Shown piece by piece: positions 1-64,000 of a DNA stretch of 64,000 bases. Each line of letters starts with the position of its first letter. The first letter of the stretch is position 1. This DNA comes from Clostridia bacterium (lineage in GTDB: Bacteria > Bacillota > Clostridia > Oscillospirales > Acutalibacteraceae). Under the pieces are notes generated by a model. That model was given only the letters and a program-made list of their open reading frames with translations, did no database searches and was not told the origin of the DNA. The DNA lies in contig JAFVBH010000001.1 in NCBI GenBank assembly GCA_017480115.1, forward strand, positions 7,809-71,808. The letters are read 5' to 3'. The translations under genes and the position numbers were made by a program.

Positions 1-911
1 ATGGCTTCATTTAACATAATCAACGCTTCCAGCAGACTATTTCTTGCTTTTACAGAGATGATTTTCAAGTCTGATTTTTTCTCTACTCGCTCTATCGAGC
101 TGATCCACATTGGAATCGTCAAAGTTAACCCGGTTACTTCTGCATCAGGGTCAAACTCCGGCGTTTTCTTGATCCCAGGTATATCATCATCCCTGTAGGC
201 ATTTTCGCCCCGGATTTCAGTTCTTGATCTTTTGTATTTGACTAATGTAGCTTGATCGTCCTCAATTCGTGCCCATACTTTCCGTATTTCGGCGGGGGTT
301 CTTTTGGATAGTTCAATGATATTCTCGTGCGAAATTTTATATTGCCCGGAAAAAATTCTTGGTAGCAGTTCAGGCGTCTTCTTCCTGATCTCTTCCAAAG
401 CCCTGGCGTAGATTCCATATTTCTGCACGGTTCCAATAGAGATATTGTTCTCTGTAGCAATTTTCGTCGCTGTGCGATGCCCCCAAGGATCAGAAGGACG
501 CCCTCGGCCTACCGGTTCGATGGCAGTTCTCTCGGTATATTGATTATGACCTCGTGCGTTTTTTCGGTTATTGGCTAATTTCTCGCTTGCATACTGTGTG
601 CCAATCAGATACTTCCGTGTTTCCTCAGAAATATTTTGTCTGGAAAGTTGGTGCGCACATATCCAAGCAATTACGGATTCCTCAAATTCGAGATCCAATA
701 TTGTAATCTCGAATGGAATTTTATGTTTCCAACAAATTTCATAACGATTGTGACCATCAACAATATACCCGTCCCATGTGACGATGGGTTCAGTACAGCC
801 GTCACGAAGAAGGTTTTCTTCCAGTTGTAGATATTCCTTTTTTGATATAGGGCGAATTAAATCCTTAAACTCCCGCTTTATTTTCAGTTCATACAATTTT
901 TTTGTTCCCAT
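1..911 (-). CDS. ParB/Srx-like nuclease-domain protein; C-terminus runs off the left window edge
   Basis: Absent from the ORF track because it is open at the edge. The reverse complement from ATG 911-909 reads MGTKKLYELKIKREFKDLIRPISKKEYLQLEENLLRDGCTEPIVTWDGYIVDGHNRYEICWKH... with no stop down to nt 3 (at least 303 codons). DGHNRY matches the ParB N-terminal DGHHR-type box. The ORF starts 3 nt after the 914-1309 ORF. Confidence 0.7.
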   Translation of the reverse strand, partial: MGTKKLYELKIKREFKDLIRPISKKEYLQLEENLLRDGCTEPIVTWDGYIVDGHNRYEICWKHKIPFEITILDLEFEESVIAWICAHQLSRQNISEETRKYLIGTQYASEKLANNRKNARGHNQYTERTAIEPVGRGRPSDPWGHRTATKIATENNISIGTVQKYGIYARALEEIRKKTPELLPRIFSGQYKISHENIIELSKRTPAEIRKVWARIEDDQATLVKYKRSRTEIRGENAYRDDDIPGIKKTPEFDPDAEVTGLTLTIPMWISSIERVEKKSDLKIISVKARNSLLEALIMLNEA

Positions 912-913
912 CG

Positions 914-1309
914 TCAGCAGCCCTCTTTGTTTTCAACCCTTTCCACTCTTTCTACACTTTGCAGGGAATAAATCGCAAGTTTTTCAGTTGGAAAGACCTG
1001 ACCGTATAGCCGATAAGAATAATCGGGAGATAAATTTGGAATCAATCCTCCGAGCAAGCTGATAAATGTTGCGCTATACAATTCATAACTCACATCCTGG
1101 TCCAGGAGTTTTTTCCTGACCCGATGCGTTTGATCGTCAGATTGTTCTTTGCTTACCCCCCGTATCGCCACCTGCGCGGTTTCGGGGCTAACCAAAAGCT
1201 GGATATAGTTCGGTGGCCCCATGGCTCTTAAGGTTGACTTTTGGATACGAATTCGCTCCTTTTTAATATCAAAGAGCAAAAAACAACTGTGGTTGGAAAG
1301 CTCTTTCAT
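914..1309 (-). CDS. hypothetical protein; third copy of the recombinase C-terminal-like module
   Basis: 131-aa ORF whose start overlaps the stop of the upstream ORF by 4 nt. IRIQKSTLRAMGPPNYIQLLVSPETAQVAIR...YSYRLYGQVF resembles by eye the module found in ORF 1306-2100 and in the recombinase tail. Confidence 0.55.
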   Translation of the reverse strand: MKELSNHSCFLLFDIKKERIRIQKSTLRAMGPPNYIQLLVSPETAQVAIRGVSKEQSDDQTHRVRKKLLDQDVSYELYSATFISLLGGLIPNLSPDYSYRLYGQVFPTEKLAIYSLQSVERVERVENKEGC

Positions 1310-2100
1310 ATCGTCTGTCCTCCGTCTCCAACAGGAGCCGCAGGCGCATCGATCATAAGCGGCGCAGAGTCATTTGTACCATTACTTGAATCGCTTTCGG
1401 TGGATCGAGGGGAGGGGTCTTTGAGTGAATAAACGGCGTATCCCTCAAAAGTGCTTATTTGGAGAGATTGCCGGTGTTCATTATACGGCAACCCAAATTG
1501 GTTTTTCCATGCTTCCGGGTAAACAGGTGTCCTGGACATTTTGGGCTTTTCGCCTTCTTTCACGGTACGTTCATAGACCTCAGTTGAAGTCAAATCAAAA
1601 ACAAGAAGATATTCCCCATTTGCATGGACGATTTTCCCCAGCATTTTATATCGATAATTCGGGTCCCAACCCATCATGGACACGATCTTAGCAAAGAAAA
1701 TTCGACAAGTGATTTGCTTTGCTTTGCGTTTCCCTTTATCGTTTGGCGTACTGCACCACTGAAAAGAATCACGATCAAATTCACTACACGGCCGGAGCGC
1801 GAGAATCCTTGCGTTTCTGTCAATCATGACCTGCACATAGGTCGTATTAGGAAATTTGGAAATGCACGCAGCGTTGACATAAAACTTACATTGATTAAAT
1901 GTTACCGATGGCTCATAAATATGGGCAAAAAACTCACGACGGACAACCTGAAAGCTGTCCAAATTTAATTCTTCCTCTGCTTCATAAATCGTATCACCAT
2001 CATTCAGAATCGGATTATTTTCTACATTCGATACGGATTCAGTGGTTACCGTAACCGGTGCGGTTGGAACAATAGTTGGGGATGTAATATAGTTATCCAT
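1306..2100 (-). CDS. hypothetical protein paralogous to the C-terminal module of the adjacent serine recombinase
   Basis: 264 aa. FQVVRREFF..VTFNQCKFYVNAACISKF..VMIDRNARILALRP..MMGWDPNYRYKMLG..LVFDLTSTEV is collinear with the recombinase segment FEITRSEFF..VTFEDKKIKFNTPCVRKF..LMINPITQQFAVRP..LFGWDRACKYQIIG..YIFDVKNAEV. Overlaps the recombinase stop by 8 nt. Confidence 0.7.
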   Translation of the reverse strand: MDNYITSPTIVPTAPVTVTTESVSNVENNPILNDGDTIYEAEEELNLDSFQVVRREFFAHIYEPSVTFNQCKFYVNAACISKFPNTTYVQVMIDRNARILALRPCSEFDRDSFQWCSTPNDKGKRKAKQITCRIFFAKIVSMMGWDPNYRYKMLGKIVHANGEYLLVFDLTSTEVYERTVKEGEKPKMSRTPVYPEAWKNQFGLPYNEHRQSLQISTFEGYAVYSLKDPSPRSTESDSSNGTNDSAPLMIDAPAAPVGDGGQTI

Positions 2101-3997
2101 GTTTTACCTCCATCATTGGCGTAAATAAGTCGCCTAATTCTTGTTTTATATAACTACTCAGTTCTTCATAGCTGGTAACATTTAACCGTTTTCCTGTTTC
2201 AAACAAACGCCCATTCAAACGCAATGACCATTCTTTTTCACTTTGGCGTGCAAGTTCGGTCATGGTAAGTTCGTGGAGATAAAACTGTTCTCCAAAAGTA
2301 TGAGTCCATTCGCTCGGAATACCTCTGACACGCTTTCCAATGGGGGTTAAATGATGGACACGGTTATTATCGCTACAACCACCATTTTCGGGACTAAGCA
2401 TATATGGCTTAACGCATACTTCCGCATTTTTCACATCGAAGATATACGCAAATTCATCTCCGCTCTCAACAAGAAAGCCAATAATCTGATACTTACACGC
2501 TCGATCCCAACCAAAGAGGGAAAATAACGTATCGCTGAACGCGGCGGTGGGTACTGTTTTGGGAACATATTGTCCATTCACACTTTTGGAAATTACCACT
2601 TTGCTCCTTGAGTTTTCGGTGGCAGGTCTGACAGCAAATTGCTGCGTTATGGGATTAATCATCAGTTCAACTTCATTTTTTGCACCAAATTTTCTGACAC
2701 AAGGAGTGTTGAATTTGATTTTTTTATCCTCAAATGTGACTTGCGCTCGTATCCGAAAATCAAAAAATTCAGAGCGTGTTATTTCAAAATCGCGCAGATC
2801 AAAATCCCCCGCATTGACGGTGTATTCCGTCGGTACTTGATCCACTATGATTTCTCCGGTCGTGTCATCAAAAATATACACACTTTGCGCAGCCGCATAG
2901 TAATCTTTTTCTTTAAATGCTGACCACCTTGTATTAATCGTCACAAAACCTTTAAGAATACCGCTTTCAACGACGCGAAGTTCCGGCAGCATTGCGTGGT
3001 GGCGAAAACGTGCATTGTTCAATAATTGTTGAACGGCGAGGTAATCATCCCGCGAAACGATGCGCTCGTGATGATCCAAGTACGTCGTTTGCGGTTTTAC
3101 CCCGTCATTCGGAACAGTTTTATGAGTTGTATAACTGACGGTATACGTCTTTCGGGTAAGAACATCTCCGCAATGGCGCTCGTTTCGTAAAATACCGATA
3201 ACCGTGCTTGATGTCCATTTCACGTTTCCCAAATAGGATTGCCGACCAAGTTTATTCAGGAGTTCTGCAATCTGAGGTGTCGAATATCCGTAAAGATACA
3301 TAAAGAATATGAGTTTTACCGTAGGAGCTTCTTCATGATTGACCGTAAGTTTTCCGTTCTCATCTTTATAATATCCGAGTAATTCGGGCGTCAGAGGTAA
3401 GCCGTGATCGAGTCGCATCCGCAAAGAACTCTCCATGCTTCGGCTTCGTGTATGCGATTCCTCTTCAGCCATCGTCGCTTGGAAAGACAGTGCCATACTG
3501 GAATCCTCATTCAGCGAAAAAATCGCTTCTGACTCAAAGAAGACTCCGACCTGAGGTCGACGTTCCGCAAGATCTCGGACGATGCTAATAAAATCTACAA
3601 CATTTCTTGCAAATCGGGACACGCTCTTCGTTATAACAATATCGATTTTACCAGCTTTGCAATCCGCTATCATACGTTGGAAATTGTCTCTATGCCGCAG
3701 CGAAGTTCCGCTGATGCCTTCGTCTGCGTAGATATCGACCAGCGTCCAATTTTCGTGCCGATTGACATATTCCTCATAATAAATTTTCTGTAACTCATAT
3801 GAGGTTGTCTGCCGAACATCGTCTGTTGAGACCCGCACATATATACCAACCCGCTTTGGTGAGGTGTTATCGTAAAAGTCAGCCGGCTTGCGTCCAGGTG
3901 TATGCAGCACCTTATCAGGATCAAGGGTGACTTGCATTCTCTGACGCGTCTGTTCTTTTTTCCGTTGTATCTCTTCACGCCGTTCTTTGTCTATCAT
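2093..3997 (-). CDS. large serine recombinase (resolvase/invertase catalytic domain plus recombinase domain)
   Basis: 634 aa. Catalytic box VGIYVRVSTDDVRQ, DEGISGTS, ITKSVSRFARN, followed by the recombinase-domain stretch GLPLTPELLGYY...TVKLIFFMYLYGYSTPQIAELLN...VIGILRNERHCGD. Confidence 0.95.
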   Translation of the reverse strand: MIDKERREEIQRKKEQTRQRMQVTLDPDKVLHTPGRKPADFYDNTSPKRVGIYVRVSTDDVRQTTSYELQKIYYEEYVNRHENWTLVDIYADEGISGTSLRHRDNFQRMIADCKAGKIDIVITKSVSRFARNVVDFISIVRDLAERRPQVGVFFESEAIFSLNEDSSMALSFQATMAEEESHTRSRSMESSLRMRLDHGLPLTPELLGYYKDENGKLTVNHEEAPTVKLIFFMYLYGYSTPQIAELLNKLGRQSYLGNVKWTSSTVIGILRNERHCGDVLTRKTYTVSYTTHKTVPNDGVKPQTTYLDHHERIVSRDDYLAVQQLLNNARFRHHAMLPELRVVESGILKGFVTINTRWSAFKEKDYYAAAQSVYIFDDTTGEIIVDQVPTEYTVNAGDFDLRDFEITRSEFFDFRIRAQVTFEDKKIKFNTPCVRKFGAKNEVELMINPITQQFAVRPATENSRSKVVISKSVNGQYVPKTVPTAAFSDTLFSLFGWDRACKYQIIGFLVESGDEFAYIFDVKNAEVCVKPYMLSPENGGCSDNNRVHHLTPIGKRVRGIPSEWTHTFGEQFYLHELTMTELARQSEKEWSLRLNGRLFETGKRLNVTSYEELSSYIKQELGDLFTPMMEVKHG

Positions 3998-4602
3998 TCA
4001 GTTCCACCTCCTTCCCCGGCCTCAAGCATTACTCTGTCTTCTGGATGAATCAGCCCTTCCGGCGGGAGAAATGCTTTGTACTTCATATCGGAAAGGTGAT
4101 ACGAAGCGAGTGTATAAATATCTTCGGAAACAAAATAAATCCCGATTGGAGGATTATGGGCGGCGAGAACACTTGCACAGATCGTCATCTCTTCAACTTT
4201 TTTTGACACATTGGATACCTTCTGCGTAATAATCAGATCAACTTTACCTTCCATGCAATCGTTTAATAGTTTGCACCATTCGGGAGCGGATTCCATATTC
4301 GGAGCTACTGCGCCTTCATCGATATAAAAGTCAACCAAGGTCCAAGCCGGACAGGAGCTGATACGATCAAGAAATTCTTGCATATGAAAATCCAGGTAAT
4401 TATCGTATTTGGTCTGATTGTAAAAACGAATGTACACACCGACCTTGAATGAATAATTTGGATCGGGTTCCTCACGGGGAACGGTTTTCATGTATTCCCT
4501 GTGTTCTGCGATCCTGTTTGCCTTTGGATTCGTGATTATAGACGATTGGTAAACAGGAACCGTTGATAGTTCCATAGGCTGTTGCGCATTGTTTTCTTCC
4601 AT
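3994..4602 (-). CDS. resolvase-domain-like protein lacking the catalytic serine (probably non-catalytic)
   Basis: 202 aa. VGVYIRFYNQTKYD / DEGAVAPN / ITQKVSNVSKK aligns with the active neighbour's VGIYVRVSTDDVRQ / DEGISGTS / ITKSVSRFARN. Ser is replaced by Tyr and the SRxxR arginines are lost. Overlaps the recombinase start by 4 nt. Confidence 0.7.
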   Translation of the reverse strand: MEENNAQQPMELSTVPVYQSSIITNPKANRIAEHREYMKTVPREEPDPNYSFKVGVYIRFYNQTKYDNYLDFHMQEFLDRISSCPAWTLVDFYIDEGAVAPNMESAPEWCKLLNDCMEGKVDLIITQKVSNVSKKVEEMTICASVLAAHNPPIGIYFVSEDIYTLASYHLSDMKYKAFLPPEGLIHPEDRVMLEAGEGGGTE

Positions 4603-4663
4603 GCAAAAATCTCCTTTGCCGTTCTATGTGAAAATAAGTATAAACACATTTCCGGGCAAAAGG

Positions 4664-4702
4664 AATAAACCGCCGGTCAACTACTTGACCCACGGTTTAT
4701 AT
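4664..4702. repeat. copy 1 of a roughly 39-bp hairpin-forming direct repeat flanking the XRE cassette
   Basis: AATAAACCGCCGGTCAACTACTTGACCCACGGTTTATAT compared with AATAAACCGGCGGTCAACGAATTCACCGTAGGTTTATAG at 5630-5668. Outer arms ATAAACC/GGTTTAT can pair. Confidence 0.6.
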
Positions 4703-4726
4703 CTGACAAAAAAATTAAAATTTTCT

Positions 4727-4757
4727 GCAAAAAACAACGGGGGCAATTAACCCCCGT
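4727..4757 (-). terminator. intrinsic terminator after the minus-strand XRE gene
   Basis: The minus strand reads ACGGGGG-TTAATTG-CCCCCGT followed by TGTTTTTT. Confidence 0.7.
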
Positions 4758-4768
4758 GTAAAAATCGC

Positions 4769-5140
4769 TTATGAAATTTCCGTTTTTTTCACTTCCCGCA
4801 CGATACGGGTTATGAACTCAATCTGAGCGGGTGTGCATCCCTCTAACAAATCGCTGAACTCCTTTTTGTAATATTCAACAGTTTGCGGGATATGCGGGCG
4901 GATAAGATTATCCGTCGGCGTTTCAAGCGCCTCAACAATTCTGTATAGCGTGGAAATACGCAGTTCTTTGTTTCCTCTTTCAATTTCGCTTACATGAGAG
5001 GTGGATAACTGAGCTTTATCAGCAAGTTGCTCTTGGCTCATCCCTTTCTTTATTCGAGTGTTTCTGATGCGCTCCCCAATTTCTTTATAAAATGCGGCGT
5101 ACTCGGTTTTTATGATCTCCACCTCCAAGCAAAAATACAC
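4769..5140 (-). CDS. XRE-family helix-turn-helix transcriptional regulator (start codon uncertain)
   Basis: IGERIRNTRIKKGMSQEQLADKAQLSTSHVSEIERGNKELRISTLYRIVEAL is a classic Cro/CI-type HTH. The GTG at 5140 lies only 5 nt from an extended -10. The GGAGG at 5126-5122 is followed in frame only by ATC/ATA. Confidence 0.85.
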   Translation of the reverse strand: MYFCLEVEIIKTEYAAFYKEIGERIRNTRIKKGMSQEQLADKAQLSTSHVSEIERGNKELRISTLYRIVEALETPTDNLIRPHIPQTVEYYKKEFSDLLEGCTPAQIEFITRIVREVKKTEIS

Positions 5141-5144
5141 GATT

Positions 5145-5209
5145 ATTATAACAAATCGAAAAAAAAATTACATATACGATAGCTATAAACTACGCCTATC
5201 GTATATAAT
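5145..5209. promoter_or_regulatory. divergent promoter/operator region of the XRE pair
   Basis: Perfect 11-bp inverted repeat ATATACGATAG (5172-5182) / CTATCGTATAT (5196-5206) with a 13-nt spacer. TATAAT at 5204-5209 faces the plus gene. TGTTATAAT (reverse complement of 5145-5153) faces the minus gene. Confidence 0.55.
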
Positions 5210-5243
5210 AGTGCCATAAAATTTTTAGGAGGTATTAAATAAT

Positions 5244-5603
5244 ATGGCACTCAACAAAGCATTGATCGGGAACAGAATCAGCGAGCTCAGAAAGAAGCGG
5301 GGACTGTCGCAACAATTACTTTCAGAAATGGTAGACATCAGCCTCTCCTCTATGAGCTATATAGAAACAGGCACAAAAGGGATGAGCCTCGAAACCTTTG
5401 TGGCGATGGCGAATGCACTGAATGTGTCTGCCGATGAATTGTTGCTCGATGTATTGACAAACACGGTCAGGGTTTCAAACCACGCATTTGCGTCTTTACT
5501 TTCTGATGCAAGCGAATATGAGAAAAGAGTAATGCTCGACGTCGCGGCCTCTACAAAAACCGCACTCAGAAAGCACAAAGCATATTTATTAAATCACAAA
5601 TAA
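5244..5603 (+). CDS. XRE-family helix-turn-helix transcriptional regulator
   Basis: IGNRISELRKKRGLSQQLLSEMVDISLSSMSYIETGTKGMSLETFVAMANAL. AGGAGG at 5227-5232. Confidence 0.9.
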   Translation: MALNKALIGNRISELRKKRGLSQQLLSEMVDISLSSMSYIETGTKGMSLETFVAMANALNVSADELLLDVLTNTVRVSNHAFASLLSDASEYEKRVMLDVAASTKTALRKHKAYLLNHK

Positions 5604-5629
5604 GTCTACCGCATTTTTTTGAGAATTAC

Positions 5630-5668
5630 AATAAACCGGCGGTCAACGAATTCACCGTAGGTTTATAG
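5630..5668. repeat. copy 2 of the roughly 39-bp direct repeat flanking the XRE cassette
   Basis: About 31 of 40 positions are identical to 4664-4702, in the same orientation. Confidence 0.6.
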
Positions 5669-5834
5669 CTTATCAAGTAGCGAAAATGAGTTGCATATTT
5701 GCAGCTCTGGGAGACTTTGTCCTGTTAAAGTGGAATCGGTTATAATTTTGCCCACTCGCAACACGTTTTTCGGAAAAACGAGATTTTTTCGGCAAGACCA
5801 TATATAATCAAAAATCGAAAAGGAGCATACAAAA

Positions 5835-6521
5835 ATGATCTATTACACAGGGGACATTCACGGTCAACCTCATAAAATCGTGAATTTCTGCGACAAGTAT
5901 AGTCTCACGGAAGAAGATGTTATTGTAATTCTTGGAGACGTTGGCGCAAATTATTATGGGGACGAGCGTGACAACAGATTAAAAAAAGCTCTTGCGAAGC
6001 TACCACCTACGATCTTCTGCATTCATGGAAATCATGAGCGCAGACCTTATACTGTATACGGATATAAAGAAATCGAATGGCACGGCGGCATGGTTTGGCA
6101 ACAGGAGCAATATCCGAGGCTTTTGTTCGCCAACGATGGTGATATTTATGATTTGGACGGGCGTTCAACTATTGTGATAGGCGGTGCCTATTCTGTGGAT
6201 AAATATTACCGGTTGGCAAGAGGAATTTCCTGGTTTTCCGATGAACAGCCCTCTGAAGACACAAAGAGAAAAATTGAAAATGTTCTCGCAGAGCGCAACT
6301 GGACGATAGACCAAGTCTTATCGCACACTTGCCCCATAAAATACACGCCGACAGAGGCTTTTATGCCTTCTGTGAACCAGGCGCTTGTAGACAAAACTAC
6401 AGAGGAATGGCTTGATTCTATTGAGGACAAGCTGACTTACAACCGATGGTTTTGCGGACATTGGCATATCGACAAAACAATCGATGGACTATATTTTTTA
6501 ATGGATGGTTTTATAACATGA
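5835..6521 (+). CDS. metallophosphoesterase (calcineurin-like) no. 1
   Basis: MIYYTGDIHGQ ... VIVILGDVGANY ... FCIHGNHERRP ... GHWH motif series. Confidence 0.85.
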   Translation: MIYYTGDIHGQPHKIVNFCDKYSLTEEDVIVILGDVGANYYGDERDNRLKKALAKLPPTIFCIHGNHERRPYTVYGYKEIEWHGGMVWQQEQYPRLLFANDGDIYDLDGRSTIVIGGAYSVDKYYRLARGISWFSDEQPSEDTKRKIENVLAERNWTIDQVLSHTCPIKYTPTEAFMPSVNQALVDKTTEEWLDSIEDKLTYNRWFCGHWHIDKTIDGLYFLMDGFIT

Positions 6522-7156
6522 GGAATAATGCAAAAACAAAACATTACCTGTTGTTTTTAGACGACCCAGCACTTCCAGGCTTTGTTTCCGGCAGCAAAAT
6601 GTATATTGGGACCGAGGACGATTTGCTCCTGTTCGCGCAAAGACTAAATGAGAACAATGCTTACCCGGAGACAGCCTCAAAAATACAATCCTACTTTACA
6701 GGAGATCGAAATGCAGTACATAGGATTGCATATCAAGTTCTTCCGATTCTTGTGCCTCTAACGATCCTGGACCATTCGCATATCATTCAGAATGCTTATG
6801 AATGGAATCATATTAATACTTGGGGATTCCCTTATCGTATGGGATTCTCTAAGGCAGTATTTTCACAAATCGCCTTTCTTTATGATAAAAAGTATTACCG
6901 CTGTGTGCGGGCGATAATATCAGATCTGTATTATCTATCGGAAGACGGAAAACGAAATGATCTCAAGGATGGCTTCTGGGGAAACCGATGGAATTTTGAT
7001 GTCCGTTCAATGCAGCAAGGTGGATTTGAAATACGAAATCTGCTATATGTTGTGGAGGACGTCCATACATCCCAAACGGCTGCGACGGATCTACTCCACT
7101 CCACCGACCATATCAATCTTAAAGAATTTTGCGATGATATTTTTGCAGACGGATAA
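6518..7156 (+). CDS. hypothetical protein
   Basis: ATG at 6518 overlaps the upstream stop (ATGA). The 6446 start in the track would overlap the previous gene by 76 nt. No motif recognised. Confidence 0.6.
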   Translation: MRNNAKTKHYLLFLDDPALPGFVSGSKMYIGTEDDLLLFAQRLNENNAYPETASKIQSYFTGDRNAVHRIAYQVLPILVPLTILDHSHIIQNAYEWNHINTWGFPYRMGFSKAVFSQIAFLYDKKYYRCVRAIISDLYYLSEDGKRNDLKDGFWGNRWNFDVRSMQQGGFEIRNLLYVVEDVHTSQTAATDLLHSTDHINLKEFCDDIFADG

Positions 7157-7167
7157 GCGGAGGTAAT

Positions 7168-7626
7168 ATGAGTACGAATTACTATTACTTTACAAAAAAC
7201 AAGGAAGCCATCTATAACTTTTTCGGTAGGACTTTTTCTCTTGTGGATGTTCCTGAATTTGGATATGAAATCCACGTTGCAAAAGTTAGCTGCGGTTGGA
7301 TTCCATTGTTTCAAGCCCATGAGAAATGCAGATCGGTCGAACAACTGAAAAAAGCATATGACAGCGGCGAGTTTCGCATCATTGATGAGTACCTCGAAGA
7401 ATTGTCATGGGAGGGATTCACCAAAGAGGTTCTCTGCCACAACGGTGGCGTAGACGGTGCGATTCCCAAAACGCCTGTTGAAACGAATCCACATAGCCCA
7501 TATCACGATGAGAATATGCCGGAGCATATTCCTGTCAGCCACTTTGAATACGCGAATGGTCTGTACGCACATCATTACTTTAAGGACGAGCAAGGATATG
7601 AATTTACAAGAGAGGATTTTGTGTAA
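7168..7626 (+). CDS. hypothetical protein
   Basis: 152-aa ORF 11 nt after the previous stop, same operon. No motif recognised. Confidence 0.6.
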   Translation: MSTNYYYFTKNKEAIYNFFGRTFSLVDVPEFGYEIHVAKVSCGWIPLFQAHEKCRSVEQLKKAYDSGEFRIIDEYLEELSWEGFTKEVLCHNGGVDGAIPKTPVETNPHSPYHDENMPEHIPVSHFEYANGLYAHHYFKDEQGYEFTREDFV

Positions 7627-7690
7627 TGAATATTGATAGATCACTTGGCACCAAAAAATTTTTATGAAAATTTCGAGGAGGTGAAAGAAC

Positions 7691-8233
7691 ATGGATAACA
7701 GTTTCCAAAAAAGAGAATGGAGAGAAACCATAGCCCCTCAGTATCTTCACGAGCAGTTTGGGGTGTACCATGGTCAATGGATGCCACAGATGGATCGTTG
7801 TTGGATGTCGAATGATGGATTGCAAGTAACAAGCCGACTATTAATCACTCCGTGGGGAAAAGTTGAACACGCTGCAATCAGCATTATTCGTCACGATGGT
7901 TCATTATTTTCTGCAAATGGCGAAAGGGAAATACCATGGAGGATTAAGCAGGAAATCAAAAACGAGCTATTTGGTGAAAACCGCCTTGCAATCGAAGTTT
8001 TTCCGAAGCAGAAAAATCTTGTAGATCTTATGGATATCTATCACCTTTGGGTATTTCCAAAAGATTTTGATCTGCCGTTCGGCATTCATCCAACGCGGGA
8101 TGCACAGATGAAAGTTGTAAAGCGCGGCGTTCCCCAAAACACGTCACAACTCGTCGAGAACTTTAAGTGGGCACATCAGTTTATTTTGCCAGGACAGGAG
8201 GAAACGCACGATGAAATTGGACAATTTGCCTGA
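7691..8233 (+). CDS. hypothetical protein (phage-associated-looking, unnamed)
   Basis: 180 aa. GAGG upstream of the start. No assignable motif. Confidence 0.6.
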   Translation: MDNSFQKREWRETIAPQYLHEQFGVYHGQWMPQMDRCWMSNDGLQVTSRLLITPWGKVEHAAISIIRHDGSLFSANGEREIPWRIKQEIKNELFGENRLAIEVFPKQKNLVDLMDIYHLWVFPKDFDLPFGIHPTRDAQMKVVKRGVPQNTSQLVENFKWAHQFILPGQEETHDEIGQFA

Positions 8234-8669
8234 TTCGACAAAATTCCCAAGAATTACACGACAGGAATTCTGTAGCAATATGGATGACATCCTCTCTATA
8301 ATAAGCAAAGATAATACCGCTTATGTGATTACAGAAGAGAATAAAGACGACCTTATTTTGTGTCCTGCATCCTGGTTTGAGTTCCAGATTGACGATCAGT
8401 TTAATATGATGGTTATCTGCGCACTTCGATATGCCATCGGTAGAGCAACTTATATGCCGGCTGTTATCGATGGCTTCGTGCGAAGATATATGAAGGCACT
8501 GCGGACAAGAACGCTTCACAATATGCGTAAGGACATCAAAGAATGGCTTGATCGTTCAAACCTTGATCAGCGGGAGTTGTGGACAAGTCTTTATGCCGAA
8601 ATAGGCGAAGAAATATTAAATCGTGAAATGCCAGAAAAGAATTCAATACCGGACGGTGAATCAGAATGA
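8211..8669 (+). CDS. hypothetical protein; N-terminus faintly Phd/YefM-antitoxin-like
   Basis: 152 aa. ITRQEFCSNMDDILSIISKDNTAYVITEENKDDLILCPASWFE resembles the Phd/YefM beta-alpha pattern by eye only. Overlaps both neighbouring genes. Confidence 0.5.
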   Translation: MKLDNLPDSTKFPRITRQEFCSNMDDILSIISKDNTAYVITEENKDDLILCPASWFEFQIDDQFNMMVICALRYAIGRATYMPAVIDGFVRRYMKALRTRTLHNMRKDIKEWLDRSNLDQRELWTSLYAEIGEEILNREMPEKNSIPDGESE

Positions 8670-9295
8670 TCTTTTATATCGCGGATATGCACTTCGGACA
8701 CAAAAACGTTCTTCGATTTGATACAAGACCGTTTCCATCCGTAGAAGATATGGATACAGAGATAATCAATCGATGGAACAACAAGGTTCAATCTGAAGAT
8801 ACCGTCTATGTTCTCGGTGACGCGTTTTGGAAAAATGAAGCCGAAAGTATGCGCATTTTTTCCGCGCTCAATGGTCATAAGCATCTCATTCGAGGAAATC
8901 ACGACCGAGTTCATGGCAACCTTGGGCGCCAATGGGAAAGCATAGAACACTATGCGGAAGTCAACGATAACGGACGCCTGGTGATACTCTGTCATTACCC
9001 TATTATGTTTTATAAAAACGCCCGCTACGGGGCTTTCATGCTGTATGGACACGTCCACAACTCCCGTGAATGGGAACTTACAGAAAAGTGGAAACAAGAG
9101 CTATGGGATACAGATATACCCTGCCGAATTATCAATGTCGGCTGCATGATGCCTTACATGGAATATATGCCGAGAACACTCGACGAAATACTTGCCGCAA
9201 ATCCAGGACCGCCGCCGGTTGGAGGACCGCAGAATGACCCAGAAACAGATCATAGAGCTGAAAGAAATCTATCAGAACCTGATAGGGCTTCGTGA
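8666..9295 (+). CDS. metallophosphoesterase no. 2
   Basis: MIFYIADMHFGH ... VYVLGDAFW ... LIRGNHD ... LCHYP ... GHVH. ATGA overlap with the upstream gene. Confidence 0.85.
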   Translation: MIFYIADMHFGHKNVLRFDTRPFPSVEDMDTEIINRWNNKVQSEDTVYVLGDAFWKNEAESMRIFSALNGHKHLIRGNHDRVHGNLGRQWESIEHYAEVNDNGRLVILCHYPIMFYKNARYGAFMLYGHVHNSREWELTEKWKQELWDTDIPCRIINVGCMMPYMEYMPRTLDEILAANPGPPPVGGPQNDPETDHRAERNLSEPDRAS

Positions 9296-9524
9296 TGAAG
9301 CGTATCAGCTTTACTGTGAAGTCATCGATGCCTTTGCACATGGTGGTAGACCTACAAAAGAGCAGCTTGACGAGATTATTGACGGTCTGCTTGAATATTG
9401 CGATGAGGAACGTTTTATTCTACTCTATAAACGGCTTTGCAGGCTTATCTATAAGTTCGCCCCGGAATATTTCGGTGAACACGCGAGCTGGCTCTGCTTT
9501 TCATTGGACGAGGAAGACGAATAG
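9234..9524 (+). CDS. hypothetical small acidic protein
   Basis: GGAGGA at 9221-9226 sits 7 nt before ATG 9234 (MTQKQIIELKEIYQ...). Overlaps the tail of the phosphoesterase ORF in another frame. Confidence 0.5.
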   Translation: MTQKQIIELKEIYQNLIGLRDEAYQLYCEVIDAFAHGGRPTKEQLDEIIDGLLEYCDEERFILLYKRLCRLIYKFAPEYFGEHASWLCFSLDEEDE

Positions 9525-9647
9525 GTGAATTGTGTAAACAGCACATAATAATCGGAGAAATCTTGTGCTTAATATAGCTCCGAAATGACTTGATAAATGC
9601 GTCGATAAGAGCGAATATGTACTGACCTCAGAACAGAGGTTAATACT

Positions 9648-10328
9648 ATGACGGAGGTCCGCAAAATGGACGAACGAATGAAGAACATTGTAGATGACTA
9701 CGAAAACAAGCAGATAGGGTTGGATGATACCTTCCGGTTTCACTGCACAATATGCGGAAAATGCTGTATCAACCGGGAAGATATTCTGTTGAATGCACTT
9801 GACGTTTATAATTTGGCCAAGGAGTTGAAAATCGGAACCGAAGAGGTCTTTGTCAATTACTGCGAGGCGTATTTCGGCCAATATTCCCGCATGGTCATTG
9901 TCCGCCTGAAACCGCGAGGATCGATCAAAAGATGCCCCCTCCTCAAAGATCGGAAGTGCTCTGTTCACAACGCGAAGCCAACCGTATGTGCATTGTATCC
10001 GCTTGGACGTGGAATGGGGGCGTCAGCGGGAGAAAAAGTGGATTTCACAAAAATGGAAGTTCGCTATTTCCTGCAGGAAATAGAATGCGGTGACGATTCT
10101 GAAAAACACACGGTCAGGGAATGGCTGCACGATTTCAACATTGACGAACAGGATACTTTTTATCCGCTGTGGACACAGACAATCACCGATATCGGGAGTA
10201 TGGTCAAGCAGATAGAACCCCATGTAAGAGAACACGTTATGGAGCTTGTTTTCAAGGCTATTATGTTCTGTATTTACCTGAACTATACAACCGAAGAACC
10301 TTTTATGCCGCAGTTTGAAAAAACGTAG
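9648..10328 (+). CDS. YkgJ-type CxxCxxCC cysteine-cluster (zinc/iron-chelating) protein
   Basis: FHCTICGKCCINRED plus KRCPLLKDRKCSVHNAKPTVCALYP. Confidence 0.8.
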   Translation: MTEVRKMDERMKNIVDDYENKQIGLDDTFRFHCTICGKCCINREDILLNALDVYNLAKELKIGTEEVFVNYCEAYFGQYSRMVIVRLKPRGSIKRCPLLKDRKCSVHNAKPTVCALYPLGRGMGASAGEKVDFTKMEVRYFLQEIECGDDSEKHTVREWLHDFNIDEQDTFYPLWTQTITDIGSMVKQIEPHVREHVMELVFKAIMFCIYLNYTTEEPFMPQFEKT

Positions 10329-10416
10329 CATCTTTTATGGAACTGATGAAAAAGAGCGGTATCACACCGCTGCCATTTCTAAAAACCAAGGAACAATAAA
10401 AGGAGGAAATTAACCT

Positions 10417-11061
10417 ATGGTACTGAAAGAGGCATTCCGCTATCAAAATTTTTTAGCGAATCTATTTGATGCAGCAGAAGATAGTCTTTTGGACAGAGAT
10501 CACTGCCTGCGAACAATTAAAACGCACTACAAAAACAAAGCGAACCCGGACATCGAAAGTGAAGATATCGAGATTGTCACAGTCCCTGAGTTCTTTGCAA
10601 ATGATCAAGTGATCGCTTTTATCGTATGGCTCATTGCGGAACGGGAAAAGCTGGCCATAGCAATTTCTCAGGCAAAAGAGTTTGTGGCGACAGAGCAGGG
10701 CTTTGATCTCGATGCAGCCATCGAAAGCAACAAATACCGTCAGAAAGCAGCAAAAGCAATACAAACAATGCTTTCACACAAAGGTGCTGTACGAAAAGAG
10801 CGAGGAACCGATTACCGTTTTAATCTCGAAGGAACACAAGTATCATATTATTACGATATTGATACAAAAACCGAAGAGGCATACGACCGCGAGTCAGCGA
10901 AAGCCACACAAAAAGAACTGTCCAGCGCGGCGGATAAAACCTCAACGCAAATTGATACTCTTATGGTCACAACCGAAGTAGATTATGCTCCGCCATATGA
11001 TGTTAACGACTCTTTTGACGAAGTGATGTCTGATTTTATTAAAACCCATATTAACAATTGA
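10417..11061 (+). CDS. hypothetical protein
   Basis: 214 aa. AAGGAGG upstream. No motif recognised. Confidence 0.6.
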   Translation: MVLKEAFRYQNFLANLFDAAEDSLLDRDHCLRTIKTHYKNKANPDIESEDIEIVTVPEFFANDQVIAFIVWLIAEREKLAIAISQAKEFVATEQGFDLDAAIESNKYRQKAAKAIQTMLSHKGAVRKERGTDYRFNLEGTQVSYYYDIDTKTEEAYDRESAKATQKELSSAADKTSTQIDTLMVTTEVDYAPPYDVNDSFDEVMSDFIKTHINN

Positions 11062-11518
11062 GAGCCTTCCGGCTCTCTGCATCAAGCAGAATTTGTGTGA
11101 ATGAGTTTGAAGCCCTCCTTAAGGTCCTCTCTTTAGGATAGAAACCTTGCGGGTAAAATTCTATTGAGGATTATTCTAAATAATAACAGTACGATTCCAC
11201 CTTTTTGGGATTTCCTGTTCTTTTTTAGATCGGTTTGCCCGGAACCTGGTCTGGGCTCTATGGAAGAATCGTCCCCTTAGATCGATACTCCCTCATTGCA
11301 TAAATTGTCAGTTCGCAGTTTCCCTATTGCACGGCAGGACAGCAGTTCAGTTTATCGCTAAATTACACCAATCAATAAAACCTGTTCAGCGTTGTCTGCA
11401 AAACAACAAGAAAAGTAATGTTTTTGTGATCGTGATCTTGAGCGCAGTGCAGAAAACGAAGGATCGCAAATTCTGTTTGATGGAGAGTGTCGGAATAGTA
11501 TTTTGAAAGGATCGCAAT

Positions 11519-11743
11519 ATGAAAGAAAATAATAACGAGGTTATTTTGACGGTTCGTATTGAGGAAAATCTATATAACAAGGTAATGACGGTGATTACCC
11601 CGCTCGGATTTACAATGGAACAGATTCTCATTACTTTTCTTCAGGAAACTGTACGGCTTGGTGACTTGCCATTCCCCTATACCCAGGAAGATATTCAAAA
11701 GGCAAAAAAGATGGGAGGCGTCGAGGCTGAATGGTCTATATAA
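11519..11743 (+). CDS. RelB/DinJ-like ribbon-helix-helix protein
   Basis: VILTVRIEENLYNKVMTVITPLGFTMEQILITFLQETVRLGDLPFPY matches the DinJ-antitoxin pattern. Its stop overlaps the next start (TAATG). Confidence 0.65.
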   Translation: MKENNNEVILTVRIEENLYNKVMTVITPLGFTMEQILITFLQETVRLGDLPFPYTQEDIQKAKKMGGVEAEWSI

Positions 11744-12468
11744 TGTCGGATATACACGGAAATAAACGGCGGTTTGATTCCATATTACAGCAGATCAATC
11801 TGACCCACAACGATACATTGTATATTTTGGGGGATATAATCGACCGCCATCCAAGTGGGGTCGAAATATTGGAATTTATTATGGAACAACCGAATATTCA
11901 GATGTTGCTTGGCAATCACGAACATATGATGTTATCTGCTATTGACCCCAAGTACAGGGGTTATAATGCAGCGCACTCCTATGACGAATGGGGAACTCTC
12001 CGGCTTTGGTATCGCAATGGCGGAACAATTACGCACGAGGCTCTTAAACGGTTAGATAACGCAAGAAAAGAAAAAATTTGCGAATACTTACGGGATCGTC
12101 CGTTGTATTTTGATATCGAAGTGAATGGAATGAAATACAAGTTAGTTCACGCATATCCGATAGAGTTTTATGGTGAGTATCACTATGAGTACAGCGATCC
12201 CCGTACATTTGCCGTATGGCACAGATATCACAAAGAGGAGCTTGTGCCCGAAGATTATATTCTGATTTTCGGGCATACACCAACAGAAATGTATCAGCCG
12301 AATAATCCGCTTCGCATTTATCACGGCAACCGGGTAATCGGAATGGATTGCGGTTCAGGATATGAGGATGATTCGATTGTCCATGGTGGAAAACAGGGGA
12401 ATCTTGCTTGTTTATGTCTTGATAATGGAGCAGAATATTATTCAGAGGAGAAATTGTGTAATGAATGA
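11743..12468 (+). CDS. PPP-family Ser/Thr or diadenosine-polyphosphate-type metallophosphatase (no. 3)
   Basis: MSDIHGNKRRF ... LYILGDIIDRHP ... LLGNHEHMM ... FGHTP ... MDCGSG. Confidence 0.9.
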   Translation: MSDIHGNKRRFDSILQQINLTHNDTLYILGDIIDRHPSGVEILEFIMEQPNIQMLLGNHEHMMLSAIDPKYRGYNAAHSYDEWGTLRLWYRNGGTITHEALKRLDNARKEKICEYLRDRPLYFDIEVNGMKYKLVHAYPIEFYGEYHYEYSDPRTFAVWHRYHKEELVPEDYILIFGHTPTEMYQPNNPLRIYHGNRVIGMDCGSGYEDDSIVHGGKQGNLACLCLDNGAEYYSEEKLCNE

Positions 12469-12643
12469 TAAAATTAATTGTCAATCGACGATTGTGTCTA
12501 ATTGGCTTCCTCGTATAACTGAAACCTGTGATTTTGAGTTACTTACAGAAGGACTCGTATACTGCAATGGAGAAGCAAAAACAATCTATCTTGCGCCAAT
12601 CGAAGCTATTCAGCGAATGTTGATATACGAGGGAGGAAAATGA
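12461..12643 (+). CDS. small hypothetical protein
   Basis: 60 aa. GAGGAG upstream. ATGAATGA overlap with the upstream gene and ATGA overlap with the downstream gene. Confidence 0.4.
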   Translation: MNDKINCQSTIVSNWLPRITETCDFELLTEGLVYCNGEAKTIYLAPIEAIQRMLIYEGGK

Positions 12644-13911
12644 TGTCTGAATTAAAAGCACCTGTAATTAAACACTATATTGATAGCATGGGAACGAGGA
12701 GTTTTTCTGGGCATCGTATTCAATTTCACGATCAGAATGTCATAGATCCCATTCTCGATAAAATTTTCGCCCTTGTGAGGACAATTAAGCCTTTAGATGG
12801 TGAAAGAACATATTCATTATGGCTTCGCGCTCCTCGTGGTTCGATTGAGGATTACGGGGACTTTGAAGAGTTAAAAGAAGATGGAGTATTTGAAATATAT
12901 GAGGATTTTGTAAACGATTGGGAGAGTTTTTTCCCTGATGAAATATCGTGGTTTTCTATGACAGCAATTTATGAGGCAGATATACAGTTCCGAGCCTTAA
13001 TTTTCGACAATAAATTGGTTTACGAAGATAACCATCGAAGTGAGTACAAATATTGTGATATTAATGCCGCAGAGTTCTTCCAATGGGTCTGCGATGCCGT
13101 TGAAAACTGTATTGCAGAACTTGAGGCGGGGACGTATAACGCTATCGTTAAAGACGAGTTGCCTCTGTTGAAACGCACGGGAATTATATCCCGTAATGAC
13201 TATTGGGATATCTATCCTGAGGAGCGTGCTGATTTTTATAAGTATTTTGATGAAAGTAAACAGAAACAGTTCTTGAGTACTATCGCAAAACAAGGGAAAG
13301 ACTACGGCTCTGTTGGCAGGATTCAAAATATGACGGCAGGTATGTTCTTTGATGCTTGTTCATATGGATATGCCGCCAATCCGCAAGCATTTTGCATTGA
13401 AGGTTTGAGTCCGAAAGAACAATATTACCGCTTTGCAGATGGGAGAGATGATAACCTTGTAGAGGTCCCCCTTGATTCTCCAGAGGCGTTTCATGATTGG
13501 TTGACGAATGGAGAGCTGTTCGGAGGTCATCCTTGGGAAGTAATGCGAGGGGGCAACGCTACCCATGTTGCGCTCTATGTGCATATTGATAAAAAAGGCT
13601 ATTTCTTTTCGCTTGCCGGAAGAGCAATCGGGCGAACCGTTGAAACGTTAAATTTTTACCTTGCACTCTGTGAACATCAGTTACCTGTGTTTCTTCACGA
13701 TGCAGAACTGTTTATAGAGCGATTAAAAGGAACAGAGGCAATCGGTATTGTATCAGAAGATGAAATTCCGAAATATTGCGAGAGCCTGTTCCCAGGAAAT
13801 AATATCCATAGTTTTATGCACCTTCCGTGGGAAGAACCGGGAAAGAGCCTTGTGGTCTCAAAGTGTATTTGGCTCTTTGATGACCCGGTGGAACTAATGT
13901 CAAAGGAATAA
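12640..13911 (+). CDS. hypothetical 423-aa protein
   Basis: Long clean ORF translationally coupled to its neighbours. No motif recognised. Confidence 0.7.
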   Translation: MMSELKAPVIKHYIDSMGTRSFSGHRIQFHDQNVIDPILDKIFALVRTIKPLDGERTYSLWLRAPRGSIEDYGDFEELKEDGVFEIYEDFVNDWESFFPDEISWFSMTAIYEADIQFRALIFDNKLVYEDNHRSEYKYCDINAAEFFQWVCDAVENCIAELEAGTYNAIVKDELPLLKRTGIISRNDYWDIYPEERADFYKYFDESKQKQFLSTIAKQGKDYGSVGRIQNMTAGMFFDACSYGYAANPQAFCIEGLSPKEQYYRFADGRDDNLVEVPLDSPEAFHDWLTNGELFGGHPWEVMRGGNATHVALYVHIDKKGYFFSLAGRAIGRTVETLNFYLALCEHQLPVFLHDAELFIERLKGTEAIGIVSEDEIPKYCESLFPGNNIHSFMHLPWEEPGKSLVVSKCIWLFDDPVELMSKE

Positions 13912-13914
13912 TTC

Positions 13915-14133
13915 ATGAAGGTTATATCGCATTATCCAACTTCAATTCAAGGCAAATTGGATTTACAGAATGCCGTTGCAATTGTGCATGAACAAATCAT
14001 TCTATTGTATGTTCAGAACTTGAATTGCTCAAAGACACAAAAATTAAGGTTGATTGAGCAGATTATAAAGGAGCAATATGGGACATCAGAGAAAAATGGA
14101 GGAACATCGGCGTCTGCGGAAAGTATACATTGA
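13915..14133 (+). CDS. small hypothetical protein
   Basis: 72 aa, starting 3 nt after the previous stop. Its 3' end overlaps the next ORF. Confidence 0.4.
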   Translation: MKVISHYPTSIQGKLDLQNAVAIVHEQIILLYVQNLNCSKTQKLRLIEQIIKEQYGTSEKNGGTSASAESIH

Positions 14134-14329
14134 AACGAGGCACAGTTATGGGGCCGGCGTTTATTTTGATGAGCGCAAAAATCGATACGTCAGATATTCT
14201 GTCGGTTCACAGAGGAGCCGAGGAAAATACCTGCGCAATGTAGCGAATCGCAAGGTCCGTCGTTCCAACAACCCCTCAAACCATGGGGGCTATCGTAAAG
14301 TTTATGATTATTGGTGGGAGCTCTTATGA
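14078..14329 (+). CDS. small Arg/Lys-rich protein
   Basis: 83 aa. AAGGAG sits 4 nt upstream. MGHQRKMEEHRRLRKVY...NRKVRRSNNPSNHGGYRKVYDYWWELL. Confidence 0.5.
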   Translation: MGHQRKMEEHRRLRKVYIETRHSYGAGVYFDERKNRYVRYSVGSQRSRGKYLRNVANRKVRRSNNPSNHGGYRKVYDYWWELL

Positions 14330-15105
14330 AAGAGGAATATGATTTCTCAACGTCGACAAAAAATCCATATTATAAAGCAAAGTCTGCCGATCAAGCGATA
14401 CTTGAGGCAGATGGTAGTATTCAGCTTCCTTCTTCAGTAATGGAGGCTTTTGAGGTTCGTGACGGTGACTATATGATCTTCCGACGTGATGCGAAAGGGA
14501 TCACTATGCACAAATTACAAAAAGATACTGCACCCGATCAATTTCCGTCAAAGAGGTTTCTGGACGAGGCTTTTTGTGCTGTCATGCGCAATGGAAAAAA
14601 AGAGGACATATCATTTTCTGATCTCAAGGTCGATGAACAACTGCAATATCTATCTACATTGAATCGTAAGGAAATAGAAGGGCTTTGCCTATTCCTTGCA
14701 GACACGATTCGAGGTCTTGGCCTTTCCCATCACTTGGATCATTCAAAACAATACGACGGCTCGTTAAGCGGGTTAATTACAGAATTATCCGCAATGTTAC
14801 AGCGCGTTTTGGGAACAAAACTACGTGATGTCATTTTATATGGTTCTTATGCCCGTGGGGATTACACTGAGGAGTCGGACATCAACTTTCTGGTTCTCGT
14901 CGATGAGGATAATGAAACTCAATTAAGACAATACCGCAATGAGATTAGTTCTCCTGTTAGTGTGTTAGGACTTCAAAATGATATCGTGATCTCCATTAAG
15001 CTGATGAAAGTCTCGTTTTTTCATAAATACTGCATGGCAGATCCTCGCCTCAAAAGCGTAAACAACGAAGGAATAACATTCTATCACTCGGAGGATACAA
15101 AATGA
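14326..15105 (+). CDS. AbrB/SpoVT-like domain fused to a minimal nucleotidyltransferase (MNT) domain
   Basis: N-terminal GSIQLPSSVMEAFEVRDGDYMIFRRDAKGITMHKL (swapped-hairpin pattern). C-terminal LRDVILYGSYARGDYTEESDINFLVLVDED (GSxxRG...D-x-D MNT motif). ATGA coupling on both sides. Confidence 0.8.
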   Translation: MKEEYDFSTSTKNPYYKAKSADQAILEADGSIQLPSSVMEAFEVRDGDYMIFRRDAKGITMHKLQKDTAPDQFPSKRFLDEAFCAVMRNGKKEDISFSDLKVDEQLQYLSTLNRKEIEGLCLFLADTIRGLGLSHHLDHSKQYDGSLSGLITELSAMLQRVLGTKLRDVILYGSYARGDYTEESDINFLVLVDEDNETQLRQYRNEISSPVSVLGLQNDIVISIKLMKVSFFHKYCMADPRLKSVNNEGITFYHSEDTK

Positions 15106-15398
15106 TAAATCGTTCTGAAAGAAGGCGTCGTCGCTTAAAAAAGATTCAGCAAAGAGTGCGCCTTTTGACAAACACATCAAGAACGCGGACCGTACTTAAT
15201 TTACCGGAACAGCACGGTTATTTGGCAAACAACAATGAAGTAAATGCTCGCATGGGAGCCGGTACACCACGAAAAACAAACACGCGTAAATCCTGTGCCG
15301 CATACCGACATCATGGCGGCTATGGAAGCGCAACAAAATACAAACCCCATGATCAGCGACAAATTGATGCATTAAAACATAGCAATGAGGAAGCGTGA
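15102..15398 (+). CDS. small Arg/Lys-rich protein
   Basis: 98 aa. MINRSERRRRRLKKIQQRVRL...RKTNTRKSCAAYRHHGGYG. ATGA overlap with the MNT gene. Confidence 0.5.
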   Translation: MINRSERRRRRLKKIQQRVRLLTNTSRTRTVLNLPEQHGYLANNNEVNARMGAGTPRKTNTRKSCAAYRHHGGYGSATKYKPHDQRQIDALKHSNEEA

Positions 15399-15521
15399 GT
15401 TCTGCGCGGCAAACAGCAACATAACGACAATATTAACACATTTGGGAATGTCTCAAACATTACTTTTACGAATTGTTTTTCCCTGAAAAAGTCTGAATAT
15501 GTAGAAAAAGCTCACCGATTC

Positions 15522-15530
15522 TGTTATAAT
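15522..15530 (+). promoter_or_regulatory. extended -10 promoter element for the zinc-ribbon/NDT-like gene
   Basis: TGTTATAAT lies 36 nt upstream of ATG 15566. GGAGG at 15552-15556. Confidence 0.5.
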
Positions 15531-15565
15531 CATTAATTGAATAACGAATTCGGAGGATTTCTAAT

Positions 15566-16612
15566 ATGCAGCAAGCAACAAAATGCCCCGTTTGCGGTTC
15601 TGTAACGGAAACGAGTTCAAACTTTGGAATGAATACCGTTTTTTATGAATGCCCTACTTGCGGAAGATTTGAGCTCAGAGGATACAATGCATTAAGTAAA
15701 TGTGATAGGAATCACCTTTCATCGTATTTGTTTTATCATCGATTCAAAAGCGATGATTACACTGAGTACCGCTACCATACAAATCTTGAAAAGGAAACTT
15801 GCGATCAGTACCGGGCAGAGTTTGAGCAAGGAAATAACACGCACGGTCATCCAGTTCACATGGATGAAGATATAGTAAATAGTTGGTTTCCTCGGTCTTT
15901 TGCAGAAAAAGTCGATGACATACTTTTGCGTATCTTCCAACTAACACCTCACATGGGACAACAGATTCATCTATCTTATGAAGAAATGCTGAGTTTGTTC
16001 TTTATCGACAGAAAAGAACGTGATATGGTGCTTTCATCCAAAACCTATGGTCAATGGTGTGATCGCGAAGAAGATGATTGCATCAACGAAACCCAGTTTA
16101 TTTTAGAATTTCTAAATAATAGCGGATACATTGATTTTAATTGGGGAATAAAGGGTAGCGTCGGGCAAAATCTATTTGTTCGTTTATTACCGAGCGGCTA
16201 TTCAAGGGTCGATGAAATTCAAAAGAACACATCCTATGGCAGAAGTGCGCTTGTCGCAATGAAATTTGGTTCCGATACCATCCCACTTCGGGAAAGCATT
16301 AGAAAAGGAATTACAGACGCGGGTTACATAGCTATCTTCATTGATGAAGTACAGCACAATGACTTTATTACCCCGGAATTACTGAAACACATTCGCGACA
16401 GCAAATTTGTCGTTGTGGATTTGACGCATCAAAATAACGGTGCGTACTTTGAAGAGGGGTATGCGATGGGGCTTGGGAAACAAGTCATTCAATTATGTAA
16501 TGAGGATACGCACCTTCATTTCGATGTCGCCCAGAAGAACACTATCATGTGGAAAGAAGAAGCGGATATACCTGAAAGGTTGACCAATCGAATCAAAGCT
16601 ACGATTGATTGA
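15566..16612 (+). CDS. zinc-ribbon protein with a C-terminal nucleoside 2-deoxyribosyltransferase-like/TIR-like domain
   Basis: CPVCG-x20-CPTCG at the N-terminus. C-terminal ALVAMKFGSD...KFVVVDLTHQNNGAYFEEGYAMGLGKQVIQLC...HFDVAQKNTIMW. Confidence 0.7.
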   Translation: MQQATKCPVCGSVTETSSNFGMNTVFYECPTCGRFELRGYNALSKCDRNHLSSYLFYHRFKSDDYTEYRYHTNLEKETCDQYRAEFEQGNNTHGHPVHMDEDIVNSWFPRSFAEKVDDILLRIFQLTPHMGQQIHLSYEEMLSLFFIDRKERDMVLSSKTYGQWCDREEDDCINETQFILEFLNNSGYIDFNWGIKGSVGQNLFVRLLPSGYSRVDEIQKNTSYGRSALVAMKFGSDTIPLRESIRKGITDAGYIAIFIDEVQHNDFITPELLKHIRDSKFVVVDLTHQNNGAYFEEGYAMGLGKQVIQLCNEDTHLHFDVAQKNTIMWKEEADIPERLTNRIKATID

Positions 16613-16654
16613 CTTCATATTGATCTATTTCGCTGAAAAGGAGGTGATGGACAA

Positions 16655-17266
16655 GTGTCCGACAAGCATTTCGCGTATTCCGGCGATCCCGAAGCGCGCC
16701 GACCAATGCATCTTGTGGATGAGGGGTTTCAAGAGTTTAAGCGAACAAGCGCGATAGCCGGATTCTGCCATTGCCTTATTCATACCGGTTACCTAACCAT
16801 TAACGCAATGGAACGTCATGATTGCATTAACAAAGATTGTGTTTTCTTTGAGAAGTTTAATGATTTTCCTTACTGGCTCAATGAACAGCGCAAGGAACAG
16901 GAACGCCTGAAAAACCGTAAAATTAAAGAGAAAAAGAAACAACGCCAAGAAAGACATCAATCTGCCCTGCAGGAGAAAACCGACAAAATATTCAAAGCTG
17001 CGGAAACAATCGCGCGTGAGTACGAGTATCCAATTGTAATTACGAGAGTTGCCCCGTTAAAAGACGAGAGAAATAATTATAAATACATTATTAACTATGT
17101 TTCAAACTATCCCGGTAACGATTGGTATGAGTATCACACGCTTGCATTTATATTGGGTTATCATTATGGTGGTTTTTACATACTGAGGCACACGAAGAAA
17201 CCGAACGGCGAGTATGCGACCATTTCAGATTGGGAAAACAGAGAGGGTAACACAGACGTTTCTTGA
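16655..17266 (+). CDS. hypothetical protein with a Lys/Glu-rich central helix
   Basis: GTG start 10 nt after GGAGG. 203 aa. EQRKEQERLKNRKIKEKKKQRQERHQ segment. Confidence 0.55.
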   Translation: MSDKHFAYSGDPEARRPMHLVDEGFQEFKRTSAIAGFCHCLIHTGYLTINAMERHDCINKDCVFFEKFNDFPYWLNEQRKEQERLKNRKIKEKKKQRQERHQSALQEKTDKIFKAAETIAREYEYPIVITRVAPLKDERNNYKYIINYVSNYPGNDWYEYHTLAFILGYHYGGFYILRHTKKPNGEYATISDWENREGNTDVS

Positions 17267-17324
17267 AACAATGTTCCCCGTTTGAACTTCAAAAGTGATA
17301 GTAATTTTTTTAGGAGGTAAAAGA

Positions 17325-18023
17325 ATGTCTTATATATTCTTTTGGAAAACCGATGAAGAGTATGGATTCTTAAGCAATTGGTATCATAGCCCTTTTATTG
17401 TTGATGGAATTGAATACTATCATACAGAGCAATATTTTATGGCTAAGAAAGCCTCTTTCTTCGGTGATTTGGTGCACCAGAAAGAAATACTTGCTTCCTC
17501 ATCGCCAAAGAAATGTAAAGACTTAGGATGCCTTGTATCACCCTTTGATCCTGTAGTTTGGGATGAGTTTCGATACGGAATCATGATGAACGCAAATCTT
17601 GCTAAATTTACTCAGAATCATGAACTCCGTAAAAAACTACTCGATACAGGGGATTCGCTTCTCGCAGAAGCAAGCCCTGTGGATGGCATTTGGGGGATTA
17701 AACTTTCTGCCGATGAAGCGGCAAAATTGCCACCGGAAGAATGGCCGGGCTTAAATCTAATGGGCAAAATCTTAATGACCTTAAGATCAGATTTTAGATC
17801 AGATATATTTAAATTAACAGGTAAAACAGATCATCAATTAAAGATAGAGTGGCTGAAACAAGTTGAACGTAATTTTGGTATAATTAATTTGCGTGAACAT
17901 GAAAGGCTGCTTAACTCAATCGAAAAAAGTGATTCTGGGGGAAAAGAGATAATTTGCAAGAGAAACTTTAGCCGTTCATACCGTGTGAATAGAAAAAAAG
18001 GCAAGGAGGATAAGGTTGTATAA
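17325..18023 (+). CDS. NADAR (YbiA/DUF1768) family protein with a C-terminal extension
   Basis: FFWKTDEEYGFLSNWYHSPFIVDGIEYYHTEQYFMAKKA...ASPVDGIWGIKL. AGGAGG sits 7 nt before ATG 17325. Confidence 0.85.
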   Translation: MSYIFFWKTDEEYGFLSNWYHSPFIVDGIEYYHTEQYFMAKKASFFGDLVHQKEILASSSPKKCKDLGCLVSPFDPVVWDEFRYGIMMNANLAKFTQNHELRKKLLDTGDSLLAEASPVDGIWGIKLSADEAAKLPPEEWPGLNLMGKILMTLRSDFRSDIFKLTGKTDHQLKIEWLKQVERNFGIINLREHERLLNSIEKSDSGGKEIICKRNFSRSYRVNRKKGKEDKVV

Positions 18024-18246
18024 CATAATAATCGATTTTGCACACAATGATGTTGTATTATCTGCAGCTATAGGAAAAAATCTTGGAGATATAATTGACT
18101 TTGTTTTTCTAATCAACAAAGAGAAGGGCGTACTGGCGATCACAAGCGATGTAGAATTAGACAACTTAAATAAAATAAAAAGAACGGGACATCGCCGCAA
18201 CTCACGCATAAATAGGTATTATGACGAAACTGTTGACGGATATTGA
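18016..18246 (+). CDS. small hypothetical protein
   Basis: 76 aa. Overlaps the NADAR stop by 8 nt. Confidence 0.4.
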   Translation: MYNIIIDFAHNDVVLSAAIGKNLGDIIDFVFLINKEKGVLAITSDVELDNLNKIKRTGHRRNSRINRYYDETVDGY

Positions 18247-18264
18247 ATACGAACTTCCTACAGA

Positions 18265-18456
18265 ATGCTGTACTTATTTAGAGACTTTATTCCCGACTTT
18301 TCTGAAAAAAACACTTATTCAACACAGGGAGAAAAAGCGACCAATGCAAACGTAATTCTGTTTGATTTAACAAAAGCGCAACGACACCAAAAAGTTGAAA
18401 ACAGAACTTCTAAACTCGGTGAGGATATAACTCGACCATACAATCCCGTTTTATGA
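18265..18456 (+). CDS. small hypothetical protein
   Basis: 63-aa ORF. Weak support. Confidence 0.3.
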   Translation: MLYLFRDFIPDFSEKNTYSTQGEKATNANVILFDLTKAQRHQKVENRTSKLGEDITRPYNPVL

Positions 18457-18569
18457 GTCAGAATAAATGTAAAAACACCACCGTAAAATATCTTGGTCGC
18501 GTTACTTTTTCAAATATAAAGAAAATGCATCAGCTCCCATAATTGGAATCCGATGCATTCGATGAGTTG

Positions 18570-18887
18570 TTATCGTCTCGGTTTAAATTTGGCGCTATAG
18601 GCCTTTACCGCTTCATCTTTTGAAAGCCATCCAAACTTTTGCAAAAAGGCGAGTTTCTCTTCGTCAGTTACCCATTTTTGCAAGGTGTGAAGCACACCGT
18701 CATAGCGTTCGTTTTCCTTACCGTTGAAAAACTTACCTCCGGGCCCCTTTTTAAGCATCACCGGAATGCCCTCTTTTATAACTTTCCAAACGGATGAGCC
18801 TCCTGTAGTTTCAATGCTATCGCCCACAATTCCGTCAAGTTCTCCGGCAGCCATCCTGTTCAATAAAGTTCTTTCTTCATTAGTCAC
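18570..18887 (-). CDS. hypothetical protein downstream of the MerR gene
   Basis: 105 aa, 25 nt after the MerR stop on the same strand. Confidence 0.6.
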   Translation of the reverse strand: MTNEERTLLNRMAAGELDGIVGDSIETTGGSSVWKVIKEGIPVMLKKGPGGKFFNGKENERYDGVLHTLQKWVTDEEKLAFLQKFGWLSKDEAVKAYSAKFKPRR

Positions 18888-18912
18888 AGTTACACCTCCG
18901 CTGTATAGATAT

Positions 18913-19566
18913 TCAAATCTTCTGAGTCATAAGCCCCGATGGGATATTCTCGAATCCAGCCTTCAAGCGTATGACTTCATCACAGAATGGACAAGTACAA
19001 CAATCGTCTGTATCAAAGCTATAAACAGTGTCGGGACCCATTCCATTCTCTTTCTCAGATCCGCTTTCATCATAAACGTAATCTGAAAGATCGACATCGA
19101 ATTGTTTTCCACAGACCGGACATTCAATAGAACGAAGCATTGAAATCGGAGAGTAATCTGCGTCATCATAGTCCATGAAGTTTACACCTGCACGTTCACG
19201 CGCCCGAATTAAGTACATAATTCCAGCAGAATTAAGGTTTTCATAATCTTCATCACGAGCTATTATTTCACTCGCAAGCTCAATTGATGCTTGCATCCTT
19301 TGAATCTCATCAGAAAAACTTCTGATTTGTTCTATAAGAGCATTTTTTAATGAGATGGTTTCTGCCTGGATTTTACGAATATCTGCACATGACAGACCAG
19401 ATTTTGTTAAGACCGTTAGACGTTCAAGATGACGATAATCCCGCTCCGTATACTCAGTTCGCCCATTTATGGTTTTACCCTCAGGAACAAAAACACCCTC
19501 CTTTTTGTAATATTTGATCTTTTCTCTTGTGATTCCGAGTTTTTCAATTATATCTTTGGTTTGCAT
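18913..19566 (-). CDS. MerR-family regulator with a C-terminal Cys4 zinc-ribbon-like tail
   Basis: MQTKDIIEKLGITREKIKYYKKEGVFVPEGKTINGRTEYTERDYRHLERL. AGGAGG precedes ATG 19566. Tail has CPVCGKQF...CCTCPFCDE. Confidence 0.85.
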   Translation of the reverse strand: MQTKDIIEKLGITREKIKYYKKEGVFVPEGKTINGRTEYTERDYRHLERLTVLTKSGLSCADIRKIQAETISLKNALIEQIRSFSDEIQRMQASIELASEIIARDEDYENLNSAGIMYLIRARERAGVNFMDYDDADYSPISMLRSIECPVCGKQFDVDLSDYVYDESGSEKENGMGPDTVYSFDTDDCCTCPFCDEVIRLKAGFENIPSGLMTQKI

Positions 19567-19591
19567 AGTTTCGGAACCTCCTTTCAAGGGT

Positions 19592-19623
19592 ATTGTAACA
19601 GATGGGGACTTTGTCCCTGTCAA
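19592..19623 (-). promoter_or_regulatory. MerR-type promoter with a long spacer and internal palindrome
   Basis: The minus strand reads TTGACA (19623-19618), a 20-nt spacer containing GGGACAAAGTCCC, then TACAAT (19597-19592) preceded by TGT. Confidence 0.6.
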
Positions 19624-19746
19624 GAGTTTTTTTGATAAATTTTACGATTTTTTGCCCCTATATATTAACATAAAAGTCATAAGCTGTCCATTGGTCCTGA
19701 CAAAAGATAAAACTCATTCACAGAAAAACAGATGCATCCAGCAAAT

Positions 19747-19861
19747 GGGGTGCATCTGATTTAATATGCGGGGTGCATCTGCCGAAATGGGGTGCATCCT
19801 TTCTTTTTAGTGAGGTGCAAACATAAAAAATGGGGTGCATTTTCCGAAAAGCGGGGTGCAT
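19747..19861 (+). repeat. array of six direct repeats GGGGTGCAT (one degenerate)
   Basis: Copies start at 19747, 19770, 19789, 19812 (GAGGTGCAA), 19832 and 19853. Start-to-start spacing is 23/19/23/20/21 nt. Confidence 0.85.
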
Positions 19862-19954
19862 TCTATCAAAATTTTAGTTCTTTGCCATAAAAGAACGGTA
19901 GTTTTGATAGAATTACCGTTCTTTTCTTTTTGCCTGAAAATCCCTTGATTTGGA

Positions 19955-20040
19955 GGCTTTTCCCAATACTATTCCATTGGAAAAGCCGCTGTGAATGTCT
20001 TTTCCGCAACGGCTTTTCTTGCTTTTCCACCGCTTTTCCC
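19955..20040. repeat. cluster of GCTTTTCC motifs (five direct, one inverted)
   Basis: Motifs at 19955-19964, 19979-19987 (inverted), 19997-20005, 20011-20019, 20021-20028 and 20032-40. The last three are 10-11 nt apart. Confidence 0.7.
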
Positions 20041-20054
20041 GGAAACCAAAAAAT

Positions 20055-20102
20055 GTAATCGTTGAATAACTGGGGTAATCGTTAAATTATAGCATAATCG
20101 TT
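20055..20102 (+). repeat. three direct repeats (G/A)TAATCGTT
   Basis: Copies at 20055-20063, 20075-20083 and 20094-20102, spaced 20 and 19 nt. Confidence 0.75.
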
Positions 20103-20201
20103 AAAATATGAAATGATGGGTTTTTACATCTATAATTGGTGTTTAGTCGATTAGGTTGAAAAAACTCATTTTTTGTGATACTATGATTATAAGTTAAACA
20201 T

Positions 20202-20393
20202 TTGGATGTAATGACGATGGAGAATGTACATTTTATCATTTATCGAAAAGCAGCATTCGCAGGGGCGCTCTTGCCTTACAACATTTATATCAATGGTCAG
20301 TTTGTCAGTACAATTAAAAATGGACAAACGCTCCATGTAGATGTTCCCAGAGCCGATGTATATTACAAAAAACTAAATTTGATGACTGTATAA
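20202..20393 (+). CDS. short ORF of doubtful status
   Basis: 63 codons, AT-rich, preceded by TTGAAA-17-TACTAT. No convincing RBS. May be a fragment. Confidence 0.3.
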   Translation: MDVMTMENVHFIIYRKAAFAGALLPYNIYINGQFVSTIKNGQTLHVDVPRADVYYKKLNLMTV

Positions 20394-20544
20394 AATCATT
20401 GCGAGGTGCATGAGTACATCATTCTTCATATCGTTATTTTTCTGCTTATTTTGCTACTTACCCCATGATAACTGCAACTCACCGAAAAACGATTGAAACT
20501 TGGAACAAAACATGATAAAACAAAACCAGTACGGAGGCGATTGT

Positions 20545-20997
20545 TTGAAAATAACCATAGAAACACCCGCGCCGGGGGCGGAGGATGAATTGATAATTAG
20601 ATGCAGGGCGTTATCTCCGGCGGTCAAACGCCTGCTGCAACAGATTGAAGCCGGTGAACAGAAAATCACCGCTTATACGGAAAAGGAAATCGTTACCCTA
20701 AACGCCGGTGAAATATTTTACTTTGAATCCGTGGATAATCGCGTGTTCGCCTATACGGAGAAAAATGTTTACGAAGTGAAACAAAAACTGTACGAGTTGG
20801 AAGCCGATCCGATTCTGACAGACTTTGCGCGGATCTCAAAATCCGTGATCGTCGGCGCATCAAAAATCGCCGCCGTATCGCCGCTGCTGAACGGACGGCT
20901 GGAGGCGAAGCTGAAAAACGGCGAATGCGTGATTATTTCCAGACAATACGTTCCCATTCTAAAGAAAAAACTCGGGATCAAGGAGAGAACAAAATGA
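20545..20997 (+). CDS. LytTR-domain DNA-binding protein
   Basis: TTG start 7 nt after GGAGG (20533-20537). EIFYFESVDNRVFAYTEKNVYEVKQKLYELE...FARISKSVIVGASKI...ISRQYVPILKKKLGI. Confidence 0.8.
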   Translation: MKITIETPAPGAEDELIIRCRALSPAVKRLLQQIEAGEQKITAYTEKEIVTLNAGEIFYFESVDNRVFAYTEKNVYEVKQKLYELEADPILTDFARISKSVIVGASKIAAVSPLLNGRLEAKLKNGECVIISRQYVPILKKKLGIKERTK

Positions 20998-21410
20998 AAC
21001 TGCTCAATGAAATATTCAAATACTTTGCCTATATCACCGCAGGCACCGCGCTGATTTGCTTTATCGCGGTTTTGCTTCACCACGGCGATACGGTATCGGT
21101 GTGGATGCTGGGCGAAATTCCCGCCGTTGGGCTGATTACAGCGCTGATCACCGTGCCGATCCTACACAAAGAATGCAAAACCAAAAAAGGCTTGTATCTG
21201 CTGTTATTTCTGCATTTTATCCTTTTGTCCGCAGTAATGTCTGCGCTCGGCGTGTCGTTTGACTGGATCGGGCTTTCCGCAAAGAACATTCTGTTTATGA
21301 CGCTCTGTACTGCGCTCGTTTACGCGTTCACCTATTCGGGCATTTATCTTTCCTCCAAAAAGGACGCGGATGAATTAAACGAGGTCATCAAGGCAAAGAA
21401 TCAACGATGA
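20994..21410 (+). CDS. small 4-TM membrane protein (DUF3021-like partner of LytTR proteins)
   Basis: ATGA overlap with the LytTR gene. Four hydrophobic segments in 138 aa. Confidence 0.6.
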   Translation: MKLLNEIFKYFAYITAGTALICFIAVLLHHGDTVSVWMLGEIPAVGLITALITVPILHKECKTKKGLYLLLFLHFILLSAVMSALGVSFDWIGLSAKNILFMTLCTALVYAFTYSGIYLSSKKDADELNEVIKAKNQR

Positions 21411-22138
21411 AAACGAAGCTTCAACTCAGCGGCAATCAGATCAAGCTGATCGCCATCGTCGCCATGACGGTGGATCACCTGACATGGATTTTGTTCCCCG
21501 GTTACAATACGGCGTGGTACGCGGTCGCGCTGCACATTTTCGGCAGGATCACCGCGCCGATCATGTGGTACTTTATCGCGGAGGGCTATCACTATACCCG
21601 AGACGTCAAAAAATACGCCGGACGACTGTTCCTGCTCGCTTTTATCTCGCACTTTGCCTACTGTTTGTTGTTCCGGCACCCGCTGATCCCATTCCGGCAG
21701 TCGGTTTTCGATCAGACGAGCGTGATCTGGTCGCTGGCGTGGGGTTTGGTGCTGCTGATTGTCTATGATAGCAAACAATTTAAAACATGGCAGAAAACGG
21801 TGATCATACTCTTGGTATGCGCGATCACGTTCTGTTCGGATTGGAGCTGTATCGCGGCAGTTGCAGTTTTGTTTATCGGCGCAAATCGTGGCAATTTCAA
21901 AAAGCAAATGCTGTGGCTGATGGTTTGGACTGCCGTGTACGCTGCGGTCTATATGGTGTTTCTCGATGCGCTTTACGGCGCGCTGCAGCTTGGCACGGCG
22001 CTGTGCATACCGATCCTCTGTTGCTATAACGGACAGCGCGGCAAGTGGAAGGGAATGGGCAAGTTCTTTTACGTCTATTACCCGGCACATCTGCAGCTGA
22101 TCGGATTATTGCGAATGTTTCTTGAAAACAGGGCTTGA
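21407..22138 (+). CDS. TraX-family membrane protein
   Basis: LSGNQIKLIAIVAMTVDHLTWILFP...FGRITAPIMWYFIAEGYHYTRDVKKY. Confidence 0.8.
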   Translation: MKTKLQLSGNQIKLIAIVAMTVDHLTWILFPGYNTAWYAVALHIFGRITAPIMWYFIAEGYHYTRDVKKYAGRLFLLAFISHFAYCLLFRHPLIPFRQSVFDQTSVIWSLAWGLVLLIVYDSKQFKTWQKTVIILLVCAITFCSDWSCIAAVAVLFIGANRGNFKKQMLWLMVWTAVYAAVYMVFLDALYGALQLGTALCIPILCCYNGQRGKWKGMGKFFYVYYPAHLQLIGLLRMFLENRA

Positions 22139-22253
22139 CATTTGTTTTTAAGAGAGTTAGAAGCCAAAAGACATTTATGGAAAAACCTCATTCCCATAAA
22201 TCAGCATATTTGGTTCTGCTTGAAAGAACAGTTCATTCCAATTTCACATTTGT

Positions 22254-22612
22254 TCAAACTTCAGTTGGGTGGGATGCAAATCTTCCGAGAGTGGGGGGCA
22301 TTTCAAAGCCAATGCCGACCGTTTTTGCAATCAGCTTTGCCCTGCGCAAATTGTTCATATATCCGCTGTCGAGCAGAACCTTTTGGGCGGCGATTTGTTG
22401 CCTGCAAATCAGGTCGAGCGCAACAAATCCGCCTGCGGGTAGAAATACAACCCATTGATCGCACCGCCGCGCACGGCAAGCGCCACCGTACCCGCAAATA
22501 AGAAGAACGCCTACGGCGTATCAACCCCCACGTCTCCCTGCCCGGTCGGATCGGTTGCAGCAGCGTGTCGGACGAGTATGCTCAAGCCACGGACAGTCTG
22601 TCTCAAACCGAT
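22254..22612 (-). pseudogene. possible decayed gene remnant
   Basis: Minus-strand coding-like reading ...GLSILVRHAAATDPTGQGDVGVDTP, then an in-frame TAG, then AFFLFAGTVALAVRGGAINGLYFYPQADLLRS, then a frameshift, then DLICRQQIAAQKVLLDSGYMNNLRRAKLIAKTVGIGFEMPP... No intact ORF spans it. Confidence 0.25.
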
Positions 22613-22695
22613 TCTTAGGTTTGAAGTTTTATCGGTTAAAAGCTTAAAAGTGCGCAGTGCAAGCGTTTTCTGTTCCGGCTTACGCCCCGTGTGCA

Positions 22696-24048
22696 TTATT
22701 TGCTCTTATTGCATATTGAAACCGTGTTTTTGTTTATAAAAATATCAACGGTTTGCTTGCCGAATTGCAATCCGGTGAGCTTAATATCACGTATTTCATC
22801 GGGGAGATGCGGAGATACGGAAATTGTACCTTCTTTCACATCAACGGATACGCCCATGATCCCCGCAATGACCTGTGAAATAAAGGTAAAAGAAATTTCA
22901 GGATAATCTCCGTTTGTCCCTTGGGCTGCCCTTTCGTGCGGCATGTCCTTCTGCGAAATAATATGTTTCATCCAGAACCACGCACGGTTGTTCTGCTCAT
23001 ACGGGAAAAATACCTCGGGCAGATAAGTGAGGCTTTCTATGTTATCCTCCCTTGTGCGCTCGTCCAGTTCTTTTTCAAAAATATAATCAAGCAGTTTGTC
23101 ATTCCGTTCGCCGGGATAGGAAAGCCGCTTCATGGGAATGAACAGCAACGACGCTCCGCCGTGGATTTCAGCGCCGTTTTTTCGCCATTCATAATACTTT
23201 TTCCCCTTATTGTCAATCGCATAGGCGTACATATCACTACCGGCGACAACACTCCAGTTATGATTGAAGTATTCCTTTAATAATTCAGCGCGTTTCAATT
23301 GCGCGTCGGCTTCTGCAGCACGTCCTCTGCATTTTAGGATGTTGGCATAAGCGAGCGTTGCCTGATACATGGCGGCAATGCTGTCGCCAGCCTCAGCAGC
23401 ATGAAAGCCGCGCTCGTTATAGGTCGCAGTGATTTGGAATATATCCCCAAACCCCTCGGGGATCCCGTTCTTTTCCGGTAAAACCGCGCCGTCAAGGCTG
23501 TCGATAAAATCGGTCATGATCTTTTCAATATAATTCAATATGACCGGATCATGGATATATCGGTCGTCGCCTGTCCAAAGATACAGTTTATACGCCGTTT
23601 CAACAAGCTCAAACTGCGCCGTGATCTCCCGCACAAAGGTATTATAATTCGGCGTATCCATATAGTAAATGCTGTTGTCAAAATTGAATGCCCAAGGCGC
23701 AAACCAGCCGGTTTTCTCACTTGCATGACTAGCAAACGTATAAAACATATGATAGATTTCATCATCAAGACCGACAAAATGCGCGCCGACCGCCTGATGA
23801 ACGAAGTCACGGATATAGTAAGCCGTTCTGTCAAAATACCCCGCCCAAAACGCAGGCTTATAATCCTTGGGGCGCGCCCATGTCGCAGACGGCGTATCGA
23901 GCACAAGTCCGTTCGGACCGTACCACTTTCCGCCGTCCCCTTGATTAACGGCGCCGTTTTTCACGCCGGTCACAACGAATTGCGCTGTCTTTTCGACCGC
24001 CCATGCGAACGCGCTTTGCAAAAATTGGTTACTGCTTTCAAGTTTCAT
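22696..24048 (-). CDS. hypothetical enzyme, possibly an (alpha/alpha)6-barrel glycoside-hydrolase-like protein
   Basis: Clean 450-aa ORF. The GIPEGFGD...ERGFHAAEAGDSIAAMYQATLAYANIL pattern is reminiscent of six-hairpin glycosidases, by eye only. Confidence 0.5.
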   Translation of the reverse strand: MKLESSNQFLQSAFAWAVEKTAQFVVTGVKNGAVNQGDGGKWYGPNGLVLDTPSATWARPKDYKPAFWAGYFDRTAYYIRDFVHQAVGAHFVGLDDEIYHMFYTFASHASEKTGWFAPWAFNFDNSIYYMDTPNYNTFVREITAQFELVETAYKLYLWTGDDRYIHDPVILNYIEKIMTDFIDSLDGAVLPEKNGIPEGFGDIFQITATYNERGFHAAEAGDSIAAMYQATLAYANILKCRGRAAEADAQLKRAELLKEYFNHNWSVVAGSDMYAYAIDNKGKKYYEWRKNGAEIHGGASLLFIPMKRLSYPGERNDKLLDYIFEKELDERTREDNIESLTYLPEVFFPYEQNNRAWFWMKHIISQKDMPHERAAQGTNGDYPEISFTFISQVIAGIMGVSVDVKEGTISVSPHLPDEIRDIKLTGLQFGKQTVDIFINKNTVSICNKSK

Positions 24049-24149
24049 ATGCTATTTACCTGTTCCATCATTTCCGCATTTTCCCTGCGTTGGGGAAAAA
24101 ACAGACGCAATCGGTTTTCACGGGCAGATTTTCTGCTGTTTCCTTCCCG

Positions 24150-24956
24150 TTATTCGTAAAGCGCGGGACGTCTTAGCCCCGTATACGATTTTCCGTTTCT
24201 GGTTTCGGTTGCAGCAGAAAGCTCCAACGTTGCCAGCAAAAGCGTTTCCTCGCGCTCGGCAAGCGCAAGCGTTTCTCCGTTGCAGTCGCAGACAATGGAT
24301 TCCCCGGAAAAAACCATACCGTCCTCCGCGCCGACCCGATTACACATGGCAATATGCACGCTGTTCTGAAATGCCTGCACCTTGATCTCCCACTGAAACA
24401 GCGCGGAAGGCTCCGCTGTTGTATTTGCGGTGGGAATCAGAATCAGTTCCGCCCCCCGCAGCGCCTGCGTGCGGATACTCTCCGGATAATGCCTGTCGAA
24501 ACAGACAACGATACCGATCTTTCCGAGCGCTGTATCAAACACCGAAAACCCTTCTTCGGCAGGTGTATAGTAGCTCTGTTCAAAAAATCGATCACACTGC
24601 GCCACATGCACCATTTTCTGCCTGCCGATAATATTCCCCTTGTCGTCGATCAACAAGCTCATATCGTATCGGCGCCCGTTTTCCTCAAGATAGACGTTCG
24701 GCGATGCATAAATATGATTTTCCCGACACGCGTGACAAATGCCGGCAATATACGGGCTGTCCGGATGTAAAACATAGACGGACGCATCACGATCCGCATA
24801 CTGGGGAAAGAACGGCGTCAGCTGAATTTCGGGAAAAACGATCAGATCCGCCCCCTTTTCAGCCGCGTCACGGATAAAACGTACGGACTTCTGATAGTTT
24901 TCTTCCATATCGGCATGCATGCGCATCTGCACTAAAGCGATTTTCATAGTCATCAC
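24150..24956 (-). CDS. carbon-nitrogen hydrolase (nitrilase superfamily)
   Basis: KIALVQM...ADLIVFPE...[13 protein letters not shown]...LILIPTAN (Glu-Lys-Cys triad context). Confidence 0.9.
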
Positions 24957-25282
24957 CCAAGCTTATCGCCGTTTTTCACGGGTCTGTCCGGTGCGATCAA
25001 CACCACGCCGCCGTCGCTGTAGGTACCGAGCACCAGCACCTCCGACATAAAATCCGCGATCTGACGCGGCGAAAAATTGACAACGGCAAGTACCTGCTTG
25101 CCGATCAGCGCCTCCGGCGTATAGTGGTTTGTGATTTGCGCGGAGGATTTCTTGATTCCAATCGTACTGCCGAAATCAATTCGCAGCTGATAGGCGGGTT
25201 TTCTTGCTTTTTCAAATACGGCAGCGTCAATAATCGTCCCGACGCGAATATCGAGCTTCAAAAAATCATCAAATACCGCCAT
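24953..25282 (-). CDS. CsaA/EMAP-type tRNA-binding domain protein
   Basis: [14 protein letters not shown]...[11 protein letters not shown]...[26 protein letters not shown]. Confidence 0.85.
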
Positions 25283-25288
25283 TGCGCG

Positions 25289-26230
25289 TCACCTGCGTTT
25301 CATCAGCTCTTTAAAATCCGCCGCGGAGAATATCCCGCAGACAATCACGATGGCGGCGCAGGCAACCGTCATGGGGGTCAGCACGGAAAGATCCCGCAGG
25401 ATCACCACCGTAAATACGATCGACCACGCGGCGTAGGTTACGTCCAGCGCCATTGCCTTGGACGCGCCGATTTTCGAGATCGCTTTATAATAGCAAAGAT
25501 ACGAAATCGTGGCAAACAACGCCGCCAGCGCGATCGTCGGGATCAGCCAGCCGGTACCGCTTGTAAACAGACGGGCGGTAAAGCCCCAGCCCTTTAAAAC
25601 AGGCAACAGGATTGCCCCGTAAACCAGCGCGGACGTGGATTGCCGGATCTGCAGCGCATATTCATTTTTGACCTCGGGGTCTTTCAGACACTTGGCGAGG
25701 ATTACCGCCTCGATGCCCCAACCAAAGGAACACATAACAACGCCCAATAGCCCCAGCCCGAAGTTTGTGATCGAAACCTCGGGCGAATAGCTCAACCCAT
25801 AAACGCCGCCCAACGTGATGAGCAAAAGAATCCACCGATACCATTGCATCTTCTCTTTTAAAAAAATACAGGCTAAAATCGCGCCAATGGCGGGAAATAC
25901 CGCGCTGGCGACCGCGCCGATGGACGGTCCCATATAATTGATGGACAAAACATAGCCGGTCATGCCGACCGGACCGCCGATAACACCCGCCAGCATCACG
26001 AATTTTCCGCTTTTGGTTTTCAGCGCCCTGCCCACATTTTTCAGATTCCCGCGCACACCGTTATAGATGCATGCCCAAATCGCCGAACAAAGATCATGCA
26101 AAAAGGTGCTGACAAACGGCGCGAGAAAAACCGCCTGTTCCGTCGAAACAAACGGCGCCATATTCAGCGCGATTCCTAAGATAACGGTCTCCAATGCCCA
26201 TGTGATACCGGCAAATATTCCGTATACCAT
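25289..26230 (-). CDS. multi-pass permease (DMT/sugar-transporter-like)
   Basis: GGGAGG sits 9 nt before ATG 26230. About 10 hydrophobic segments. Confidence 0.6.
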   Translation of the reverse strand: MVYGIFAGITWALETVILGIALNMAPFVSTEQAVFLAPFVSTFLHDLCSAIWACIYNGVRGNLKNVGRALKTKSGKFVMLAGVIGGPVGMTGYVLSINYMGPSIGAVASAVFPAIGAILACIFLKEKMQWYRWILLLITLGGVYGLSYSPEVSITNFGLGLLGVVMCSFGWGIEAVILAKCLKDPEVKNEYALQIRQSTSALVYGAILLPVLKGWGFTARLFTSGTGWLIPTIALAALFATISYLCYYKAISKIGASKAMALDVTYAAWSIVFTVVILRDLSVLTPMTVACAAIVIVCGIFSAADFKELMKRR

Positions 26231-26337
26231 ATGGTTTTCGCCTCCCATACTGCCCATTTTCATTGTGTTTTTATGATAACAAACCGCCGCCGTTCTGTCA
26301 ATCAAAACCTGTAGGACTTCCCAACAACGCGCAGCAG

Positions 26338-26440
26338 CCCCGCAAGAAAGCGGCTTCGCCGCACGCCTTGGGCGGCGAAGCTACAAGCTTTCGATTACGC
26401 CATCGCCACTGCCCAGCAGGGCAGGTTCGGCGGGCGTTAA
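26338..26440 (-). repeat. interspersed roughly 100-bp repeat, family 1 (inverted relative to 50083-50184)
   Basis: The reverse complement aligns with 50083-50184 with about 10 mismatches and 1 gap in 103 nt. Contains the hairpin GCTTCGCCGC-N9-GCGGCGAAGC. Confidence 0.85.
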
Positions 26441-26484
26441 AATCTTTTTTATTTCATAGGAAATGAAGAAGTTTCCTATATAAT

Positions 26485-26517
26485 AAAAACAGGCAAGGGC
26501 TTTCCCTGCCTGTTTTT
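26485..26517. terminator. bidirectional hairpin terminator between the DUF2804-like gene and the permease gene
   Basis: AAAAACAGGCAAGGG-cttt-CCCTGCCTGTTTTT. Confidence 0.7.
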
Positions 26518-26566
26518 ATATACACCAAAACCGGCTTGCCCGCGGCTGCCGGTAATTTGCAGTAAT

Positions 26567-27628
26567 TTAAAATACCAGCGATTTATCCTCGCCGACGCCG
26601 TTCATCCCGTCCAGAATGTACTTGTTGCCCCGGGGATCACAAACATAGCCGCTCAGTTTACCGAATGTGATATGATAATCGATCCGGACAACGCCCACAT
26701 TCAGTTTCATCAGAAACTCGTCGCCGATGTCGAAGGTCAGATCCACCATGCCGTGGTCGTCGGTGACGTGCCAAAGTTTATCGGTCTCATGTTGGAATAC
26801 GACGGGCGTCAGCAGCGTGGAATCCCCCTCAAACCAGATCAGATTTTCGTTATAATCGTCCTGATTGATGCTTTGATTGCGGGTCAGGTTAAAGCCGAAA
26901 TACTGCTCTTTACCGTCGATCTCCTTTTTACCCATGGTGGTGACCCAGTCATAATGGGCTTTGCGGGGATAGTATCCTCTGTGGTCGTCGATGATCGCCG
27001 TGGTGGCGCTGTCCGCGTGGAAACGCTCGCCATTGACCTCCACATAGCCTTCGACGGCAAAAAGATCCTTCTGGCTGTACAACGGCCGGTTTTTACCGAA
27101 CGGAATATTCACAATGCTGGGCTTGGAGACGCGTTTGAGCCGGACGCGGTATTCAATATCGCCCGCCTTTTTATCGGACGCGCAGCCGGAGACAATCGCT
27201 TCCCCGTCCTGAAAATTGTTGATATATCTGACATGCACCTTTTTCCCATCGGAATACGTCTCCGCGCCGTTAATCAGATTTTCGGAGATCACTGCTTTTG
27301 AGGCGGGGAACAGCATCTCCTGCCAGGACAGGCATTTTTTTGTGCGGGTATCATACAGCACCGTCAGCGCCGTGCCGAACAGCGCCATGTCGCAGACCGC
27401 CGTCAGCAGCACGAACTCGCCGAAATTGACCTCGGTCGCCTCCCACAGCGTCAGCTTTGCCTTGTTAAAAAGATTCGGCAGAGCGGAGGGACGGTTGACC
27501 TTTAAAAAATCCATTCGCTTAAATTCTTCGGTAAACGTCCCGAAGTAACAATTCCCGTTTTCGTCCGCAACGTTTTCGGGGGTGGGGACGGCTATACGCT
27601 TTTCAGATAAGAACTTGTTGAAATCCAT
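26567..27628 (-). CDS. DUF2804-like protein
   Basis: AGGGAG precedes ATG 27628. The IIDDHRGYYPRKAHYDWVTTMG and LTRNQSINQDDYNENLIWFEG patterns are recalled from that family. Confidence 0.6.
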   Translation of the reverse strand: MDFNKFLSEKRIAVPTPENVADENGNCYFGTFTEEFKRMDFLKVNRPSALPNLFNKAKLTLWEATEVNFGEFVLLTAVCDMALFGTALTVLYDTRTKKCLSWQEMLFPASKAVISENLINGAETYSDGKKVHVRYINNFQDGEAIVSGCASDKKAGDIEYRVRLKRVSKPSIVNIPFGKNRPLYSQKDLFAVEGYVEVNGERFHADSATTAIIDDHRGYYPRKAHYDWVTTMGKKEIDGKEQYFGFNLTRNQSINQDDYNENLIWFEGDSTLLTPVVFQHETDKLWHVTDDHGMVDLTFDIGDEFLMKLNVGVVRIDYHITFGKLSGYVCDPRGNKYILDGMNGVGEDKSLVF

Positions 27629-27825
27629 AATTTTCGGCTCCCTTTCATGACTTTTATACAATATTAAGTATAACAGATAAAAATAATTTGTCAATCTTTA
27701 CTTATTTATCCTGCATAACGGGTTGCGCAACGGAACGGGAAATTTTGCAAACGGGACTGGACATTTTTATTCTGTCTGTTATAATAAATATATACAAAAA
27801 ATGTTCCGTCTCAGGAGGTATTTGT

Positions 27826-29229
27826 ATGCATTCCACCGTAAAGAAAACACTGTCGCTCTTTTTGGCGGTGCTGATGCTTTGCGCGTCCCTTCCCCTCGCC
27901 GCCTTTGCCGCTGAAAACTACACGCCCGTCGGAGACCGCGACTGGCTGCGCACCGAGGGGGAGCGGATCGTCAACGCCGACGGCGAGACCGTTGTTCTGC
28001 GCGGCGCCAATTTCGGCGGCTGGGGCATCATGGAGGACTGGTTCTGTCCGTTTAACGCGCCCTCGGGCGAGGAGATCGTTTACCAAACGCTGGTCTCCCG
28101 TTTCGGCCAAGAAGCGGCGCACGCGCTGTTCCAAAATTACCGCAGCAACTGGATCACCGAACAGGATTACAAAAACGTCGCGGAGCTGGGCATGAACGTG
28201 ATTCGTCTGCCCATCTGGTACCGCAATTTTCAAAGCGACGACAACGGCACCTGGTATCGGGATGCGGCGGGCAACATCGATTTCAGCGAGCTGGACCAAG
28301 TCGTCTCCCTTTGCAAAAAATACGGGCTGTACCTGATCATCGATCTGCACGGTCTGCCGGGGTATCAAAACGATTACGACCACTGCGGGCAATCCAAGTC
28401 CATGTCCCTGTTTGACGATACGGACGCGGGCAAACGCTATCGCGAGGTTGTTACCGACTTTTGGGTGACCGTCGCCGCGCGCTATGCCGATGAGCCGACG
28501 ATCGCAATGTACGATCTGATGAACGAACCGCTCGGCACAAATATCACCCGCGAAAAGGGACTGCAGCAGGCATTTTGGGATTTTTCCGACGCTCTTTACA
28601 AGGCGATCCGCGCCGTGGACAACCGGCACATCATCACCATGGAAGCAATCTGGGATCCCTCCGCGATCCCGTCACCCGACGTCTACGGCTGGGAAAATAT
28701 CGTTTATCAGGAGCATCTGTACGACGTTTCCAATCCCGCGATGCTGCACAAGGCAAACGAGATCCGCAAGGCAGACTATGGCAGCCCGTTTTATATCGGC
28801 GAGTTTTATCCCCGGGGAATTGCGTCCTTTGACTATATGCTTTCTCTGTACAACAAACGGGAGCTGAACTGGACCACATGGACCTACAAGGGCACCGGCG
28901 GCAACGCCGACACCTCCCCGTGGTTTTTATACGGCTCTTCAAGCATCGAAAAGATAGACTATGAAAACGACAGCTATGAGACCATTGCCCAAAAGTGGGG
29001 CGCGTGCCTGCGCACGGACAGCGGCGCGTTTGCCCGCACCGCCTTCGCCGATTATGTGCAGTATTATACTGACGGCACAGTGGACAAGGTGGCGCTGTAC
29101 ACACTCGGCGCTTTCAACAGCGTCGGCAGCTTTCAGCAGCGCTGGTCGCTGTTTAAAGATAAAATCAAAGCGATCTATACCACGATCCTCGACTGGATCC
29201 GCAAACTGAAAACCGGCGATCTGTTGTGA
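27826..29229 (+). CDS. secreted glycoside hydrolase family 5 (beta-glucanase/cellulase-like)
   Basis: Signal peptide MHSTVKKTLSLFLAVLMLCASLPLAAFA. LRGANFGGW, NVIRLPIWY, IIDLHGLPG, MYDLMNEPLG. Confidence 0.85.
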   Translation: MHSTVKKTLSLFLAVLMLCASLPLAAFAAENYTPVGDRDWLRTEGERIVNADGETVVLRGANFGGWGIMEDWFCPFNAPSGEEIVYQTLVSRFGQEAAHALFQNYRSNWITEQDYKNVAELGMNVIRLPIWYRNFQSDDNGTWYRDAAGNIDFSELDQVVSLCKKYGLYLIIDLHGLPGYQNDYDHCGQSKSMSLFDDTDAGKRYREVVTDFWVTVAARYADEPTIAMYDLMNEPLGTNITREKGLQQAFWDFSDALYKAIRAVDNRHIITMEAIWDPSAIPSPDVYGWENIVYQEHLYDVSNPAMLHKANEIRKADYGSPFYIGEFYPRGIASFDYMLSLYNKRELNWTTWTYKGTGGNADTSPWFLYGSSSIEKIDYENDSYETIAQKWGACLRTDSGAFARTAFADYVQYYTDGTVDKVALYTLGAFNSVGSFQQRWSLFKDKIKAIYTTILDWIRKLKTGDLL

Positions 29230-29261
29230 TCGCGTCTTAAAAAATAAGGAGCGTTTAATTT

Positions 29262-30242
29262 ATGGAAAAGATTCAAACCATTCCCGTAAGTGAAAATAAC
29301 TACGCGGAGACGATGAAAACCAAGGTAGAGCCGTATCTCGCGTCGCTGCGGACGGACGGCTTTTACCCCGGATTTGACGGCAACAAGAACCATTATGAAA
29401 TGTATCTGCTTGACGGCGCGAAAGCGAACGTGGTAATCTCTCACGGTTTTACCGAAAGCGCTGAGAAGTTCCGCGAGATGGTCTACAACTTCCTAATGAT
29501 GGAGTATAACGTGTTTATCGTCGATCACCGCGGGCATGGGCAGTCCTACCGCCGCAACCCCGACGATCCCCAGACGGTCTCGGTGCGGCTGTTTGAGGAC
29601 TACGTGCAGGATCTGAACTGCTTTATTGAAAGCATTGTAAGACCGCACGCAAACGGCCTGCCCCTGTATCTGTACGCCCATTCCATGGGCGGCGCGATCG
29701 CGATCCAGTATCTGCAAACATATCCCGACGTGTTTGACAAGGCGGTGCTGTCCGCGCCCATGGTGCAGGCGCAGATGCCCATGTCCCCCGCGCTTGCCCT
29801 TGCGGTCATGCGGTTCTTTGTGGGCATCGGGCAGGGCGATAAGCGGGTATTCGTCCACAACGGCTTTGAACCCGACAAAACCTACGAGGACAGCCATGAC
29901 ACCAGCAAGGCGCGTTTTGACTACTATCACGCCAAACGCAAGGAAAATCCCCTGCTGCAGACCGCGTCCGCCTCGTACCGTTGGGTCAGAGAAGCGACCA
30001 AGGTCGCCAAAAAGAATCTTGATCCCGCACGATGCAAAAATATCACCATTCCCGTACTGCTCTGCCAGCCCGCGGAGGATACCAGTGTGATCAGCGAAAA
30101 GGAAAACGAATTTATCGCCCTGATCCCCAACGGAAAACTGCAGCAGTTCCCCAACAGCAAGCACGAGATCTACGCCTCCGTGGACGACACCGTGCTGATA
30201 TATTTGCAAGCCATCGAAGCGTTTTTGAACGACGAAGCCTGA
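29262..30242 (+). CDS. alpha/beta hydrolase (lysophospholipase/monoglyceride-lipase-like)
   Basis: VVISHGFTESAEKF...VDHRGHGQS...YLYAHSMGGAIA. Confidence 0.85.
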   Translation: MEKIQTIPVSENNYAETMKTKVEPYLASLRTDGFYPGFDGNKNHYEMYLLDGAKANVVISHGFTESAEKFREMVYNFLMMEYNVFIVDHRGHGQSYRRNPDDPQTVSVRLFEDYVQDLNCFIESIVRPHANGLPLYLYAHSMGGAIAIQYLQTYPDVFDKAVLSAPMVQAQMPMSPALALAVMRFFVGIGQGDKRVFVHNGFEPDKTYEDSHDTSKARFDYYHAKRKENPLLQTASASYRWVREATKVAKKNLDPARCKNITIPVLLCQPAEDTSVISEKENEFIALIPNGKLQQFPNSKHEIYASVDDTVLIYLQAIEAFLNDEA

Positions 30243-30288
30243 ACGACGGCGGTATCATCTAAGAGATATTTAAAGTTAAAACGCTGAA

Positions 30289-30333
30289 ATATGACGCAAA
30301 AAGACGCTCTCGAGGCGTCTTTTTTACGTCATA
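30289..30333. terminator. bidirectional terminator between convergent genes
   Basis: ATATGACGCAAAAAGACGC-tctcgag-GCGTCTTTTTTACGTCATAT. Confidence 0.7.
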
Positions 30334-30337
30334 TCGA

Positions 30338-31222
30338 TCATGTCCGCTGCCGCGCACAATGCGCTTTTAAAAAATAAAAGAAATCTGTCACGTTCTGATT
30401 GCGCGTGATCGCGTCGTTCAGCGTAATCACAATATCGCGGCTGCATTTCGGGTCGGAGATCTCCAGCAGCCGTACCTTGTCGCTTTCCAGCTTACCCCAT
30501 GTAAATTCCGGCCAGAAGCCGACGCCGAAATTCGCGGCGATCATATTTTTTACCGCCGCCGGGGAATCGCTTTCAAAAATAATATGGGGCTGTATGCCCG
30601 CATGACGGCAGAATTTATCGCAAATATACCGAAACTGCTTGGATCCCATCAGACTGATAAACCCCTCCTGTGCCACCTCCTGCAACGAAACAGATGACCG
30701 ATCACGGTATTTCCCGCTGCTGGGCACGGCAAGGAAAATTTTTTCCGGGCAGACGAATTGATTTTTTTCGTCCTCCGGTTCTAATTGATAAAACATTTTT
30801 GTGGTGATCTCAATGTCCGAGGTATCGTTTTCCTCGTTCTGCACTAATTTAAAATTGATGTCGCTGTGCGTGGTTTCATATTCCATGATCGCCTCCGTGA
30901 TCATATTGGACGCAGCAAGCACATTCAGATGGATCGTCGAATAATTCTCATTCGCCATTTTCTGCAAGATTTCCGGCAACGTATCCAGCTTATCCATAAT
31001 CGGCGTCAGCTGCCGCTGTAAATATCTGCCGTACTCAGTCAGCTGGATATTTCTGCCTTTGGCTGCAAACAGCGGCACACCCAGCTCTTTTTCCAGCCGG
31101 TGAATCGACTGAGACAACGCAGGCTGGGCGATATGCAGCTTTTCCGCGCTGCGGGTCATATGCTCGCTTTGTGCAACCTCTAAAAAATACCGGATCTGCA
31201 TAAGTTCCATTTCAATCACCAT
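30338..31222 (-). CDS. LysR-family transcriptional regulator
   Basis: MELMQIRYFLEVAQSEHMTRSAEKLHIAQPALSQSIHRLEKELGVPLF. Confidence 0.9.
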   Translation of the reverse strand: MVIEMELMQIRYFLEVAQSEHMTRSAEKLHIAQPALSQSIHRLEKELGVPLFAAKGRNIQLTEYGRYLQRQLTPIMDKLDTLPEILQKMANENYSTIHLNVLAASNMITEAIMEYETTHSDINFKLVQNEENDTSDIEITTKMFYQLEPEDEKNQFVCPEKIFLAVPSSGKYRDRSSVSLQEVAQEGFISLMGSKQFRYICDKFCRHAGIQPHIIFESDSPAAVKNMIAANFGVGFWPEFTWGKLESDKVRLLEISDPKCSRDIVITLNDAITRNQNVTDFFYFLKAHCARQRT

Positions 31223-31326
31223 TCATAACTTCAATATTATGGATTCATAATCTATTATATATTGGACTTAATCGTTTGTCAATGCTATACTTACCCATGC
31301 AAATCAAAACAAAAGAGGTAATTGCA

Positions 31327-32205
31327 ATGACAGAAGTTTTAGAAGCAACCATGCTTGTGTGCTTCGGATTTTCATGGCCGATGAATCTGATCAAGAATAT
31401 CCGAGCCAAGACCGCGTCCTCCATGAGTCTGAAGTTTATTATCCTGATTATCACCGGTTATGTAGCGGGCATCGTGGCAAAGCTGATCACCCACAGATTT
31501 AATTACGTACTGCTGATCTACCTATTGAATCTGGTGGTCGTATCCGCAAATCTGATCGTCTACTTTAAGAATAAAAAAATTGACAAGGTACATCAGGCGC
31601 AAGCCGCAACCATAGCGGAGGCAAAGACTATGACTGCTTTAAAAATAAACGCAATGACTGATATTGAGGTGAAATATAACAGCATGAACAGAATAGCAGA
31701 AAAAGGCGGCGTGGTTTTCTTCGGTTCCGATTATTTTGATTCCGTCCCCTTCTGTGAGCTGGCGGAATCCTTCCACATGGAGGAAAATATCCACAACAGA
31801 AGCGTTCCCCACAAGAATATTGATGAAGCCTGCGCCATGGTAGATACCTGCATTACAGACCTTGCGCCGCAAAAGGTATTCGTCAATCTCGGTGATGCGG
31901 ATTTAAAAAACGGCAATGTGGACATCGACGAATTTATTTCAAAATACGAATGGTTGCTGTACACCATCAACAACCGCACCAGCGCGAATATGTACATTGT
32001 ATCCGTGCTTTCCGATCTGCCGGCGGCAAGATCGATCAACCGCAAGCTAAAGCAGTTGGCGGTTGATCACGGCTGCAAGTTCATCGATATTACCGGCACC
32101 ATGGGCACGGAGAACCAGTATTTGCAGGCATTTGACCGTATGAAGACATTTATTCGGACGCGCGCACTTTCCTTCTATGACGCAATAAATCCGGTTACAG
32201 TCTGA
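31327..32205 (+). CDS. 3-TM PQ-loop-like module fused to an SGNH/GDSL-like domain
   Basis: AAGAGGT sits 7 nt before ATG 31327. FGFSWPMNLIKNIRAKTASSMSL plus three TM segments, then VVFFGSDYF...FVNLGDADL. Confidence 0.55.
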   Translation: MTEVLEATMLVCFGFSWPMNLIKNIRAKTASSMSLKFIILIITGYVAGIVAKLITHRFNYVLLIYLLNLVVVSANLIVYFKNKKIDKVHQAQAATIAEAKTMTALKINAMTDIEVKYNSMNRIAEKGGVVFFGSDYFDSVPFCELAESFHMEENIHNRSVPHKNIDEACAMVDTCITDLAPQKVFVNLGDADLKNGNVDIDEFISKYEWLLYTINNRTSANMYIVSVLSDLPAARSINRKLKQLAVDHGCKFIDITGTMGTENQYLQAFDRMKTFIRTRALSFYDAINPVTV

Positions 32206-32465
32206 CTTATATCCATATTACCGGCGGCAGCGGTCAGTTTATTTGTCCGCTGCCGCGCAGTCTGTCCATAAATGCGTACGCCTGTTTGCAATCAACATTT
32301 GACAGGCAAATGACTACCACAAAAGAAATTTTTAAACGAATTTCAAATCAGCCGTGTTTTTGCCCGCTCGCAGTACCATCGTACAGTTTCGGAGCGAAAA
32401 CACGGCTGCTTTCTGTCTTTTTCGTCAGTCAGCGTTCTGCAACGAAAAAAATTTCAATTTAATTA

Positions 32466-32494
32466 TTGACAACTGTCTTTTCAGGTGCTATAAT
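32466..32494 (+). promoter_or_regulatory. consensus sigma-A-type promoter upstream of the surface-protein locus
   Basis: TTGACA (32466-32471), 17-nt spacer, TATAAT (32489-32494). Confidence 0.65.
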
Positions 32495-32568
32495 GTAACA
32501 AATTAATTCATACTTACCTCATAGGTTTTATGGGTTTATAAAATTACTCATATTGCTGAGCCGATAAG

Positions 32569-32607
32569 CGGCAGGCGCGATTATATTCGCCTGTCGTTTA
32601 TTTTTTT
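32569..32607 (+). terminator. intrinsic terminator inside the leader
   Basis: CGGCAGGCG-N10-CGCCTGTCG (one G-U pair) followed by TTTATTTTTTT. Confidence 0.6.
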
Positions 32608-32669
32608 AATGACCGTACGCTGTAAACCGCGTCGGCAGCGGCAAATCAATCAAAAGGAGGCAACGAACC

Positions 32670-32735
32670 ATGTCAAGAAACAAAACCGAAGCAGCGAAGG
32701 TATTCCGAATGCGATGTTGCCCGACATGTATATAA
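32670..32735 (+). CDS. candidate 21-aa Cys-rich micro-ORF
   Basis: AAAGGAGG (32653-32660) sits 9 nt before the ATG. Encodes MSRNKTEAAKVFRMRCCPTCI. Below the ORF-track length cut-off. Confidence 0.35.
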   Translation: MSRNKTEAAKVFRMRCCPTCI

Positions 32736-32770
32736 CACACCTTTAAAAAAAACTGAAAGGAATATGCAGA

Positions 32771-35700
32771 ATGAGCAAACCCATTAAACGCGTGCTTGCG
32801 ATTTTTTTGGCGATCACGCTGGCATTCGGCGCATCGGTACCGATTCTTGCCGCCGATCAAACGTCCACGGTCACAGAGCTGACGCTCACACAAACCGCGA
32901 ATAATTCTGACGGAAACAAAGTCACGGCAAGCGTGCGCGTGACCGACCGCAACGGCAATCCCGTTGTTGAGGACGCCACGGGAAACAACGTCATCTTAAA
33001 TTTTACCGAAACCGGCAAAAAACTGACCAGCAGTAAAGGCCGTCTGAACGGGGACGGTGAGTATGCCGCCACAAAGACCATCAGCGGCGGTAAAACCTAC
33101 GACGTTTACGCGGAGTATACGGGACCGGGCGATTACGCGCCGTCCGAAAGCGAACATATTACGATCACAGCGATCAAGCCCGTGCTGAGCCTGTCTTCTA
33201 CGCCGTCCCTGACGGACAAAGAGACCGGCACGATCACCATCGGCGGGGATTACGGCGCGCTGTCGCAGTTCGTCTATTACAAAAATCCCAGCGGCAATGA
33301 GATTACCGTTTCCGCCAACAAAATCACCGGACTCGCCGCAGGAAATTACTATGTCAGAAGCCTGCCGTATCAGGACGGCAACACCTTCTATCTCGCCTCG
33401 GCGAACAGACCGATCACCGTGGAAGAGATCGACGGCGTCGCGCACACCCTGACCCTTGCGGGCGCGAACGTAACGTGGCTGGACGCGGCGTCAGATCCGC
33501 TGGACGAAAACGCCCTTATCATCAGCGAACAGACCGCGCTGCGGCTGATTCCCGAAGCGGACATCGGCTTCCGTATCACCGGCGTGACTGCGGAACCGGC
33601 GGAGGCGGCGACCGTAACCTTTGATACGCAGACCGGCGTCGTCACCGTTGCCGACGCGACCGGCGATCTGACCCTGACCGCCGTCACCGAGGATATTCGC
33701 AAGGATACCGCCGTCACGCTGGCGGTCAGCCAAAGCGCGACCAACGGCAGCGTGCTGGTCGCAAATATCACCGTTGTTGACGCGGACGGCGCGCCGGTCA
33801 GCGAAACGCCTGATAATGACAATATCAAATTATATGTAGGCGGCGCGCTCTCCCACACCGGCAAGCTGGATGCAAACGGCAACCGCGCCTACACCAAATC
33901 ACTCAGCGCAGACCGCAGCTACGACGTCTATGCCGTCTATGTCGGCCAGGGCGAATACAGAAGCGCCGAGAGCAACCATATTACGATCACCACAAAATCC
34001 ACCGCGATCACCGCTGCGGCGACGCCCGCCACGACGAAAAACGACGTCGGCACGATCACCGTTTTCGGCGATTACGCTTACTATGAATACTACAAATCGC
34101 CCAACGGCAACGAGATCCGCGTTACCGACAACGTCATTACGGGGCTTTCCGCAGGCGAGTATTATATCAAGGTTCCCGCCTATCAGGACGGCAACACCTT
34201 CTATTTTGAATCCAGCAAAGCGCGCGTCACGGTAGACGAGATCGAGGAGATCACCCGCCGCGTCTCCCTTGCGGGAGAGAATGCGGTCTGGTCGCCCGAT
34301 ACCGCCGTCGTTGAACTGGCTGACGGCGAGGACGCAACGTTCACCGTCGCCGCAGCGGAGCATTACAGCATTACCGGCGTTACCGCTGAACCCGCGCAGA
34401 ACGCGACAGTGGCTTTTGACGACGCCACCGGCACGGTATCCGTCACCGGCATCAAGGGCGACGTGACCCTGACCGCGCATACGCAGCTGATCCAAAAAGA
34501 GGTAAGCGTTGCGCTTCTTTCCGTAACGCAGAGCGGCGACGACGGCAGAACGCTGATCGCCGAGATCAAGGTCGTTGATGAGGACGGCAACGCGGTCAAC
34601 GAGACCACGGACGCAAACAACGTGATCCTGCATGTCGGCGCGTACACCGTCTCCGACAAACTGAACGACGCGGGCATCGCCACCTTAAAGCGGCAGCTCG
34701 GGACAACCGCAGGCAGCTACGACGTTTATGCCGAATATGTCGGCGCCGGCGTATACAAAAGCGCGTACAGCGCCCACACTACGATCAATACCGTAACGAC
34801 GGCGCTGCCGAAGAACGCGGTCACGACCGCAGCTTCGTTTATCAAGAGAGCGACCGGCAGCATCACCGTTCCCGGCGATTACACCTATTTTGAATACTAC
34901 AGAGATCCCAACGGCACGCCTGTCCGCGTGGCAGGCGCGACCGCGGAAAATCTCGAGGGCGCAAGCTACTATGTGTATATTCCCGCCTACAGCGAGGAGA
35001 ATACCTTCTACTTCCAGTCCAACAAGGTTCTTGTGACCGTGGACGCCGTTCCCGAGTTCTATTACACCGTGACCGGTACCGGCGCGCATGCAATTTGGTC
35101 GGCGGAACAGACCGTCATCGCCGAGGACGGCGGCGCAACCGTCACCGTGACCGCAGAGGCGGGCTATATCATCTCCGGCGTGACGGCGGAGCCTGCGAAT
35201 AACGCAAAGGTCTCCTTCAACCCCGCGACCGGCGTTGTCACCATCGACGATATTCGGGGCGATATTACCCTGACGACGGCGTTCCGGTATCAGAGCGACG
35301 AAAATGACGCGTATACCGTCACCCTTACCGACGACGCCCGCGTCGTATGGAACGCGGCAGGCGGCAGCATCAAGGTCAAATACGGCGTTGACGGCTCGGT
35401 CTATCTCCAGTCTGCCGATGCGGCCAGATACTTTATCGATACCGTCACCGCGTCCCCCGCGGGCAGAGCGAGTGTGACCTATTCCTCCACCGGCGAGGTG
35501 CATATCACCGATATTATTTCCGACATTACGCTGACCGCAGAAATCACGGAAAAGCAGATCGCGCAGACGCTGGTTGTCGCCTACGATTTTGAGCGCGGCA
35601 GCAATTACAGCGAGTCTAATCCCGCGGTTAACGCCATCTTCAGCGTCACCGCGCTGGATGAAAACGGCGCGACCGTTCCCGGCACGAAGATCTACTTCAA

Positions 35701-36640
35701 AGCGGACGAAAGCGAAGCGTCTTTCAACCAAATTCAGGAGACTGACACAAACGGCGTCGCGACCTTTAAATACGCGTTTGCCATTGCACACGGCGACGTC
35801 AGCGCAGATTATGCTGCCGCATTCGCCCTTGACCGCGCGTTTACGGCGCCCGTTTTACAGCCGCTGCATATCGTGCAGCAGAAGAGCGCCGACCTGATTC
35901 TCTTTACGGATCAGATCATTGCCGCAACGCCGGGCGAATCCAACGGCAAGGTCATCGGCGTCCCCGCGAACTATGAAATCTACAACGGCGAGATCCATCA
36001 GGGCGCGATCGTTTCCGGCAGCACCTGGAGCTTCCCGATCAACGGCGAGTTCACCGATCTTTCCGTCGGACAGCACGCGATCCGCGCGGCGGAATATTTC
36101 GACGCCGCGACCGATACCTTCTATCTGAAATCCGATTACGAGGTATTCACCGTACCCCGCGGCTTCTGGACGGTGACGGCGGCTGCCGCAGACGCTGACG
36201 GCGTCAATTTCACACAAGGCGTTACCTACACTGCCGAGCCGGGCGGCACCGTCTATGTGTTCTTTACGGTTGCGGACGGCCATACGTATCAGTCCTTTAC
36301 GGTCAGCAACCCGAATTACGTCAGCGGCGAGATCATCTACAACGCGGAGGCGGGCTACATCGTCATTGACGGCGTAACCGGCAACATCACGTTGACGGTC
36401 GTCACCAAACCTGTGGAGCAGCAGACGGAACCGACCAATCCCACAGAACCGACGGAGCCGACCAAACCCACGGAGCCGACCAAGCCCACGGAACCGTCAA
36501 CGACCAATCCGTCCGGCGCGCCGGAAACCCCGAAAAACGCCTGCAAATACTGCGGCAAGGTGCATACCGGCTTCTGGGGCAAGATCACGCAATTCTTCCA
36601 TAATATCTTCTACTTCTTCAAGCATTTGTTCAGAAGATAA
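32771..36640 (+). CDS. 1289-aa secreted repetitive cell-surface protein
   Basis: Signal peptide MSKPIKRVLAIFLAITLAFGASVPILAAD. Four tripartite repeat units of roughly 270 aa (Ig-like unit VxVxDxxGxPV...YDVYAxYxGxGxYxSAxS, then GxITVxGDYxYxEYY...NTFYF, then ITGVTAEPAxxATVxFDxxTGxVTV). TEPTKP linker. Cys/aromatic tail. No LPXTG. Confidence 0.9.
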   Translation: MSKPIKRVLAIFLAITLAFGASVPILAADQTSTVTELTLTQTANNSDGNKVTASVRVTDRNGNPVVEDATGNNVILNFTETGKKLTSSKGRLNGDGEYAATKTISGGKTYDVYAEYTGPGDYAPSESEHITITAIKPVLSLSSTPSLTDKETGTITIGGDYGALSQFVYYKNPSGNEITVSANKITGLAAGNYYVRSLPYQDGNTFYLASANRPITVEEIDGVAHTLTLAGANVTWLDAASDPLDENALIISEQTALRLIPEADIGFRITGVTAEPAEAATVTFDTQTGVVTVADATGDLTLTAVTEDIRKDTAVTLAVSQSATNGSVLVANITVVDADGAPVSETPDNDNIKLYVGGALSHTGKLDANGNRAYTKSLSADRSYDVYAVYVGQGEYRSAESNHITITTKSTAITAAATPATTKNDVGTITVFGDYAYYEYYKSPNGNEIRVTDNVITGLSAGEYYIKVPAYQDGNTFYFESSKARVTVDEIEEITRRVSLAGENAVWSPDTAVVELADGEDATFTVAAAEHYSITGVTAEPAQNATVAFDDATGTVSVTGIKGDVTLTAHTQLIQKEVSVALLSVTQSGDDGRTLIAEIKVVDEDGNAVNETTDANNVILHVGAYTVSDKLNDAGIATLKRQLGTTAGSYDVYAEYVGAGVYKSAYSAHTTINTVTTALPKNAVTTAASFIKRATGSITVPGDYTYFEYYRDPNGTPVRVAGATAENLEGASYYVYIPAYSEENTFYFQSNKVLVTVDAVPEFYYTVTGTGAHAIWSAEQTVIAEDGGATVTVTAEAGYIISGVTAEPANNAKVSFNPATGVVTIDDIRGDITLTTAFRYQSDENDAYTVTLTDDARVVWNAAGGSIKVKYGVDGSVYLQSADAARYFIDTVTASPAGRASVTYSSTGEVHITDIISDITLTAEITEKQIAQTLVVAYDFERGSNYSESNPAVNAIFSVTALDENGATVPGTKIYFKADESEASFNQIQETDTNGVATFKYAFAIAHGDVSADYAAAFALDRAFTAPVLQPLHIVQQKSADLILFTDQIIAATPGESNGKVIGVPANYEIYNGEIHQGAIVSGSTWSFPINGEFTDLSVGQHAIRAAEYFDAATDTFYLKSDYEVFTVPRGFWTVTAAAADADGVNFTQGVTYTAEPGGTVYVFFTVADGHTYQSFTVSNPNYVSGEIIYNAEAGYIVIDGVTGNITLTVVTKPVEQQTEPTNPTEPTEPTKPTEPTKPTEPSTTNPSGAPETPKNACKYCGKVHTGFWGKITQFFHNIFYFFKHLFRR
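36425..36496 (+). repeat. 9/18-bp periodic tract encoding (TEPT[NK]P)n
   Basis: ACGGAGCCGACCAAACCC / ACGGAGCCGACCAAGCCC in tandem (36452-36487), flanked by degenerate units. Confidence 0.8.
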
Positions 36641-36655
36641 AGCAATCAACATCCG

Positions 36656-36686
36656 CCGCGCAGAAGGTTCAACGCTTTCTGCGCGG
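36656..36686 (+). terminator. terminator of the surface-protein gene
   Basis: CCGCGCAGAA-N11-TTCTGCGCGG followed by TTCTCTT. Confidence 0.6.
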
Positions 36687-36691
36687 TTCTC

Positions 36692-36720
36692 TTGACGAAA
36701 AAAACACAGAATGATAAAAT
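36692..36720 (+). promoter_or_regulatory. promoter of the aminotransferase gene
   Basis: TTGACG, 17-nt spacer, TAAAAT. Confidence 0.55.
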
Positions 36721-36759
36721 AGAAAAATCAAGTTTATTTTGCAAAAAAGGAGCCTGTCT

Positions 36760-37929
36760 ATGCTGCAGCTTTCCGCACGTACCCAAACATTTACCGATTC
36801 CGTTATTCGCCGCATGACGCGCATATCGCTGCAATATGACGCGGTCAACCTGTCGCAGGGATTCCCGGATTTTGACCCGCCGCAGGCGATCCTTGACCGT
36901 TTGACGGCGGTCGCCCACGAGGATTTTCACCAGTATTCCGTCACGTGGGGCGCGCAGAATTTCCGGGAGGCGCTGGCGGAAAAACAGTCCCGCTTTATGG
37001 GACGCGACATCGACCCGAACCGGGAGATCGTCGTAACCTGCGGCAGCACGGAGGCAATGATGGCGGCGATGATGACGGTGACCAACCCCGGCGACAAGGT
37101 GATTGTTTTCTCTCCGTTCTATGAAAACTACGGCGCAGACGCGATCCTTGCCGGCGCGGAGCCGATTTACGTGCCGCTGCACCCGCCCGCGTTCTGTTTT
37201 GACGCGGACGCGCTGGAGGCGGCGTTCCGTCAGCGTCCCAAGGCGCTGATCCTCTGCAACCCGTCCAATCCCTGCGGGAAAGTGTTTACTTATGAGGAGC
37301 TGCGGCTGATCGCCGACCTCGCCGAACGCTACGACGCTTTCGTTATCACCGACGAGGTATATGAGCATATCGTGTACGCGCCCCACAAGCATATCTATTT
37401 CGCGACGCTGCCCGGCATGCGGGAGCGCACGCTCTGCTGTTCTTCCCTTTCAAAAACCTATTCGATCACCGGCTGGCGGCTGGGGTACGTTATCGCGCCG
37501 CCGCACATTACCGAGGGCGTGAAAAAGGTGCATGATTTCCTGACCGTGGGCGCGGCTGCGCCGCTGCAGGAGGCGGCGGTTACGGGGCTGCGGTTCGGCG
37601 ACGATTATTACCGGCAGCTGCAGCGCGTCTATACGCAAAAGCGGGATCTGTTTCTAAAGGGGCTGGACGATCTTTCGATCTCCCACACCGACCCGCAGGG
37701 CGCGTATTACGTGCTGTTGGATATTTCCGAGTTCGGCTTCGCCGACGATCTGGAATTTTGCGAAACGCTTGCCCGCGACGTGGGCGTCGGCGCAGTACCC
37801 GGCTCCAGCTTCTTCCGGGAGGACGTCAACCACTTGATCCGTCTTCATTTCGCAAAAAAAGAGGAGACCCTTTATGCGGCGTTGAACCGCATGGAGTCTC
37901 TGCGAAAGAAAATATTACCGAGAAAATAA
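36760..37929 (+). CDS. class I/II PLP-dependent aminotransferase
   Basis: AAGGAG sits 8 nt before ATG 36760. NLSQGFPDF...SLSKTYSITGWRLGY...RLHFAK. Confidence 0.9.
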   Translation: MLQLSARTQTFTDSVIRRMTRISLQYDAVNLSQGFPDFDPPQAILDRLTAVAHEDFHQYSVTWGAQNFREALAEKQSRFMGRDIDPNREIVVTCGSTEAMMAAMMTVTNPGDKVIVFSPFYENYGADAILAGAEPIYVPLHPPAFCFDADALEAAFRQRPKALILCNPSNPCGKVFTYEELRLIADLAERYDAFVITDEVYEHIVYAPHKHIYFATLPGMRERTLCCSSLSKTYSITGWRLGYVIAPPHITEGVKKVHDFLTVGAAAPLQEAAVTGLRFGDDYYRQLQRVYTQKRDLFLKGLDDLSISHTDPQGAYYVLLDISEFGFADDLEFCETLARDVGVGAVPGSSFFREDVNHLIRLHFAKKEETLYAALNRMESLRKKILPRK

Positions 37930-37958
37930 TCGTCAGCAAAACGCTGATCGGCAAACGG

Positions 37959-38004
37959 AACAGCCTGCACAACGCCGCATCGGGAGCCGTGCAGGCTGTT
38001 TTTT
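37959..38004. terminator. bidirectional terminator between convergent genes
   Basis: AACAGCCTGCAC-N18-GTGCAGGCTGTT followed by TTTT. Confidence 0.7.
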
Positions 38005-38821
38005 AATGTTCAAGGAAGCTGTGTTCCTGTCCGTTCGTTTTATAGCCGGGGAAGGTATCGAGCTGCAAGGCGTGGATCGCGGCAAAAATATTCGCGTCAA
38101 CCGTCGGCGTCGTCCGTTTCAGATGCTTCAGCAGCGTTTTGACCTCCTGCCGCTTGGAACCGCCGCCGCCATTGTCACACATGGTGCAGTTTTCCGTAAA
38201 ACGGCAGGCGCACTGGATAAATTCCAGCTCATTGCGCTGTTTCCATTGAATGATCGTTTCTTCACGAATACGGTACAGCGGGCGGATCAGCTCCATGCCC
38301 GCAAAATTTCGACTTTTCAGCTTGGGGATCATGCCCTGCAGCTGCGCGCCGTAAAACATGCTCATGACCGTGGTTTCGATCACATCGTTAAAATGATGCC
38401 CCAGCGCGATCTTGTTGCAGCCCAGCGCTTGCGCCTGATTGTACAGATGCCCGCGGCGCATGCGGGCGCAGAGATAGCAGGGGGATTTATCAGAATTGTT
38501 GGCAACGCGGAAAATATCGGTTTCAAACACGGTGATGGGGATCTGTAAAAGCTTGGCGTTGCTCTCGATCTTTTGCCGGTTGATCGCGTTATACCCGGGA
38601 TCCATCACCAAATAAACGACCTCGAACGGGATCTCGGCGGCGCGCTGATAGAGCTGCATCAGCTTCGCCATCAGCATGGAATCCTTGCCGCCGGAGATGC
38701 AGACGGCGATCCGATCGCCGGGTGCGATCAGCGCGTAATCGCCGATCGCCTGCCGGAACGGCGTCCAAAGGCTGTCGTAAAATTCGTCGGTGATATGCCA
38801 CGTCGCGGCCGCCTGTTCCAT
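38003..38821 (-). CDS. PP-loop ATPase of the TtcA/tRNA-thiolation type
   Basis: IAVCISGGKDSMLM, CYLCARMRRG, GHHFNDVIET, C-terminal CxxC pairs. TAATG coupling to the upstream desulfurase gene. Confidence 0.8.
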   Translation of the reverse strand: MEQAAATWHITDEFYDSLWTPFRQAIGDYALIAPGDRIAVCISGGKDSMLMAKLMQLYQRAAEIPFEVVYLVMDPGYNAINRQKIESNAKLLQIPITVFETDIFRVANNSDKSPCYLCARMRRGHLYNQAQALGCNKIALGHHFNDVIETTVMSMFYGAQLQGMIPKLKSRNFAGMELIRPLYRIREETIIQWKQRNELEFIQCACRFTENCTMCDNGGGGSKRQEVKTLLKHLKRTTPTVDANIFAAIHALQLDTFPGYKTNGQEHSFLEH

Positions 38822-39939
38822 TATGTCAGCTCCTTTATACAGGTATCAAAAATTTTCAAAAATTCCGAAAGCTCTTCCCGCGTCGTCAGATGGCTCAGGC
38901 TGATCCGCCACGCGGACAGGGCTGTTTTTCTGTCCCGACTGACGGCGTAAACCGCGCGGGAGGGCAAGCCGTCGGACGAACAGGCGGATTTTACGGAAAC
39001 GCAAACGCCTTTTTCCGCCAGCGCCGCCTGAAACGCCGCGCCCTTTATCCCCCGCACGCTGAGATTTAAAATATGCGGCACTGCGTCTGCGGGACTGTTG
39101 ATCGTCACCTGCCCGTAAGCGGCAAGCGCCGTACGCAAGAACGCATGATGCGCTTTCACGATCTCCAGCCGGGCGTCCGCCTCCGAAAACGCATACGCCA
39201 TTGCGGCGGCAAGTGCGTGATCCAGCGCGACCGTGGGCGTGCCGCTGCGGTAAATGGTGGTGCTTTTGCCGCCGTGGATCAACGGTTCCAGCGCCAGCCC
39301 GTCCCGCTTGTACAGCAGCCCCACGCCGTTCAAGCCGTAGAATTTATGCGCGGAAAGACTCATCGTATCAACGCCCGCAAGCGCAGGCGGCAGCTTCCCC
39401 ACCGCCTGCGTCGCGTCCACATGCAGCTTACAATCGGGAAATTCTTTTAAGATTTCCACGATCTGCGCAAGGGGCTGGATCGTGCCCAGTTCGCTGTCCA
39501 CGGCGCTGACGGTCAACAGCGCCGTATCCTGCCGCAAAAGCTGCCGCAAATGCGCAAGATCGATCTTTCCGCCGCGGTCAATGGCGACCACGTCGATCTC
39601 CCAGCCCTGCTCCTGCAAGGCGGTCAACGGCGCGCTGACGGAGGCATGCTCCAGCGGCGTTGTAATGATGTGCCTGCCGACGTGCCGCTGCGCCCGGGCG
39701 ATCCCCTTTACGGCGAGATTATTCGCCTCGCTGGCGCCGGAGGTATAGATCAGCTCCGACGGGGCAGCGCCCAGCATCGCCGCGATTCTGCCCGTCGCCG
39801 CGTCCAGCAGCGCCGCCGCTTCCCTGCCTGCGGCATGGGCGGCGTTCGCATTGCCGATCAGTTTGCGTTCCGCGTCCACGAACGCCTCCAGCACCCGCGG
39901 GTCGGCAGGCGTATTCGCGCAGTAATCAAGATAAATCAT
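38821..39939 (-). CDS. cysteine desulfurase (NifS/IscS-like, class V aminotransferase)
   Basis: IYLDYCANTP...TSGASEANN...LSAHKFYG...SACSS. Confidence 0.9.
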   Translation of the reverse strand: MIYLDYCANTPADPRVLEAFVDAERKLIGNANAAHAAGREAAALLDAATGRIAAMLGAAPSELIYTSGASEANNLAVKGIARAQRHVGRHIITTPLEHASVSAPLTALQEQGWEIDVVAIDRGGKIDLAHLRQLLRQDTALLTVSAVDSELGTIQPLAQIVEILKEFPDCKLHVDATQAVGKLPPALAGVDTMSLSAHKFYGLNGVGLLYKRDGLALEPLIHGGKSTTIYRSGTPTVALDHALAAAMAYAFSEADARLEIVKAHHAFLRTALAAYGQVTINSPADAVPHILNLSVRGIKGAAFQAALAEKGVCVSVKSACSSDGLPSRAVYAVSRDRKTALSAWRISLSHLTTREELSEFLKIFDTCIKELT

Positions 39940-40034
39940 AGGCGGCTCCCCGTTCTTTTCCATCTGCATAGAGTATAGTGCCTGCGCCGAAAAAAGTCAA
40001 TATCCGCCGTGCCATGCAAATCCGCAAAGAATAC

Positions 40035-40069
40035 AGAAAAAACGGAGTACCGTCGCGCGGCGCTCCGTT
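40035..40069 (-). terminator. terminator of the Cys/Met-metabolism gene
   Basis: The minus strand reads AACGGAG-N15-CTCCGTT followed by TTTTCTG. Confidence 0.65.
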
Positions 40070-40082
40070 CGCAGCTTTCCGA

Positions 40083-41276
40083 TTACAGCAGACCTGTTTT
40101 TTCCAGCGCCTGCTTCAGATCATCGATAAGATCCTGCGTGTCCTCGATCCCGACGCTGAAACGGAAGAACCCGTTGTGGAATTTCTCGGGATACAGATAC
40201 TGCCGCTCATCGTTCTCGCCGAGGAACACGATCAGGCTTTCGTCATGTCCCAGCGAGACTGCGGAGGTAATGACCTTCAAATGGGAGACGAAGCGGTTGT
40301 GGGTATCGTGATCCGCCTTCAAGCCGAAGGACAGCATGCCGCCGAAGCCGGGCGCCATCTGCTTTTTTGCGATCTCGTGTCCCTGACTGCTCTCTAATCC
40401 CGGGTACGCCACAAAGCTGACGCAGGGCTGCGCCTCCAGCCACTTTGCCACCGCGAGGGCGTTCTCGTTATGCTGCTTCATACGCAGCGGCAGTGTGACC
40501 GCGCCGCGCATAATCAGCCATGCGTTAAAGGGCGAGATCGTCGCGCCGAGATTGATCTGCGACTGGGCGCGGATCAGGTCGAGATGCTCTTTTTTCCCGA
40601 TGATCGCGCCGCCCATCGCGTCGCCGTGCCCGTTGATGTACTTTGTCAGGCTCTCGACGCAGAAATCCGCGCCCAGCTCGAGGGGACGCTGATTATAGGG
40701 CGAGGCAAAGGTATTGTCCACCGACAGTAAAATCCCGTGGGCGTGGGCAATCTCCGCCAGCGCGCGAATATCCGTGATCCCCAGCGTCGGGTTGCCCGGC
40801 GTTTCGATGTGGATCAGCTTCGTATTGGGGCGGATCGCCGCGCGGACGTTCTCCGGGTCGGTGGTATCGACAATGGTCGTCTCCACCCCGAATTTATGAT
40901 TGAACAGCTCGTTAAACAGGCGGTAGACCGCGATATAGGTCACGCTGGAAAAAATTACGTGATCGCCGCTTTGCAGCAGCGCAAAAAACAGCCCCGACAG
41001 CGCGCCCACACCGCTTGCCAGCGCGATGCAGTCCTCGCCGCCCTCGAGGGACGCCAGCTTTTCCTGCAAATAGTTCTGATTGGCGCCGTCGTTGCGGGTA
41101 TACAGCGTCTGCCCCGCGCCGGACCAGTTCATATCCGTGGGGTCATAGGGCAGCTCGTAGCTGTTTGCCATGGTGATCGGGCGCTTGATCGCGCCGGTTT
41201 CACCGTCTACGTCGTTGCCCGTATGCACGGCGCGGGTCATAAAGCCGTATTCTTTCCCGTAGGTTCTTTTTGCCAT
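40083..41276 (-). CDS. Cys/Met-metabolism PLP enzyme (methionine gamma-lyase/O-acetylhomoserine sulfhydrylase family)
   Basis: LEGGEDCIALASG...VDNTFASPYNQRPLELGADFCVESLTKYINGHGD. Confidence 0.9.
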   Translation of the reverse strand: MAKRTYGKEYGFMTRAVHTGNDVDGETGAIKRPITMANSYELPYDPTDMNWSGAGQTLYTRNDGANQNYLQEKLASLEGGEDCIALASGVGALSGLFFALLQSGDHVIFSSVTYIAVYRLFNELFNHKFGVETTIVDTTDPENVRAAIRPNTKLIHIETPGNPTLGITDIRALAEIAHAHGILLSVDNTFASPYNQRPLELGADFCVESLTKYINGHGDAMGGAIIGKKEHLDLIRAQSQINLGATISPFNAWLIMRGAVTLPLRMKQHNENALAVAKWLEAQPCVSFVAYPGLESSQGHEIAKKQMAPGFGGMLSFGLKADHDTHNRFVSHLKVITSAVSLGHDESLIVFLGENDERQYLYPEKFHNGFFRFSVGIEDTQDLIDDLKQALEKTGLL

Positions 41277-41325
41277 TATTCTTTCTCCTTTATTTTAATT
41301 CCTATCAATCATGTATGTTTATAGT

Positions 41326-41354
41326 ATTATAGGATACAAAAAAGAAAAAGTCAA
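41326..41354 (-). promoter_or_regulatory. promoter of the Cys/Met-metabolism gene
   Basis: The minus strand reads TTGACT, 17-nt spacer, TATAAT. No riboswitch-length leader (about 45 nt). Confidence 0.6.
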
Positions 41355-41361
41355 TAGCTTT

Positions 41362-41404
41362 GAAGAAAGAACCCCCCGACGCTTCGGCAAAGAAGCGTTA
41401 GGGG
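41362..41404 (-). terminator. terminator after mutY
   Basis: The minus strand reads CCCCTAACGCTTC-tttgcc-GAAGCGTCGGGGGG followed by TTCTTTCTTC. Confidence 0.55.
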
Positions 41405-41418
41405 CGATCGTCAGATTC

Positions 41419-42477
41419 TTATAATTGCATGCCGGCGTCCAAAAACGGACGGAACGCCGAGGGCAGCGCGTACGTATTTTGCAGCTCTGCGGCGCTCGCC
41501 CATACGAATGCGTCCGGCATCTCCCGACATTCAAAATAATAGCAGGTCATATGCCACTCCACATGGGTAAAAATATGGGTATACGCGGTCTGCATCAGCA
41601 GCTGCGCGGGCGACGTCCCCCAATCGGCGGCTATTTCCGCCGCGCGGCGAAGCGCGTCATCCTCCGAAGCGGGCGCGGTATCCACGTTGGGAAATTCCCA
41701 CAGGTTCGCCAAAAGCCCCGTAGATTTCCGCTTTCTGACCGCGTAACGATCGCCGCATTTCAGGAATAATACGGTTTTCTCCACTCTTTTGCGCTGTTTT
41801 TTCGCGTCCCGCACCGGAAAGCCCGCCCACGAGGTATGCGCGTTGGCAAGGCAGTGCGCCGCCAGCGGACATTCCGTACATTTCGGGTTGCCGTTAGGCA
41901 CGCAGACGCAGGCGCCCAGCTCCATCAGGCTCTGCGTCAGGATACCGCACAGTCCGGGACGGTACAGAGGCTGCAATTCCGCCGCGACCTGCTTTTTGGT
42001 CGTCTCTTTGTCGATATTTCTGCCGTCCTCGTTCAGCCGCGCGCAGACGCGCAAGACGTTGCCGTCCACAGCGGGCGTTGGCAGATCAAAGCAGATCGAC
42101 GCGATCGCGCCCGCCGTATACGCGCCGACGCCGGGCAGCGCGCGTATCTCATCATAGACGGCGGGAAATACTCCATGATACCGTTCCACAAGCAGTTGGG
42201 CGGCTTTTTTTAAGTTGCGGGCGCGGTTGTAATAGCCCAGCCCCTCCCACAGCTTCATCAGCTGATCGTCCTCCACGGCGGCAAGCGCCTGTACCGTCGG
42301 CAGCTCCCGCAAAAAGCGCAGATAATACCCGATCACCGCCTCCACGCGGGTCTGCTGTAACATGATCTCGGAAATCCAGACATGATACGGCTCCCGATCC
42401 TGCCGCCATGGCAGAGCCCGCGCGTGTGCGGCGTACCAATCCGGCAAAATCGCGGGGATATAAGCGAAACGCTCCAT
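41419..42477 (-). CDS. mutY: A/G-specific adenine DNA glycosylase
   Basis: LPWRQDREPYHVWISEIMLQQTRVEAV...GLGYYNRARNL...PGVGAYTAGAI...CVPNGNPKCTECPLAAHC. GAAAGGTGG precedes ATG 42477. Confidence 0.9.
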   Translation of the reverse strand: MERFAYIPAILPDWYAAHARALPWRQDREPYHVWISEIMLQQTRVEAVIGYYLRFLRELPTVQALAAVEDDQLMKLWEGLGYYNRARNLKKAAQLLVERYHGVFPAVYDEIRALPGVGAYTAGAIASICFDLPTPAVDGNVLRVCARLNEDGRNIDKETTKKQVAAELQPLYRPGLCGILTQSLMELGACVCVPNGNPKCTECPLAAHCLANAHTSWAGFPVRDAKKQRKRVEKTVLFLKCGDRYAVRKRKSTGLLANLWEFPNVDTAPASEDDALRRAAEIAADWGTSPAQLLMQTAYTHIFTHVEWHMTCYYFECREMPDAFVWASAAELQNTYALPSAFRPFLDAGMQL

Positions 42478-42538
42478 GGGCAACCACCTTTCTTCCGGAT
42501 CATTATAACACAGATCCCCCTGCCGCCGCAACAGCTGA

Positions 42539-43047
42539 AAATTCTGATTTATCGGGGCGTGGACGCCCCGATAAATCAGAATTTAATGAATAATGAATAG
42601 TGAATGATGAATGATTGTGGAACCGCTTCGCAGTTGGATTTTAGAACTGATTGCCGGAAACGGGTAGCACGGCGCACTGCGCCGTTTAAATTCCACAACG
42701 ACGGTAGAAATTTTGACAAAGGCACATATACCCCTCGTTGCGGAATTTTTATAATGAGGCGCGACAGCGCCCACCGTATGGAAAGCCGGGTAGATCAGCA
42801 TGCTTTTTCGGCTTTGGAATATGGTTAAGCCCTGCGGGCATTTATTAGAAAATCATACGACAAAGGATAAATCGTGCCTTTCCCCAGTATTTTCCGTTTG
42901 CCGCATGATTAAACGGCGCAGTGCGCCGTGCTACCCGTTTCCGCTAATTTGTTTAAAAATCCAAATCGCGCAGCGATTTCCGCAATTATTCATTCTTCAT
43001 TTTTAATTTTTCATTTCTGATTTAGCTGCTGCGCAGCTAAATCAGAA
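42539..43047. repeat. 509-bp nested palindromic element (hairpin caps, about 70-nt imperfect inverted arms, 35-bp perfect inverted repeats, 219-bp core)
   Basis: Hairpin A at 42539-42584 (21-bp stem). Perfect IR CGGAAACGGGTAGCACGGCGCACTGCGCCGTTTAA at 42655-42689, with its reverse complement at 42909-42943. Hairpin B at 43015-43047 (15-bp stem). Confidence 0.9.
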
Positions 43048-43048
43048 T

Positions 43049-44074
43049 TTATATCATTCCCTTAAATTCCTCCAGATTCTCCGGCGTCATCTGCCGCGCG
43101 CCGGTCTCCAGCTCATGGATCATTTTTGTCAGCAGGGCGTTGACGGGGGCTTTGATGCCGTTCTCCTCCGCTTTTCGCGCCAGCCAGCCGTTGAAAATAT
43201 CCACTTCCGTCTTTTCGCCGTGCAGCAGGGATTGCAGCGTTGAGGGCTTAACGACGGCGTATTTGCCCTTTCCCACCAGTTTGACGACCCGCTTGCAGAC
43301 GCCGTTATACCACGACGCGTTGGAAAGCCGCAGCAGGCGGTAATCCAGCAGCAGCCCATATTTGGGCACTTTGATTTTCATGACGTCCGCCACGTCCATG
43401 CCCTCGCGGGCGATGGCAAGAAACAGATCCTGCGCCCGTTTATCGTCCAAAATTTCACCGAGCGTTTTTCCGGTGATCGCCGCCGTCGCGTTGATGCAGC
43501 AATTGATGATAAGCTTGGAAAACTGCCGACGGACGATCTCGTCCGATATTTTTGTTTTGACAACGCAGCTGTACATGGTGCAAAGATCGTCGAGAATGCC
43601 CGGGTGAGCGCCGTTCGGCATACCGATGTACATCTCGCCGCCGCTGGTCATCTCGATCTCGGTATCGCTGTGCTTGGTGGCGCCGAAGCCGATCATACAG
43701 CCCACAGCCCGCTCCTCGCCGACGATCTGCGCCAGCTCGTCGGTGCAGATACCGTTCTGCATGCCGACCACAAGGGAGCATTGATGGATCAGTGGCAGAA
43801 TACTTTCCGCGACCGCCTGCAAATGCATATATTTTACGGCGATAATTACAATATCATAGGTTTTGTCCAGCATTTCCACGCTGCTGTAGACGTTCGGGAA
43901 TGCGCGCACATCGCCCCGCGCGCCCGTAAGACGCAATCCCTGCTTGGCGATTTTTTCCGCAGCGCCGGGCGCAATCTCAAGCACGTCGGCGGGATAACCG
44001 CCATGGTTCATCAATACCGCCAGCGTACCGCCGATGGCGCCCGCGCCGACGATCAGAGTTTTTGTCTCTTTCAT
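43049..44074 (-). CDS. ketopantoate-reductase (PanE/ApbA) family 2-oxoacid reductase
   Basis: KTLIVGAGAIGGTLAVLM Rossmann start. Length and C-terminal helical domain are typical of the family. Confidence 0.8.
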   Translation of the reverse strand: MKETKTLIVGAGAIGGTLAVLMNHGGYPADVLEIAPGAAEKIAKQGLRLTGARGDVRAFPNVYSSVEMLDKTYDIVIIAVKYMHLQAVAESILPLIHQCSLVVGMQNGICTDELAQIVGEERAVGCMIGFGATKHSDTEIEMTSGGEMYIGMPNGAHPGILDDLCTMYSCVVKTKISDEIVRRQFSKLIINCCINATAAITGKTLGEILDDKRAQDLFLAIAREGMDVADVMKIKVPKYGLLLDYRLLRLSNASWYNGVCKRVVKLVGKGKYAVVKPSTLQSLLHGEKTEVDIFNGWLARKAEENGIKAPVNALLTKMIHELETGARQMTPENLEEFKGMI

Positions 44075-44112
44075 AATAACACCACTTTTACGGAATTTAA
44101 ATCAATGAAAAA

Positions 44113-44445
44113 TTATTCCGCAATTCTGTGCCCGTCCGTGATCTTGATTTTGCCGACAACCGGCGCTTTGATCTCGCCCACAAAGGAATCCTCTTCAAAG
44201 GTAAACGCGCCGGTCAGCTTTCTGCCGGGCAATACGGAGATCGTGCCCTCGCCGGAAAGCGTCTTTCCGTCGCCCTCCTCTTTAAGATTCATAAAGCTGA
44301 TCTTGGCGGTTTTCAGCGCGCCGGGAAGATCGACCTTGATCTTATACTCGCCGTTTTCGTCCTCGGCGATATTGAATTTTACCTCGCCTCTTGCAATTCT
44401 CAAGCTGATTTTGCCCGCCCAGGAGCCAATACCGATTTTTGCCAT
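44113..44445 (-). CDS. hypothetical 110-aa protein in the Kor/PanE operon
   Basis: Clean ORF between korC-like and panE-like genes. No motif recognised. Confidence 0.6.
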   Translation of the reverse strand: MAKIGIGSWAGKISLRIARGEVKFNIAEDENGEYKIKVDLPGALKTAKISFMNLKEEGDGKTLSGEGTISVLPGRKLTGAFTFEEDSFVGEIKAPVVGKIKITDGHRIAE

Positions 44446-44466
44446 AATAAGTTACCTCCAAAAAAT

Positions 44467-45021
44467 TTATACTTTTAGTTTGTGTTGCGCGCCGATCGCT
44501 ATGCCGCGGTCAAGCGCTTTTATATTCATTTCCAATATTTCGGGTTTCTTTTCCTTAAACTTATCCTCAAGCGAAAGCGCCAGCGTTTCTTTCGCCACAA
44601 TCTCCGTCGCGCCGATCAAAATACCGAGAAGCACGGTATTCGCGATCCTCGGGCTGCCCAACTCCAGCGCAATATCGTCGACCGGGGCGGCGATCACGGT
44701 GACGTCGTCACGCGTCTCCGGCGCCGGGATACGGCTGGAATTGATCAGCAGCACGCCGCCGGGCTTCACGTCCTCGCCGAATTTTCTGTACGCCTGCTCG
44801 TTCATCACGATCAGATTATCGCATCGGGTGGGCAGCGGGGAAACGATGGGCGCATCGTTGATCACAACGGTACACTTTGCGCTGCCGCCGCGCTGCTCGG
44901 GTCCGTACTCCGGCAGATATGTGGCGTGCTTGCCCATGTCGATGGCGGTATGCGCCAGCGTGATGCCCGCGCTCATGATCCCCTGCCCGCCGGAACCGGA
45001 AAATACAAAGGACTGCTTCAT
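44467..45021 (-). CDS. 2-oxoacid:ferredoxin oxidoreductase gamma subunit
   Basis: FSGSGGQGIMSAGITLA...YLPEYGPEQRGGSAKCTVVI. Confidence 0.9.
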   Translation of the reverse strand: MKQSFVFSGSGGQGIMSAGITLAHTAIDMGKHATYLPEYGPEQRGGSAKCTVVINDAPIVSPLPTRCDNLIVMNEQAYRKFGEDVKPGGVLLINSSRIPAPETRDDVTVIAAPVDDIALELGSPRIANTVLLGILIGATEIVAKETLALSLEDKFKEKKPEILEMNIKALDRGIAIGAQHKLKV

Positions 45022-45761
45022 GCCTGCGCCTCCTTATCCTTATACACGCCCGGTTTAAAATACGGGATCGTATTGGTGTTCATATACTCCAGCGTCTGCA
45101 AGGGGGTCATCTTCCAGTTGGTCGGGCAGTTGGTCAGCAGCTCGATAAAGGTAAAGCCCTTGCCCTCCATTTGCAGACGGAACGCCTTTTTCAGCCCCTT
45201 TCGCGCGTCGTTGACGCCCTTGGGGGAATTGAGGGCAAAGCGCGCCACGTAAACGGGAGCTTCCAGCGTGGAGATCAGCTCGCACATCTTCATGGGATAC
45301 CCCGTGGTTTGGGGATCCCTGCCGTACACGGTCGTGGTGGTCTTTTGCCCGATCAGGGTGGTAGGCGCCATTTGCCCGCCGGTCATACCGTAGGTCTGAT
45401 TGTTGGCGAATACAACGGTAAAATTCTCCCCGCGGTTGGCGGCGGACATGATCTCCGCCAGACCGATGGCGGCAAGATCGCCGTCGCCCTGATAGGCGAA
45501 TACCAGACGCTCGGGATTGGTGCGCTTGATGCCGGTCGCCGCCGCAGGCGCTCTGCCGTGAGCGACGCTCAGGAAATCGCCGCTCCAGTACAGGATATTC
45601 AGCGCCGAACAGCCGACTGAAATGACATTCAAGGCATTATCCGCCTGTCCCAGCTCCTCAATGGCTTCGGCAACCAGCTTGGTCGCCAGAGAATGCAGAC
45701 ACCCGGGACAGTAGCCGCTGGGCGCGTCCGCAATCAGTTCGGGTCTTTTATAAACAGCCAT
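45018..45761 (-). CDS. 2-oxoacid:ferredoxin oxidoreductase beta (TPP-binding) subunit
   Basis: YCPGCLHS...YQGDGDLAAIG...GMTGGQ. Confidence 0.9.
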   Translation of the reverse strand: MAVYKRPELIADAPSGYCPGCLHSLATKLVAEAIEELGQADNALNVISVGCSALNILYWSGDFLSVAHGRAPAAATGIKRTNPERLVFAYQGDGDLAAIGLAEIMSAANRGENFTVVFANNQTYGMTGGQMAPTTLIGQKTTTTVYGRDPQTTGYPMKMCELISTLEAPVYVARFALNSPKGVNDARKGLKKAFRLQMEGKGFTFIELLTNCPTNWKMTPLQTLEYMNTNTIPYFKPGVYKDKEAQA

Positions 45762-46834
45762 TACCGGTCACCTCCCGTTATGATCTCATAAATCGCGTCG
45801 TAAACGCCGTCGTCGTCTAAAAGGCAACCGCCGGAGCGCCCGTATTCATACACGGGGCATCTGCCCATGACCTGCAGCTCGATATCCTCCCGCATCTGGG
45901 CGGGAATCGTCATTTCAATATCAATGATGCCCTTTACACGGTCATAATCAAGATTTCTGATGCTCTTTTTCGGAAAAGGATACAGCGTGATCGGGCGGAT
46001 CAAGCCGACCTTAAACCCCTTTTCCCGCAGATTCAGCACCGCCTCTTTGGAAACTCTGGACGCGATTCCGTAGGCAACAATAATGTATTCGGCGTCCTCC
46101 ACCATAAATTCCTCGACCTTGACGTCGTCTTCTTCCCACGCCTTGTACATCTCGCCTGCCATGGCGTTAATGCCCTCCAGTATCGGCTCGGTATAGATGG
46201 GCGTGATGTTGCCCTGATAATCCCTGCCGTTACGGCGGGAAAGGCTCCATTCCGGCGCATCCTCGGGTTTAATCTCCCGCATGGGCGGCAGATCCACCGC
46301 CTCCATGATATTGCCCAGGCACCCGTCCATCAGCACCAATACGGGATTTCTGTCCCGCTCGGCATAGTCCCACGCCGCATACATAATGTCCGCCGCCTCC
46401 TGCGCAGAGTTGGGGGCAAACACCATAGCATGAAAACCGCCGTGCCCGAGAGCTTTCGTCGCCTGCAAGTAATCTGACTGCGCAGGCTGGATCGAGCCAA
46501 GTCCCGGTCCGCCGCGGCTGATATTCACGATGACAGCCGGCAGCATGGCGGCGGCAAGGTAGGAGATGCCCTCCGCTTTCAGACTGATGCCGGGACCGGA
46601 GGAACTGGTCATGGAACGAGTTCCCATTGCCGCCGCGCCGTAGACCATATTGACAGAGGCGACCTCGCTTTCTCCCTGCACGTAAGCGCCGCCCACCTCG
46701 GGCAGCCGCCGGGAAAGATATTCGGGGATCTCATTCTGCGGGGTGATGGGATACCCCGCGAAGAAACGGCAGCCCGCGCGGACAGCCGCTTCGGCAATGG
46801 CTTCATTGCCTTTCATAAATCTTTTTTCACCCAT
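45761..46834 (-). CDS. 2-oxoacid:ferredoxin oxidoreductase alpha subunit
   Basis: MKGNEAIAEAAVRAGCRFFAGYPITPQNEI...SSSGPGISL. Confidence 0.9.
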   Translation of the reverse strand: MGEKRFMKGNEAIAEAAVRAGCRFFAGYPITPQNEIPEYLSRRLPEVGGAYVQGESEVASVNMVYGAAAMGTRSMTSSSGPGISLKAEGISYLAAAMLPAVIVNISRGGPGLGSIQPAQSDYLQATKALGHGGFHAMVFAPNSAQEAADIMYAAWDYAERDRNPVLVLMDGCLGNIMEAVDLPPMREIKPEDAPEWSLSRRNGRDYQGNITPIYTEPILEGINAMAGEMYKAWEEDDVKVEEFMVEDAEYIIVAYGIASRVSKEAVLNLREKGFKVGLIRPITLYPFPKKSIRNLDYDRVKGIIDIEMTIPAQMREDIELQVMGRCPVYEYGRSGGCLLDDDGVYDAIYEIITGGDR

Positions 46835-46836
46835 GG

Positions 46837-47046
46837 TCAGGCGTCTCCTTTCTCCGGCAGTTCAATTGCGCCCTCCGGACACATGGACGCGCAGATCGCG
46901 CAGGAAATGCATGCCCCCGCGTCCGTCAGATGGGGGTAAAAATGCCCGTGCCGGTTACGCTGTGTGCCGATCTCCAGAATTTGCTTCGGACAAAACTTCA
47001 CACAGTATCCGCAGTTTTTGCATAAATAAGCATGAATCTCAACCAC
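46837..47046 (-). CDS. 2x[4Fe-4S] ferredoxin-type delta subunit
   Basis: CKNCGYCVKFCP and CISCAICASMCP. Confidence 0.85.
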   Translation of the reverse strand: MVEIHAYLCKNCGYCVKFCPKQILEIGTQRNRHGHFYPHLTDAGACISCAICASMCPEGAIELPEKGDA

Positions 47047-47067
47047 GAATCTTCACTCCTTCATAAA

Positions 47068-48108
47068 TTAAATGACGTACCCGCCGATCTCCTTTCGGCT
47101 CTCGATACATAGCTTATTAAAAATATTGCGCAGATGCGCCCGCACGCTGTTGACCGTGATGCCGAGAAAATCCGCGATCTCTTTGTTGGTCATTTCCTTT
47201 GCGGCAAGGGAGGCGACGTTGTACTCGATGGCGGTCAGGCTGTCGGCGATCCGGTCGCCGGTCAGGGCATTATGGACGAAAACCCACCGTTTGTGATATT
47301 TGTTCGCCAGCTCCAGAATCTTTTTATACGCCTGCGGCTCCTCATAGCGCAAACATTTTTCCAGCATGCCGGAAAGCATGCCCCGATGCTCGGCAAAGGG
47401 CATGATCAAACCGTCCGGTTTCGCCAGTTCCCATGCGTGGCGAAAATAATACTCCGCCTTGTCCCAAATACATCTGACCGTATAACCGATGGAGACCATC
47501 AGACAAAGATAAATTTCAGCAACGGGACACGGCTTCTCCATAAAGATCAACGCGCCCTCCGCCATACCGACCGCTCTGCCGATGTCGCCGGTTTCTATTA
47601 AATAATGCGCGTATGCGTAAAACGCCATGGGTTTCAGCGACTGCGGCACAGAGAACGCGTTGACGCCCACTGCGGGGAAATGAATATCCGGCACATTGTT
47701 AATCAAAATATTAAAGTACAGCAGAAAAAAATCGCTCATCTTCCGCATCGGTTCATCAGCGGACAATGCGGCGCTGAGCGCTTTCGCACTGTCGTAGCTG
47801 TCCAGAATATCATGAATATCGCCGCCGGACAGCGCGCAGATCGAACGGCAGAGAATCGACGCCATCACTGTGGCGCTGTCCTCGCTTGCCGTCAGGCGGA
47901 CAAATTCCTTTGACGCCCGCTGCACGTCGCCGCGGTAATACATCAGTTCCGCAAGCCCGAGGGAGCATCTGTCCGCGCCCGTCTGCGCGGCACAGTAGCG
48001 ATCCGCCTGACCGGGGGCAAACCGTCCGGTCGTCAGCACAAAGGGATCATAAGCCAGAGCCAGCGTCCCCGTATGCTCGTCGTGCAAGCTCGTTTGCACA
48101 GCAACCAC
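47068..48108 (-). CDS. LuxR-family regulator (helical repeat N-domain plus C-terminal HTH)
   Basis: LTAIEYNVASLAAKEMTNKEIADFLGITVNSVRAHLRNIFNKL. Confidence 0.8.
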   Translation of the reverse strand: MVAVQTSLHDEHTGTLALAYDPFVLTTGRFAPGQADRYCAAQTGADRCSLGLAELMYYRGDVQRASKEFVRLTASEDSATVMASILCRSICALSGGDIHDILDSYDSAKALSAALSADEPMRKMSDFFLLYFNILINNVPDIHFPAVGVNAFSVPQSLKPMAFYAYAHYLIETGDIGRAVGMAEGALIFMEKPCPVAEIYLCLMVSIGYTVRCIWDKAEYYFRHAWELAKPDGLIMPFAEHRGMLSGMLEKCLRYEEPQAYKKILELANKYHKRWVFVHNALTGDRIADSLTAIEYNVASLAAKEMTNKEIADFLGITVNSVRAHLRNIFNKLCIESRKEIGGYVI

Positions 48109-48201
48109 CTCTGCAAGATTTTAAATCTTATAAAAGCTGCTTCTGAATTTTGTCTATTATAACACAATTCACATATGCTATCAATCGTCCAAAATCGGCA
48201 A

Positions 48202-48231
48202 TTTATGGACTATGTACAAATAGTCCATAAA
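48202..48231. promoter_or_regulatory. 12-bp perfect inverted repeat in the LuxR/ANL-ligase divergent intergenic region
   Basis: TTTATGGACTAT-gtacaa-ATAGTCCATAAA. Confidence 0.5.
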
Positions 48232-48356
48232 AAACAAATACAGGACGATGAAAACGCACAAAACAGCTGTTACAATTAATATAAAGTTATCGTATTTTTG
48301 TGAATATTTTATGAACTACAAAATACAAGACTATCAATTTTTTATGAGGTGTTTTT

Positions 48357-50051
48357 ATGGTCGAGCCGCGAGATATGAGCTGCTACGAATATTACAAAGC
48401 GTGCACGGAGGAATACGGAGAATACTACTGCCAGCAGCATTTCGGCAAGTGGTTTTCCAACACACGAATCATCAGCGATATGGACAGCCTTGCCGCCTAT
48501 ATGCGCATCGAGCTGGGCTTGCAGCCGGGCGACGTATATTCGGTCTTTATGCCTACGACGGTACAGAGCATTGTTGCGTTCTACGCGCTGAACAAGATCG
48601 GCGTGATCATCAACTTTATCCACCCGCTGCTGCCGCCTGACGTGGTAAAGGAAACTGTGACACAGCTGCATTCCAAGGGCGTTATGATCCTTGACCTGCT
48701 GGCGAAGAAATATACAGATATGCTCAACGAGCTGAACCTGCCGATACTGGTTTGCCACAGCTCCGATTACGCCGGTGCGCTGAAAGGCACGGGCACCGCT
48801 GTCGGCGAAGCGCTCATAAAAAAAATATATCCCCGCATCAATAACCGTGAAGAATACTTAAAAGCGATTCAACGTTTCCGAAAGGCAAAAGTCAAGGATT
48901 ACTGCGATTGCGACAAGACGGCGGTCTATTTAAACGGCGGCGGCACCACCGGTAAAAGCAAGACCATCAAACTGACCAGCCGGGCGATCAACGAGATCGT
49001 TTACCGTATGTCAAAACTGGATCGTATCCACCGTCCGGGCGAAGAGGCGGAGATTATCGTGCTGCCGCTGTTCCACTGCTTCGGACTGTCCGTCGCCATG
49101 CATATGGCCATGTGCAACGGCGCGCGGCTGATCCCCATGATGAATTTTGACGCGAAGCTGTTTAACCGCCTGATGCGAAAAAACTGCGTCGTCGGCATTC
49201 TCGGCATTCCCGTAATGTTCAAGAAGCTGATGGAGGACAAGCGGTTCGACAATAAATGCCTGAAAAATATCCGCCTCTCATTTTGCGGCGGCGACGACGC
49301 GCCGCAGGTATGGCTGGACGAGTTCAACAGCCATCTGGAGAAATGGGGCGCGGTGGGCAAGCTGCGGCAGGGCTACGGACTCACGGAAGTCGGCTCCGTC
49401 TGCTGCACCTGCTCCAACGATGTATTCAAGCCCAATTCCATCGGCGTTCCCATTGAGGGCGTACGCATGGACGTTTGGGACGACAACTGTAACCCCCTGC
49501 CGGTGGGCGAGATCGGAGAACTGGTCATCGCCGGGCCCACTGTCATGTCCGGCTATTATACCGAGGACGGCAGCGACGGCGCGGGTCTTTACACCGACGC
49601 GGACGGCGTAAAATGGGTACGCAGCGGCGATCTGGGCTATCGAGACAAAGACGGCTTCTACTTCTTTGCAGGCAGGAAAAAGCGCGTTATTATTATCTCC
49701 GGCTACAATGTCTATCCAAGCGACATCGAAAAACGGCTGACGGAACTGGACTTTGTACACGAGGTCTGCTGCGTCAAGGGCTTTGACAAAGAAACAAAAA
49801 AGCCCATCATTCGTATGTTCGTATCCTATGCAAACAAAGACGGCGACCGCGCGGCATATGAAAAAACCATGCGAACCGAGATCGAACGGCACTTCTCCAA
49901 GTTCTCTCTGCCGCGGGAGATCATCGAGCTGGACAAGCTGCCGGAAACCCCGCTGATGAAGGTGGATTTCATGAAACTGACCCAGCATACGCCGGAGGAT
50001 TCGGTCTACACCCCGCCGGTAGGAGAAAAAAACAGCATACTTCCGATCTGA
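48357..50051 (+). CDS. ANL-superfamily adenylate-forming enzyme (acyl-CoA-ligase-like), paralog 1
   Basis: YLNGGGTTGKSKTIKLT, RQGYGLTEVGSV, SGDLGYRDKDGFYFFAGRKKRVIIISGYNVYP. Confidence 0.9.
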   Translation: MVEPRDMSCYEYYKACTEEYGEYYCQQHFGKWFSNTRIISDMDSLAAYMRIELGLQPGDVYSVFMPTTVQSIVAFYALNKIGVIINFIHPLLPPDVVKETVTQLHSKGVMILDLLAKKYTDMLNELNLPILVCHSSDYAGALKGTGTAVGEALIKKIYPRINNREEYLKAIQRFRKAKVKDYCDCDKTAVYLNGGGTTGKSKTIKLTSRAINEIVYRMSKLDRIHRPGEEAEIIVLPLFHCFGLSVAMHMAMCNGARLIPMMNFDAKLFNRLMRKNCVVGILGIPVMFKKLMEDKRFDNKCLKNIRLSFCGGDDAPQVWLDEFNSHLEKWGAVGKLRQGYGLTEVGSVCCTCSNDVFKPNSIGVPIEGVRMDVWDDNCNPLPVGEIGELVIAGPTVMSGYYTEDGSDGAGLYTDADGVKWVRSGDLGYRDKDGFYFFAGRKKRVIIISGYNVYPSDIEKRLTELDFVHEVCCVKGFDKETKKPIIRMFVSYANKDGDRAAYEKTMRTEIERHFSKFSLPREIIELDKLPETPLMKVDFMKLTQHTPEDSVYTPPVGEKNSILPI

Positions 50052-50056
50052 CAGGA

Positions 50057-50076
50057 AAGCCGCTTTCGAGCGGCTT
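50057..50076 (+). terminator. hairpin after ANL paralog 1
   Basis: AAGCCGCT-ttcg-AGCGGCTT followed by AAAATTTT (weak T-run). Confidence 0.45.
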
Positions 50077-50082
50077 AAAATT

Positions 50083-50184
50083 TTAGCGCCCGCCGAACCA
50101 GCCCTTCGGGCAGCGGCGATGGCATAACCGAAAGCTTGTAGCTTCGCCGCCGAAGGCGTGCGGCGAAGCCGCTTTCTTAAAGGG
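50083..50184 (+). repeat. interspersed roughly 100-bp repeat, family 1 (second copy)
   Basis: About 90% identical to the reverse complement of 26338-26440. Confidence 0.85.
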
Positions 50185-50315
50185 GGAAGTGAAGTTTGGA
50201 AGATGGGATTTCGGAACGCCTGCGCATTGGATTTACAAGCATAGCTTCTCATGCAGAATTTTCAGAATCCAAGCCGTCGGCGGCTTCCGAAATCATTCAT
50301 CATTCATTATTCATC
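50185..50315. repeat. compact palindromic element related to the arms of the 42539-43047 element
   Basis: GGAACGCCTGCGCATTGGATTT and AATCCAAGCCGTCGGCGGCTTCCGAAATCATTCATCATTCATTATTCAT resemble GGAACCGCTTCGCAGTTGGATTT (42620-42642) and its inverted partner near 42958-43012. Confidence 0.65.
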
Positions 50316-50346
50316 AAGCGCTTCCTCCCATACAACCTTGCGCCCT

Positions 50347-51996
50347 TTATTTTACGACCGGATCGCCGGGTCTTTGCTGCGTAAGCTTCATAAAATCCAC
50401 CTTCATCAGCGGCGTCTGGGGCAGCTCCTTCATAAAGACGATCTCTCTGGGGATATAGAACTTGGAGAAATTGTCCGCACAGGTCTTGCGGATCGTTTCT
50501 TTATATTTTTCCTCGTCGCCGGGCTTTCTTAACGACGCGTACAGGCGCACGATGCTTCTGTCGCCCTGCCAGCCCTGTACGGCGCAAACGTCCTTGATAA
50601 AATCCAGATCGCCGATCTTTTTCTCAATATCGTTGGGATACACGTTGTATCCGGAAATGATAATGACGCGCTTTTTACGTCCCGCGAAGAAGAAATAACC
50701 GTCTTCGTCCTGATACCCGAGATCGCCGGACAGCACCCACTTTTCACCGCTCTCGTCGGTATACAGCCCGAGATCCGCGGGGCCGTCCTGCGTATAATAG
50801 CCCGCCATGATGGTGGGACCCGCAATCGCGATCTCGCCGATCTCCCCGGTGGGGACGCGCTTATGTTCGTCGTCCCAAATTTCCACCCGTACGCCGCGCA
50901 GCGGCTTGCCGATAGAGCCGGGCTTGCAGTCGGTATTGGTATTGGTGGTGCAGACCGAGCCGATCTCCGTCAGCCCGTACCCCTGCCGTAGTCTGCCGAC
51001 CGCGCCCCACTTTTCGTAATGCGCGTTAAACTCATCAAGGAAGCTGTCGCTGACGTCGTCGCCGCCGCAGAACATCAGGCGGACGTTTTTCAGCCACGGC
51101 CCGTCAAAATGTTTCTCTTTCATGAGCTTCGCGAACATCAGCGGAATACCGCCGTAACCGATCACAAGATTTTTTCTTGCCAAGCGGTTAAAAATACGCG
51201 CGTCAAACTGCATCATAGGAATGATCCGCGCGGAATTGCACAGCGCCATATGGATCGCCACGCACAGCCCGAAGCAATGGAACATCGGCAGCACGATGAT
51301 CTCCGCCTCGTTGCCGGGATCGTGAATCTCGTCCAGATCGGACACCCGCTGCACCAGCTCGTTGATCGCGCGTCCTGTCAGCTTAATGGTCTTGCTCTTG
51401 CCCGTCGTGCCGCCGCCGTTCAGATAAACGGCAATATCGTCGGCGTTGTTGACTGCCGGCGTACAGGTTCTGCCCATGGCAATCGCGTCGCTGTAATAAG
51501 TCGCGTTCTTAAATTTTGGAAACACACCTTTGATGATCTGCTCTCCCGCCTTGGCTCCGAACCGCTTTACCCCTGCGGAATAATCCGACGAGCGGCACAC
51601 CAGGCACGGCAGCCCGGAATCATTGATGGTTTTGACGTGATCTTTAGACAGCAGATCAAGAATCATCACGCCCTTGGAGCGAACGTCGGCAAGCGTCTCC
51701 CGCAGAAATTCCGAAGACATCAGCGGGTGTACGATATTCGCGATCACGCCGATCTGATTCAGCGCATAAAAACTGAGAATCCCCTGCACGGTCGTGGTCA
51801 TAAATACCGTATACACGTCGCCGCGCTTCAGCCCCAGCTCCTTCTGAAAATAGCCGGACAGCGCGTCAATGTCGCGAAACATTTCCGATTTGCGGTATTT
51901 CACCCCGAAATGCTGCATCATATAGACGTCGTCATAAATGCCGGTACAAAGCTTCAGATATTCGTAACAGTTGGTATTGCCGACTTCCGGTAACAT
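50347..51996 (-). CDS. ANL-superfamily adenylate-forming enzyme, paralog 2
   Basis: YLNGGGTTGKSKTIKLT, RQGYGLTEIGSV, FFFAGRKKRVIIISGYNVYP, LPQTPLMKVDFMKLTQ. Confidence 0.9.
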   Translation of the reverse strand: MLPEVGNTNCYEYLKLCTGIYDDVYMMQHFGVKYRKSEMFRDIDALSGYFQKELGLKRGDVYTVFMTTTVQGILSFYALNQIGVIANIVHPLMSSEFLRETLADVRSKGVMILDLLSKDHVKTINDSGLPCLVCRSSDYSAGVKRFGAKAGEQIIKGVFPKFKNATYYSDAIAMGRTCTPAVNNADDIAVYLNGGGTTGKSKTIKLTGRAINELVQRVSDLDEIHDPGNEAEIIVLPMFHCFGLCVAIHMALCNSARIIPMMQFDARIFNRLARKNLVIGYGGIPLMFAKLMKEKHFDGPWLKNVRLMFCGGDDVSDSFLDEFNAHYEKWGAVGRLRQGYGLTEIGSVCTTNTNTDCKPGSIGKPLRGVRVEIWDDEHKRVPTGEIGEIAIAGPTIMAGYYTQDGPADLGLYTDESGEKWVLSGDLGYQDEDGYFFFAGRKKRVIIISGYNVYPNDIEKKIGDLDFIKDVCAVQGWQGDRSIVRLYASLRKPGDEEKYKETIRKTCADNFSKFYIPREIVFMKELPQTPLMKVDFMKLTQQRPGDPVVK

Positions 51997-52053
51997 AACA
52001 ATTTCGCCCCTTGTTTATTTTTCATTCACATATCTGCAACAGGATAAAAAAGA

Positions 52054-52097
52054 CTTTTCCTTTTTTGATATGTTTACCATATATAAAAAAGGAAAAG
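52054..52097 (-). terminator. terminator after the two-component operon
   Basis: CTTTTCCTTTTTT-N18-AAAAAAGGAAAAG, with a T-run on the minus strand. Confidence 0.6.
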
Positions 52098-52167
52098 TGT
52101 TAATCTTATGTTAAAATCGATTCATTGTCCTATAAATTAAATATGAATAAAATATAAATACAGCTTG

Positions 52168-53235
52168 TTATATTTTTGTCTTATTTGCCGATTTTGCCAG
52201 CGTCACGACAAATTTCGACCCGGCGCCGGGCGCGCTTTGCACGCTGATCTCGCCGCCGGTAATGTCCAGCGCCCGCCGAACGAGGGCAAGCCCCAAACCG
52301 TTGCCGCGCGTGGCGTGGGAGGAATCCCCCTGATAAAACTTTTCAAAAATATGCGCAACTGTCTCCTCTGACATACCGCAGCCGGTATCTGCCACCGTCA
52401 CCTCGACACGCGCCGCCGTTTCCTTGAGCGATACGCAAACCGTGCCGCCGTCCGCAGTGAATTTCAGCGCATTGGAAAACAAGTTATTCCAAACAAGGCT
52501 GAGCAAAGACGCGTCCGAATCCACGCAAATACCGTCGTTGATTGCCGTCTCGATTTGTATGTGCCGTCGTTCCCATTCATTTTCAAAGACCAGCAGACAC
52601 TCGCACAACTGATCGCTCAGACAGTATACCTGTTTTTCAGGGTAAATATTCTGATTCGCCAGCTTATTCAGCCGTAAAATATTTACGATCAGTTCACCCA
52701 GCGCGGTTGCGGAACGAGTGATCGCAGCCGCGTATTCCAGCCGCTTTTCCTCGCTCAGCTCCGGATCCTGCAGCAGCGTGCCGTAATTACCGATCACGGT
52801 CAGCGGGGTTTTCAGCTCATGGGAAACGTTGGCGATAAAATCGCTGCGCAGCGTCTCCACGCCGGAGAGCTCCTGCGCCAGCAAGTTAATTCCATTGATA
52901 ATAGGATTAAATTCATTTTTACCCAATGGGTCTTTGATGGGTTTGATCCGTTCCCGAAAATCGCCGTGCATGATCTTTTCGAGCGAACCGGTGATCCGCT
53001 CGATATTGCGTTCAACGGTCAACCGCCGATAAAGCACGTTGACGGCGGCAAACAGCGCGCATACAAAGAGCAGGTTTAAAAAGGTATATCTTGCGTTCGT
53101 GCGGATAATATCCACCTCCATCGGCGGCATGGTTCGCCAAAACACAAAAAACGACACTGACACGAAAAAACCGCCCGTCAGGAACAACAACAGGAACCTG
53201 ATGATAACGTACAACACCCTTTGTCCTTTTTTCAT
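52168..53235 (-). CDS. sensor histidine kinase
   Basis: Two N-terminal TM segments, a HAMP-like region, SHELKTPLTVI, GNGLGLALV. Confidence 0.9.
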   Translation of the reverse strand: MKKGQRVLYVIIRFLLLFLTGGFFVSVSFFVFWRTMPPMEVDIIRTNARYTFLNLLFVCALFAAVNVLYRRLTVERNIERITGSLEKIMHGDFRERIKPIKDPLGKNEFNPIINGINLLAQELSGVETLRSDFIANVSHELKTPLTVIGNYGTLLQDPELSEEKRLEYAAAITRSATALGELIVNILRLNKLANQNIYPEKQVYCLSDQLCECLLVFENEWERRHIQIETAINDGICVDSDASLLSLVWNNLFSNALKFTADGGTVCVSLKETAARVEVTVADTGCGMSEETVAHIFEKFYQGDSSHATRGNGLGLALVRRALDITGGEISVQSAPGAGSKFVVTLAKSANKTKI

Positions 53236-53903
53236 TTTAACACCGCCTTATATCCCAGACCATGCACAGTCACGATTTCAAAATCCTCACAGGCGGACAG
53301 CTTGTCCCGCAGCTTGGTAATATAAACGTCCACGGTACGGGGGCTTGAATCGGAATCCGCCCCCCAAAACTCGTCCATCAAATTTGCACGGGTAAAGGTC
53401 TTTTTGGGGTAGGACAGTAACTTGTAGAGCAGTTTAAATTCTCTTGCAGTCAGAACAATTTCCCGATCGCCCAGATAAGCGGTATGCTCGTCCGAATTCA
53501 TGCGGAAATCGCCCACGGTAATTGTTTTTTCCTGCGCGATTTTCGCCCTGCGCAGCAACGCGGAGATACGCAGCAGCAGCTCATTGAGATTGATGGGTTT
53601 GACCATATAATCGTCAATGCCCGCGTGAAAGCCCTTTTCCTTGGACGCAAAATCGTCCAGCGCCGTGACAAAGAGAATCGGAATCTCCCGGTTGATGCCC
53701 CGCACGGCGGCGGCAAATTCATATCCGTCTATATCCGGCATCATAATGTCAGATATAATCAGATCGTAGACCGTATCGTACATCGCGTCGTAGGCGTCCG
53801 CCGCGTTCAGGCAGCCCTTTGTTTCATATCCGTTTCGTTTTAAAAACATACGCAGCGTTTTATTCAGCTCCGCATCGTCCTCCACAACCAGTATTTTAAT
53901 CAT
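53232..53903 (-). CDS. OmpR-family response regulator
   Basis: KILVVEDD...DLIISDIMMPDIDG...C-terminal winged helix LTAREFKLLYKLL...VHGLGYK. AGGAG sits 9 nt before ATG 53903. Confidence 0.9.
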   Translation of the reverse strand: MIKILVVEDDAELNKTLRMFLKRNGYETKGCLNAADAYDAMYDTVYDLIISDIMMPDIDGYEFAAAVRGINREIPILFVTALDDFASKEKGFHAGIDDYMVKPINLNELLLRISALLRRAKIAQEKTITVGDFRMNSDEHTAYLGDREIVLTAREFKLLYKLLSYPKKTFTRANLMDEFWGADSDSSPRTVDVYITKLRDKLSACEDFEIVTVHGLGYKAVLK

Positions 53904-53984
53904 TGCAATCATCTCCTGCTATTATTGATTGTCGCATACCGATGTTAAGAAATTGTTGCGGTCCGGTCAGAAGTTTCAGAAAAT

Positions 53985-54023
53985 ATATCCGCACCCGCCG
54001 CAAAATGCAGCCGATGCGGATAT
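53985..54023 (-). terminator. hairpin after the DUF2974-like gene
   Basis: ATATCCGCA-N21-TGCGGATAT. The minus strand continues ATTTTCT. Confidence 0.5.
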
Positions 54024-54046
54024 GATGTTATGTATCAATATTTCGA

Positions 54047-55216
54047 TCAAACTAATTCTTTGATCATTGCGGGAACTTTCTTTACTTTTTTCGCTTCCCC
54101 GGCGACGGTTACGACCGCTTTGGCTGCGACGGAGACGAAATCTCCAACCATGCCGACCAACGCCTTTTTCGCGGGCTTGGAGACGGTTTTAAACGACTTT
54201 GCCATTTTCACCGCGGAAGCGCCCAGATCCGAACCAAGCTCCAGCAGCGTTTCAACGCCGGGCGCATACAGTACCGTGGTCACGATCTCATACATTGCCG
54301 CGATCTTTTCCGCGTCAAGCTTCGGCAGTATGCCGCCGAAGAATTTATCGTTCACCTTGCCGATGAAGGTCAGCTCGGGGCGGAAATCCGGTTCGGTACC
54401 GTTCACGCGCCAGGTATGCGCGTCGTGCTGAAACGGCGGCAAAATAACGCTGGACTTGACGACCTCATAATCGTCGTCATGGTACAGCAGCATGCCGACC
54501 AGCGAGGATTCGGGAACGAAGTGCTTGTAAATGGGCTTGATCGCCTCAAATTCGGCGCTGTGGATCACGTCGGCGGTATTAAAGCCGGGGCCGTCGTTAT
54601 TGTAAACGGCGATCAGCCTGTTTCTGACCTCCGGCGAGCAGTGCAGCGCGGCATAGGTCGCAAGATACGCGCCCTTGGAATGCCCGGCAACGATGATCTT
54701 CTTGTCGGGATACGCGGCGGCGGCAGCCTCCAGATAGTCCACGCAGAGCTGATGGGACGGAATATCGCCCTTGGCGAGAATGTCCAGATCCTCCTGCCAG
54801 CCGGCAATGGTATCGTCGGTACCGCGGAACAATACGATCATGAAATCGTCGTCTGCGGGCAGCAGCGTCATACCGGCGAACTGCACGACATTTTCAAGGC
54901 TGTAAACAGACCGGCAACCGGTGATCTTCATATCCGCAAAGCGGTGGAAATTCCGCAGCACCAGCAGCGTACGGAACGGGGAATCCTTCAGCAACAGCCC
55001 GACCGGCTCAATTTTATGGTCATGATAAGCGTAAAAATCATCGATCGCCTGCCCGAACGTCTTTTCCGGCACGGCTTCAAACACATCGGTGACGACCTTT
55101 TCGATCGGCGCGTACAGCGCGGCGCAGAGCACAAAACAGTCGTTTGGACGGAACGGAAGCTCTTTGAAAGAAAGATCTCCGTACTTACGGGCGTAATCAA
55201 CAACAACCTGCGGCAT
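54047..55216 (-). CDS. lipase-like alpha/beta-fold protein (DUF2974/Mbeg1-like)
   Basis: VLFRGTDDTIAGWQEDL...IIVAGHSKGAYLATYAA. AGGAG sits 7 nt before ATG 55216. Confidence 0.65.
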   Translation of the reverse strand: MPQVVVDYARKYGDLSFKELPFRPNDCFVLCAALYAPIEKVVTDVFEAVPEKTFGQAIDDFYAYHDHKIEPVGLLLKDSPFRTLLVLRNFHRFADMKITGCRSVYSLENVVQFAGMTLLPADDDFMIVLFRGTDDTIAGWQEDLDILAKGDIPSHQLCVDYLEAAAAAYPDKKIIVAGHSKGAYLATYAALHCSPEVRNRLIAVYNNDGPGFNTADVIHSAEFEAIKPIYKHFVPESSLVGMLLYHDDDYEVVKSSVILPPFQHDAHTWRVNGTEPDFRPELTFIGKVNDKFFGGILPKLDAEKIAAMYEIVTTVLYAPGVETLLELGSDLGASAVKMAKSFKTVSKPAKKALVGMVGDFVSVAAKAVVTVAGEAKKVKKVPAMIKELV

Positions 55217-55336
55217 ACTATCACTCCTAAACATATACAGATGATTTTATAATTTATTTAAGTGTAATATTTTTTCAAACATTTGTCAATTGCTATTTTT
55301 TTATGCAGTATATACATGCAACTGTGCGCAGTGATA

Positions 55337-56617
55337 TCAAGTTCTTTTCTCTGCCGACAGCGTATCGGAAAACTGTTTCAGATCGTCAAATACAGGCACG
55401 CCCGTCGGCGCGGGACACTGCTTTCCGCATCGTAAAAATATGGGCTTGCAGCCGGCGTTAATCCCCGCCTCGGCGTCGATGGGGTTATCCCCGACCATAT
55501 AGGACGCCGAGAGATCAATATGCAGTTCTTCCGCCGCGCGCAGCAGCATGCCTGGCGCGGGCTTGCGGCAGTCGCATTTGATCTTGTATTCCAAAATTTC
55601 TCCGGGAAACCCCGGCTCCGGGTAATGGGGACAGAAATACAACCCGTCGATATACGCCCCCTGCGCGCCTAACAACGTCTCCAGCCGGTCGTGAATCCGC
55701 CGCAGCTCGGCAAGCGTGCAATCTCCCCGCGCGATAACCGGCTGATTGGTGATGATAACAACCAAATATCCGGCTTTATTCATGCGACGAATCGCCGCTG
55801 CGGCGCCGGGGATCAGCTCCAGCGCCTGCGGGTCAGTAATCAACCCCTTGTAAACATTGACCGTGCCGTCCCGGTCTAAAAACACTGCACGCTGCAAGTT
55901 TTTTCTATGTTTCGCGGCGACAATGCCTGCCCGTATGTCCGCCTGCACCGCGCGCAAACGCGTCGGCGTGCCCATATCGCGCACGTATTCATAGCTGCGA
56001 TAAGCGAAAAGTCGCCTCGTTGCCAGAGCCGGACGCAGCAGATCGCGGTCAAGATCGGCATAGCCGTCCGCGCGGTACAAGTCCAACAGGCGCGGAGAAA
56101 GCAGTTGTATTCCCGCGTTGCAGAGATTCGCGCAGGCGGCAGGCGTTTCCTCTTTCGATATCAACGCGTTTATCCTGCCGCTTTCCTCCGCGCGGATCAG
56201 CGTGCTGTCAAAGGGGTGGTCGTTGGGGTGCGCCAATAACGTGGCAAGCGCGTTATTTTTCTCATGAAATGCGACCATATCACGAAGAGAAAAATCAAAG
56301 ATCAGATCGCCGCCGCAAAGCAGAAAATCCTCCGGAAGTCCCAGCGAGAACAGCGCCCCCGCCGTCCCCAAGGGCAAAGGCTCCCGATAATAAGTAATGT
56401 GTACACCAAAAGCGCTGCCGTCACCGAAATATGCTTCAATCCGTTCACCGAGGTACCCCGTCACAAGTATAAATTCCCGAACGCCTTCTTTCCGCAGCGT
56501 CTCGATCTGGTGCTGCAAGACGGGCTTTCCGCAAACGGGGATCATGGGCTTGGGTATATCCGGATATTCAGCGGCGATACGGCTGCCCCTGCCGCCTGCC
56601 AAAATCACAGCTTTCAT
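55337..56617 (-). CDS. bifunctional sugar-1-phosphate nucleotidyltransferase / HAD-IIIA (GmhB-like) phosphatase
   Basis: N-terminal MKAVILAGGRGSRI...PKPMIPVCGKPVL. C-terminal AVFLDRDGTVN...VIITNQPVIARG...FCPHYPE...CDCRKPAPGML...MVGDNPIDAEAG. Confidence 0.8.
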   Translation of the reverse strand: MKAVILAGGRGSRIAAEYPDIPKPMIPVCGKPVLQHQIETLRKEGVREFILVTGYLGERIEAYFGDGSAFGVHITYYREPLPLGTAGALFSLGLPEDFLLCGGDLIFDFSLRDMVAFHEKNNALATLLAHPNDHPFDSTLIRAEESGRINALISKEETPAACANLCNAGIQLLSPRLLDLYRADGYADLDRDLLRPALATRRLFAYRSYEYVRDMGTPTRLRAVQADIRAGIVAAKHRKNLQRAVFLDRDGTVNVYKGLITDPQALELIPGAAAAIRRMNKAGYLVVIITNQPVIARGDCTLAELRRIHDRLETLLGAQGAYIDGLYFCPHYPEPGFPGEILEYKIKCDCRKPAPGMLLRAAEELHIDLSASYMVGDNPIDAEAGINAGCKPIFLRCGKQCPAPTGVPVFDDLKQFSDTLSAEKRT

Positions 56618-56710
56618 AGCGCGCCTCCTTGCCGATGATTGTTTTCAGTTTAGCACAAAAAACGCGGCTTTACAACCCTGCCGACGCCGGGATTTCAGAC
56701 TGTGCGACGC

Positions 56711-56739
56711 TTGACAATCATTTTGCCGTATGATAAAAT
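56711..56739 (+). promoter_or_regulatory. promoter of the plus-strand sugar operon
   Basis: TTGACA, 17-nt spacer, TAAAAT. Confidence 0.55.
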
Positions 56740-56788
56740 TCAGATTAGATTTGGTATTTATGTTTAAAAAATAGCGGTGGGGTATTGT

Positions 56789-57724
56789 ATGGCAAACATT
56801 TTGGTTACCGGCGGCGCCGGTTATATCGGTTCTGTTCTTGTCCCTGCCTTATTGGCGCGGGGGCACCGGGTCACGGTGCTGGACAATTTTCTGTACCGGC
56901 AGGCGTCGCTGATCGATTGCTGCAAATACGATACCTTTACCGTGATGAACGGCGACTGCCGCAATGAAGCGATACTGCAAAAGGCGCTGGACAACAAGGA
57001 TTTCATCTTTCCGTTGGCTGCGCTGGTAGGATTCCCCGTTTGCGATCGGGACGCCGTCGCCGCAACAACTACAAATCTCGGCGCGGTGGAGACGCTGCTC
57101 AGACTGCGGCAAAAAGGGCAAAAAATCATTTTTCCCTGCACCAACAGCGGTTACGGTCTTGGACAGGGGCAATCCTACTGCACCGAGGCATCCCCCATTT
57201 CTCCCATATCTCTTTATGGAAAAACGAAAATGGCTGCCGAGGCTGCTATTTTACAGGCGGGTGATTCCGCAGCCTTCCGGTTTGCCACGTTGTTCGGCGC
57301 GTCGCCCCGTATGAGAATCGATCTTTTGGTCAACGATTTCGTTTACCGCGCGGTATTTGACCGTTCGCTGATCGTTTTTGAAGGGAAGTTTATGCGCAAC
57401 TATCTGCATGTCCGCGACGCTGCAAACGCCTTCATATTCACCATGGAGCATTTTGATAAAATGCAGGGACAGACCTATAATTGCGGTCTGAGCGACGCGA
57501 ATCTCTCCAAGCTGGAGCTATGCGCAAAGATCAAGGAGCATCTTCCTGCGTTTACCTATATGGAAGCCCCTGTCGGCGCGGATCCTGACAAGCGAAACTA
57601 CCTTGTATCCAATGCGCGGATCGAGGGTATGGGGTTCCGTCCGCAGTATTCCATTGATGACGGCATTGAGGAACTGATCAAGGTGTATTCGATCATAAAA
57701 AACTCCTTTTACGGAAATGTGTGA
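56789..57724 (+). CDS. NAD-dependent sugar epimerase/dehydratase (extended SDR)
   Basis: ILVTGGAGYIGS...YGKTK. Confidence 0.85.
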   Translation: MANILVTGGAGYIGSVLVPALLARGHRVTVLDNFLYRQASLIDCCKYDTFTVMNGDCRNEAILQKALDNKDFIFPLAALVGFPVCDRDAVAATTTNLGAVETLLRLRQKGQKIIFPCTNSGYGLGQGQSYCTEASPISPISLYGKTKMAAEAAILQAGDSAAFRFATLFGASPRMRIDLLVNDFVYRAVFDRSLIVFEGKFMRNYLHVRDAANAFIFTMEHFDKMQGQTYNCGLSDANLSKLELCAKIKEHLPAFTYMEAPVGADPDKRNYLVSNARIEGMGFRPQYSIDDGIEELIKVYSIIKNSFYGNV

Positions 57725-57729
57725 GTTTC

Positions 57730-58095
57730 ATGCAATTGATTGAAATATTAGAGCCGGATTTTTTCTTTGCCGACGACCGCGGCACACTGACGCAGATCGT
57801 CCGCGAGGGATACCGGCAGGTCAACGCCGTGTTTACAAAAAAAGGCGCCGTCCGGGGCAATTGGCATTACCACAAGGACAACGATGAAGCCTTTTATGTG
57901 ATCGCGGGACGAATCAGGGTTGCCGCTGCCTGCGGCGACGCCCGGGAGGAACAAACCTTTACCGGCGGCGATATGTTTCTGATCCCGGCAAATGTTAAAC
58001 ATTACTTTACCTACTTAGAGGACACCTACCTTGTCGTGCTGTATACAGACTGCGTCGAGCACGCAGACGGCACAAAGGATATTTATAACGATTGA
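57730..58095 (+). CDS. cupin-fold protein (sugar epimerase/isomerase-like)
   Basis: About 120 aa. RGNWHYHKDNDEAFYVIAGRIRV...GDMFLIPANVKH. Confidence 0.55.
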   Translation: MQLIEILEPDFFFADDRGTLTQIVREGYRQVNAVFTKKGAVRGNWHYHKDNDEAFYVIAGRIRVAAACGDAREEQTFTGGDMFLIPANVKHYFTYLEDTYLVVLYTDCVEHADGTKDIYND

Positions 58096-58117
58096 TTTTT
58101 GTAAAGGACGATGGGTG

Positions 58118-58843
58118 ATGGAAGCATACCGGCTGTCGGTGGTCATTCTTGCCGTTGACGAGACCTATTCCCTGCGCAATACGTTTAACAAGCTGGCAGC
58201 CGCAGACGCTGCCTGTGAATATCTGTTTATGTTATCACGGAATTGCACCCCCGCGTGCCTGGCGGTCGTAGAGGATATTTGCAAGCGCCCCGATTGCAGA
58301 TATATCATTCAGAGCGGGGACGGGCTCGGATATGCGATCAGAGAGGCGATTCAGGCAGTCCGGGGCACACATATCGTCATTTGGACCGGCGACGGCGGCG
58401 GCGCCGATCCGGCGGTATTCCCCGAAATGGTGCGTTTGTCCCACAAGTATTCGGAAAAAATTATATCTACCAGCAGATGGTTGCAAAAAGGCAGTTTTCA
58501 CGGCTATAATCCAATACGAAAAGTTGTCAACTTTCTTTCCCAAAAGATGTTTTCCGCTCTTTTTAAATCCGATTTAACGGACTTTACGAATATTATTCAA
58601 ATCGCGCCGATCACAGCATACAGAGGAATTAAATTGCAGGAAAACGGTTTTACAATCATACCGGAGCTGCAATTTAAATTGGTTAAGCTGGGGCGTCAAT
58701 TTCTTGAGATTCCCTGTATTGACAATACCCGGCAGGAAGGTCGCTCCCACGCGCCGTTTCGTGAATTAGCCGACTATTACAGAGTGATTCTTAAAATTCA
58801 CTGTATGGATATGAGTGATATTATAGCAGATGCGCAGTCATAA
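58118..58843 (+). CDS. family-2-like glycosyltransferase
   Basis: LSVVILAVDETYSLRNT start and about 240 aa length. The DxD-equivalent region is atypical. Confidence 0.55.
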   Translation: MEAYRLSVVILAVDETYSLRNTFNKLAAADAACEYLFMLSRNCTPACLAVVEDICKRPDCRYIIQSGDGLGYAIREAIQAVRGTHIVIWTGDGGGADPAVFPEMVRLSHKYSEKIISTSRWLQKGSFHGYNPIRKVVNFLSQKMFSALFKSDLTDFTNIIQIAPITAYRGIKLQENGFTIIPELQFKLVKLGRQFLEIPCIDNTRQEGRSHAPFRELADYYRVILKIHCMDMSDIIADAQS

Positions 58844-58907
58844 AAACGCAATTGCTTGGAATATGGAATGACATCCGCGCATATACGCCGACCATCGGAG
58901 GCTGCCA

Positions 58908-60821
58908 ATGAAAAAAATTTATTTTGTGCAGGTGGGATTTGCGTTTGACGGATCGGTTTACCTGCCGTACGCGGCGGGAACGATCATCGCCAACTGTCAG
59001 GCGGATCCCTGGATACAAAGTGAATATGAATTTACGGATATTATTTTTCAACGCGAGCGCTTGGCGACTGCGCTCGGCAAAATACAGGAGCCGTACCTTG
59101 TCGCGTTCTCCTGCAGCGTATGGAATATAGAATATAACAAAGCGCTGGCAACGCGGGTAAAGGAAATATACCCCCGCTGCATCATTGTTTTCGGCGGCCA
59201 TAGCGTCAGCGAAGACGCAGGATTATTATCAGAATGCCCCGCGATTGATTTCTTGATGTTCGGGGAAGGGGAAGCCACCTTCGCCGAGCTGCTGCACGGT
59301 CTTGCGGACAGCCGTCTGCAAAACGTACACGCCATCGCGTACCGTGATGCGGATCATAGGATCACCCGCACGCCCCGGCAATGCATCGAAAAGGATTTGC
59401 CATACCCGTCGCCGTATCTTACGCATGTATTTGATAAAATCATGCGGGAAAACCCCGACAAAGAGTTTTTAGCGGTTCTGGAAACCAATCGGGGCTGTCC
59501 GTATGCCTGCACCTACTGCGATTGGGTCAGCGGGAAAAAAATGCGGTTTTTTCCCATGGAAAAAATCACCGCAGAAATAGAATGGTTCGGTATACATAAA
59601 ATCGCCTACTGTTTCGGCGCGGATTCCAATTTCGGCATGTTTTCGAGGGATTCCGACATTACCGAGGCGTTGATTGCCGCTAAAAAAAAATACGGATACC
59701 CGGAGGTATTTCGCACATGTTATGAAAAAAACAGCGCGGATCGGGTGTTTGAAATTTGTTGCGCGCTCAATCGCGTGGGTATGGACAAGGGGGCGACGAT
59801 CTCCTATCAGACTCTCTCTCCGACAGCGCTGAAAAACATCGGCAGAAAAAATCTGACGATGGAGCATTTTTCCGCCTTGTTGAAAAAATACAACGAGGCG
59901 GGCATTCCCGCCTACTCTGAGTTGATCTTGGGCTTGCCCGGTGAAACCAGAGAGAGCTTCTGTGCGGGGATCTGTAAAATTTTAGAAAGCGGGCAGCACA
60001 ATTCCCTGAGCATTTACACCTGTGAAATGCTGCCGAACTCCGACATGGCGCAGCCGGACTATATCAAAAAACACGGCATTCAAGTGATTAAGGTCGCCTT
60101 TAACCATATACACAGCGCGCCGAAACAGGACGAGGAGGTGCAGGAATACTCCTACCTTGTCCGCTCCACCGCCACCATGCCCCCCGACGACTGGGTATCC
60201 GCACAACTGTTCTCCGCCTGTATTCAATGCTTTCACAGCCTAGGCGTTTTACGCTGCTTTGCGCTGTATTTATATTCGGAGCATATCGCCTCCTATTACG
60301 ATTTTTATAACGGTTTATTATCCTATATCATGAACGGCAGCGGTAAGCTCAGCGATCTCTGGCACAGCTTTCAGACAAAATATGAAAATTCCCTTGCAGG
60401 CGACTGGAACTATTATAACAAAAGCTTCGGCAATGTGACATGGTTCTTTGAGGAGGGCGCGTTTTTGGAGATCATCAGCGATCTCGACGCCTGCATGGAG
60501 GCGCTTGTGCCTTATTTGATGCGGTTTGATCTTTCTCCCGCTTTTTTTGAGCAGCTGATGCGGTATCAGAAGCTGATTCTCCGAAAGCCTTTCGTCACGG
60601 AGGAACACGGCATATTTGACTATGATTTTCCCGCCTATTTTGACAGTATCATCAAGGGAAATTATGCGCCCTTGAAAAGTTTGCAAACGACCGTCCGTAT
60701 ACAGCCACGCACGCGATACGACAGCATACCAGCGTATGCAAAGGAGATTGTATGGTTCGGCAGACGTCGCGGCGCAACTGTTTATAACGCGCAGGAAATA
60801 ACTGTGGAACAGAAAAAATAA
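58908..60821 (+). CDS. B12-binding-domain radical SAM enzyme (class B)
   Basis: N-terminal cobalamin-domain pattern VAFSCSVWN...IIVFGGHSVS...FGEGEATF, then LETNRGCPYACTYCDW. GGAGG sits 6 nt before the ATG. Confidence 0.9.
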   Translation: MKKIYFVQVGFAFDGSVYLPYAAGTIIANCQADPWIQSEYEFTDIIFQRERLATALGKIQEPYLVAFSCSVWNIEYNKALATRVKEIYPRCIIVFGGHSVSEDAGLLSECPAIDFLMFGEGEATFAELLHGLADSRLQNVHAIAYRDADHRITRTPRQCIEKDLPYPSPYLTHVFDKIMRENPDKEFLAVLETNRGCPYACTYCDWVSGKKMRFFPMEKITAEIEWFGIHKIAYCFGADSNFGMFSRDSDITEALIAAKKKYGYPEVFRTCYEKNSADRVFEICCALNRVGMDKGATISYQTLSPTALKNIGRKNLTMEHFSALLKKYNEAGIPAYSELILGLPGETRESFCAGICKILESGQHNSLSIYTCEMLPNSDMAQPDYIKKHGIQVIKVAFNHIHSAPKQDEEVQEYSYLVRSTATMPPDDWVSAQLFSACIQCFHSLGVLRCFALYLYSEHIASYYDFYNGLLSYIMNGSGKLSDLWHSFQTKYENSLAGDWNYYNKSFGNVTWFFEEGAFLEIISDLDACMEALVPYLMRFDLSPAFFEQLMRYQKLILRKPFVTEEHGIFDYDFPAYFDSIIKGNYAPLKSLQTTVRIQPRTRYDSIPAYAKEIVWFGRRRGATVYNAQEITVEQKK

Positions 60822-60833
60822 AGGACGGATCCT

Positions 60834-61724
60834 ATGCGATTGATCGTAGGCAGCGGCTTTTTAGGCAGCGCTCTGTTAAAATATACGGCGGCAAACACTG
60901 ACGCGCCGCTTCTTGCTACGGTGCGTGATCAGGCGCATATGCTGCCGGTCAGCGGTGTGACGTGGATATCTTGTGATATTACCCGGCATGGCGATCTGCA
61001 GCGGCTGGCGACGGCATGCGGCGGCGCACCGCTGACTGTGTTTTATTTCGCGGCATGCCACAATATTGATTATATTTTTGAACACCCGGCGGACGCATAC
61101 AGAATCAATATTGACGCGCTGCGGGATTTTCTGCACACCGTACCGAACATACAAACGCTGTTTTTTGCCTCCACGGACTGCGTTTACGGGGAACAGACCG
61201 CGGACTGCCCGCAATTCAGAGAAGAAACGCCGCTGCACCCCGTCAACATTTACGGTCGCCAAAAAGCGGAAGCAGAAGCCATCATACGCGCATATGGTTT
61301 TACAGCGGTACGATTGCCCTTTATGTTGGGTCCGTCACCGTTTCCGGATAAGCCCCATTTTTATGATACGATTCGGGAAAAACTCGAAAACGGCGAGCCG
61401 ATTGAGATGATCGACGGTATGCGCCGCTCTGTTCTGAGTTATCGGCAGGCGGCGGCATTGCTGTTTTCCCTGTCGCTGCTGCCTCGGGATCGAATCCCCG
61501 ACGTTATCAATCTCGGCGGTGATCAGAGCTACAGCAAATATGAAATGGGCTGCGCGCTGGCAAAGAAATTTCATGCGCCGACCTCTCTTGTTAAAAAAAT
61601 TACGGAAACACAGGGAGAAAAATTTTTCAAGGATCAACGGGCGTCTTCAGCAGTCATGGACAATACGCTGTTAAAGCGTCTGCTGGGGCTACGGGAACTT
61701 CGATGGGAGGAAGATATATGCTGA
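60834..61724 (+). CDS. NAD(P)-dependent sugar reductase/epimerase (SDR, RmlD-like size)
   Basis: MRLIVGSGFLGSAL...YGRQKAEAE. Confidence 0.7.
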   Translation: MRLIVGSGFLGSALLKYTAANTDAPLLATVRDQAHMLPVSGVTWISCDITRHGDLQRLATACGGAPLTVFYFAACHNIDYIFEHPADAYRINIDALRDFLHTVPNIQTLFFASTDCVYGEQTADCPQFREETPLHPVNIYGRQKAEAEAIIRAYGFTAVRLPFMLGPSPFPDKPHFYDTIREKLENGEPIEMIDGMRRSVLSYRQAAALLFSLSLLPRDRIPDVINLGGDQSYSKYEMGCALAKKFHAPTSLVKKITETQGEKFFKDQRASSAVMDNTLLKRLLGLRELRWEEDIC

Positions 61725-62698
61725 TCGTGCGCACCCCGTTTCGCATGTCTTTTTTCGGCGGCGGCACGGATTTTACGGAATATTTTTCCGCTTACGGCGG
61801 CAGCGTCCTGTCCACCACCATTGACAAGTACTGCTATCTTACCCTGCGGCACATGCCGCCGTTTTTTGAATATCAAAGTCAGCTCACCTATTCGCAAATT
61901 GAGCGTTTTAACGCGCCGGAGGAGCTGCAGCATCCGCTGGTACGGGAAGCATTGCAGTATCTGCCGACAGAACGCATACAGATCAGTTATGACGCCGATT
62001 TACCCGCTTGCTCCGGAATCGGCTCCAGCTCCGCCTTCGCGGTGGGCTTGCTGCAGGGACTGCACGCCTTGCGGGGGGAATACCCTGACCGTATGACGCT
62101 TGCAAAGGAAGCCATTTATCTGGAACGGGAGCGCTGCGGCGAAGCGGGCGGCGTACAGGATCAGCTGGCGGCGGCGTTCGGCGGCTTTAACCGATTGAAT
62201 TTCACTGCCGACGGCTATGAAGTTCTGCCGATTCAGATTTCAAAAGCGCGGGCAGATGCTTTTCAAAATCAGCTTCTTTTGCTTTTTACCGGTTTCACCC
62301 ATGTTTCCGGCATTGTTGCCCGGGAGCAAAAACAGAATATTCCCGCGACGCTTGCCCAACTGAACGAAATGAAGGCGCTTGCGGACATTGCGCAGGAAAT
62401 TCTGATAAATGGAGATATGGACGAATTTGGAAGGCTGCTGGATCATACATGGCGGCTGAAGCGCACCCTGTCTTCCCGCATCACCAATGATGCAATCGAT
62501 GCGATCTACCTAAAGGCGAAAGCCTGCGGCGCTTTGGGCGGGAAACTGCTGGGCGCCGGCGGCGGCGGATTTATGCTGCTGTACGTCCCGCAGGAAAAAC
62601 GCGAACATCTGCTTTCGCGCATGCAGGCATATAAATTTGTGCCCTTTGCTTTTGAAAATACCGGCACCCAGATTCTGTACCGCAATGATACGATGTAA
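61718..62698 (+). CDS. GHMP-family sugar kinase (heptose-7-phosphate kinase HddA-like)
   Basis: MLIVRTPFRMSFFGGGTDF...GGSVLSTTIDKY...PACSGIGSSSAF...GGKLLGAGGGGF. Confidence 0.8.
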   Translation: MLIVRTPFRMSFFGGGTDFTEYFSAYGGSVLSTTIDKYCYLTLRHMPPFFEYQSQLTYSQIERFNAPEELQHPLVREALQYLPTERIQISYDADLPACSGIGSSSAFAVGLLQGLHALRGEYPDRMTLAKEAIYLERERCGEAGGVQDQLAAAFGGFNRLNFTADGYEVLPIQISKARADAFQNQLLLLFTGFTHVSGIVAREQKQNIPATLAQLNEMKALADIAQEILINGDMDEFGRLLDHTWRLKRTLSSRITNDAIDAIYLKAKACGALGGKLLGAGGGGFMLLYVPQEKREHLLSRMQAYKFVPFAFENTGTQILYRNDTM

Positions 62699-62717
62699 AA
62701 CAGCTGAATCTGCAAAG

Positions 62718-62751
62718 AAAAAAGACGATTGCCCATGCAATCGTCTTTTTT
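62718..62751. terminator. bidirectional terminator between the sugar operon and the tRNA
   Basis: AAAAAAGACGATTGC-ccat-GCAATCGTCTTTTTT. Confidence 0.8.
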
Positions 62752-62752
62752 C

Positions 62753-62828
<76 letters not shown>

Positions 62829-62860
62829 AATAACAACCATGCCCTCAACAGGCAAGAGCT

Positions 62861-62889
62861 ATTATACATTCTTCCGCCGTCGATGTCAA
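62861..62889 (-). promoter_or_regulatory. consensus promoter for the tRNA
   Basis: The minus strand reads TTGACA, 17-nt spacer, TATAAT (preceded by TG), about 30 nt upstream of the tRNA 5' end. Confidence 0.75.
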
Positions 62890-62909
62890 CCTTTTTTCAG
62901 TATTTTGTG

Positions 62910-62935
62910 AAAAAAACTTGCGCATATGGCGCAAA
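62910..62935 (-). terminator. terminator after the lipid-kinase gene
   Basis: The minus strand reads TTGCGC-catat-GCGCAAG followed by TTTTTTT. Confidence 0.7.
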
Positions 62936-62960
62936 CGCCTTGCGCCGCATACAGTCGTTA

Positions 62961-63920
62961 TTACTTCTCGATCGGACGCTTGCTGCTGATTTTCCCGCTT
63001 TTCACGTCGGCAAAATAGGTGGAATTTGCGGGAACGACAAACTTTACCGCTTTGTCCAGCAGCTTCATTTCCGCGTGTTTTGTATACTGGATTTCGCCGT
63101 CCACGTTGACGACCTCCGTATTATTGCTGCTGACGCGCACGCGTCTGGCGCGCTTAAAATAGGTGCGGTCCCAAGACAGGTGCTTGCCGCTCTTATAATC
63201 ATTGATAAGCCCGAGGAACTTGATCTTCGGAATATCCTTGCGGACGATCACCACGTCCAGAAGTCCGTCGTCGGGCATTGCCAGCGGCGCAGCCATGAAG
63301 CCGCCGCCGTACCAGCGACTGTTGCCCACGTAGCAGAACAGCACATTCATGGTCATGGGCGGGTCGTCGTCCAGTTGAATGGTGAAATCCTGCCCTTTCA
63401 TATTGATAAAACAATACAGCAGCGCGGCAACATAGGCGCTCTCGCCCTTGAGCCACGGAATTTTCTTAAAGCTCGCCTGTTTGTCGCAAACATTGGCGTC
63501 AAAGCCCATGGAGCATTGATTGATCGCGATCTTTCCGTTGCAGTCGATCACGTCCAGCGCGACGGGCGTGCCGTCGATCTGCGCGCCTATATCCGCCAGC
63601 TGTTCATGATCGCCGAACAGCCGGATAAAGTCGTTGCCGGAGCCCATGGGAATACAGGCAACCTCCGCATTGTCACAGCCGATAACGCCGTTAAAGACGT
63701 CATACAGCGTACCGTCGCCGCCACAGGCGTAAAAACGGATATGCGTGCCGGTCTGCGCCTGTGCGCGGGTATAGGTCTCTCCTTCGCCGGGAGCGGTCGT
63801 CATATGGATCTCATAGTCCAGACCGCGCGCCTTGCAAACGGAATCGATCTGCGGCAGAATACGCGCCGCGCCCTTGCCCTTGCCCGCATGCGGGTTCACA
63901 ATAAAAATGTGTTTCACCAT
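62961..63920 (-). CDS. diacylglycerol/lipid kinase (DagK/YegS family)
   Basis: IFIVNPHAGKGKG...YACGGDGTLYDV...IPMGSGNDF. Confidence 0.9.
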   Translation of the reverse strand: MVKHIFIVNPHAGKGKGAARILPQIDSVCKARGLDYEIHMTTAPGEGETYTRAQAQTGTHIRFYACGGDGTLYDVFNGVIGCDNAEVACIPMGSGNDFIRLFGDHEQLADIGAQIDGTPVALDVIDCNGKIAINQCSMGFDANVCDKQASFKKIPWLKGESAYVAALLYCFINMKGQDFTIQLDDDPPMTMNVLFCYVGNSRWYGGGFMAAPLAMPDDGLLDVVIVRKDIPKIKFLGLINDYKSGKHLSWDRTYFKRARRVRVSSNNTEVVNVDGEIQYTKHAEMKLLDKAVKFVVPANSTYFADVKSGKISSKRPIEK

Positions 63921-64000
63921 GCACCTCTCCTTTTTACCTGAAATACATATAGTATTGACATTTTATCATGCCGTTATAAAGCTTTCTGCGTTTGTCGGCA

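What the first reader, a model, noticed from the sequence alone, without database searches (positions are those of the whole stretch)
42539..43047. 509-bp nested palindromic element between the panE-like operon and mutY
Seen, from left to right: hairpin A (21-bp perfect stem, 42539-42584); an arm of about 70 nt rich in (A/T)GAAT repeats (aatgaataatgaatagtgaatgatgaatga...); a 35-bp perfect inverted repeat (42655-42689 with 42909-42943) that itself contains the dyad ACGGCGCA-C-TGCGCCGT; a 219-bp unique core; the inverted arm; and hairpin B (15-bp stem, 43015-43047). The two arms are imperfect inverted copies over about 70 nt. Hairpins A and B share the outer stems TTCTGATTTA/TAAATCAGAA but have unrelated GC-rich inner stems (TCGGGGCG vs GCTGC), so structure is kept while sequence is swapped. 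The only ORFs across the element are mirror-image artefacts; KRRSAPCYPFP appears on both strands. The element occupies all the space in which a mutY promoter would have to sit. Inference, with alternatives: a MITE-like non-autonomous element with long terminal inverted repeats; an invertible segment (IR-flanked core) that could switch transcription into mutY; or a structured RNA locus. I found no convincing promoter hexamers in the core, which weakens the inverton idea.
Basis: seen in the sequence. Interest (0 to 1): 0.65.

Follow-up and report, generated by a model that had tools for sequence, protein, structure and literature searches.

The report
Dispersed hairpin-ended repeat element before mutY
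The 509-bp palindrome between panE and mutY is not a gene switch but one copy of an abundant, apparently undescribed family of small non-coding repeats in uncultured ruminant-gut Clostridia, which sit at conserved DNA hairpins at gene ends and carry short 7-base tandem repeats.

Summary
It is not a one-off. In four ruminant gut metagenomes the flanking genes have depth about 10x, while parts of the element reach 300-1,200x. All eight public contigs carrying identical MutY or PanE break inside it.

The terminal hairpins share 13-bp arms, AAATTCTGATTTA/TAAATCAGAATTT, around a variable GC-rich palindromic centre. They occur more than 118 times in about 10 ruminant Clostridia MAGs. About two thirds are followed on one side by 3-5 tandem heptamers, whose sequence is specific to each subfamily, and then by a short foldback body.

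Comparing the same site across species shows three things:
- the hairpins persist at gene 3' ends and often supply the stop codon, as they do for panE here;
- the bodies beside them can be absent, single, tandem or of different subfamilies;
- no target-site duplication is seen.

Three contigs that cross the 35-bp inverted repeat all show the window's orientation. The window encodes no invertase. A TGTTATAAT promoter-like box for mutY lies outside the element, so the inverton reading is not supported. Rfam gives no match.

Best reading: a REP/BIME- or MITE-like non-autonomous element that inserts next to hairpin "landing pads". The enzyme that moves it is unidentified.

The parts
42539..42584 (.). 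Terminal hairpin A ("T-hairpin"): arms AAATTCTGATTTA / TAAATCAGAATTT around the inner palindrome TCGGGGCG-TGGA-CGCCCCGA. This is the end of the element on the mutY side.
   Evidence: The same arms and the same TCGGGGCG inner stem occur in other MAGs (L196, L202, L223).
42585..42612 (+). Left heptamer array: AATGAAT AATGAAT AGTGAAT GATGAAT.
   Evidence: TRF period 7, 4.1 copies. The same hairpin + AATGAAT layout is seen in RUG11941 (L216, L246, L257, L268).
42613..42642 (-). Left copy of the ~65-nt "M1" unit (with the heptamers): ATTGTGGAA, then the small hairpin AACCGC-TTC-GCAGTT, then GGATTTT.
   Evidence: Depth 540-900x against 10x in the flanks. In all other copies laid, position 42632 reads G, which makes the stem perfect. 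Homologous units occur in 9 loci of other gut Clostridia MAGs.
42655..42689 (+). Left arm of the perfect 35-bp inverted repeat ("M2"), containing the dyad ACGGCGCA-C-TGCGCCGT.
   Evidence: Depth 765-1,187x. No match in GTDB species genomes.
42690..42908 (.). 219-bp core. It holds an internal 17-nt hairpin pair (42688-42704 / 42732-42748), TTGACA (42713-18) and TATAAT (42750-55) 31 nt apart, and a high-copy segment at 42820-42859 containing GCCCTGCGGGC. The centre (42700-42819) is low-copy.
   Evidence: depth 0-90x in the centre, 530-700x at 42820-42859. No sigma-70-like site in the core.
42909..42943 (-). Right arm of the 35-bp inverted repeat (M2').
   Evidence: In other copies this module is joined directly to a T-hairpin + M1 (joint 42938->42567).
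42955..42984 (+). Right M1 unit: AAAAATCCAA, then the hairpin AAATCGC-GCA-GCGATTT, then CCGCAATT. Read on the minus strand it looks like a terminator: hairpin followed by GGATTTTTAA.
   Evidence: (terminator-like site 42979->42963).
42985..43014 (+). Right heptamer array, inverted: ATTCATT CTTCATT TTTAATT TTTCATT.
   Evidence: TRF period 7, 4.6 copies.
43015..43050 (.). Terminal hairpin B: 15-bp stem TTCTGATTTAGCTGC / GCAGCTAAATCAGAA plus the TTT of the outer arm. The outer arm overlaps the panE stop codon (TAA = 43051-43049 on the minus strand).
   Evidence: The same stop-codon overlap is frequent across the family.
42484..42510 (-). mutY promoter-like extended -10 (TGTTATAAT, 42510-42502) and ribosome-binding site AAGGTGG (42490-42484). 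Both lie outside the element.
   Evidence: Read directly from the sequence. Not tested experimentally.
41419..42477 (-). mutY (HhH-GPD + NUDIX_4).
43049..44074 (-). PanE/ApbA-family ketopantoate reductase, the last gene of a 2-oxoacid:ferredoxin oxidoreductase cluster. Its stop codon is shared with hairpin B.
50183..50316 (.). Second, shorter family member in the window. Two inverted M1 units (the left one degenerate) flank a ~30-nt centre; there are no T-hairpins. It lies between convergent AMP-binding enzyme genes.

Best explanation
The element is one copy, the longest seen here, of a dispersed, multi-copy, non-coding repeat family in a clade of uncultured ruminant-gut Clostridia.

Family layout: a terminal hairpin (conserved 13-bp AT-rich arms, hypervariable GC-rich palindromic centre), then 3-5 tandem heptamers specific to the subfamily (here AATGAAT), then small internal hairpin modules, and the mirror image of all this on the other side.

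Shown:
- it is multi-copy;
- it is a mosaic of modules with different copy numbers;
- the hairpins occupy orthologous gene-3' positions in related species and often provide the stop codon;
- the bodies beside them vary (none, one, tandem, or different subfamilies) and there is no target-site duplication.

Inferred:
- the hairpins act as landing pads, or att-like sites, next to which bodies are inserted and lost by a trans-acting enzyme that recognises hairpin DNA. My leading guess is a single-strand HUH/Y1 transposase of the IS200/IS605-RAYT type; a site-specific recombinase is second. The enzyme was not found;
- recombination or gene conversion through the conserved arms swaps the inner stems.

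At this locus the hairpin at the panE stop codon is probably the resident pad, and the body extends toward mutY. The likely local effect is passive: a very stable 3' structure and a possible terminator for the panE operon, insulating mutY, which has its own promoter-like box. It is not a phase switch.
For: Copy number
- Flanks are at ~10x. Depths inside the element are 42560-42640 at 300-900x, 42660-42699 at 765-1,187x, 42820-42859 at 530-700x and 42960-43059 at 470-1,225x, all at >=95% identity. Many loose ends run into different flanks, and a different module order exists.
- All 8 contigs with identical MutY or PanE end inside the element.
- A second copy sits at 50183-50316.

Family
- 105 of 118 have a perfect inner palindrome, with about 6 recurrent stems.
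- 75 of 112 have a heptamer array on exactly one side.
- Arrays have 3-5 copies (mode 4) and 23 distinct consensus heptamers.
- Complete elements have 126-351 nt between their hairpins.
- AATGAAT-type copies are present in RUG11941.

Same site in different species
- A solo hairpin in one species against a hairpin plus one or two bodies in another (L199/L260, L286/L288).
- Bodies of different subfamilies at the same hairpin (L214/L258, L251/L291, L191/L289).
- A plsC-like gene ends ...KF* inside the hairpin arm in three species at 75-82% amino-acid identity. They have three different inner stems and 0, 2 and 1 bodies. The next relative, at 55%, has an ordinary terminator instead.

Stop codons
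- Of about 52 genes reading into a hairpin, 35 stop within its first 9 nt.

Negatives for rival readings
- No Rfam match and no invertase or transposase in the window.
Against: - No mobilising enzyme was found. There is no recurrent transposase-like ORF in 103 loci. Rough Y1 probes gave no hit in 2.0 Mb. There are no viral hits.
- No empty site is available for the window's own copy, because panE-mutY synteny is absent from 80 MutY loci.
- The inner repeat (M2) and the core have no match in any assembled genome. Their multi-copy status rests on metagenome k-mer depth, which cannot say which organism carries the copies.
- The hairpin search required exact arms, so statistics on the bases flanking them are biased.
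- Hairpins persisting at orthologous sites fit a host function (terminator or mRNA stabiliser) as well as they fit mobility.
- The reason for subfamily-specific heptamers is unexplained.
Confidence: 0.72

Rival explanations
1. Invertible switch (inverton): a recombinase flips the 219-bp core between the 35-bp inverted repeats, changing transcription into mutY.
For: The geometry is right: a perfect 35-bp inverted repeat around a 219-bp segment. A mutator gene lies downstream. TTGACA and TATAAT hexamers are present in the core.
Against: - Three contigs from two samples cross the repeat into the core, all in the window's orientation, with 0-2 mismatches. No strand-changing joints were seen.
- The two hexamers are 31 nt apart and face away from mutY, and the scan finds no promoter-like site in the core.
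- mutY has an extended -10 box outside the element.
- The only recombinase in 64 kb is a large serine integrase inside a prophage-like region about 38 kb away.
- The repeat arms are themselves high-copy modules found in other arrangements.
Confidence: 0.04
2. Primarily an RNA element. The hairpins and arrays are selected as 3'-UTR structures, terminators or small RNAs, with the heptamers as protein-binding repeats, and the copies are kept for host function rather than by mobility.
For: - Hairpins sit at gene ends and replace an ordinary terminator at the plsC-like locus.
- One M1 unit reads as terminator-like on the transcribed strand.
- Stems change sequence but stay paired.
- Many arrays follow NNNNTAG or NNNNGAG.
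- A bovine metatranscriptome contig reads from a flank through an element.
- GTAG REPs also supply stop codons and are thought to act as RNA (PMC3733652).
Against: - No Rfam family matches.
- The U-tracts after the hairpins are poor.
- Elements occur in both orientations relative to transcription.
- Body content differs at orthologous sites, and tandem units occur, which is mobile-DNA behaviour.
- Loops are mostly GNA triloops, which to my knowledge typify stable DNA hairpins.
- The RNA evidence is a few low-depth contigs.
Confidence: 0.15
3. Classical TIR-MITE derived from a DDE insertion sequence, moved by cut-and-paste with a target-site duplication.
For: Small, non-coding, multi-copy, with long terminal inverted symmetry. 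A T precedes and an A follows many hairpins, which could hint at a TA target.
Against: - No duplication flanks the window copy (GA...AT) or the 10 complete elements.
- Orthologous comparisons show bodies joined exactly at the hairpin end with nothing duplicated.
- Head-to-tail tandem units share one hairpin arm.
- No IS with these ends turned up in 103 loci.
- The two terminal hairpins of one element differ in their centres.
Confidence: 0.07
4. A unique local palindrome produced by replication error or local duplication-inversion, with no wider meaning.
For: The inner repeat and the core are absent from all assembled genomes searched.
Against: Depth is 30-120 times that of the flanks in four metagenomes. 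The hairpin, heptamer and M1 modules are found in many other genomes.
Confidence: 0.02

Closest known systems
REP / BIME elements and REPINs mobilised by RAYT (IS200/IS605-like Y1 transposases) in Proteobacteria
   Same: - Short GC-rich palindromic units in high copy, extragenic and mostly just downstream of genes.
- Unit termini can supply the stop codon (PMC3733652; here).
- Units occur singly, as inverted doublets and in mosaic clusters with other motifs.
- They persist at orthologous sites in related species.
- No transposase lies inside the repeats.
   Different: - No GTAG or CGTC tag.
- The arms are AT-rich and conserved while the centre is hypervariable.
- Each hairpin is coupled to tandem heptamer arrays and to exchangeable 100-430-nt bodies.
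- The host is Clostridia; the cited REP survey does not mention Firmicutes.
- No RAYT gene was found, though the search was shallow.
Bacterial MITEs (for example Correia elements of Neisseria, RUP/BOX of pneumococcus, ERIC)
   Same: 100-500-bp non-coding, multi-copy elements with inverted symmetry, lying in intergenic DNA. They can carry terminator- or promoter-like signals and they break short-read assemblies.
   Different: No target-site duplication and no matching IS. Insertion is tied to a pre-existing hairpin. Units occur in tandem. The element ends are complete hairpins with unrelated centres.
IS200/IS605-family elements and their non-autonomous derivatives (PATEs)
   Same: There is no duplication. 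The element is joined exactly 3' of a fixed sequence (...TAAATCAGAATTT), and its own far end reproduces that sequence, which allows head-to-tail arrays. The signals are hairpins, with DNA-type GNA loops.
   Different: In IS200/IS605 the hairpins are subterminal and inside the element, and the two ends are not inverted copies. Here the bodies are inverted-symmetric. No TnpA was found.
Integron gene cassettes and attC sites
   Same: Recombination sites that are palindromes with conserved outer parts and variable centres. Different cassettes, or tandem cassettes, sit at one site, each cassette ending in its own (half) site.
   Different: The sites are dispersed at hundreds of gene ends rather than arrayed next to intI/attI. 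The cassettes are non-coding. The stems are perfect, without extrahelical bases. No integrase is nearby.
Tandem heptamer repeats of cyanobacteria and Beggiatoaceae (TAACTGA direct repeats)
   Same: Intergenic tandem arrays of a 7-nt unit, 2-6 copies, at many loci, with a suspected regulatory or protein-binding role and possible horizontal spread (PMC4679880).
   Different: Those arrays use a single heptamer, lie mostly just upstream of start codons, and are not paired as inverted arrays next to a hairpin. Here there are at least 23 heptamer types, each tied to an element subfamily.
Invertons (for example the C. difficile flgB and cwpV switches, Bacteroides invertible promoters)
   Same: A 100-400-bp segment bracketed by a 20-35-bp inverted repeat, upstream of a gene.
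   Different: Only one orientation was seen, there is no internal promoter or invertase, and the repeat arms are dispersed repeat modules.

Membership tests
Inverton (invertible promoter/terminator switch) | A segment bracketed by inverted repeats | tested here: met
   Perfect 35-bp inverted repeat around 219 bp.
Inverton (invertible promoter/terminator switch) | Both orientations present in sequence data | tested here: inconclusive
   Three repeat-crossing contigs (L081, L084, L294) all show the window's orientation, and no strand-change joints were seen. Only assembled contigs were available, not raw reads, so a minority form could be missed.
Inverton (invertible promoter/terminator switch) | A promoter (or terminator) inside the segment that acts on the neighbouring gene | tested here: not met
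   No promoter-like site in the core. TTGACA and TATAAT are 31 nt apart and point away from mutY. The mutY -10 box lies outside the element.
Inverton (invertible promoter/terminator switch) | A cognate invertase (small serine or tyrosine recombinase) | tested here: not met
   Pfam scan of 57 window ORFs found only a large serine integrase at 2093-3997, in a prophage-like region. A recombinase encoded outside the window cannot be excluded.
Classical TIR-MITE | Small, non-coding, multi-copy | tested here: met
Classical TIR-MITE | Terminal inverted repeats | tested here: met
   However, each terminus is itself a complete hairpin, and the two centres differ.
Classical TIR-MITE | Target-site duplication | tested here: not met
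   None at the window copy, at the 10 complete elements, or at orthologous occupied versus unoccupied sites.
Classical TIR-MITE | A parent IS with the same ends | tested here: inconclusive
   None in 103 loci (about 0.65 Mb). Whole MAGs could not be scanned.
REP / BIME / REPIN-RAYT | Short palindromic units, high copy, extragenic, mostly at gene 3' ends | tested here: met
REP / BIME / REPIN-RAYT | Conserved GTAG (or CGTC) tag at one end of the unit | tested here: not met
   The arms are AAATTCTGATTTA / TAAATCAGAATTT with no such tag. Definition taken from PMC3733652.
REP / BIME / REPIN-RAYT | Inverted doublets and mosaic clusters | tested here: met
   M1 doublets (L111, L118, window 50183-50316) and the mosaic element at 42539-43050.
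REP / BIME / REPIN-RAYT | A RAYT (Y1 HUH) gene flanked by the units | tested here: inconclusive
   tblastn of all 2.0 Mb held, using two Y1 transposase sequences recalled from memory, gave nothing below E = 0.2. The window has none by Pfam. The genomes themselves were not searched.
IS200/IS605-derived non-autonomous element | Insertion 3' of a fixed short target, no duplication, and the far end of the element resembles the target | tested here: met
   Bodies begin right after ...TAAATCAGAATTT and end with ...CCCGATAAATCAGAATTT. Tandem units are seen.
IS200/IS605-derived non-autonomous element | Asymmetric ends with subterminal hairpins; TnpA in trans | tested here: not met
   The bodies are inverted-symmetric. 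TnpA was not found.
Integron cassette / attC | Palindromic site with conserved outer and variable inner part | tested here: met
Integron cassette / attC | Cassette array adjacent to intI and attI; extrahelical bases in attC | tested here: not met
   The sites are dispersed at many gene ends. 105 of 118 stems are perfect. No integrase in the window.
Any Rfam RNA family | Score at or above the family's gathering threshold | tested here: not met
   The best hit scored 22.9 bits against a threshold of 94; all ten were chance-level.

The most novel reading that the evidence does not exclude
The hairpins and bodies form a previously unrecognised site-specific mobile system in Clostridia. Conserved-arm DNA hairpins fixed at gene 3' ends serve as reusable landing pads. 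Short non-coding foldback cassettes are inserted, stacked in tandem, exchanged and removed at these pads by an unknown enzyme that recognises hairpin DNA. The four tandem heptamers act like iterons, giving each cassette lineage its own address. Cycles of integration and excision through the conserved arms swap the hairpin centres, which would explain why they stay perfectly palindromic while changing sequence.
Probability: 0.3. Interest if true: 0.8.

Novelty: new variant of a known kind. Interest (0 to 1): 0.6.

Why it matters
- It removes a tempting but unsupported idea, that a phase switch controls the mutator gene mutY. It also explains a practical nuisance: every short-read assembly of this organism breaks at this spot.
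- It uncovers a large repeat family in ruminant-gut Clostridia, a group in which I know of no REP- or MITE-like families.
- The family has three features that are unusual in combination: hairpins with conserved arms and fast-changing but always palindromic centres; subfamily-specific heptamer arrays; and different bodies occupying the same orthologous hairpin.
- If the landing-pad reading holds, there is an unidentified enzyme that recognises hairpin DNA and inserts short DNA without duplication. That would interest both mobile-element biology and tool development.
- If the hairpins instead work as terminators or mRNA stabilisers, they are a lineage-specific layer of gene-end architecture. They even contribute stop codons and the last two residues of proteins.

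Tried and rejected
- Rfam scan of the region at E <= 10: only chance hits.
- Exact scan for the inner 24-mer in GTDB species genomes: 0 hits.
- Metagenome contigs and viral-contig scans with the M1 pattern: 57 and 4 hits, all chance by inspection. A viral scan for the hairpin gave 0 hits.
- Fetching other copies through spurious ORFs: the 68-aa mirror ORF has no homologue in the protein collection.
- Empty-site comparison for the window copy: none of 80 MutY loci has panE upstream.
- TA target-site duplication: not supported at the window copy or at the paired elements.
- Flip/flop of hairpin loops, as in rolling-hairpin replication: loops are mostly in one orientation relative to the body, so this is not supported.
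- Looking for a transposase:
  - ORF clustering across 103 loci found only housekeeping paralogues, including an ECF sigma factor;
  - genes lying between hairpins 0.8-3.5 kb apart are ordinary;
  - Y1 probes gave nothing.
- RNA runs for the window: none. One bovine metatranscriptome gave a few low-depth contigs, which is not decisive.
- Literature searches for the arm and heptamer strings: only an unrelated Plasmodium oligonucleotide.
- One fold used a wrongly symmetrised hairpin B. It was redone from window coordinates.
Full report
**Observation**

The region was read directly and scanned for repeats.
- Hairpin A (42539-42584): 22-nt arms, fully complementary.
- A period-7 AATGAAT array (42584-42612).
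- An inverted repeat of 56 nt at 89%, whose inner 35 nt are perfect (42655-42689 / 42909-42943), with the ACGGCGCA-C-TGCGCCGT dyad in each arm.
- A 219-bp core.
- The mirrored array (42985-43016).
- Hairpin B (43015-47): 15-bp stem.

None of this is chance:
- The 36-mer occurs only at its two arms, with 0 matches in 100 shuffles.
- The 13-nt arm AAATTCTGATTTA occurs three times against 0.19 expected.
- As DNA, hairpin A folds at -23.6 kcal/mol (z about -11.7) and hairpin B at -15.4 kcal/mol (z -7.9).
- The whole interval folds at -265 kcal/mol (z -14).

The ORFs across the element are mirror artefacts that share KRRSAPCYPFP. The flanking genes are mutY (41419-42477, minus) and a PanE/ApbA reductase (43049-44074, minus), which ends a 2-oxoacid:ferredoxin oxidoreductase cluster.

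**One claim is wrong, and one detail was missed**

Between hairpin A and the mutY ATG there are 61 bp. They contain TG-T-TATAAT (42510-42502, minus strand) and an AAGGTGG ribosome-binding site 6 nt before the ATG. So mutY has room for, and appears to have, its own promoter outside the element.

The panE stop codon also overlaps the outer arm of hairpin B (ATA TAA ATT CTG).

**It is a repeat**

Contigs from four ruminant gut metagenomes were laid on the region. Depth is about 10x on both flanks and far higher inside the element. At >=95% identity:

| Segment | Depth |
|---|---|
| 42560-42640 | 300-900x |
| 42660-42699 (inner repeat hairpin) | 765-1,187x |
| 42700-42819 (core centre) | 0-90x |
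| 42820-42859 | 530-700x |
| 42960-43059 | 470-1,225x |

Many contigs leave the element at 42569-42591 or 43051-52 into unrelated flanks. Some join the right inner repeat directly to a hairpin-A-type sequence. The element is therefore a mosaic of modules with different copy numbers.

All eight public contigs that encode identical MutY or PanE end inside it. A second, shorter copy lies at 50183-50316 between convergent genes.

**The M1 unit in other genomes**

The unit AATCCAA-[small GC hairpin]-TTCCGAAAT(T/C)ATTC-(ATTCATT)n was found in nine loci of other gut and rumen Clostridia MAGs. It occurs alone or as inverted doublets, in unrelated gene contexts: mutS-mutL, upstream of infC-rpmI-rplT, and between convergent genes.

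Its hairpin keeps the outer AAG/CTT pairs while the inner three or four GC pairs differ fully between copies. In the window's left copy a mismatch (42632 A) is G in all other copies laid, and G restores the pair.

**The terminal hairpins in other genomes**

It returned 103 loci and 118 hairpins from about ten ruminant MAGs: RGIG2774, RGIG2671, RUG11941, T1900044942, RGIG5665, RUG14340 and others. One further hit, in Fusobacterium, is a chance palindrome.

- The centre is a perfect GC-rich palindrome in 105 of 118. There are about six recurrent stems (TCGC, ACGGC, TCGAGC, TGCGC, GC, and TCGGGGCG as in hairpin A) and many loops.
- With the body placed to the right, the loops are mostly of GNA type.
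- Of 112 hairpins with both flanks available, 75 have a heptamer array on exactly one side, 36 have none and one has both.
- Arrays hold 3-5 copies (mode 4) and fall into 23 consensus heptamers, such as GCATTAG, CCCGAGA, TATTTAG, GATATCG and AATGAAT.
- Complete elements read hairpin - array - 60-190 nt - inverted array - hairpin. The interior is 126-194 nt, with one of 351 nt. The window's 430-nt interior is the longest seen.
- The two hairpins of one element have different centres.
- Some elements end in only the distal half hairpin (CCCGAyAAATCAGAATTT). Head-to-tail tandem units also occur.
- AATGAAT-type copies exist in RUG11941, for example L257:1120-1535.
- The window's inner repeat and core match nothing assembled.

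**The same site in different species**

These comparisons carry the most weight.
- L199 has a solo hairpin where L260 has two tandem bodies plus a full hairpin, between the same flanks.
- L286 has a solo hairpin where L288 has the hairpin followed by a ~190-nt body. The body starts exactly at the hairpin's 3' end, and the flank resumes after it.
- Three pairs (L214/L258, L251/L291, L191/L289) carry bodies of different subfamilies at the same hairpin.
- A plsC-like gene ends ...Y(F/H)KF* in three species at 75-82% protein identity, and the codons AAA TTC TGA are the hairpin arm itself. The three hairpins have centres GC-GGA-GC, ACGGC-GAA-GCCGT and TCGC-TGC-GCGA, and carry 0, 2 and 1 bodies. The next relative, at 55% identity, has a different C-terminus and an ordinary terminator.

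No duplication of target sequence is seen in any of these.

Across the set, of about 52 genes that read into a hairpin, 15 stop at T+AA, 20 stop at the arm's TGA, and 16 stop within 30 nt before it. GTAG REPs are likewise reported to supply stop codons (PMC3733652).

**Interpretation**

Shown:
- this is a dispersed family;
- its hairpins are long-lived at gene ends;
- the adjacent bodies turn over.

Inferred:
- the hairpins are landing pads or att-like sites;
- bodies are inserted next to them without duplication by a trans-acting enzyme that recognises hairpin DNA.

Three observations fit the IS200/IS605-RAYT style best: the junction sits exactly 3' of ...TAAATCAGAATTT, that sequence is reproduced at the far end of the body, and tandem units occur. 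A site-specific recombinase crossing over in the conserved arms would explain them too.

Either mechanism, or gene conversion through the 13-bp arms, could swap whole centres. That would account for symmetric changes that keep the palindromes perfect. I rate the HUH-type mechanism at roughly one in three, a site-specific recombinase at one in five, and otherwise unknown.

I have no explanation for why arrays keep period 7 and about four copies while their sequence differs between subfamilies. Iteron-like protein binding is a guess.

**What it does at this locus**

By analogy with the plsC-like site, hairpin B at the panE stop codon is the resident pad, and the body extends toward mutY, ending in hairpin A. 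On the transcribed (minus) strand the right M1 hairpin is followed by GGATTTTTAA, and the terminator scan flags it. The element may therefore end or stabilise the panE-operon transcript and insulate mutY. This is inference only.

**Rival readings**

Inverton:
- Contigs L081 (to 42751), L084 (to 42703) and L294 (to 42885) cross the 35-bp repeat in the window's orientation.
- No strand-change joints were seen.
- The core has no promoter with usable spacing.
- The window holds no invertase. Its only recombinase is a large serine integrase, next to a Cro/CI-like pair in a prophage-like region at the left end of the window.
- Only contigs, not raw reads, were available, so a rare flipped form is not excluded.

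RNA element:
- Rfam is empty.
- A bovine metatranscriptome gave a few low-depth contigs reading from a flank through an element. That fits co-transcription but is weak.

Classical MITE:
- There are no duplications and no parent IS.

**Enzyme search and literature**

No recurrent transposase-like ORF lies near the hairpins. Rough Y1 probes found nothing in the 2.0 Mb held. The hairpin is absent from viral contigs. Whole MAG proteomes could not be searched with these tools.

Searches for the arm and heptamer strings found no description. The closest described things are:
- REP/BIME and REPIN-RAYT systems (PMC3116915, PMC3733652);
- bacterial MITEs (PMC3184786);
- TAACTGA heptamer arrays (PMC4679880).

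**Verdict**

The MITE-like reading is partly right, the inverton reading is not supported, and there is no evidence for an RNA-gene reading. The element is a member of an apparently undescribed REP/BIME- or MITE-like family with unusual hairpin-pad and heptamer features. I file it as a new variant of a known kind, of moderate to high interest.

Noticed in passing
window 50183-50316: A second, shorter family member: two inverted M1 units (the left one degenerate, GAAG-rich) around a ~30-nt centre, without terminal hairpins. It lies just after a conventional terminator (about 50140-50180), between convergent AMP-binding enzyme genes.
   Followed up: partly
window 1-18000 (e.g. 2093-3997, 4769-5140, 5244-5603): A large serine recombinase (Resolvase + Recombinase domains) lies next to a divergent pair of Cro/CI-type HTH genes and many ORFs with no Pfam match. 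This looks like a prophage or integrative element at the left end of the window.
   Followed up: partly
window 36424-36496, inside the ORF 32771-36640: Tandem 27/18-nt repeats (GACGGAACCGACCAAACCCACAGAACC) inside a 1,289-aa protein that has faint Ig-like domain hits. Probably a repetitive surface-protein linker.
   Followed up: no
window intergenic gaps 5604-6445, 11062-11730, 18024-18569, 19624-20499, 32206-32770, 62097-62636: Six other intergenic stretches of 540-880 bp were not examined. None contains the hairpin arm or a period-7 array.
   Followed up: no
L257:1380-1460, L216:6200-6260, L212:2720-2760, L215:4880-4920, L273:1150-1190; window 42750-42775: Bodies of several subfamilies share an internal motif: TATAAT followed within a few bases by a short GC hairpin (e.g. 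TATAATGGGGTATGGGGTGAAACCCCATC), placed just inside one heptamer array and pointing outward. No -35 box lies at a normal distance. It could be an outward promoter or a recognition site.
   Followed up: no
L191-L293 heptamer arrays: Many arrays fit NNNNTAG or NNNNGAG at a 7-nt period (GCATTAG, TATTTAG, GGTTAGG, CCCGAG, GGATGAG). From memory, this recalls the spaced (U/G)AG triplets bound by HutP and TRAP. Some also look like telomere-type TTAGG repeats. Other subfamilies, including AATGAAT, do not fit.
   Followed up: no
L215:4657-5047: A 316-nt body in which GTGAAAT heptamers alternate with small GC hairpins of differing sequence (CCGCC, CTGC, TCGC, CGCGC stems). The same conserved-flank, variable-stem rule appears here at a smaller scale.
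   Followed up: no
L117:6700-6890: An unrelated palindromic repeat (GACCGATGCCCACATCGGTC ... GACCGATGTGGGCATCGGTC) lies beside an M1 unit in an Acutalibacteraceae MAG. This may be another repeat family.
   Followed up: no
L288:5141-5178 vs L286:7483-7510: A solo hairpin sits in the 5' leader between a TATAAT box and the start codon of an ABC-permease-like gene in one species and is absent in the other. Hairpins are therefore not restricted to gene 3' ends.
   Followed up: partly
L298/L299/L300 (1920-1970) vs L301: In the three hairpin-bearing species the last two residues (KF) and the stop codon of a plsC-like acyltransferase are encoded by the hairpin arm. No conventional terminator follows, whereas the hairpin-free relative has one.
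   Followed up: yes
window 42000-42270 (inside mutY): Depth peaks of 25-55x against about 10x at 42054-42107 and 42216-42269 in the metagenome contigs. These are probably conserved mutY segments shared with other species, not repeats.
   Followed up: no
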